From the NCBI GenBank assembly GCA_002782365.1, contig PFHP01000034.1, positions 392-24,697 on the forward strand: a DNA stretch of 24,306 nucleotides. Direction: 5' to 3'. The translations under genes and the position numbers were made by a program. The DNA is from Candidatus Kuenenbacteria bacterium CG_4_8_14_3_um_filter_39_15 (GTDB taxonomy: Bacteria > Patescibacteriota > Patescibacteriia > UBA2196 > GWA2-42-15). Shown here piece by piece: positions 1 through 24,306 of this stretch; within the stretch, counting starts at the first letter, position 1; each line of letters opens with the position of its first letter. The notes under the pieces were generated by a model. The model saw only the letters and a program-made list of their open reading frames with translations, did no database searches and was not told the origin of the DNA.

Positions 1-418
1 GGATTATCGTCCAAAAGATCATTATGCTTTTAGTCTGACAATTAATAATTTTTTGCTTAAGGAAGCTAAAATACTATCAGATATGTTGCTGAAAAATTTT
101 GGCATTATCTCATCCATCCAAAATCCTCTATGCAGAGGCAAAAGATATCCAATGCTATACATTGGAAAAAATGGAAGAGATAAATTCTTAAAAATAGTTA
201 AGCCCTATATCATTGATTGTTTTTCTCATAAATTACCTCCCATATTATAATTAACCCCTCAGAGACTTATCCCGTCCTCATCTGCCACTGGCAGATTCGA
301 ACTGCGGGATTAATAATGAATACCTGATAATCAGGAAAATAAAATCATTATTTACGCCGAGCCCCTGAAAATCTATCAGGGTGATGATATAGTCCAATTC
401 AATTAATTTATTTAATTG
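1..418 (+). mobile_element. Group I intron (5' part outside window) in 16S rRNA at E. coli position 516/517
   Basis: P7 5' strand/R element CAGAGACT at 260-267, S element GATATAGTCC at 386-395, P8 stem CCCTGA(363-368)/TCAGGG(376-381), short AT-rich P9. Terminal G at 418 is followed directly by GCCAGCAG...GCGGTAATAC (16S G517 onward). About 85 nt of extra helices between P7 and P3' suggests a subgroup IA-like fold (inference). Confidence 0.88.
2..250 (+). CDS. Intron-encoded LAGLIDADG homing endonuclease, C-terminal part (5' truncated by window)
   Basis: Frame open from nt 2: DYRPKDHYAFSLTINNFLLKEAKILSDMLLKNFGIISSIQ...RYPMLYIGKNGRDKFLKIVKPYIIDCFSHKL. This matches the C-terminal pattern of LAGLIDADG_2 (I-SceI-like) enzymes. 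It lies just upstream of the intron P7 strand. The LAGLIDADG motif itself is outside the window. Confidence 0.8.
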   Translation, partial: DYRPKDHYAFSLTINNFLLKEAKILSDMLLKNFGIISSIQNPLCRGKRYPMLYIGKNGRDKFLKIVKPYIIDCFSHKLPPIL

Positions 419-1424
<1,006 letters not shown>

Positions 1425-1436
1425 CTAAGGAGAGTA

Positions 1437-1544
1437 TCCGCCGATGAGGCGGAAATTCTTAAACTCCGATGTAAAATCGGAGAATGTCGAACCCCGAGGT
1501 AAAGTCGGGGAGCGAGAATGCAAATCCCCGACTTTACGTCGGGG
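1437..1544. repeat. Cluster of four short GC-rich palindromes (REP-like), three sharing a GTAAA loop
   Basis: TCCGCC-gatga-GGCGGA 1437-1453; CTCCGAT-GTAAA-ATCGGAG 1464-1482; CCCCGAG-GTAAA-GTCGGGG 1492-1510; CCCCGAC-TTTAC-GTCGGGG 1526-1544, which is an inverted copy of the previous one with 1 mismatch. Confidence 0.85.
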
Positions 1545-1582
1545 TATAGACGTTATAACTATTAAGATGTTAAAAAAATATT

Positions 1583-1900
1583 ATGCTGATGGTTAGACTT
1601 TCCCGCGTAGGGGAAAAAAAATATGCCACCTATAAAATAGTCATTCAGGAAAAATCCAAAGATCCTTGGGATAAGGCTTTGGAGTATTTAGGTACTTATA
1701 ATCCCCATACCAAAGAATTAAAGGTAAAAAAAGATAGAATTGAATATTGGTTGTCAGTCGGCGCTCAAGTGTCGGCTACGGTAAATAATCTTTTAATTAA
1801 AAATAAGATTATCAAGGGCGAGAAAATGAAAGCGGCCAAACTTAACAAGAAGAAAAATGGCGAGGGGGAAAAAGCGAGGAAAAGAAGAAAGAAGCGATAG
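1583..1900 (+). CDS. rpsP: 30S ribosomal protein S16
   Basis: VRLSRVGEKKYATYKIVI...EYLGTYNP...RIEYWLSVGAQVSATVNNLL, the typical S16 signature. Confidence 0.95.
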   Translation: MLMVRLSRVGEKKYATYKIVIQEKSKDPWDKALEYLGTYNPHTKELKVKKDRIEYWLSVGAQVSATVNNLLIKNKIIKGEKMKAAKLNKKKNGEGEKARKRRKKR

Positions 1901-1956
1901 CCCCTAAGGAAGAAGTTAAGTCTAACCCTGAAGAAATTAAAAAAACATAACAATTT

Positions 1957-1980
1957 AAACCCCACAAATGAGTGGGGTTT
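1957..1980 (+). terminator. Rho-independent terminator after rpsP
   Basis: 9-bp stem AAACCCCAC/GTGGGGTTT with a 6-nt loop, followed by a T-rich tract. Confidence 0.7.
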
Positions 1981-1985
1981 TAAAT

Positions 1986-2014
1986 TTGCTTTTTTCTTTT
2001 AATCTTGGCATAAT
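1986..2014 (+). promoter_or_regulatory. Sigma70-type promoter for valS (extended -10), probably leaderless
   Basis: TTGCTT(1986-1991)-N17-CATAAT(2009-2014) with TG at 2006-2007; ATG at 2022. Confidence 0.6.
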
Positions 2015-2021
2015 GAAAGAT

Positions 2022-4571
2022 ATGGAATTGCCAAAGGCATACATTCCAAAAGAATACGAAGATAAAATTTATAAAAAATGGGAAAATTCCGGATATTGCA
2101 ACCCGGACAATTTAGAAACGCGCGGCCAAGCGCGGTCTTTTACTATTTCCATGCCGCCGCCCAATGCGACCGGTGTGCTGCACATTGGTCATACATTGGG
2201 TATGACGATCCAAGACATTATGACCAGATACCATCGGATGCGGGGGGATAAAACACTGCTCTTGCCCGGCACTGATCACGCGGCTATTGCCACACAAAAT
2301 GTGGTGGAAAAAATGCTAAGAAAAGAAGGGACTTCAAGACATAGATTAGGCAGAAAAAAATTTTTAGAGCTGACAGAAAATTATGTAGAAAAAAATAAGT
2401 CAACCATAAATAACCAAACGAAAAAAATGGGCGCCAGTTGCGATTGGTCAAGAGAGGCTTATACTTTAAGCGACAAACTTTCGCGCGTGGTGTCAATGCA
2501 ATTTAAACAAATGTATGATGATGACTTGATTTATCGGGGGACAAGAATTGTTAATTGGTGCCCGAGATGCTGCTCAACCCTGGCTGATGACGAGGTGGAA
2601 TATAAAGAACAATCAGCGAAATTATATACTTTTAAATATTCAAATGATTTCCCCCTGGCCATTGCCACCACCAGACCGGAAACTAAACTGGGCGATACCG
2701 CGGTGGCAGTTAATCCTCATGACAAAAGATATCAAAAATACATTGGCAAAACATACCAGGTTGATTTTGTGGGAGTGCCTTTAAAACTAAAAATAATTGC
2801 TGAAAATGAGGTCAATCCTGAATTCGGCACGGGAGCAGCCGGGGTAACTCCGGCTCATTCTTTTGCGGATTCACTCATGGCTGAAAAAAATAATTTGGCA
2901 GTTAAAAAAGTAATCGGCCAGGATGGCAAAATTCTAGCCGGGTTTGGTAAATATTCTAATTTGAAAACAAAAGAGGCGCGGGAAAAAATTGTTGAAGAAT
3001 TAGAAAATGACGGGCTTTTAGAAAGCCAGAATGACATTAAAAATAATTTATCAATCTGTTATCGCTGTCACACAGAAATTGAACCGCTCCCCTCTTTGCA
3101 ATGGTTTGTGGCGGTCAATAAAGAATTTACCTTAAAAAATCCTGCTTTAATTAAAAAATACGGCAAAAAAGAAACAACCTTAAAAGAAATCTCGCTTTGG
3201 GCTGTCAAATCAGGCGAGATAAAAATAATCCCTGAATATTTTGCAAAAACATATTTTCATTGGATGGAAAATCTGCGTGACTGGTGTATCTCAAGACAGC
3301 TTTGGTTCGGGCATAGAATACCTGTTTACTATCGTAAACAGGCAATTTCCAATTTCCAATTTCCAATTTCCAAACAAATTCAAAATTCAATCCCCGACCG
3401 GATCGGGGACAAAATTCAAAATTCTATGGACGATATTTATGTCGGGGTAACCCCCAAAAAAGGTGGGGGCTGGGTGCAAGACGAAGATACATTGGACACT
3501 TGGTTCTCGTCTGCGCTGTGGACATGGTCAACACTGCTTGAGAAAAAAAATTTTGAAAAATTTAATGATCTTAAAGAGTGGCTAAAAAATAGTCCGGACA
3601 TAAAAAAATTCCATCCGACCAGCGTGATGGAAACAATGCACGATATTTTGTTTTTTTGGGTAGCGAGAATGATTATAATGACCCTCTATTCTTTAAATGA
3701 AGTGCCTTTTAAAACGGTTTATCTACATGGCATGGTGTGTGATAAACACGGTAAAAAAATGAGTAAATCGCATCCAGAAACATGCATTGAGCCCATTGAA
3801 ATGTCCCAAAAGTACGGCACTGATGCCTTGCGACTTTCTATGGTCTTGGGCAATGCGGCTGGTAACAGCCTGCGGCTGTCTGAACAAAAAATTGCCGGCT
3901 TTAGAAATTTTACTAACAAGCTGTGGAATATCGGCAGATTTATCCAAATGAAAATAAAAGATATTAAAGATATTGGGGATATTAAAGATATTCAATTAGA
4001 AACCTTGGCTGATAAGTGGATAATTAGTAAATTAAACAGCCTAATTAGGGAAGTGGCTGATGATCTTGAAAATTTTAGATTTGGTTTGGCCGGAGAAAAA
4101 TTATATGATTTTACCTGGCACGAATTTGCCGACTGGTATGTAGAAATAGCCAAGATACAAAATAATAAAAATACCTATTTACTAATTACTAATTACTATT
4201 TACTTCTTTTAAAATTATTGCATCCTTTTGCTCCCTTTGTGACTGAAAAAATCTGGGAGTATTTCGGCAGCGGCGATTTATTAATAATTGAAAAATGGCC
4301 TGAAGCGGATGAGAAAAAAATAACTGACCAAGCAGAGCAAGATTTTAAACTGATAAAAGAATTAATCAGCGCCATCCGCTCTTGGCGCAAAGAGAAAGCG
4401 GTTCAACCCAAGGAGATTATAAAAATCAAAGTCGCCGGCAGAGAAGAATTAATTAAAAACCAAAAAGAAGTTATTAATAGATTGGGGCGGGTTGAGACAG
4501 AAGAAGTTAAAAATATAGATAAAGGTGACTTGGAGATTGGGGGAGTAAAAATAAAATTTGGTAATTTGTGA
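2022..4571 (+). CDS. valS: Valyl-tRNA synthetase (start probably 2022 MELPKAY; ORF-track start at 1968 overlaps the terminator and promoter)
   Basis: PPPNATGVLHIGH (HIGH), PGTDHAAIATQ, CP1 editing domain ATTRPET...GTGAAGVTPAH, WCISRQLWFGHRIP, DTLDTWFSS, KMSKS, LLHPFAPFVTE. Confidence 0.98.
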   Translation: MELPKAYIPKEYEDKIYKKWENSGYCNPDNLETRGQARSFTISMPPPNATGVLHIGHTLGMTIQDIMTRYHRMRGDKTLLLPGTDHAAIATQNVVEKMLRKEGTSRHRLGRKKFLELTENYVEKNKSTINNQTKKMGASCDWSREAYTLSDKLSRVVSMQFKQMYDDDLIYRGTRIVNWCPRCCSTLADDEVEYKEQSAKLYTFKYSNDFPLAIATTRPETKLGDTAVAVNPHDKRYQKYIGKTYQVDFVGVPLKLKIIAENEVNPEFGTGAAGVTPAHSFADSLMAEKNNLAVKKVIGQDGKILAGFGKYSNLKTKEAREKIVEELENDGLLESQNDIKNNLSICYRCHTEIEPLPSLQWFVAVNKEFTLKNPALIKKYGKKETTLKEISLWAVKSGEIKIIPEYFAKTYFHWMENLRDWCISRQLWFGHRIPVYYRKQAISNFQFPISKQIQNSIPDRIGDKIQNSMDDIYVGVTPKKGGGWVQDEDTLDTWFSSALWTWSTLLEKKNFEKFNDLKEWLKNSPDIKKFHPTSVMETMHDILFFWVARMIIMTLYSLNEVPFKTVYLHGMVCDKHGKKMSKSHPETCIEPIEMSQKYGTDALRLSMVLGNAAGNSLRLSEQKIAGFRNFTNKLWNIGRFIQMKIKDIKDIGDIKDIQLETLADKWIISKLNSLIREVADDLENFRFGLAGEKLYDFTWHEFADWYVEIAKIQNNKNTYLLITNYYLLLLKLLHPFAPFVTEKIWEYFGSGDLLIIEKWPEADEKKITDQAEQDFKLIKELISAIRSWRKEKAVQPKEIIKIKVAGREELIKNQKEVINRLGRVETEEVKNIDKGDLEIGGVKIKFGNL
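3343..3423 (+). repeat. In-frame 7-mer tandem repeat plus palindrome module inside valS
   Basis: CAATTTC x4 perfect (3343-3370), degenerate CAAAATT units, TCCCCGA-ccgga-TCGGGGA (3391-3409), then CAAAATT x2 (3410-3423). Encodes AISNFQFPISKQIQNSIPDRIGDKIQNS. Confidence 0.92.
3957..3992 (+). repeat. 9-mer tandem repeat inside valS
   Basis: AAAGATATT, AAAGATATT, GGGGATATT, AAAGATATT = KDIKDIGDIKDI. Confidence 0.88.
4179..4206 (+). repeat. 7-mer tandem repeat inside valS
   Basis: TTACTAA, TTACTAA, TTACTAT, TTACTTC = LLITNYYLL. Confidence 0.85.
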
Positions 4572-4588
4572 CGAGTAATGGATAACTA

Positions 4589-4622
4589 TTAAAAAACGAG
4601 CATTTTTATGTCCGTTTTTTAA
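4589..4622. terminator. Bidirectional terminator between convergent valS and ORF 4635-5276
   Basis: TTAAAAAACG-AGCAT-tttt-ATG-TC-CGTTTTTTAA, an imperfect stem with A/T tracts on both sides, between two stop codons. Confidence 0.65.
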
Positions 4623-4634
4623 TGTTTAACTTTA

Positions 4635-5276
4635 TTAATTCATCAAATGGTTTCTTTTTAATTCTTTCAATAATAACTTATCCAACAATAATGTTGGTTG
4701 CCCAGTTTTAGGATGATAAAATATATCTATTTCGTCAGAATAATTTAAATCTAAAATCGCTTTAGATCCTTTCATAATCATACCCATACTAACACCAGGG
4801 GCCCTTCTTCTGTCAGAGTCGCGAGTAGTTTTTATCTGTAAACAGATTTCTTCTGTTGTATCAGGATTTATAAGTAAATCACATCCTTCACGAACGTCTC
4901 GTACTGGATTAGCATGACAGGAATTTATAAGCCTACTTAAGGATGCTTCTGCAGCTACTTCAGCCAGAACACCTACACGAAGATTTTCAGCATCAGTCTG
5001 CCTTTTAAAATAATGCGATTGAACACCAGCCTCTTCTAATTGCCTCCATAAAGAAGCGCACGTTTGTTCTGGGTCATCAGAAAAATTATTAATGTTTTTA
5101 ATAAGGGTACCTAAATTTCCATTGAAAGTGGCCCGCCGCAATGAATTCTCTCCTTGTGTTGTATCAAACTGCCTTTCACCTGCTATTTTTTGCATTTCAT
5201 TTAATACTTTTCCAACCTCGAGATTAAGATCAATCTTTTTTCTAATTTCTCTTTTAACAATAGATAATTCATTCAT
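4635..5276 (-). CDS. Hypothetical protein with a putative PD-(D/E)xK restriction-endonuclease-like fold
   Basis: 213-aa ORF filling the gap between genes. Motif order GVLAEVAAEASL ... DVREGCDLLIN ... ICLQIKT fits the E / D / QxK catalytic pattern (inference). Confidence 0.55.
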   Translation of the reverse strand: MNELSIVKREIRKKIDLNLEVGKVLNEMQKIAGERQFDTTQGENSLRRATFNGNLGTLIKNINNFSDDPEQTCASLWRQLEEAGVQSHYFKRQTDAENLRVGVLAEVAAEASLSRLINSCHANPVRDVREGCDLLINPDTTEEICLQIKTTRDSDRRRAPGVSMGMIMKGSKAILDLNYSDEIDIFYHPKTGQPTLLLDKLLLKELKRNHLMN

Positions 5277-5301
5277 AAAATATAATAATATAAATTAGCA
5301 T

Positions 5302-6825
5302 TTATTCCACTTTTGCCCTGTATTGCAGAGCTTCCGCGACATGTTCTATTTTTATCTGCGTTTCACCGGCTAAGTCGGCAATAGTTCTGGCTAATTTTAT
5401 TATACGATAATACCCTCTGGCTGACAAGTGGAGCTGGCTAACGGCATTTTTGAGAAGTTCTTGAGTGCTAGAATTCAGCTCGCAAATTCTTCTCACCATT
5501 TCACTGGACATCTGGCTGTTAGTAAAAATTTTTTGGGTTTTAAATCTCTCAATCTGCCTGGCACGAGCGGCATTGACGCGCAGACGAATGTCAGCTGATG
5601 ATTCGCCTGTTTTAATACCGGCCAATTTATCCACCTCAACCGCAGGAACTTCAATATGAATATCAATCCTATCCATCATCGGCCCGGAAATCCTATTTTG
5701 ATAATTCAAGACTTGGTTTTGAGTACAAATACAATTTTTATAGGGATCGGCATAGTGGCCGCAAGGACAGGGATTCATCGCCGCCAACAGAATAAATTTG
5801 GCTGGGAATTCAAGCGTGCCTGAAGCGCGGGAGATATGGATAACCCCATCTTCCAATGGCTGACGAAGATTATTTAGAACCGCACGGGGAAATTCCGGGA
5901 ATTCATCCAGAAATAATACACCGTGATGGGCTAATGAAATTTCACCGGGACGCGGCCAGCTGCCGCCGCCGACAAGAGAAATGGCTGAAGCAGTATGATG
6001 AGGCGAACGGAAAGGACGGCTAGTAATCAAAGGCTGGCCGCTGGGCAACAGCCCGGCGACTGAATAAATTTTAGTCACTTCCAACGACTCATCTAAAACC
6101 ATTTCAGGTAAAATTGAAGGCATTGTCCGGGCAAGCAAAGTTTTGCCGCTGCCAGGGGGGCCTGACATGAGAATATTATGACCGCCGGCAGCAGCAATTT
6201 CAAGTGCCCGCTTGACCTGCTCCTGGCCTCTAATGTGGGCCATATTAAACTGGTAAATATTTTCACCCTCAAGACTTACTTTTTCTTTTGGCTGGTATGG
6301 CTCAATTAATAACTCGCCGGTAAGATGTTTGATTAGTTGGCTTAAATTTCCTACCGGATAAATTTCAATAGCTTCTATTAGACCTGCTTCAGCCGCATTC
6401 TCTACCGGCAAAAACAACCTTTTAATGCCTCGTTCACGGACCATCAGGGCAACAGAAAGTGTGCCGTTCACTGCCCGCAAATGGCCATCAAGCGCCAGCT
6501 CACCAATAAAAACTCCTGTTTGATATGAATCAGAAAACTTAAATTGTTTGTAGGCAGAAAGTATAGAAAGGGCGATAGGCAGGTCATACGACGGACCTTG
6601 TTTTTTTAGGTCAGCCGGGGCTAAATTAACATTAATTGTCCCTCGCGGCAGCGCCAAGGCAGAATTTTTAATGGCACTCTTAACGCGATATTTAGATTCC
6701 TGGACGGCATTATCAGGCAGGCCAACAATATTGAATCTGGCCAAGCCCGACATAATATCAGCCTCTACTTCAACCGGCTGACAGTTAAGGCCGATAACCG
6801 CAGCTGAAAGAATTTTTGACGACAT
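5302..6825 (-). CDS. comM: YifB/ComM family Mg-chelatase-like AAA+ ATPase (DNA branch-migration helicase)
   Basis: IVGLPDNAVQES, INVNLAPADLKKQGPSYDLPIAL, GHNILMSGPPGSGKT, RPFRSPHHTAS, PGEISLAHHGVLFLDEFPEF, AAMNPCPCG, SARGYYRIIKLARTIADL. Confidence 0.93.
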   Translation of the reverse strand: MSSKILSAAVIGLNCQPVEVEADIMSGLARFNIVGLPDNAVQESKYRVKSAIKNSALALPRGTINVNLAPADLKKQGPSYDLPIALSILSAYKQFKFSDSYQTGVFIGELALDGHLRAVNGTLSVALMVRERGIKRLFLPVENAAEAGLIEAIEIYPVGNLSQLIKHLTGELLIEPYQPKEKVSLEGENIYQFNMAHIRGQEQVKRALEIAAAGGHNILMSGPPGSGKTLLARTMPSILPEMVLDESLEVTKIYSVAGLLPSGQPLITSRPFRSPHHTASAISLVGGGSWPRPGEISLAHHGVLFLDEFPEFPRAVLNNLRQPLEDGVIHISRASGTLEFPAKFILLAAMNPCPCGHYADPYKNCICTQNQVLNYQNRISGPMMDRIDIHIEVPAVEVDKLAGIKTGESSADIRLRVNAARARQIERFKTQKIFTNSQMSSEMVRRICELNSSTQELLKNAVSQLHLSARGYYRIIKLARTIADLAGETQIKIEHVAEALQYRAKVE

Positions 6826-7246
6826 CTATATAAATTATTATTAATATTCCTCCTACTATCATCATATCAGCTAAATTAAAGACTGGCCAAATGTGAAGAT
6901 TGATGTAGTCAATGACAAAACCAAATTTAATACGGTCAATAATATTACTGCCTGCGCCGAGAATAACAAGCAATGTTAAACTCGCTGCCAGGTGTTTGCC
7001 GCCAGTCCATAATTTTATAAACCAAATAATCAAGGCAAGAATAATTAGGGCAATAATAAAATAGAAAATAATTAAAAAAGATTCTGAGAAATTAATGCCA
7101 AAAGCTATGCCGTCATTTTTCGCATTAGTCAGAAAAAAAGAATCTTTTATAACTTGATGAAAAAATAAATATTTTAATATTCTATCTATCATAAAAAAAA
7201 TCAACCCGAAAACAATAATTATCAATGGTTGATTTTTGTGTGGCAT
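6785..7246 (-). CDS. lspA: Lipoprotein signal peptidase (signal peptidase II)
   Basis: N-GIAFG, GAGSNIIDRIKFGFVIDYI and WPVFNLAD (both catalytic Asp present); hydrophobic segments. Confidence 0.9.
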   Translation of the reverse strand: MPHKNQPLIIIVFGLIFFMIDRILKYLFFHQVIKDSFFLTNAKNDGIAFGINFSESFLIIFYFIIALIILALIIWFIKLWTGGKHLAASLTLLVILGAGSNIIDRIKFGFVIDYINLHIWPVFNLADMMIVGGILIIIYIDVVKNSFSCGYRP

Positions 7247-7264
7247 AAGATGGTGACAAATTAA

Positions 7265-7633
7265 TCAACTTTTACCAGAAAATTTGTTCTTACACTCAAT
7301 ACAGGCGGAAGAGGTGGGACGAATCTCAAGACGATTTTTACTAATATCTTTTTGACAATATTTGCAAACTCCATAAGTGCCGTCTTTAATTCTTTTAAGG
7401 GTATCGTTAATGTCACGTAATTCTTTTTCCAAAGTATTTTTGACTGACACGGCATTGTCAAAACTGGCGACCTCTGACGCATTTTCGCCTGTGTGATCAC
7501 CATACTCTGGAAAAATAGTTTCATTGATTTTACCTTTCTTAAAAGTTAAATCAGCCAACTCTTGTTCAAGACGGTTTTTCTCGCTTTCTAATTTCTCTTT
7601 GATTTTTTTTAGAAAATCCTTATTTAATGCCAT
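7265..7633 (-). CDS. TraR/DksA family C4 zinc-finger protein
   Basis: Coiled-coil N-terminal region, then ALKRI-like TLKRIKDGTYGVCKYC...RLEIRPTSSACIEC. Confidence 0.9.
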   Translation of the reverse strand: MALNKDFLKKIKEKLESEKNRLEQELADLTFKKGKINETIFPEYGDHTGENASEVASFDNAVSVKNTLEKELRDINDTLKRIKDGTYGVCKYCQKDISKNRLEIRPTSSACIECKNKFSGKS

Positions 7634-7739
7634 AAATTTTTAGTTTATTCTACAAAATCAGATAAAGCTTAAAGTTAAAAAAATAAAGATATTGTCACTA
7701 ATTTTAATACTTATACTATAGCAATTTTAGTCAAATAAT

Positions 7740-7783
7740 TCAAGTAAAATGTAAAATTTTACATTCAGTAAAATTTTACTTGA
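7740..7783. repeat. Nested GTAAAAT/ATTTTAC palindromes at the 3' end of glgA
   Basis: 18-bp perfect palindrome 7748-7765, 14-bp perfect palindrome 7767-7780, outer 11-bp inverted repeat 7740-7750/7773-7783. Confidence 0.7.
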
Positions 7784-9176
7784 TTAATTTTTGATATATT
7801 TTTAAATATTTTTTGGCGCTGGTTGCCCAAGAAAAATCTTTTTTCATAGAATTTTTAACCAATTTTAGCCATTTTCTTTGATTATGATAGACAGTTAGCG
7901 CCCGTTTAATAGTTTTAAACATTTCGGAAGAGTCATATTTTTTAAAACTCAAGCCGCTGTCTCTGCTAACTGTATCAACTAAGCCGCCGGTAGAACGGAC
8001 AATGGGAATAGCGCCGTATTTCATGGCAATAAGCTGGCCAAGCCCGCATGGTTCGTATTTTGAGGGCATTAAAAACATGTCGGCGCCGGCATAAATCTGG
8101 TGGGCCAGTTTCAGATCAAATTTTATGTGGGCGCTAAATCTATGTTTGTAGCGCTCATTCATTTGCCTAAAAAAATCCTCATATTCTTTGGCGCCGGTGC
8201 CAAGAATCACAAACTGCAGATTAAGCCGCATAATTTCCGCAAAGGCTTGTTTTAAAAGATCAAAACCTTTTTGCCCGGCAAGACGGGAAACCATGGCAAT
8301 CAGCGGCACATTCACAACGGTTTCAAAACCGCAGATTTTTTGCAGCTGGTTTTTATTTATATATTTGTTCCCGATATCTTCCAAACCGAATTTTTTTATA
8401 ATATCTTTGTCTTTTTTAGGATTCCAATCACTGACATTAAGACCATTCAATATGCCGCAAAGATCTTTTTTTCTTTTTTCCAGCGCGTCAGCCATATCAT
8501 AGCCGTATGCCGGAGTTAATATTTCTCGGGCGTAAGTCGGGCTGACGGTACTCACTAAATCGGCGTCTAAAATTGCCTGCCGCATCAGGTTGACACTGCC
8601 GTTTTTAATCTGATTAAAATCAGCTTCAGTAAAACCAAATTTTTCGAGTACACTTAGTTTGGTTCGTCCGGTGTAGCCAATATTGTGAATAGTAAAAACC
8701 GTTTTAGCGCCTAAGTATTTTTGTGATTTCTGTTTTTTGTATGTTTTTGTGACCAGTGCCGTTTGCCAGTCGTTGCAATGGATTATATCGGGCCGCCAGT
8801 TTAGAGAATTTTCGTCTAAAAGCTCTTTAATCAGCAGGGAAAAGGTGATAAATCTTGCGCGCTCTGATTGATCAAAAATATTTTTGGCTCGGAAAATAGG
8901 CTGGTCCAAAAAATACACGGGCACACGGGATCTTGGTAAATTTGACTGATAGATATTTAATTTATATTTTTTGATCTCGGGATAATCTTCTTTAATTTTA
9001 TAATAATATGGCATAATTACCCTGATATCCACACCTAATTCTTTCAACGCAACAGGTAAACTGCCGGCCACATCACCCAAACCGCCGAGCTTGTAAAACG
9101 GCGCGCATTCATAAGAGGCAAAAAGGATTTTTAGCTGTTTGTTTCTATGACGATTTTTTATTCTGAGAATTGGCAT
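7776..9176 (-). CDS. glgA: Glycogen/starch synthase (GT5), copy 1; start probably ATG 9176
   Basis: KILFASYECAPFYKLGGLGDV (KxGGL ADP-glucose motif), HCNDWQT, TIHNIGY, GILNG, SRLAGQKG, FLMPSKYEPCGLGQLIAMKYG, TGGLVDTV. Confidence 0.93.
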   Translation of the reverse strand: MPILRIKNRHRNKQLKILFASYECAPFYKLGGLGDVAGSLPVALKELGVDIRVIMPYYYKIKEDYPEIKKYKLNIYQSNLPRSRVPVYFLDQPIFRAKNIFDQSERARFITFSLLIKELLDENSLNWRPDIIHCNDWQTALVTKTYKKQKSQKYLGAKTVFTIHNIGYTGRTKLSVLEKFGFTEADFNQIKNGSVNLMRQAILDADLVSTVSPTYAREILTPAYGYDMADALEKRKKDLCGILNGLNVSDWNPKKDKDIIKKFGLEDIGNKYINKNQLQKICGFETVVNVPLIAMVSRLAGQKGFDLLKQAFAEIMRLNLQFVILGTGAKEYEDFFRQMNERYKHRFSAHIKFDLKLAHQIYAGADMFLMPSKYEPCGLGQLIAMKYGAIPIVRSTGGLVDTVSRDSGLSFKKYDSSEMFKTIKRALTVYHNQRKWLKLVKNSMKKDFSWATSAKKYLKIYQKLIK

Positions 9177-9186
9177 AAATACCAAA

Positions 9187-10236
9187 TTATTTATTAGGGA
9201 TTTTACTGGCCAGTTGGACAATTTTTTTTAGGAAAGCAAATTGATTTTGCCAGATTTTTTTCTTTCTTTGTTTGAATTTTCGTTTATATAGTTCACGCTT
9301 TTTAAAAACATTAAGAGCTTTCTTAAGTAAAACCACCGGCCTAAGCTCACTTGGGCTAATAACCAACTCTCTATGGTTGATAAACTTAGCAAAACTCCGG
9401 TTGCGAAGATCATAGGCAAGATTAATCTCTGGTGTGCCGGCACCAAAAGCCATAACACAGGAGTGCAACATCATGCCAATAATTAAATCAAATTTAGAAT
9501 AAACAAATTTTTGTTGTCTTGTTGGGAGATCAACTAGTTGCAGATTTTTAATCTTGAGTTCTTTTCTAATAATTGCTTCGCTGGGGTGATGGTTAAGATA
9601 ATAAATGCCGGCATTGTACTTTTTTTGGAAATAATTGGCAGTGTACTCATATGAATCCAATATCCTATCTTTATATTTGCCAAAACCCAACCAACCGGAA
9701 TAATTAATATTAAAACCAATTTTAATTTTTGGTTTTAGATTGACTTTATTGGTTTTCTTTTCTGATAAAAAAATAGCTGGATCACCAATTACTTTTATTT
9801 TTTTGTTAGCAACACCGACTTTTATTAAAAATTCCTTAGTGTAGTAATCACGAACGCCGATTAATTCGGCTTGTTGACACAAAAAACCAATAGTTTGTTT
9901 TTCCTTCACTTCCAATGCTCTAGCTCCTTCTTCTCGGATATAACCAACCCCAAAAATAACCATGGGTTTTTTAATAGCTTGGATTGTAACGATGTCATAA
10001 GGTAAAAACCAATGATAAAAAATACCACCACCACCGATAACAACTAGGTCGGCTTGATTGATTTTATTAAGCATGGCCGGTGATGCACCCTTTAACAGCT
10101 GGACTGGATAATCACGAATGGTGGCTTGTGGTATTTGTTTCTTTAAAAGCTCTTGGACTGCCTCAATAATAGCTCGATCACCCTTGTTTTTTTTGTCCCA
10201 AACATGAAGATGGGCAATAATTAACTTGGAAATCAT
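9187..10236 (-). CDS. Polysaccharide pyruvyltransferase family protein (WcaK/CsaB-like)
   Basis: NKGDRAI, DLVVIGGGGIF, GVGY, IGVRD, IGDPA, FDLIIGMMLHSCVMA...GTP..NLAYD. Confidence 0.8.
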   Translation of the reverse strand: MISKLIIAHLHVWDKKNKGDRAIIEAVQELLKKQIPQATIRDYPVQLLKGASPAMLNKINQADLVVIGGGGIFYHWFLPYDIVTIQAIKKPMVIFGVGYIREEGARALEVKEKQTIGFLCQQAELIGVRDYYTKEFLIKVGVANKKIKVIGDPAIFLSEKKTNKVNLKPKIKIGFNINYSGWLGFGKYKDRILDSYEYTANYFQKKYNAGIYYLNHHPSEAIIRKELKIKNLQLVDLPTRQQKFVYSKFDLIIGMMLHSCVMAFGAGTPEINLAYDLRNRSFAKFINHRELVISPSELRPVVLLKKALNVFKKRELYKRKFKQRKKKIWQNQFAFLKKIVQLASKIPNK

Positions 10237-10259
10237 AAGGGATATTAAACATTTAGCCT

Positions 10260-11285
10260 TTATTGTTTTATCTGCCGGTACAAATCCTCCGACTGCGTCA
10301 ACAGCCCTTCGGCAAAACGACGGTTAACCTGATCGTCAAAAATCATAAAATAAACGGCGCTCTTCAAGGCTGTCCATGATTTGTAGAGATTAATTTTATT
10401 CTGAATTTCCTGGGGGATTTTTTTGCAGTTGAAATATGTGGAGAGAAAGATATATTCAGTATTTGAATATTCTTCAGGAGTCAGATAATTTCGCGTCATA
10501 AATTCAAACTGCTGTAAAAAGGAAGCAATGTCATAATAAACTGGGGCCAGAGTTACTTCAGAAAAATCAATAATCACTAATTGGCGGTTATTAAAGGTGT
10601 TAATAATTACATTTTCTGGGTGAAAATCACCATGAGAAAAAACAGCTTGATCTTTGATAATTGTCTGATAAAGATTTTGAAGCTTGCTAAACTGTATTAG
10701 AACTTCATGAGCCAGGTTAGTGTCTTTATTATAAGCACGGTTAACCACATTAGTCGGATCTAGAAAGACGGGCGAAAATGCATGCTTTTTGAGTTTGATA
10801 TCTTTGGTCGGTTTAATATTGTGGAGTTTTAATAAACCGAGGGCAATTGTTTGAATAGTTGACAGATCAAAATAGCCGTTTTTGATATGTTCCAGCAAAT
10901 TTTCCCCGGGCACGCCGAGGTAGAAAGCGGCCATCAGTTCATCAGAATACCAAAGCGGCCTGGGAACGATAACGTCACCCTGATGGAAACCTTGCTCATA
11001 TACTAATTTCAGAACTTGGTACATTTTTCTGCGCGCCTGGCCGGAAAAACTGACACAAAAGATTCTGCAGCGCCGACGGACTCCTGTTTCTACTTTATAA
11101 GTTAAGTCATTTTGAATGACAAAATGAAAAAAGTTATCATCACAATGGCTCTTGATAAAATGGCAATTAAGGCGCAAGACTTTAACACCCCGCTGATCAA
11201 TCTCTTTAAGCCGTGCGTTAAAAAGGCCGATGAGATATGCTTGATTGCTAATTAAACTGGGAATTTGTCGTTCTTGTTCAGTCAT
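10260..11285 (-). CDS. APH/choline-kinase-fold phosphotransferase
   Basis: VIVPRPL, Brenner motif HGDFHPENVII, IIDFSE, YDIASF. Start overlaps the GH57 stop codon (ATGA-type coupling). Confidence 0.8.
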   Translation of the reverse strand: MTEQERQIPSLISNQAYLIGLFNARLKEIDQRGVKVLRLNCHFIKSHCDDNFFHFVIQNDLTYKVETGVRRRCRIFCVSFSGQARRKMYQVLKLVYEQGFHQGDVIVPRPLWYSDELMAAFYLGVPGENLLEHIKNGYFDLSTIQTIALGLLKLHNIKPTKDIKLKKHAFSPVFLDPTNVVNRAYNKDTNLAHEVLIQFSKLQNLYQTIIKDQAVFSHGDFHPENVIINTFNNRQLVIIDFSEVTLAPVYYDIASFLQQFEFMTRNYLTPEEYSNTEYIFLSTYFNCKKIPQEIQNKINLYKSWTALKSAVYFMIFDDQVNRRFAEGLLTQSEDLYRQIKQ

Positions 11286-12451
11286 TTGGTTTTTCTAAAT
11301 TTACCCCAATGTTTGGTCCAGATTGCTTGATGAATTGCCAGAAACATTTTTTCAGCCATGATTTTCTTTTGGGGATTAATTTTACTAAGTGAGCGGACGG
11401 AGCGCAGCAGCTCTAAAGCGCCTTTTTCAACTTCTTCAGGATTCCAGGCTGCATAATTAAATAATTTAAAATCCTTGTCAGAAGCCCACCAAAAAGTACA
11501 GCTGGCTAAGCCTTTTTCCAGATGAAGCCGCGAAGCGAAGTGATTGGGGTCGCGTTTTCCCTGGTAATTTAATTGTAAAGCAAAATTGGCCAATTGCCAA
11601 AGTTGTTTATGAATTTTGTTTTTGGAATGCTGCCAGAGACTATAAGGAACACGATGGGTTAATTCGGCTGGTGTTGATTCCCACGATGAAGGCATGACAT
11701 TGATTTTTTCCTCTTTTCTCTTCTGAGCCAAAAATTCCGTAATAGTGAGAGTTGTCAGGTTTTCGTTTTTTAAAATATTATCCAAAATATTTTCCTGATC
11801 TTTATATTTATGGCCATAAAGTTCACCGTCAGTAGCAGTAATTACTATCTCCGGGCGTTTTTCTTGTTTCAATATTTTTTCTATTTCCTCTGGCACAAAC
11901 GTCTTGGATAGTTTTCTGTTGCGGAAAACAACATTGAGACCGATATTCTTCAGCTTATACTTTTTAGTATAATCCAGACAGCCACTATTAATTTTACCAT
12001 CAAATGATATTTCGTCTAAAATAATCCAGCGAAAACCAGCGCGTTTAATCGCCCGGGCGGTTTCATCTCCATAGGCCATTTCGGGCAGAAAAAAACCTTG
12101 CGGCTGGTAGAGTTTGCCAAAATAACGTTGGTTGATATCATAATTAATCTGAATCTGGCGCTCAACTTCTTTAATGGGCAGCAGCGGCAAAAGCGGATGA
12201 AAAGCCGCACTGCCAGTCAGCTCAATTTGCCCGCGGGCGACCAAAAATTTAAGATCATCAATTAGTTTTGTATAACCAATCTGATTAAGATATTCCGTTA
12301 AACAGGCAGTGACGTTTAAAGTAATTTTATATTGAGGATTTCGTAACAAAACTCTGACAATATTAAAATAGGCCTCCTTACTAATCCGGATTAAAAGGTC
12401 TTTTTCTAAGGTAGGAGGTTGGTAGATGTGCAAAAAATTTAACCAAAGCAT
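11282..12451 (-). CDS. Glycoside hydrolase family 57 (alpha-glucan-active); start probably ATG 12451 MLWLNFLHIYQP
   Basis: LHIYQP (CSR1), IELTGSAAFHPLLPLL, GFFLPEMAY (nucleophile Glu), ATDGELYGH (acid/base Asp). Start lies 5 nt after the upstream glgA stop. Confidence 0.88.
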   Translation of the reverse strand: MLWLNFLHIYQPPTLEKDLLIRISKEAYFNIVRVLLRNPQYKITLNVTACLTEYLNQIGYTKLIDDLKFLVARGQIELTGSAAFHPLLPLLPIKEVERQIQINYDINQRYFGKLYQPQGFFLPEMAYGDETARAIKRAGFRWIILDEISFDGKINSGCLDYTKKYKLKNIGLNVVFRNRKLSKTFVPEEIEKILKQEKRPEIVITATDGELYGHKYKDQENILDNILKNENLTTLTITEFLAQKRKEEKINVMPSSWESTPAELTHRVPYSLWQHSKNKIHKQLWQLANFALQLNYQGKRDPNHFASRLHLEKGLASCTFWWASDKDFKLFNYAAWNPEEVEKGALELLRSVRSLSKINPQKKIMAEKMFLAIHQAIWTKHWGKFRKTK

Positions 12452-12455
12452 AAAA

Positions 12456-13940
12456 TCAGGTCTTTTTGTCTTTATAGACCGCAATTGCTTTTCTGAATAA
12501 TCTGACATAAAGCGCCGCCGGCAAATTCCAAGAAAAAGATATTTGCATGCCACGGATAATTAGCCGCCGCCAGATTTTTTTATTTTTGTAATATTCCAAA
12601 GCTCTGACGATAGCACCGTAAAGCGACAAGGGACTATAAGTCAAAAAAGTAAAGCCATTACCGTTCAAATTTTTAAAATCAAAATTGGTAATGGTATCTT
12701 TCAAACCGCCAATGGAACGAACAATTGGAATGCAACCATAACGCAAGGCTTTCATTTGATTAATGCCGCAAGGTTCTGAAGTGGAAGGCAGTAAAAACAT
12801 GTCACCGCCGGCATAAAGGCTGGTTTCATATTTCGGCCCGTCGCTGGCCCAGGAAACCCAGGCAAGCTTGGTAGGATAGCTTTTCATAATCTTTTTAATC
12901 TCACTGATGTAATTTTTATCGCCATCACCCATAATAATCATCTGGATATTCAGATGCAGCAGGATATCAAGCGCTTTTAAAATTAATTCAAATCCTTTCT
13001 GGTGGGTGATCCGTGATGACATGACAATCAGAGGAATTTCTTTATCTTGAGTCAGGCCATATCTTTTTTGGATAAATAATTTGTCTGTTTCACGCCGGCC
13101 AATTTGTCCGAATGAATAATTTTCCTTAAGGCCCGGGTCAGTTTGAGGATTATAGTCATCATGGTCAATGCCATTAATAATGCCGTATAGGCGATCCTGG
13201 CGGTTGCGCAGTAAAATGTGCAGCCCCTGGCCTTTTTCTTGTTCCAAAATCTCTTGGGCATAAGTTTCTGAAACGGTGTTAATAATATCGGCATTCAAAA
13301 TGGCGTGTTTGACAAAATTTATATTCTCCAGTTCTGGATCATTAAAAAACGGCAATTTTGACTTGCCATCATCTCTTTCTTCCGACGGCACTTCCCACCA
13401 GGCATGACCGAGCTGGAAGATCAGGTTATGAATGGTAAAGACGGTGGCAGCCCTGGAAAGGATTGACGAATCTTTAAAATCACGATTAATGAAATAGGGA
13501 ATCAGGCCGGTATGCCAATCATGACATTGAATAATGTCAACGGGGAATTTTAGTCTGGTCAGCAGTTTTAAAGCGGCCAAATCAAACAGTAAAAACCTGG
13601 CGTTTTCATGGCTGGAGCCGTATATTTCTTTGCGCCGCGAAAAATATTTTTCATTTTCTATAAAATAGATAGACACGCCCTTAGTCAGCTCGCCCAACCA
13701 GTAATTGACGTCCAGGCTATTTTTATCATCAATTTTAACTTTTATTTTTTCTTGATACAATTTCAAATGATATTTTTTCTTATCAATTATTTTGCCATAA
13801 AGTGGCGTAATGCAAATTATTTTATGGCTTAAACGGTTTAAAGCGCGCGGCAAAGAACCGGCGACATCGGCCAGCCCGCCAGTTTTAGAAAACGGAGCAA
13901 TTTCTGAAGAGATGGAGACGATATTTAAATTTTTTGCCAT
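12456..13940 (-). CDS. glgA: Glycogen/starch synthase (GT5), copy 2
   Basis: SEIAPFSKTGGLADV, CHDWHT, FTIHNL, GIINGID, SRITHQKG, FLLPSTSEPCGINQMKALRYG, GGLKDTI. Confidence 0.93.
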   Translation of the reverse strand: MAKNLNIVSISSEIAPFSKTGGLADVAGSLPRALNRLSHKIICITPLYGKIIDKKKYHLKLYQEKIKVKIDDKNSLDVNYWLGELTKGVSIYFIENEKYFSRRKEIYGSSHENARFLLFDLAALKLLTRLKFPVDIIQCHDWHTGLIPYFINRDFKDSSILSRAATVFTIHNLIFQLGHAWWEVPSEERDDGKSKLPFFNDPELENINFVKHAILNADIINTVSETYAQEILEQEKGQGLHILLRNRQDRLYGIINGIDHDDYNPQTDPGLKENYSFGQIGRRETDKLFIQKRYGLTQDKEIPLIVMSSRITHQKGFELILKALDILLHLNIQMIIMGDGDKNYISEIKKIMKSYPTKLAWVSWASDGPKYETSLYAGGDMFLLPSTSEPCGINQMKALRYGCIPIVRSIGGLKDTITNFDFKNLNGNGFTFLTYSPLSLYGAIVRALEYYKNKKIWRRLIIRGMQISFSWNLPAALYVRLFRKAIAVYKDKKT

Positions 13941-13943
13941 AGA

Positions 13944-14411
13944 TTATTGACTATGCGCACAAGTAATGGCCACGGCCAGAGCATCGGCTGCATCGTCGGG
14001 TTTGATGGTTTCACTTAAGTTTAAAATCACTTTAACCATCTGCTGGATTTGATTTTTATCCGCCCGGCCATAACCAGTGAGCGCTTGTTTAATCTGCAGT
14101 GGGGTGTATTCATAAACGGGTAATTTACTTTGCATGGCAGTAGCCAGGATTACTCCGCGGGCTTCGCCGACCTTCAAAGCAGTTTTGACATTCTTACAAA
14201 AAAACAACTCCTCAACCGCCAGGATATCCGGCTTATATTTCTCTATAATTTTTTTAAGCCCTCGGGCAATCGTGGCTAACCTTTCTGGATGCTTATTTTT
14301 TGGGCTAGTCAAGATACACCCCGAAGCAATTAACTGTAAGGTTTTATTTTTATCTTCTAAAATTCCATAGCCGACGATTGCCACGCCAGGATCAATGCCG
14401 AGAATTTTCAT
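13944..14411 (-). CDS. ruvC: Holliday junction resolvase RuvC
   Basis: MKILGIDPG, AVEELFF..NVKTALKVGEARG, YEYTPLQIKQALTGYGRADKNQIQQMV, PDDAADALAVA. Confidence 0.97.
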   Translation of the reverse strand: MKILGIDPGVAIVGYGILEDKNKTLQLIASGCILTSPKNKHPERLATIARGLKKIIEKYKPDILAVEELFFCKNVKTALKVGEARGVILATAMQSKLPVYEYTPLQIKQALTGYGRADKNQIQQMVKVILNLSETIKPDDAADALAVAITCAHSQ

Positions 14412-14419
14412 ACACAAAT

Positions 14420-14543
14420 GAATTTACCCTGAGGAGCTTGCGACGAGGGGGGTCCTGTTGTAAGTAGCTCGGAGTATTAATAAATAGTATTACTGTTTTT
14501 CACGGGATTCTTCAGCCGCTCCGTGCGGCTTCAGAATAAATTC
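14420..14543. repeat. ~124-bp composite palindromic element between yebC and ruvC
   Basis: Termini GAATTTACCCTGA / TCAGAATAAATTC are imperfect inverted repeats. Inner arms GAGGGGGGTCCTG / CACGGGATTCTTC can pair. Sub-hairpin AGCCGC-tccgt-GCGGCT at 14514-14530. Confidence 0.65.
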
Positions 14544-14552
14544 TTTTTTTCC

Positions 14553-15308
14553 TTACGCTAAATTAGTGTAATAATCGCTCACCTCATCAAGTTCATCAAG
14601 GCTGCCTAAAATTTTGGCCACCTTGGCCAATGTCTCATTATCAATGTCCTTGGGGTCTTTAGCGACCATCTCAAGACCAGCCGAATTTATTTTAACTCCT
14701 GAATTTTCTAATTTTTCTTTAACTGCTTTTAGTTCTTCGGGTCTGGTGTAAATAGTAAAGCCGTCTTCATCTTTAATATAATCCTCTGCTCCAGAGTCAA
14801 TAATTTTCATTTCTAAATCTCCCTGTTCCCTGTCTGCCCCGCCTTGTTTGACGAGGCCGGGGTTAATTGTTCCCTGTACATTGATTCTTATTACTCCTTT
14901 ATTCTCAAATTGCCAAGAGACACTATGCAGATCAACAAACTGGCCGCCATTTTTAGTGATGGCAGTTTTAATATCAGCCAGCGCCCTGTTTTTATTATCC
15001 GACAGGCATTTAATAATGACAGCAACTTGGCCGGGTAACAGTGCTCCATAAGTTAGATCTTCAATCACCGCTCCTTTTAATTCACCCGTGCCACGTTTGA
15101 TGGCGCGCTCAATATTATCTTTGGGCATATTGACAGCCTTAGCGCGCTCAATGGCTAGACGTAACTTAAAATTAGCCTCGGGGTCTGTCCCGCCCTCTTT
15201 AACAGCCACGGTGATGGTATTGCCAAGTTTAGTAAAAATATTGCCGCGCTGGGCATCTTTTGATTCTTTAGTTCTTTTAATGGTGGCCCATTTAGAATGT
15301 CCGGACAT
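14553..15308 (-). CDS. yebC: YebC/PmpR family regulator; start ATG 15308 MSGHSKW
   Basis: MSGHSKWATIKRTK...D..RGNIFTKL, GGTDPEANFKLRLAI..AKAVNMPKDNIERAIKRG, DNKNR, FENKG, GAED. Confidence 0.95.
   Translation of the reverse strand: MSGHSKWATIKRTKESKDAQRGNIFTKLGNTITVAVKEGGTDPEANFKLRLAIERAKAVNMPKDNIERAIKRGTGELKGAVIEDLTYGALLPGQVAVIIKCLSDNKNRALADIKTAITKNGGQFVDLHSVSWQFENKGVIRINVQGTINPGLVKQGGADREQGDLEMKIIDSGAEDYIKDEDGFTIYTRPEELKAVKEKLENSGVKINSAGLEMVAKDPKDIDNETLAKVAKILGSLDELDEVSDYYTNLA
14820..14877 (-). repeat. In-frame 7-mer tandem repeat plus palindrome module inside yebC
   Basis: On the + strand: TCCCTGT x2 (14820-14833), hairpin CCCCGCCTTGT-ttg-ACGAGGCCGGGG (14837-14862), TAATTGT, TCCCTGT (14871-14877). 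Encodes QGTINPGLVKQGGADREQG. Confidence 0.88.
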
Positions 15309-15370
15309 AGTTTGGTGGTTAAATAATGACCTGCACCTTTTATTAATAAAATTAATATTGCTTACAATTA

Positions 15371-15399
15371 AGCCTATCATTTTGAAGCTAAAAAATCAA
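15371..15399 (-). promoter_or_regulatory. Sigma70-type promoter for the yebC operon
   Basis: Minus strand TTGATT-N17-TAGGCT with extended TG, about 60 nt upstream of ATG 15308. Confidence 0.5.
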
Positions 15400-15415
15400 G
15401 GGTATGCCGTAGCAG

Positions 15416-15444
15416 TTGACACTATTTGAGAAATGATATAAAGT
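15416..15444 (+). promoter_or_regulatory. Sigma70-type promoter for rplS (divergent from the yebC promoter)
   Basis: TTGACA(15416-15421)-N17-TAAAGT(15439-15444). Confidence 0.5.
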
Positions 15445-15473
15445 GTATGATAATTAGTATTTAACTTAATTAT

Positions 15474-15830
15474 ATGGTCAGCGAAGAAAAAAAAGATGAT
15501 AAAAAAATACCTGAACTACGTTCTGGTATGACTGTCCGGGTATATGAAAAAATAAAAGATATTGACCCAAAAGGCAAAGAAAGAACTAGGGTGCAAGTTT
15601 TTGAGGGAATGATTTTAGCAGTAAAAAAGCCAAAAACTCCAGCTGGCACAATTTTGGTTCGCAAAATTTCTCACAATAATGTCGGGGTGGAAAAAATTTT
15701 TCCTCTACAATCGCCATTGGTTGATAAAATAGAAATAATGAAAGAAATAAAAACCAGAAGAGCCAAATTATATTTTTTGCCAACTTATAAAAAGAGGCTG
15801 AAATTAAAAGGGAAGAAAAATAATAAATAA
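15474..15830 (+). CDS. rplS: 50S ribosomal protein L19
   Basis: PELRSGMTVRVYEKI...KERTRVQVFEG...T.LVRKIS..GVEKIFP..SP.V.KIE......RRAKLYFL. Confidence 0.96.
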   Translation: MVSEEKKDDKKIPELRSGMTVRVYEKIKDIDPKGKERTRVQVFEGMILAVKKPKTPAGTILVRKISHNNVGVEKIFPLQSPLVDKIEIMKEIKTRRAKLYFLPTYKKRLKLKGKKNNK

Positions 15831-15853
15831 TTGAATTTTTTTTAAATTATTGT

Positions 15854-15889
15854 ATAATAAAAGTGATCTTGGTAGATCACTTTTATTAT
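15854..15889. terminator. 16-bp perfect inverted repeat after rplS (terminator-like; overlaps the tRNA promoter -10)
   Basis: ATAATAAAAGTGATCT-tggt-AGATCACTTTTATTAT. Confidence 0.65.
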
Positions 15890-15896
15890 TATTTAG

Positions 15897-15978
15897 GCGG
15901 ATGTGGAGAAATTGGTAAACTCGCAGCCTTGAGGTGGCTGTGCCTTCGGGCTTGGGGGTTCAACTCCCCCCATCCGCA
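15897..15978 (+). tRNA. tRNA-Leu(GAG), type II, CCA not encoded
   Basis: Acceptor GCGGATG/CATCCGC, D-loop AATTGGTAA, anticodon stem CAGCC/GGCTG with loop TTGAGGT, long variable arm GCC-TTCG-GGC, T arm GGGGG-TTCAACT-CCCCC, discriminator A. Confidence 0.95.
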
Positions 15979-15990
15979 TTTGTTTACTTA

Positions 15991-16039
15991 TGGACAAATA
16001 TGGTAGTGCATTGACATATTTGTCCAGTAATGCTATACT
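15991..16039 (+). promoter_or_regulatory. Promoter for the ATPase gene, with a 12-bp inverted repeat around the -35 box
   Basis: TTGACA(16011-16016)-N17-TATACT(16034-16039) with extended TG. Inverted repeat TGGACAAATATG(15991-16002)/CATATTTGTCCA(16015-16026). Confidence 0.7.
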
Positions 16040-16047
16040 GATAATAT

Positions 16048-17226
16048 ATGATAAAACGACAAATTTCCAAACAAATTCTTAAATATCTTAAACAATACCC
16101 TGTAATATCACTGACGGGCCCAAGACAATCAGGAAAAACAACCTTGGTTAAAAATATTTTTCCTAAAATGGATTATCTTAATCTTGAAGATATTGAAACT
16201 AGAGATTTTGCCATGCGCGACCCGAAAAGTTTTTTGGGTAACCACCCAAAAGGCCTTATTATTGATGAAGTACAGCGAATACCTGAATTAATGTCGCAGA
16301 TACAGGTAATAGTGGACGAAAAAAAAGTACCAGGTCAGTTTATTTTAACGGGATCACAAAATTTTCTTTTAATGGAAAAAGTCAGCCAATCTTTAGCTGG
16401 CAGGACGGCTATTTTAAATTTGCTGCCCTTTTCCCTACTTGAATTGGAAAAAGCGAATATTAATTTAAGTGGGGAATTGGAAAAAATTTTACTAAAAGGT
16501 TTTTACCCGAAGTTATTTGATCAAAAGATAGAGATTAAAAATTATTATTCAAACTATATTCAAACCTATATTGAAAGAGATGTGCGAACGTTAAAAAATA
16601 TTGCTAATCTCAATACTTTTAAACGTTTTTTGGATTTATGCGCCGGCAGGTGCGGACAGATATTGAATTATTTTTCTCTGGCACAAGATTGTGGCATTGA
16701 TCAAAAAACAGCTAAAGAATGGGTATCGATTCTAGAAGCCAGTTTTATTATATTTTTACTGAGGCCTCATTATAAGAATTTCAATAAAAGAGTAACTAAG
16801 ATGCCAAAATTATATTTTTACGATACAGGACTTGCTTGCTCGCTTTTAAATATTTTAAACAAAAAACAGTTGGGGGATCATTATTTAAAAGGCGGCTTGT
16901 TTGAGTCGTTTGTTATTTCTGAATTTTATAAACACAAACTAAATTTAGCTGAAAGGCCTAATTATTATTTTTGGCGCAATAAAACAGGTAATGAAGTAGA
17001 TTTGATTATAGAAAAAGCAGATAAATCAATACCATTGGAAATAAAAGCCGGCAAAACGATCAGCCAGGAATATTTTAAAGGATTAAATTATTTTAATAAA
17101 TTATCAGGCAATAATCCTAAAAATTCTTATGTTATCTACGCTGGCGATCAAAAGCAAGTGGGATCCAGCGGCAATGTTTTCAGCTGGCACAGCCTGCCAG
17201 CAGAGTTAGATAGAATAGACCGATAG
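16048..17226 (+). CDS. AAA_14 ATPase with C-terminal DUF4143 (PD-(D/E)xK-like) domain
   Basis: GPRQSGKTT (Walker A), IIDEVQ (Walker B), FILTGS, LAGR, YIQTYIERDV, PKLYFYDTG, GGLFESFV, YFWR...EVDLII...LEIK. Confidence 0.88.
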   Translation: MIKRQISKQILKYLKQYPVISLTGPRQSGKTTLVKNIFPKMDYLNLEDIETRDFAMRDPKSFLGNHPKGLIIDEVQRIPELMSQIQVIVDEKKVPGQFILTGSQNFLLMEKVSQSLAGRTAILNLLPFSLLELEKANINLSGELEKILLKGFYPKLFDQKIEIKNYYSNYIQTYIERDVRTLKNIANLNTFKRFLDLCAGRCGQILNYFSLAQDCGIDQKTAKEWVSILEASFIIFLLRPHYKNFNKRVTKMPKLYFYDTGLACSLLNILNKKQLGDHYLKGGLFESFVISEFYKHKLNLAERPNYYFWRNKTGNEVDLIIEKADKSIPLEIKAGKTISQEYFKGLNYFNKLSGNNPKNSYVIYAGDQKQVGSSGNVFSWHSLPAELDRIDR

Positions 17227-17317
17227 AATTGTCGTCTTTTCAATGTGAATTAAAATAAGTTTGCATTTTTTTCATTATTTCTGTAATATAACAATAGAAT
17301 AAAAACAAAATAACAGG

Positions 17318-17341
17318 AGCAAGTTGGAGGACTTGCTTTTT
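17318..17341 (+). terminator. Hairpin with GGAGG loop followed by a U-tract
   Basis: AGCAAGT-tggagg-ACTTGCT followed by TTTT. Confidence 0.5.
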
Positions 17342-17387
17342 GGTTTTTAAAAAAAATTTAAATTAAATAACTAAAAGTTTAAAATCG

Positions 17388-17418
17388 AACGCCAAACTTG
17401 GTTTGGCGTTTTTATTTT
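17388..17418 (+). terminator. Rho-independent terminator
   Basis: Perfect 10-bp stem AACGCCAAAC-ttg-GTTTGGCGTT followed by TTTATTTT. Confidence 0.7.
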
Positions 17419-17450
17419 GTTTTACTATATTTTAGGGCTATAATGGATAT

Positions 17451-18935
17451 ATGGAAAAATACTATAAAAAAATATTGTGGTTAGCTATCGCCTTGTATCT
17501 GGTGGTTTTCTCGTTGGTTTCATTTTGTAGATACACGCATTTTCTGTATAACGGCCTTGATCTGGCAATTATCAATAATGTTTTTTGGAATACGGTTCAT
17601 GGCCATTGGTTTTGGTCAAGTATCCAGGGACATTCATACTTGGGCGACCATTGCTCGCCAATCCTAATTTTATTACTGCCAGTTTATTTTTTGTGGCAAT
17701 CGCCACTGCTGCTTTTAATTCTGCAAAGTGTTTTTCTCGGACTGGCCGCCTGGCCAATCTATAAAATTAGCCAATTTAAGTTAAAAGACAACAGTCTGGC
17801 TCTAGGGATTGCCGCCTTATGGCTGATTAATCCCCTGACTCATAATATCAATCTGTATGAATTTAGTTTTATCTCGCTGGCGCCGTTTTTGTTTTTAATG
17901 GCGTTTTATTTTTATTTAAAAAATAAAATATTATTATTTTCTATTTTTATTTTTTTAAGCCTGCTGATTCGCGAAGATGTTGCTTTTATAATTTTAATAT
18001 TTAGTTTAATTATTTTATTTAATAAAAAATATAAAATTGCTGTAATTTTATTTTTTACTTCTATTGCTTGGATTATAATTGCCAACAAAATAATTGCTAG
18101 TTTTTCATCATCTAATTTCTCACCCTTTCTCTATTACTACAGCTGGCTCGGCTCGGCTGGCAGCAGCGCGATTGCGGCTCATATTTTAAGTTACAAAAAT
18201 CTTGAAATGATAACCGGGTTTTTACTGCCTTTTTTGTTTATCCCACTCCTTAAGCCTCAATGGCTGCTGCTAGCTTTAATCCCTTTGGCAGAAATTATAC
18301 TTTCAGCGGCCGGCGGCGGCGCTCAAATTTTTATGATGCATTACGGGGCATTGTTTTTACCAGCGCTAGTCATCGCGTTTATTGGTGGATTTCACCGAGC
18401 AAACCAATTTGTTGAGGATAAATTAAAATCAAAATATCTGTTGCTGATCTGCTTAATGGTGATAAATATTTTCTTGTGGGTTGATTTTGGAGTTTTTAAA
18501 AAAGAAATTTATCCTAACCGGAGTAAGTGGTCAAACACACAGCAGGATAATATTAATGAGATGCTTAAATCCGTTGTAACCCAGGATAAAACTGCCAGTA
18601 TTCTGGCCAGTTATCGCTTGCTGGCCAATTTATCAAGCCGAGAAAATATTTATGCGCTTCATTACTATTTTTTGGGCGTGCAGCAATTTGCCCAGGGACA
18701 GTATATATTAAATAAAAAGCCAGCATATGTAATTCTGGATAAAAATGATCTGCTTGATTTTAAAGAAAATCTTAAGAACTCAAAATGGGCCGGACAATAT
18801 TATGAAAACGGCCAGGAAAGATTAAAAGAATTATTGCAAGATTATGGAGTGGTTGATTTTCAAGCTGATGTGGCGCTATTTAAAAGAGGGTATAAGAGTG
18901 AGATTCAACTGAATAAACTTAATTTGGATTGGTAA
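17451..18935 (+). CDS. DUF2079 family membrane protein (predicted GT-C glycosyltransferase)
   Basis: YNGLDLAI.NNVFWN..HG, SYLGDHCSPILILL.P.Y, LLLILQS, LREDV-like IREDVA, MHYGA; many transmembrane segments. Confidence 0.8.
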   Translation: MEKYYKKILWLAIALYLVVFSLVSFCRYTHFLYNGLDLAIINNVFWNTVHGHWFWSSIQGHSYLGDHCSPILILLLPVYFLWQSPLLLLILQSVFLGLAAWPIYKISQFKLKDNSLALGIAALWLINPLTHNINLYEFSFISLAPFLFLMAFYFYLKNKILLFSIFIFLSLLIREDVAFIILIFSLIILFNKKYKIAVILFFTSIAWIIIANKIIASFSSSNFSPFLYYYSWLGSAGSSAIAAHILSYKNLEMITGFLLPFLFIPLLKPQWLLLALIPLAEIILSAAGGGAQIFMMHYGALFLPALVIAFIGGFHRANQFVEDKLKSKYLLLICLMVINIFLWVDFGVFKKEIYPNRSKWSNTQQDNINEMLKSVVTQDKTASILASYRLLANLSSRENIYALHYYFLGVQQFAQGQYILNKKPAYVILDKNDLLDFKENLKNSKWAGQYYENGQERLKELLQDYGVVDFQADVALFKRGYKSEIQLNKLNLDW

Positions 18936-20433
18936 AAATGTAGACGCTCGGCCTTTCAAAGCCGCCAAATTGCTCTTGGTGAATTAAGGGCCAGTTATGC
19001 GCACTAAACCAATCTAAAACCAAGTTGGCATTATGGATGGTGCCGGCCACACAGGGGCTGATGACAATCGCTCTTTTTTTGTTGCCTAAAATTTGGTTAA
19101 TATCAGGCATATTTTCTTTAGTCAGCACTGGATACCAATTATATTTCACCGCACTCAAAAGCAAATCATCTTCAATGCCTGCTGGTTTATAACCAACAAC
19201 CTCAAGCTTGCCATGGTAATAATAATCAAAAGGCAGTTGGTAGACAAAAGCAGCCACTAAAATTTTATCAGCCGGCTGTTCTACTGATTCAATATATCGC
19301 GCAACCTTATGCCATTTATGATGATATTGCTGAATGAAAAACAGATTATAGGGCAGGAGAAAAATAATAATAATAACAACAAGAGAGACAAGATATTTTA
19401 CTTTAAGTTTAAGATTGCTGAAACCATAAGCCAGAGTTAAATAACAGCCAATTGAGGCGATTGAATAATATTTGACGACCCAAACTTGCAAAAGAAAACC
19501 AAGGAAAATCGGGGTAAGAAAAAGCAAAAGTAAAAAGACTATTGCTGGCGAAAAATTAAAATTTAACCGCAGTTCCCTGGCGGCTAAAGAAAATGATTTA
19601 ATTTTTGTAAAACTTGCTAAAAATAAGACGAAAAACAGTATGAGGGCAATCAATTCAATATAAGGGACTTCAATGGCTAAAAAGAAAAAGGAACGGGGCA
19701 ATTGGAATAAAAAGAAACCTTCTCCTGATGTGTGCCAATACCAAGCAGTTGAATCAAATCTGCTGAAATGAGTGAGCATAAACGAAATCAGCCAAGGACT
19801 AAAAAGAGCCAAAATAATAATTTGAGCATAAAGCCATGATAAAAGTTTTGGCTTTTTGATTTTCAGATAAAAATAATGATAAAAAAAATAGAGATTTTGG
19901 CTGATGAGCAAAAATAGCCCGGTCAGATGAGTATAGTAAGTTAAGAGGGTAAATAAGACATAGAAAAACCAGTTTATCTTCTTTTGACCAGCTAAAACCT
20001 GTAAAAAAAAGTAGCTGGATAAAATACCAAAAAAAAGCATCGGGGCATACATCCTGCCATCCATGGAGAGATGAAGCTGATAAGAAGAAATGGCGAATAA
20101 AAAAGCGGCGAATAATCCTGTTTGAGAATTTTTTAATTTTTTGCCTAGAAAATAGAGAGCCATGATGCCTAGAATACTAAATAAAACTGATGATAGCCGG
20201 ACAGAAATTTCTGTTTGGCCAAAGATACTTGTCCAGTAGTGGAGCAACCAGTAATGCAAGGGCGGGTTATTCTCCCATTGCAAATACTGCCAGCTCGCGA
20301 GAATATTATGCTGGGCAATTGATAAGCTGACTGCTTCGTCAAACCAAAAACTTTGAGAATTTAAAACAGCCGGGATTTTAAAAGCCAGGGCGAGCAGAAT
20401 TATGAGTAATAACAGCAGAATAGATTTTCTCAT
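18919..20433 (-). CDS. GT-C (PMT/ArnT, GT39-like) membrane glycosyltransferase
   Basis: QSFWFDEAVS, NNPPLHYWLLHYW..IFG..E.SVRL.S, SMDGRMYA, YTHLTG; polytopic membrane protein. Confidence 0.82.
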   Translation of the reverse strand: MRKSILLLLLIILLALAFKIPAVLNSQSFWFDEAVSLSIAQHNILASWQYLQWENNPPLHYWLLHYWTSIFGQTEISVRLSSVLFSILGIMALYFLGKKLKNSQTGLFAAFLFAISSYQLHLSMDGRMYAPMLFFGILSSYFFLQVLAGQKKINWFFYVLFTLLTYYTHLTGLFLLISQNLYFFYHYFYLKIKKPKLLSWLYAQIIILALFSPWLISFMLTHFSRFDSTAWYWHTSGEGFFLFQLPRSFFFLAIEVPYIELIALILFFVLFLASFTKIKSFSLAARELRLNFNFSPAIVFLLLLFLTPIFLGFLLQVWVVKYYSIASIGCYLTLAYGFSNLKLKVKYLVSLVVIIIIFLLPYNLFFIQQYHHKWHKVARYIESVEQPADKILVAAFVYQLPFDYYYHGKLEVVGYKPAGIEDDLLLSAVKYNWYPVLTKENMPDINQILGNKKRAIVISPCVAGTIHNANLVLDWFSAHNWPLIHQEQFGGFERPSVYIFTNPN

Positions 20434-20466
20434 GATTTTATAAACCTTAATCTAATTAATTCTATT

Positions 20467-21177
20467 TTAGCTAAATATACCATATCTTAAAATACACCAC
20501 ACAGCCAAGAAAGCATGGCGCAATTTTAATTTTTTACCTTCCTGATAGGTACGGCCAGTGTAGGAAATACCAACTTCATAAAATCTAAATTTCTGGCGAG
20601 CGACCTTAATAGTAAATTCATTTTCAAAACCAAAACCTTTTTCTTTAAGTTTGATTTTGTTTAACACCTCTTTACTAAATACTTTATAACCAGTTTCCAC
20701 ATCGGTTAAATTCAAATTAGTAACAATGTTGGAAAAAAGCACAATTATTTTATTGCCAAAATAGTGCCAAAAATATAAAACGCGGTGAGGTTTATCGCCG
20801 ACAAATCTTGAACCATAAACGATATCAGCATTGCCATCAAGAATTGGCTTTATTAAATCTTTGTAATCAATTGGATCATATTCAAGATCACCGTCTTGGA
20901 TAATAATAACATCACCCGAGGCATGACCGAAGCCGGTTCGTAGAGCTTCACCTTTGCCGGAATTTTTCTGATGATAAAAGATTTTGATGTCATTTTGACG
21001 AATATTAGCAAGAATGTCCTTTGTTCCATCAGTAGAACCATCATCAACAATTATTATTTCTTTAATTAGGCCATTGGTGTAGCTATTCTGCACTTTTTTA
21101 AGAATAGCTAAAAAAGTATCTTTTTCATTATATACTGGAATAATAATTGATACTTTTTGAAAGCTATTTTTTAACAT
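20467..21177 (-). CDS. GT2 glycosyltransferase (polyprenol-phosphate sugar synthase-like)
   Basis: VSIIIPVYNE, EIIIVDDGSTDGT, NSGKGEALRTG, IIIQDGDLEYDP, VYGSRF, LTDVETGYK, FGFENE, EVGISY.GRT..EGKK. Confidence 0.92.
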   Translation of the reverse strand: MLKNSFQKVSIIIPVYNEKDTFLAILKKVQNSYTNGLIKEIIIVDDGSTDGTKDILANIRQNDIKIFYHQKNSGKGEALRTGFGHASGDVIIIQDGDLEYDPIDYKDLIKPILDGNADIVYGSRFVGDKPHRVLYFWHYFGNKIIVLFSNIVTNLNLTDVETGYKVFSKEVLNKIKLKEKGFGFENEFTIKVARQKFRFYEVGISYTGRTYQEGKKLKLRHAFLAVWCILRYGIFS

Positions 21178-21204
21178 AAATTGAGAAAATATTTAAAGGT
21201 TGGT

Positions 21205-22539
21205 TTATTGTGACTCATTTAATTTGCGTTTTTTATCAAATTTATCCTTATAGAGAAGATGGAGATATTTGCCGGGATCTTCAAGAGATTTGGCATTTTG
21301 GCAACTAAAGATTGGGTGATTTTTCCAATCCCACAACTGATTCCGGTGATTAATAACATCATCAGCAGTATTACCCATGCGACAAGGGGAAAAAAAGGCT
21401 CCAATGATTTCAATATAAAAAGAGAGGCAGACTAATATAACAAAAAAATATTTTAATATAATATTTTTGTTATCCAGCAACTTTTCCCAAAAAATGGCAA
21501 GCAAAACCAATAATCCAGGCAGCATTTCAATTAATAAACGATAACCAAAACCCCAGCCTCCCCACCACATTACCCACTTTGAATATAACAGCCACAGTAA
21601 AATTGTGCCAATGGAAATATATTTATATAACGGATTAAATTCTTTTTTTGTAAAAACAAAATAAATTGCTACAAATGCAAAAATAAATATGGGGGAATGG
21701 GTCAGTAAGCCATGGCTAGGACTAAAAAATAATCCAAGAAGACCATTAAAGATATTATTTGTAAAATGATAAACTTGAGCCTGTCCAAGATTTTTAAATT
21801 GATGATAATAAATATAGGAGTAAGTAAACAAAAGGCCAATTGGGATGCTGCCTAAAATTAAAAATTTTATTATTTGCTTCCTGTGATGAACGCAAATATA
21901 AATGAATATCGGCAAGAATAATAAAAGATCCGAAGGCCTGCTCCAAATTGCCCAGCCAGCAAAAAAACCAACCCAAGCTAAATATTTCGACTTTTTTTGG
22001 CCTAAAAATAATAAAAACAATGAGATATTAATAAATAATACGCTGGGCCCGTGTTGCCACAATCCCCGACTGGCCACCGTCCATATATTGGTGGCAAAAC
22101 CAAAAATTAGCGCCATAAATAAAGAAGTCTTGGGCCTAAAAATTTGACTAAGCGCTAAATACATAAAAACTACTGCCAAAGAGGCAATTAGGGAACTTGT
22201 TATTTTTGAAAGTAGTTTCGTATGCGCTGTAATGTCAAAACCAAGTAAATCAACAAAATAATAAATAGGAACAGCTAATATCCCGGGCAAAACAGGATAA
22301 ACAGAAACGACTTTACCCGTGGGCTCAACCCGATAAAACCAATATTGGCTGTGCGTCTGGCCGTTATCTGAAAAAAATTCACTAAAATCCAAATCAAAAT
22401 CTTTGATGATAGTAATAGGTGTTAGCTCCGCAGCCCTTGTGTCGCCGCTTGTTTCGTAGCTTAAATTTAAATTGTAAACAATAAAAGACAATAGAAATAA
22501 AATTACACAATTTTGAAATAATTTTTGATTTGATAACAT
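21205..22539 (-). CDS. Polytopic membrane protein, probable GT-C glycosyltransferase (ATG 22539; TTG 22563 is an alternative start)
   Basis: SGD in the first loop, S.YP.LPG.LA.P, SRGLWQHG, RP, GLFFSPSHGLL..SP, WWGGWGFGYRLL; about 10 hydrophobic segments. Confidence 0.65.
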   Translation of the reverse strand: MLSNQKLFQNCVILFLLSFIVYNLNLSYETSGDTRAAELTPITIIKDFDLDFSEFFSDNGQTHSQYWFYRVEPTGKVVSVYPVLPGILAVPIYYFVDLLGFDITAHTKLLSKITSSLIASLAVVFMYLALSQIFRPKTSLFMALIFGFATNIWTVASRGLWQHGPSVLFINISLFLLFLGQKKSKYLAWVGFFAGWAIWSRPSDLLLFLPIFIYICVHHRKQIIKFLILGSIPIGLLFTYSYIYYHQFKNLGQAQVYHFTNNIFNGLLGLFFSPSHGLLTHSPIFIFAFVAIYFVFTKKEFNPLYKYISIGTILLWLLYSKWVMWWGGWGFGYRLLIEMLPGLLVLLAIFWEKLLDNKNIILKYFFVILVCLSFYIEIIGAFFSPCRMGNTADDVINHRNQLWDWKNHPIFSCQNAKSLEDPGKYLHLLYKDKFDKKRKLNESQ

Positions 22540-22607
22540 AAATTGATTAGAATACTTTAACAAAAATATCCTTATAATATTGCCTGCATAAACCTAAATA
22601 ATTTTGT

Positions 22608-24017
22608 TTAATTTGAATCAGCAGTATCTGTTTTGATTATAAACTTTTCTTTACTAAAATTCCACTCAAAAGCAATTACTTTATTTGTATTAAAAGGAAT
22701 CATTTTAGGAATAAAATGAATTTTATTATAAGAAACATTAAAATAAAGCTGAAGCATATCATATATATATGGGGCATTCTGGCCAAAGGGAAAATCACCC
22801 ACGATAAAAACATTATACCCACGATACTGTGCCATGTTCAGAATACTAAGACTGTAATACAAATTTCTGCTTACCTGGCCGAGTTTATAATAGCCGCGAT
22901 TGTCCTCTCTAATTTTATGGGCATTAAAAAATAATAATATCGCCATCATTAAAAATATAAAAAATTTGTAGCTTTTGTGCCGTGAGGATTGGTAAAGTAA
23001 ATAGATTACAGTAGCTAACAAGCAAGAGGTACCGACGGAGATCAGATAATTATAACGCGAAGCCAAGAAAAAATGGTAACTGCCCATATTAAAAAAAATT
23101 GGGGGTAGCGAAGCAATTAATATCCAACCTCCAAAAAATAAAAGGATTCTTCGGTACTCTCTATTTTTTAAAAAAATCAATGTGATCACTAAAAACAAAG
23201 CCAGAAACAAAATAGTAATTAAAGATAAATTTTCAAACCCAAATATGGCATGACCTGTATTAAAAAATAAAATTTTCAGCTGGGACATCTTGATCTTATA
23301 TTCATAACCATAAACCGCGAGGTTGTTAAATAAATATAGATATTGCATCACTAGATAACCAATGGTTGCGGCCCACAATGGCAGCAAGATGGTAGCATCT
23401 TTTTTATACCAATTTTTATATTTATAAAACAATAAAAACTCCAAGCTTAAAATAATCACTAAAATTGATGAGGATTCCTTGGTTAAGAGAGCCGCTATCA
23501 AAGCGCTTAAAGTTGCTAAATAAACAAAAAAATTCCTATTTTCTAAATAATACCAAAATAAATTTGCGGCGAGTAGAACAAAAAAAGTATCAATAAGGGA
23601 GGTTGCGGCGCTAATCCACATCACGGCTTCACGATGACTATATAAACAAATAAATATGATAGCGGCCAACCAGCCGATTGCCCATCGTTTTGTAATATTT
23701 TTGCCTAGTAAATATACAAGATAACCATTAACTCCATGTAATAATATATTTACCAAATAATAATAAACAGGGTGGCTGCCAAATAAATGATATGTTATAT
23801 AGAAATAAAAATTTACAGTTGTCCTTAAAAAACCCGCGAAACGTAAAAAAACAAAATCATACCAGTTGTAAAGTGAATGATCTGCTCGAAACAACCATGA
23901 AAAATCATCTGAAAAAAAGAAATTCTTCAAAATAGGACAAAAAATAACAAGGGATAAAAAAATAGATAAAAGCAAGGGGATAATAATCTTTTTTATTATA
24001 ACACGATAATATCTCAT
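22608..24017 (-). CDS. Polytopic membrane protein, probable GT-C (TMTC-like N-terminal domain)
   Basis: FFFSDDF in the first loop, FLR, YYLVNILLHGVN, HREAVMWIS, ALLTKES, RYNY. Confidence 0.68.
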   Translation of the reverse strand: MRYYRVIIKKIIIPLLLSIFLSLVIFCPILKNFFFSDDFSWLFRADHSLYNWYDFVFLRFAGFLRTTVNFYFYITYHLFGSHPVYYYLVNILLHGVNGYLVYLLGKNITKRWAIGWLAAIIFICLYSHREAVMWISAATSLIDTFFVLLAANLFWYYLENRNFFVYLATLSALIAALLTKESSSILVIILSLEFLLFYKYKNWYKKDATILLPLWAATIGYLVMQYLYLFNNLAVYGYEYKIKMSQLKILFFNTGHAIFGFENLSLITILFLALFLVITLIFLKNREYRRILLFFGGWILIASLPPIFFNMGSYHFFLASRYNYLISVGTSCLLATVIYLLYQSSRHKSYKFFIFLMMAILLFFNAHKIREDNRGYYKLGQVSRNLYYSLSILNMAQYRGYNVFIVGDFPFGQNAPYIYDMLQLYFNVSYNKIHFIPKMIPFNTNKVIAFEWNFSKEKFIIKTDTADSN

Positions 24018-24306
24018 TTTTTTAGCCTTAATCTAAAAACAGTCATAAAAAATTCAATTATATCCTTAATGCCCAATTTTGATTGGCCAAATTTTCTGTC
24101 TATAAAAGTAACTGGAACTTCTGCTATGCTGTATCCTTTTTTTTCAGAGCGATAAATAAGTTCTTCCTGGAAAGCATAACCATTCGCTTTAATCGTTTGA
24201 AAATCAATGTCTTTAAGCATTGTGGCTTTAAGACATCGGTAACCGGCAGTAATGTCTCTTGTTTTTAAGCCAAGCATGGCGCGAGCAAAACTCATCGCTA
24301 AAATGC
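24014..24306 (-). CDS. Polyprenol-monophosphomannose synthase-like GT2, C-terminal part (truncated by window end)
   Basis: Frame open to the window edge. D.TAGYRC, NGYAFQEEL, EVPVTFIDR..GQSKL. Stop overlaps the next start (24014-24017). Confidence 0.85.
   Translation of the reverse strand, partial: ILAMSFARAMLGLKTRDITAGYRCLKATMLKDIDFQTIKANGYAFQEELIYRSEKKGYSIAEVPVTFIDRKFGQSKLGIKDIIEFFMTVFRLRLKK

Follow-up and report, generated by a model that had tools for sequence, protein, structure and literature searches.

An in-frame heptamer-repeat and hairpin module in the valS gene of a Candidatus Kuenenbacteria genome belongs to a dispersed repeat family found across its class

Cyanobacteria reportedly carry heptamer repeats (STRR), whose description is credited to Mazel et al. 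in 1990, and nested small dispersed repeats (SDR) are said to have been described by Elhai et al. in 2008; to our knowledge, the origin of dispersed heptamer repeats has stayed unexplained since that cyanobacterial discovery. The perfect tandem repeats of Borgs reportedly make disordered protein regions, as attributed to Schoelmerich et al. in 2023, with in-gene units said to be multiples of 3 nt. Rickettsia palindromic elements (RPE; Ogata et al. 2000) are short repeats lying in frame in housekeeping genes, and according to a MITE review (PMC10969869) they add an extra surface peptide by read-through, have no evident mobilising gene and are present or absent between close species. REP and REPIN elements, which go with RAYT transposases, are short GC-rich hairpins repeated through the genome (PMC3116915, PMC3733652). 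Our literature search found no paper pairing heptanucleotide or heptamer repeats with the Candidate Phyla Radiation or Patescibacteria, and a query for STRR was likewise empty.

The window analysed here is the whole stretch of 24,306 nt on the forward strand (contig PFHP01000034.1, positions 392–24,697) from Candidatus Kuenenbacteria bacterium CG_4_8_14_3_um_filter_39_15 (GCA_002782365.1), a small-genome groundwater bacterium whose genome is 85% complete, and all coordinates are window positions. Its valS gene (Table 1) probably begins at the ATG at 2022, where orthologues start with MELPKAY or MDLPKAY, and every part of a repeat module at 3321–3424 is in frame with it. A first-pass annotation made from the sequence had described a heptamer-plus-hairpin tract in valS, and all of its parts were recovered in place, among them the perfect hairpin at the left edge; what it took for a 19-bp palindrome is indeed a 19-nt element, but one with short arms around a loop rather than a full palindrome. 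The module consists of a (CAATTTC)n array and an (AAAATTC)n array joined by a conserved junction, with the GC hairpin nested in the second array; ahead of it all stand what appear to be the final 9 nt of the host sequence, copied in inverted form. The left arm of the resulting 9-bp hairpin corresponds to the conserved host codons P-V-Y, and the right arm, read as R-K-Q, is the inverted copy of the left. The first array has no stop in any of the six frames and reads ISNFQFPIS in valS. A GC-rich patch downstream of the module may belong to it. An Rfam scan of 3150–3600 at E values up to 1 gave no match.

Table 1. Coordinates of valS and of the repeat features within it (window positions)
Feature	Position	Strand	Details
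valS ORF	1968..4571	+	867 aa as listed; Pfam tRNA-synt_1 (2.4e-114) and Anticodon_1
Perfect inverted repeat, 9 bp, 4-nt loop	3321..3342	+	Arms 3321-3329 / 3334-3342; repeat search and fold
(CAATTTC)x4.4 tandem array	3343..3373	+	100% matches, TRF score 62
80-nt block common to valS and pgk	3344..3423	+	1 mismatch; other frame in pgk
Low-confidence stretch of AlphaFold model	3345..3431	+	Residues 442-470 counted from ATG 2022
Junction 25-mer CAATTTCCAAACAAATTCAAAATTC	3364-3388	+	Begins inside last CAATTTC unit; conserved
Array junction and first (AAAATTC)-type block	3374..3390	+	AAATTCA x2.1 at 3376-3390
19-nt GC hairpin nested in (AAAATTC) array	3391..3409	+	7-bp arms TCCCCGA / TCGGGGA, 5-nt loop
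Second (AAAATTC)-type block, module right edge	3410..3424	+	CAAAATT x2.1
GC-rich patch with short G/C stems	3441..3473	+	Length as in same-genus orthologue, sequence rewritten
Tryptic peptides of insert (predicted)			QAISNFQFPISK, QIQNSIPDR, IQNSMDDIYVGVTPK

The valS module is not peculiar to this site but belongs to a dispersed repeat family that extends across the class. Within the genome, the block shared with pgk is read there in a different frame (..FNPRPDRGQ.., as against ..NSIPDRIGDK.. in valS), the 19-nt GC hairpin has three exact copies, in valS, pgk and a miaB-like gene, each of which holds the hairpin module in frame, and the (CAATTTC) array occurs at five places. Perfect period-7 runs of at least three units number 29, against at most 8 for any other period; because about 0.3 such runs are expected from local shuffling of the genome, and a perfect stem of at least 9 bp adjoins a random position in only about 0.4% of controls, the tract lies above chance expectation. 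Some 25 heptamer tracts are situated inside long ORFs, including the PGK, TGT, ELP3-like and GT2 genes, and heptamer units recur at several loci. Across the class, 29 of 301 genomes, from 27 of 238 genera, contain (CAATTTC)x3, which is read in each of the three phases and on either strand; the reversed control gave a single match. In metagenomes, the two-array junction turned up in a further 26 distinct gene contexts. The exact 19-nt hairpin gave 79 matches in 185,579 species genomes, and since all of these are single, 78 lie outside this group and the one Saccharibacteria match is without heptamer flanks, we regard the hairpin as lineage-specific. In our judgement, the module is probably a tolerated, read-through copy of dispersed repeat DNA that lives as DNA rather than as protein, encoding a peptide without a selected function.

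Comparison with relatives shows that such tracts come and go. A same-genus genome without the insert is shorter by 90 nt (30 codons) in valS and by 72 nt (24 codons) in pgk, so the extra in-frame length first put at about 27 codons is real but somewhat larger, and wherever valS, pgk or miaB of the two species differ by an indel of at least 17 nt, that indel is a heptamer tract or GC hairpin. In family-level relatives, this valS site is filled with other heptamer units, which, together with the pgk copy in another frame and the empty same-genus site, upholds the proposed origin at the DNA level. The hairpin does appear to have been dropped inside the array, as in one relative the same arrays are interrupted, exactly at unit boundaries, by two other hairpins of 15 nt. 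Alignment of orthologues likewise found no shared insert peptide with synonymous divergence, so an old protein loop does not account for the tract. The valS sequence beside the insert (3325–3470) also diverges from the same-genus genome, and for that reason the history of the site may be one of segment replacement or recombination, not of clean insertion.

At the protein level, the site is ordinarily a short loop, as had been proposed, with only 4–5 residues between WY and IYVG in seven ValRS orthologues. In the AlphaFold model of this ValRS (mean pLDDT 85.7), the insert is the only long stretch below 50 and is modelled as a coil between two strands, at the predicted tip of a surface beta hairpin. 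Read through, it would add some 30 disordered residues, which the enzyme would tolerate. Other ValRS have a zinc knuckle at this position. In close relatives, the site is occupied by other heptamer tracts or by whole enzyme domains (His_Phos_1 in some), and heptamer arrays bracket a histidine-phosphatase domain at the same codon in one genus (L028 and, in part, L025). We considered the arrays as agents of domain insertion and rejected this, no bracketing arrays being present in L012, L030 or L021; because bracketing is confined to one genus, the arrays around the domain may be later arrivals at tolerant linkers.

The arms of the hairpin on the 5′ side of the module covary among relatives in valS (CCAGTTTAC/GTAAACTGG and CCGGTTTTCTA/TAGAAAACCGG), and the 9-bp stem is missing from the same-genus allele that lacks the insert. 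In another family, an allele likewise free of the insert already has six of the nine hairpin positions, and on that account the hairpin could, at this one site, partly pre-date the insert. Stems of at least 10 bp adjoin the 5′ side of tracts at 3 of 29 loci, compared with 0.25% of controls (P ~5e-5), and there is no excess of stems on the 3′ side. Stems of at least 7 bp were found in 7 of 26 metagenome contexts versus 2.5% of controls, several of the positive contexts being TsaD orthologues and hence not independent. The excess is weak when the genome is taken by itself (hairpins adjoining 3 of 28 tracts, versus 2.5% of controls) and becomes clear only with loci from other genomes added. The hairpins at the TsaD site have a different centre in each of three lineages, and at a WecG site, four genera combine covarying arms with three different heptamer units. 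A 5′ hairpin made of host codons, at a frequency far above chance, suggests snap-back copying.

The same covariation of arms between genera, seen at the three orthologous sites of valS, WecG and TsaD, could instead reflect a hairpin and array kept for function, be it as an RNA or DNA structure pacing translation, transcription or replication, or as a flexible linker in ValRS. Occupation of the site in most relatives would agree with this, as would a biased use of phase, with phase 1 in 15 of the 20 forward coding contexts, a bias that a pure model in which any frame will do does not predict. Nonetheless, a species of the same genus manages without the insert, the units and hairpin centres vary by lineage in a way that fits re-creation better than conservation, the frame in which the DNA is read varies from gene to gene, and no Rfam family matches it, which leaves a selected function unlikely.

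Replication slippage within valS, which would have built a low-complexity loop without any copying from other loci, is an explanation to which we give little credence. Slippage does grow tandem arrays, array units do differ among orthologues at the same site, and the empty pgk site of the same-genus genome retains one AATTCAAAA seed. However, the 80 nt shared with pgk include a non-repetitive junction and the 19-nt hairpin, and both the recurrence of that junction in metagenome contexts and the spread of the CAATTTC unit through the class argue against a purely local process, which the pgk copy already largely refutes.

The insert is presumably translated, judging from its frame, its lack of stops and its orientation. 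Of 23 coding contexts, 20 have the two-array module in forward orientation, its reverse strand bearing a TGA, and this bias, like a strain variant in run X5 with an in-frame 3-nt deletion at 3421, the right edge of the module, is consistent with translation. A programmed frameshift module was discarded as a candidate, since the heptamer does not match the slippery pattern X XXY YYZ and no stop interrupts the frame. It is highly improbable that the insert is present in DNA and removed or bypassed before the mature protein, by an intron-like process, a translational hop or protein splicing: hairpins flank the insert, but the copies examined in long ORFs (valS, pgk, the miaB-like gene and those of relatives) keep the frame and lack stops, ORFs seldom contain the stop-bearing orientation, the strain variant preserves the frame, and neither intron nor intein features nor an Rfam match were found. 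Selection would act on the family as a filter only, a genic copy surviving if its length is a multiple of 3 nt and it is stop-free on the coding strand.

That the repeat was mis-joined into valS or given a wrong length during assembly hardly merits consideration, for although in one public metagenome contig (L213) the pgk left flank is chimerically joined to the valS right flank via the repeat, and short-k contigs break in the array, valS sequence lies on both sides of the tract and in frame, the same structure stands between valS flanks in an independent metagenome contig of 12 kb (L193), overlapping contigs of four runs tile the tract, and analogous inserts occupy the same codon in relatives from other studies. 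The four aquifer runs have a depth of 5,000–70,000 over the (CAATTTC) array, compared with about 10–20 in its flanks. The suggested search for strain-level variation returned the 3-nt deletion. The Logan contigs, whose k of 31 equals the array length, break in the 31-nt array, so the exact number of units is that of the original assembly. A phase-variable contingency locus was also discounted, valS being essential and the 3-nt in-frame deletion being the only variant in contigs of the four runs, which drop rare variants.

As for how copies arise, the most likely source, we infer, is another locus, used during repair or replication restart. A left DNA end would first snap back on itself, giving the hairpin of host sequence; the snapped-back end would then copy a heptamer array elsewhere and rejoin the right end, and sites bearing arrays would stay unstable and be repeatedly rewritten. 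We saw neither a transposase nor a target-site duplication or terminal inverted repeats, and observed no event linking a donor to a recipient locus. More ambitiously, and in our opinion doubtfully, the pattern might betray an undescribed, directional form of DNA writing in small-genome groundwater bacteria, in which a 3′ end that is broken or has stalled folds back on itself, is extended with heptamer arrays copied or templated from elsewhere and is rejoined, the same loop positions of essential genes being rewritten again and again. If true, this could be how proteins such as ValRS acquire new loops and, perhaps, entire enzyme domains.

For ultra-small groundwater bacteria, these results would mean that length change in essential proteins comes mainly from gain and loss of tiny read-through repeat modules, not from point mutation. 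This bears on genome annotation and alignment, on assembly breaks or chimeras at repeats and on the origin of protein loops, and the one-sided hairpin of host codons offers a molecular signature that makes the origin of dispersed heptamers testable.

Among described elements, the resemblance to miniature inverted-repeat transposable elements (MITE) is slight: the ends are different direct arrays, and no duplication was found at the valS or pgk junctions relative to the same-genus empty sites. Like REP and REPIN, short GC-rich hairpins are repeated in this genome and are also clustered between genes, whereas the module copies lie within genes and inside heptamer arrays, flanked by heptamer units without a GTAG or CGTC tag; the Y1/RAYT transposase (PF01797) had no match in the 85% of the genome that is assembled, control genomes being positive. 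The STRR and SDR repeats are closer in architecture, on which the comparison is based, with dispersed tandem heptamers of few recurrent units, tiny hairpins between units, positions within and outside genes, and presence or absence between relatives. They differ in that the hairpins here are 15–19 nt rather than 21–27, the units are AT-rich and their density in coding sequence is high, and we know of no description of a host-derived 5′ inverted repeat for them. With RPE, the family shares dispersed short repeats in frame in genes, a small-genome host, no mobilising gene seen, and presence or absence between close species; it is set apart by architecture, a module of 80–90 nt built of direct 7-nt arrays and a 19-nt hairpin in place of a palindrome of 100–150 bp, and further by module DNA read in different frames, sites rewritten with different units and a host in another phylum. 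As in Borgs, perfect tandem repeats generated at the DNA level would add disordered stretches to proteins, and they turn over fast, but with a unit of 7 nt, three frames are read in turn, so that only tracts with a total length divisible by 3 survive.

The heptamer arrays and hairpins that the first-pass annotation described in valS are real, its interpretation of them is supported, and they represent one instance of a wider habit; reading of the sequence and repeat tools recovered every one of them (see table). The gene is the valyl-tRNA synthetase ORF at 1968-4571 (Pfam), the start of which is likely ATG 2022 because orthologues begin there. Its C-terminal half holds a separate (TTACTAA)-type tract (4179-4198, 2.9 units), read as LLITNYY in the helix region ahead of LKLLHPF.

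Components of the module within valS, from reading of window 3200-3560 and repeat tools
Feature	Position	Strand
Perfect inverted repeat, 9 bp, 4-nt loop (left hairpin)	3321-3342	+
(CAATTTC)x4.4, 100% matches	3343-3373	+
AAATTCA x2.1	3376-3390	+
GC hairpin, 7-bp arms, 5-nt loop	3391-3409	+
CAAAATT x2.1	3410-3424	+

The genome (662 kb in 72 contigs, 39% GC, 85% complete, with relatives' genomes of 0.6-1.4 Mb) belongs to a strain present in groundwater and aquifer metagenomes, which together point to a Patescibacteria/CPR-type organism with a small genome. It contains the exact 19-nt hairpin three times, with one copy each in valS, a phosphoglycerate kinase gene (pgk), and a gene for a MiaB-like methylthiotransferase (Pfam). 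Among the species genomes searched, no other small-genome relative had the hairpin in this exact form. Between valS and pgk, 80 nt (window 3344-3423) are common with one mismatch, read as ..NSIPDRIGDK.. in valS versus ..FNPRPDRGQ.. in pgk, with the miaB-like copy in the same frame as valS; judged from these copies, the conserved unit is DNA, not peptide. In total, 146 strong hairpins were detected in the genome, 65 of which lie inside ORFs of at least 150 aa. The miaB-like gene (L032, G000:C47) also carries two further modules, namely (AATTTCA)x7.3 around a short insert (871-919) and two adjacent 18-nt hairpins totalling 41 nt (1523-1563). A second module of like build was seen on the reverse strand in a yebC-like gene (14820-14877), where ACAGGGA units flank a CCCCGCC..GGCGGGG hairpin in frame. 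Intergenic GC-rich hairpin clusters, REP/BIME-like, are found at G000 C13:1927-2054, C38:5429-5530, C35:71-115, and C42:691-741, and in the window at 1026-1048 and 1526-1544; intergenic hairpin families are few (CCTCCCCT..AGGGGAGG, CCCCGAT..ATCGGGG, and GTCCCGCG..CGCGGGAC).

Among 30 orthologous valS loci compared, the stretch from WCISRQ to DTWF comprises 75 residues in this genome versus 45 in seven genomes, where it reads ..GHRIPVWYK-x-x-EIYVG... The same-genus relative G001 has the 45-residue form, without 90 nt (30 codons) and without the left hairpin, at ~95% DNA identity over 250 nt on each side. As G001 and the other 45-residue orthologues are without the insert, the peptide is not one shared by orthologues with synonymous divergence, the alternative that the first-pass annotation had raised. 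The pgk insert is also absent from G001 (24 codons), and across valS, pgk, and miaB all indels of at least 17 nt between the two genomes are either heptamer tract or GC hairpin. Neither a terminal inverted repeat nor a target duplication was seen in the comparison with the G001 empty sites. DNA adjoining the insert (about 3325-3470) diverges from G001 more than the remainder of valS, and the event there may have been replacement of a patch, not a clean insertion. Just 3' of the module, a 33-nt patch (3441-3473) has the length of its G001 orthologue and is rewritten into pairable G and C runs (GGGG..CCCC, CCCCC..GGGGG). The miaB-like gene of G001 is without the 41-nt hairpin pair and carries a 51-nt hairpin insert absent from our genome.

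The tract is very unlikely to be an assembly artefact. An independent 12-kb metagenome contig (L193) has the same valS structure, and in each of four runs the region is covered by overlapping contigs, with pieces up to 3373, over 3345-3418, and from 3394 onward. The depth of the bridging piece is ~2x that of the flanks, matching expectation for two copies (valS and pgk). Unit number is outside the reach of these contigs, which were built at k=31 and are interrupted within the 31-nt array. One run had a 3-nt in-frame deletion at 3421. A public contig (L213, Ga0210030_1037410) is a chimera of pgk on the left and valS on the right via the shared 80-nt repeat, which thus causes mis-assemblies.

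Structure prediction is compatible with the surface loop anticipated for the insert. In an AlphaFold2 model of ValRS supplied with 23 orthologues (numbering from ATG 2022; mean pLDDT 85.7, pTM 0.84), residues 442-470 (window 3345-3431) are the only long stretch with pLDDT below 50, modeled as coil between strands 435-438 and 472-474, and the model places the module in a predicted disordered loop. The insert codon is a hot spot that tolerates insertions. A four-cysteine knuckle stands there in other lineages, and in many relatives the site is filled by low-complexity sequence built from different heptamers (AAACAAC; AAAAGTC, accompanied by two hairpins; AAAAATC; AAAAGGC). A complete His_Phos_1 domain occupies this codon (~3335 equivalent) in five relatives (Pfam E 1e-26 to 1e-35; L012 in G004, L026 in G007, L027 in G008, L028 in G006, and L030 in G037), that of L028 being bracketed by (AAAAATC)x4 and (AATCAGC)x4, and another domain of ~110 residues with no Pfam match is found in three (L025, L027, and L021).

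Heptamers are widespread in this genome. In a count of perfect tandem repeats of periods 2 to 21 (14 or more matched bases), we detected 29 period-7 runs versus at most 8 for each other period and ~0.3 in locally shuffled sequence, and period 7 accounted for 162 of 739 TRF rows. Heptamer tracts number 68 (~25 within long ORFs), with CAATTTC, AAATTAC, and AAGCAAT as recurrent units, and bearers include TGT, an ELP3-like radical-SAM enzyme, and two GT2 glycosyltransferases. Class-wide, (CAATTTC)x3 occurs in 29 of 301 genomes, which represent 27 of 238 genera; single genomes carry as many as 9 copies, and the pattern reversed as a control gave 1 match. About 26 of 30 such loci examined lie within long ORFs; all three phases and both orientations are in use, which a unit stop-free in all six frames permits. 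In four aquifer runs, the array reached a depth of 5,000-70,000 (summed contigs) versus about 10-20 in the flanks, and was joined by hundreds of different flanks. The 25-mer at the junction of the (CAATTTC)n and (AAAATTC)n arrays (window 3364-3388) was found on 44 metagenome contigs, representing 26 distinct contexts beyond own-strain valS and pgk. That a hairpin had been dropped into the tract, as the first-pass annotation held, is backed by a relative (L135) with the same arrays and junction, in which two different 15-nt hairpins sit exactly between (AAAATTC) units.

The left hairpin appears to derive from the host gene, its left arm being the conserved codons P-V-Y and its right arm an inverted copy of them. 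In those relatives whose valS junction bears a heptamer tract, its arms covary (CCAGTTTAC/GTAAACTGG in two cases, CCGGTTTTCTA/TAGAAAACCGG, and an arm pair that includes a G-T); in our reading of the alignment, the hairpin is absent from relatives without a tract at this junction. For 29 loci in other genomes where the array is (CAATTTC)x3 or longer, perfect stems adjoining the tract were compared with controls. Stems of at least 6 bp were found 5' of the tract at 7 of 29 loci versus 5.6% of controls (P about 9e-4), and of at least 10 bp at 3 of 29 versus 0.25% (P about 5e-5), with no stem excess on the 3' side of these loci. In metagenome contexts, 5' stems of at least 7 bp were present in 7 of 26 versus 2.5% of controls, four of the seven being TsaD orthologues and hence not independent. 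At the TsaD site, hairpins of three lineages differ in center and length, each formed from local host codons. In four metagenomic TsaD genes (L191, L203, L211, and L224), the two-array module follows H-I-Y-A-N-F behind hairpins built from local codons, with stems of either 6-7 bp or 12-14 bp. A WecG/TagA-type glycosyltransferase (family f3, L160-L174) holds another hot spot of rewriting, and every orthologue of it has a different tract after ADGYG(I/V)RLA.KY (units CAATTTC, AATTTTC, AAAAATC, GATTTCG, AATCAGT, and TTCCTTA), with covarying hairpins from host codons R-L-A-S/G-K-Y in four genera. Because hairpin centers differ at one site, repeated re-creation through snap-back copying of the left flank is a better fit than one conserved ancestral hairpin. 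For valS a caveat applies: in another family, an empty allele agrees with the stem at 6 of its 9 positions.

Taken as a whole, the comparisons show the module to be dispersed DNA that comes and goes between congeners with the frame kept. Of 23 coding contexts, 20 have the two-array module, which has TGA on its reverse strand, in forward orientation; based on this bias and on variants being in frame, the module is probably translated. Among the 20 forward coding contexts around the junction 25-mer (L190-L233), 15 use phase 1, the valS phase, a bias that may be smaller than apparent because some contexts are orthologues. Since frames differ and a congener is without it, we infer that the module is a passenger. 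Spread could occur by templated copying in which the left end first snaps back. This genome (85% complete) yielded no transposase.

Full-text literature searches gave no paper on heptamer repeats in these bacteria, and the wider habit appears undescribed in print. Cyanobacterial STRR/SDR are heptamer arrays with nested mini-hairpins, and the module here works in a similar way. Judged by the defining features of each, it does not belong to the Rickettsia palindromic elements (RPE), REP/RAYT, or MITE. RPE are in-frame selfish repeats (PMC10969869), and the module works alike, as an in-frame repeat inside genes.

Follow-up and report, generated by a model that had tools for sequence, protein, structure and literature searches.

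The heptanucleotide tandem tracts that interrupt valS and yebC in a Candidatus Kuenenbacteria genome are insertions that the sister species lacks, and they are probably small elements without genes, belonging to a dispersed repeat system of heptamer arrays that draws on the units found in the arms of PF05635 cassettes. Period 7 is in excess across the genome; whole blocks are gained, lost and replaced between sister species; a near-identical module is found in three genes; and the tracts have units in common with cassette arms. Below, the window is the whole stretch of 24,306 nucleotides that was analysed, G000 is this genome, with an assembly completeness of 85%, and G001 is its sister species within the genus.

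Structure of the valS and yebC inserts

The host is a tiny groundwater bacterium, and the inserts lie in surface loops of the essential genes valS, pgk and yebC. In valS, a heptamer tract runs into a GC-rich palindrome and then resumes, and the ORF stays open through the insert (Table 1), as a sequence-only reading of the window had claimed. The insertion is real, since the sister species is without it: the G001 sequence at the site is PAWYKNNEIYVG, and pairwise alignment shows a 30-residue gap. The ValRS site is 75 residues long here versus 45, the canonical length, or 52-53 in 72 broad relatives, and the valS junctions are also covered by tiled, independent contigs from 4 metagenome runs. 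The hairpin touching the left edge has a 3' arm that repeats, in inverted form, the sequence coding for the conserved PVYY, and hairpins occupy the same place in two relatives, as CCGGTTTTC-TATA-GAAAACCGG with two compensatory changes in G009 and as CCTGTTTAT-TATC-GTAAACAGG in G029.

Parts of the valS insert recur elsewhere in the genome. The CAATTTC array is also found in C32, C28, C25 and C64, the TCCCCGACCGGATCGGGGA palindrome has three identical copies, each within an ORF, and a gene in C52 carries a different palindrome in a heptamer context matching that of the valS hairpin. An 80-nt module is 98.75% identical in pgk, where the reading frame differs, and a miaB-like gene holds a 48-nt copy (94%). 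Absence from the sister species, together with a near-identical module in another frame, therefore marks these sequences as recently copied, DNA-level dispersed repeats and as neither products of local slippage nor selected peptides. In the second heptamer tract of valS, the consensus unit CTAATTA holds a stop that substitutions remove, and at that site the sequence of the sister species is unrelated and contains a CCCCCCTACGGGGG hairpin.

The described arrangement in yebC, heptamers with a CCCCG..CGGGG hairpin in frame, is likewise borne out. The insert is lacking in the sister species, whose orthologue begins MSGHSKW; pairwise alignment sets NVQGTINPGLVKQGGADREQGD against NRQQDE in G001, with a 16-residue gap. 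The ORF stays open, and metagenome contigs span the insert without indels. A diverged second copy of the whole yebC module lies at C22 ~5890-5945, the 14-mer alternation of ACAGGGA and ACAATTA recurs at C27:16772 and C54:3711, and G000 has arrays of these units at 5 loci, compared with 0 for the sister species.

Table 1 Features of the valS and yebC regions, in positions of the window
Feature	Position	Strand	Remarks
Two free CCCCGA..TCGGGG-type hairpins downstream of the 16S gene	1492..1544 (1492-1510, 1526-1544)	+	
valS (valyl-tRNA synthetase)	1968..4571	+	ORF and translation; orthologues in 31/31 relatives; hosts two heptamer tracts and one 9-mer tract
Perfect 9-bp hairpin CCTGTTTAC-TATC-GTAAACAGG	3321..3342	+	Touches left edge of valS insert
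valS insert, ~90 nt (30 codons)	3339..3428	+	No counterpart in same-genus relative G001; edges uncertain by a few nt
(CAATTTC) x4.4, perfect array	3343..3373	+	Read as AISNFQFPIS; TRF score 62
Degenerate heptamers (AAATTCA type) running into hairpin	3374..3390	+	TRF 3376-3390; belongs to 80-nt module common to pgk
19-nt GC-rich palindrome TCCCCGACCGGATCGGGGA	3391..3409	+	Nested in valS tract
(CAAAATT) x2, heptamer tract resumes	3410..3424	+	TRF
(AAAGATATT) x4, 9-nt tandem tract in valS (KDIKDIGDIKDI)	3957..3992	+	TRF; member of dispersed 9-mer family
(CTAATTA) x4.3, second valS heptamer tract	4175..4204	+	TRF
yebC (YebC/TACO1 family)	14553..15308	-	Translation; probable start at the MSGHSKW methionine; ORF 14553-15380
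(ACAGGGA) x2 on coding strand (TCCCTGT x2 forward)	14820..14833	-	
yebC insert, 48 nt (16 codons)	14834..14881	-	No counterpart in sister species; edges ambiguous within ACAG repeats
CCCCG..CGGGG hairpin, 26 nt	14837..14862	-	Within yebC tract
ACAGGGA and ACAATTA coding-strand units beyond hairpin (TTAATTG+TTCCCTGT forward)	14863..14877	-	

Heptamer arrays across the genome and its relatives

The enrichment of period 7 expected from the window is found genome-wide and is specific to that period. Perfect period-7 arrays of at least 3 copies number 29 in G000 against 0 in Markov shuffles, with 1-4 each for periods 6, 8 and 9, and TRF arrays scoring at least 40 comprise 86 of period 7, 9 of period 8 and 0 of period 6. 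Heptamer arrays total ~96, and among them the units vary and the period is constant, as had been proposed. The 9-nt variant also exists, as a AAAGATATT tandem family of ~10 loci that makes up ~10 of the 19 period-9 arrays in the genome. At least 13 of the heptamer tracts lie in Pfam domains of conserved proteins, and the proteins with a tract within the Pfam envelope include ValRS, SecA, PGK, TGT, MiaB, PheT, Fmt and TruB. The sequence-only reading had preferred an enzyme with a fixed register to slippage; simple slippage acting on all periods is indeed excluded, while the analysis identified no enzyme that works in a 7-nt register.

Array density per 100 kb is 13.0 in G000, 9.6 in G001, 13.4 in G007 and 9.3 in G020, and falls to 0.0 in G026 and 0.2 in G015, both without PF05635. 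Among 301 genomes of the class, 29 contain exact (CAATTTC)3, and these represent 27 of 238 genera, compared with 1 match for the reversed control.

Link to PF05635 cassettes

PF05635 is above the cut-off in 25 of 31 relatives. In the 13 relatives whose PF05635 (23S-IVS/Avd-type) genes were examined, inverted heptamer arrays bracket 16 of 16 (all 4 in G001 and 12/12 loci from 12 other genomes). The arms consist of units of the GTATAAT, GAATTAT, AATTACT, AAGCAAT, GAAATTG and AGTCGTC type, and these families match the orphan, gene-less units of G000. One G001 cassette, in C9, also has a solo heptamer tract as its counterpart in C44 of G000. The suggestion that 7-mers flank four-helix-bundle (IVP/Avd-like) genes thus stands for the relatives but not for G000, where the 85% complete assembly contains no PF05635 cassette gene and the sole PF05635-like gene is the Avd of a DGR, without heptamer arms. 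The DGR RT and Avd are present at C11, and BLAST of the heptamer modules showed no sequence similarity to this resident locus. The companion suggestion, that 9-mers flank GxxExxY genes, did not hold: neither G000 nor G001 has a GxxExxY gene (TIGR04256), and the flanks of such genes in 8 relatives are other inverted repeats, not the AAAGATATT 9-mer.

Several observations stand against the preferred dispersed-repeat explanation. G000 has many young perfect arrays, yet in its 85% complete assembly PF05635 occurs only as the DGR Avd and no match to a Y1 transposase (PF01797) was found, with one weak match in G001. The arrays of G020 are all degenerate, and no PF05635 gene was detected there. Unlike the inverted cassette arms, the tracts of valS and yebC repeat directly along one strand, with no inverted paired arrays at either locus and no ORF inside either insert; inverted gene-less AATTTTA arrays exist at other G000 loci. 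AATTTTC arms flank one G001 cassette, yet this unit is commoner in G000 than in G001. Co-occurrence of arrays and PF05635, counted across kin genomes, is not independent evidence.

In a wider reading, the arrays are the working arms of a widespread, hitherto undescribed cassette system carrying PF05635, GxxExxY/PDDEXK_3 and other cargo, whose full or gene-less copies insert in frame into essential genes via a dedicated 7-nt-register activity. This is a tentative possibility, on the doubtful side; if true, such a system would be a principal source of the loop insertions and gained domains seen in proteins of ultra-small CPR bacteria. Heptamers sit in the ValRS loop of five lineages, while in others the loop contains whole domains (ASCH-like, His-phosphatase), with CCAATTT x3 preceding the inserted domain in G009, and GxxExxY/PDDEXK_3 cassettes lie in frame inside LepA-like and RecG ORFs of relatives; the ValRS loop contents and the LepA/RecG cassettes would then be products of one process. 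The same observations fit a reading in which full cassettes once inserted and later excised, with the tracts as their footprints or attachment sites, so that each in-gene tract marks a former cassette and was not copied alone. So does the solo heptamer tract of 27 nt in C44 of G000, which lies exactly at the position of the PF05635 cassette in C9 of G001. This account is nevertheless improbable: the valS, pgk and miaB copies have one and the same composite module in common and no trace of a cassette, no cassette lies at these sites among the relatives examined, and the C44 difference is readable as loss or gain.

Turnover between sister species and nested hairpins

Comparison of filled and empty alleles, proposed in the sequence-only reading, finds the G001 sites empty at valS, pgk and yebC. 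Intergenic arrays of 100-150 nt are present or absent as a whole between the sister species, and SecA, an ELP3-like gene, a GT2 gene and PheT each have an in-gene site whose units are unrelated between the two species, in PheT AAATTAC x4 versus AATTTCC x4. G000 has ACAGGGA units at 5 loci and AAATTAC units at 4, with 0 of either in G001; of the units of G001 cassette arms, AGTCGTC is found at 4 loci and TTGGTAG at 6 in G001, with 0 of either in G000. Across 374 orthologue pairs of the two species there are 73 internal indels of at least 5 residues, ~14 of them 7-periodic against 0.1 expected and 23 with GC-rich hairpins against 5.4 expected. Neither a target-site duplication nor an end motif was seen consistently at the inserts, a further point against the preferred explanation.

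It is unlikely that the tracts arise in place by slippage with an intrinsic 7-nt replicase bias, selection keeping the in-frame ones and no mobile element taking part. Copy number does differ at orthologous arrays (ATTAATT 3.6 versus ~12; TTGCTTA longer by 2 units), the units of a given array have become homogenised, as at PheT, and a polymerase-footprint account of heptamer excess has been proposed, as quoted in PMC4692102. However, slippage would have to accommodate a composite module, including a non-repetitive hairpin, that is 99% identical over 80 nt in two genes, unit families that recur in 27 genera and match cassette arms, unrelated units swapping at one site, and relatives of similar or lower GC (G026, G015) that are practically without arrays. 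Ordinary slippage microsatellites, without sharing between loci, are ruled out by that module and by the units common to 27 genera.

The GC-rich hairpins are separate nested insertions, as at the TGT site, where a 21-nt palindrome lies inside the tract of G001 and is missing from G000. Similarly, a 68-nt element nested in AATTTTA arrays is present in one of the two species where the other has an empty site, and its stems co-vary. In the window, CCCCG-N(4-30)-CGGGG occurs 5 times against 0.1 expected; free copies of this hairpin type are present after the 16S gene, as had been noticed, and a similar cluster lies at C38:5398-5702. The tract-hairpin-tract arrangement does not extend to a general rule: hairpins near heptamer tracts with stems of at least 5 bp number 11 versus 19 expected, that is, no general enrichment, and those with stems of at least 6 bp number 8 versus 5 expected. 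The valS arrangement is one composite module with 3 copies.

It is highly improbable that selection maintains the inserts for a function of their heptad peptides or for mRNA hairpins with a regulatory role, the DNA being neither neutral nor selfish: the left-junction hairpin of valS keeps its pairing between G000 and G009 and the stems of the 68-nt element co-vary, but the same module read in two frames gives different peptides, identical arrays also lie between genes, the sister species has no such inserts in these essential enzymes, and site content is freely exchanged between species.

A model for gene-less heptamer elements

In the dispersed-repeat reading that is preferred here, the elements would be blocks of ~50-150 nt, copied at the DNA level from locus to locus and built from the limited set of 7-nt units that also make up the inverted arms of this lineage's PF05635 (S23p / 23S-IVS / Avd-like) cassettes. 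Most copies would land between genes or at gene ends, while copies within ORFs would persist only in frame, stop-free in all three phases and in tolerant surface loops, where they would be translated as extra loop peptides. The tracts would look as if written into housekeeping genes because of this filter. Of 29 units in ORFs, 21 lack a stop on the coding strand, and 50 of 66 intergenic and gene-end units have stops on both strands. Selection by itself is enough to account for the preserved frame and the stop-free phases.

The GC-rich hairpins would be mini-palindromes of a second class, independent of the heptamer arrays, with insertions into arrays and directly into ORFs, and slippage would afterwards alter copy number and homogenise the units within an array. 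Copying may proceed through insertion of a cassette followed by loss of its gene and one arm or, alternatively, through template switching or ectopic conversion between arrays, and the PF05635 protein may have a role in it.

Relation to known repeats and significance

The Rickettsia palindromic elements, reportedly described by Ogata et al. in 2000, are said to be selfish dispersed repeats lying in frame in essential genes, at tolerant surface positions and missing from orthologues; they are reportedly palindromes of ~100-150 bp in few sequence families. The Kuenenbacteria tracts are likewise in-frame dispersed repeats in conserved ORFs, absent from the G001 orthologues (valS, pgk, yebC), yet they belong to a different phylum and consist of 7-nt tandem arrays in many unit families with separate 17-26-nt hairpins, not of one long palindrome. 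The cyanobacterial STRR heptanucleotide repeats and small dispersed repeats (SDR), reportedly described by Elhai et al. in 2008, are said to combine a lineage-specific heptamer excess with tiny hairpin elements nested inside, and to be mainly intergenic and of other sequence. Here too, period 7 is the sole excess and hairpins are nested as separate events (the 21-nt TGT palindrome, the 68-nt element), whereas in-ORF, in-frame insertion and the PF05635 cassette link are features of the Kuenenbacteria tracts and, to our knowledge, no part of the STRR/SDR description.

The GGGAATC-type heptamers of Xanthomonas and Nostoc also show over-representation of period 7 only, vary in length and sequence between close relatives at conserved sites and include some inverted pairs (PMC4692102); those are G-rich, quadruplex-forming and intergenic, while the Kuenenbacteria tracts are AT-rich and many lie within genes. 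REP/REPIN sequences mobilised by RAYT are short dispersed palindromes, present or absent between close relatives and forming nested structures (PMC3116915), and the likeness lies in the short dispersed palindromes with filled and empty copies and nesting; however, no Y1/RAYT transposase was found in G000, and REPINs are without a counterpart of the tandem 7-nt array. In Coxiella burnetii, GACAGAT x2-3 adjoins the four-helix-bundle ORF of the ORF-bearing 23S rRNA IVS encoding S23p (PF05635), with copies varying by strain (PMC4990558). Heptamers beside such an ORF are the feature in common, and the PF05635 arms of the present lineage use the unit families of the orphan tracts; at valS and yebC, by contrast, there is no ORF and no inverted partner, and the host is a protein-coding gene whose tract is translated, not excised by RNase III. 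The new part is the gene-less in-ORF form of heptamer arrays and their turnover.

Orphan heptamer repeats, noted since 1990-2007 without explanation, would thereby be connected to the large PF05635 family of unknown function, and filled and empty alleles in natural aquifer populations make a direct test of mobility possible. The genomes of CPR bacteria are very small, and even so insertions without an explanation occur in many of their conserved proteins. Here two kinds of tiny DNA repeats account for a sizeable part of the length differences that separate the sister species, and heptamer arrays and hairpins are a concrete DNA-level source for protein loop innovation.

Heptamer inserts in valS and yebC

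Two genes of the Candidatus Kuenenbacteria genome that carries the window (G000; 0.66 Mb, 39% GC, 72 contigs, 85% complete) contain inserts built from a heptamer tract and a hairpin, and translation shows an intact open reading frame in both despite the inserts. The sequence-only observation in valS and yebC is confirmed. Both tracts are insertions that are missing in the same-genus sister species (G001), a Candidatus Kuenenbacteria MAG from groundwater. The ValRS loop of G001 has the minimal form (PAWYKNNEIYVG), to which G000 adds 30 codons, and the stretch measures 75 residues in G000 versus 45, or 52-53 with a zinc knuckle, among 72 broader relatives. Similarly, yebC is 16 codons longer in G000 than in G001. 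An assembly artefact is ruled out by contigs of four independent aquifer and groundwater runs, which cover the two valS junctions in tiled fashion and cross the yebC insert without a single indel. The locus itself occurs in 17 aquifer runs.

In each of the metagenome runs X2, X3, X8 and X9, the (CAATTTC)n array (window 3343-3378) is the start or end point of dozens of unrelated contigs, with up to 26 loose contig ends at a single position and a word depth ~50-300 times that of the flanks; the heptamer is thus abundant in many organisms of the aquifer community. The valS gene of G001 (contig C14) has species-specific inserts of its own, namely the heptamer-coded nine-residue NNKQLTTND elsewhere in the gene and a CCCCCCTACGGGGG hairpin where G000 has a CTAATTA tract (window 4130-4210).

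Coordinates of heptamer tracts, related elements and inserted domains
Feature	Position or locus	Remarks
valS perfect (CAATTTC)x4.4 array	window 3343-3373	followed by degenerate heptamers
valS 19-nt palindrome TCCCCGACCGGATCGGGGA	window 3391-3409	after the degenerate heptamers
valS (CAAAATT)x2	3' of palindrome TCCCCGACCGGATCGGGGA	heptamer tract resumed
yebC ACAGGGA/ACAATTA units on both sides of a 26-nt CCCCG..CGGGG hairpin	window 14820-14877	strand opposite valS
9-nt tandem family AAAGATATT	window 3957-3992; G000 C63:6649-6760, C4:44-97, C37:2783 and 4255, C23:2795-2863	
~68-nt element copies	G000 C11:6884, C38:4170, C37:6551, C67:478, C28:8503 and others	
ValRS-loop ASCH-like domain, ~150 aa	G009 (L014), G015 (L015)	G009: CCAATTT x3 ahead of the domain
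ValRS-loop histidine-phosphatase-like domain, ~190 aa	G004 (L007), G018 (L011)	two different families
In-frame GxxExxY/PDDEXK_3 hosts	L272 (G021:C63), L271 (G027:C8)	open ORFs of 711 and 841 aa

Period-7 excess and reading frame

The tracts belong to a genome-wide excess of period 7. Tandem Repeats Finder (TRF) arrays scoring at least 40 number 86 for period 7, 19 for period 9, nine for period 8 and none for period 6, while perfect arrays with three or more copies number 29 for period 7, four for period 9, three for period 6 and one for period 8; third-order Markov shuffles gave no such perfect period-7 array. The fixed 7-nt register, ascribed earlier to an enzymatic process, is valid descriptively, and ordinary slippage is excluded as the sole cause. 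Merging the arrays yields 96 tracts, 37 of them intergenic, 30 across gene ends and 29 in ORFs as defined by a simple ORF caller. Coding DNA, which makes up 85% of the genome, thus holds fewer tracts than its share, yet still many. Besides ValRS and YebC, Pfam places at least 13 tracts within the domain envelopes of SecA, TGT, PGK, a MiaB-like enzyme, PheT, Fmt, TruB and glycosyltransferases.

As three heptamers make seven codons, an array read in frame visits all three phases of its unit. On the coding strand, the units of 21/29 in-ORF tracts are stop-free, and substitutions rescue the remainder, valS 4175-4204 among them; stops on both strands occur in 50 of the 66 intergenic and gene-end units. 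Selection acting on random insertions suffices to explain the pattern of frames and stops. Judged from the reading frames, the open inserts argue for translation rather than removal from the mRNA.

Of the 19 period-9 arrays, ~10 belong to one dispersed family of 9-nt tandem repeats, AAAGATATT. One 9-nt array has 12 copies within a gene and codes for KILKIL...KDIKDI, and one locus of the family is an adjacent inverted pair. Such 9-mers had been associated with GxxExxY genes, a pairing that is not general: the family exists, but no GxxExxY gene was matched in G000 and the flanks of those in relatives differ.

Relation to PF05635 cassettes

A profile search found PF05635 (S23p/23S-IVS/Avd-type four-helix-bundle) genes above cut-off in 25/31 relatives. 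Inverted heptamer arrays bracket these genes at 4/4 loci in G001 and at 12/12 loci from 12 other genomes, and the upstream array reaches into the start codon. The arm units of these cassettes (GTATAAT, GAATTAT, AATTACT/AGTAACT, AAGCAAT, GAAATTG/AATTTTC and AGTCGTC) recur as orphan units in G000 and G001, and orphan tracts within G001 genes share units with a cassette resident in that genome. Where G001 has a cassette on contig C9, G000 (C44) has a solo 27-nt tract only. Array density is high in G001 (four cassettes) and G007 (15 cassettes); G026 and G015 have no cassette, and their array density is nil.

The proposed link to four-helix-bundle genes thus holds in relatives, with inverted arms at all PF05635 loci examined, but is not closed for G000. 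In this 85% complete genome, the sole PF05635 match is a diversity-generating retroelement (DGR) Avd beside a reverse transcriptase and lacking heptamer arms, and G000 is rich in perfect arrays despite no cassette being found in its incomplete sequence. In G020, also incomplete, no cassette was found and all arrays are degenerate. Together, G020 and G000 speak against a strict dependence of arrays on cassettes. Cassettes hidden by masked N runs or contig ends were also considered and rejected, as the N runs have little length and no relation to the arrays and the contig ends show no 7-nt periodicity. Searches of the incomplete G000 genome gave no match for a Y1 transposase, and the only reverse transcriptase is that of the DGR.

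The DGR lies at C11:~1845-3255 (L021 422-1833), where a 349-aa reverse transcriptase adjoins a 116-aa Avd, and is kept in G001. At G000 C38:5398-5702 (L165), ~305 nt of unrelated sequence occupy the place of a G001 PF05635 cassette and end in a CCCCGA..TCGGGG-type hairpin cluster resembling the hairpins after the 16S rRNA gene. The 16S match itself (window 254-1424) is only 1171 nt long although it extends over model positions 1-1533, with positions ~44-398 absent and the 5' end poorly aligned, so the gene seems interrupted or truncated upstream; it is directly preceded by an ORF (2-250) open at the 5' end of the window.

Block copying and turnover

Modules of the valS type move as blocks. The pgk gene carries an 80-nt copy of the valS module at 98.75% identity, translated in a different frame (NFQFPIFNFQTNSKFNPRPDRGQ against SNFQFPISKQIQNSIPDRIGD), and a third copy of 48 nt lies in a miaB-like gene. 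A diverged copy of the yebC module is located on C22. Like the valS and yebC inserts, the pgk copy is missing in G001. No consistent target-site duplication or fixed end motif was found at the filled/empty pairs.

Alignment of orthologous regions reveals several forms of turnover between G000 and G001. Palindromic AATTTTA arrays of 100-150 nt are wholly present or wholly missing, SecA, an ELP3-like gene and a GT2 gene carry unrelated units at the same in-gene site in the two species, PheT shows concerted unit replacement (AAATTAC x4 against AATTTCC x4), and some orthologous tracts differ in copy number alone. Unit repertoires are species-specific: ACAGGGA (five loci) and AAATTAC (four loci) in G000 are absent from G001, and AGTCGTC (four loci) and TTGGTAG (six loci) in G001 are absent from G000. 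Across the class, exact (CAATTTC)3 occurs in 29/301 genomes and 27/238 genera, frequently in several copies and on both strands; the reversed control gave one match.

Hairpins as a separate layer

The hairpins form a separate layer, and specific cases show separate insertion events. The CAAAAGT tract of TGT has a 21-nt palindrome inside in G001 that is absent in G000, and a C52 gene has a different palindrome, TCCCGCGGCCGCGGGA, between AAATTCAA and CAAAATTC, a context shared with valS. A structured ~68-nt element with co-varying stems, present in at least 11 copies in G000, is nested in AATTTT-type arrays. Hairpins within tracts had been proposed as a general architecture, which was not upheld: when perfect GC-rich stems with minimum lengths of 5, 6 and 7 bp were tested against TRF arrays, G000 showed no enrichment and G001 an enrichment of ~2.5-fold at the 6-bp minimum, and the association was dropped as a rule. 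In 374 orthologue pairs (median identity 88%), 73 internal indels measure five residues or more. A GC-rich hairpin occurs in 23 of these indels versus 5.4 expected; four are strictly 7-periodic versus 0.1 expected, and for ~14 the best period is 7.

The ~68-nt element looks like a terminator, as a T-run comes after its two stems, TCCGCC...GGCGGA and TCACCCGCAGGGTGA. Its second stem shows compensatory changes, AATTTT-type heptamers flank it almost always, and G001 has at least seven copies.

A perfect 9-bp hairpin (3321-3342) precedes the valS insert, its 3' arm being the inverted PVYY coding sequence. Pairing is kept in G009 through two compensatory changes and in G029 through a wobble, and no similar flank hairpin was seen at the pgk site. 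The hairpin could be a snap-back signature of insertion; alternatively, it could be an RNA or DNA structure under selection. As a general signature, flank-derived hairpins were rejected, with stems of at least 7 bp at 17/192 tract edges versus ~7 expected, mostly AT-rich array parts.

Inserted domains in relatives and known repeat families

In some relatives, the ValRS loop (the equivalent of window 3330-3430) holds whole inserted domains, named here from motifs only, and in G028, G029, G010 and G016 it holds short heptamer-derived peptides. In addition, a nuclease-like domain of the GxxExxY/PDDEXK_3 type, flanked by inverted repeats, lies in frame within a LepA-like GTPase, splitting its GTP_EFTU domain, and within RecG, where it separates the DEAD domain from Helicase_C. 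These inserts resemble homing-endonuclease-like insertions, but without an intein.

A heptamer excess in bacteria is on record and was left unexplained (PMC4692102), and in Coxiella, variable-number GACAGAT heptamers adjoin the S23p of the IVS (PMC4990558). No paper linking heptamer repeats and CPR bacteria was found. The valS/yebC-type tracts resemble RPE in being in-frame selfish repeats, STRR/SDR in being heptamer repeats, and also IVS/PF05635 cassettes.
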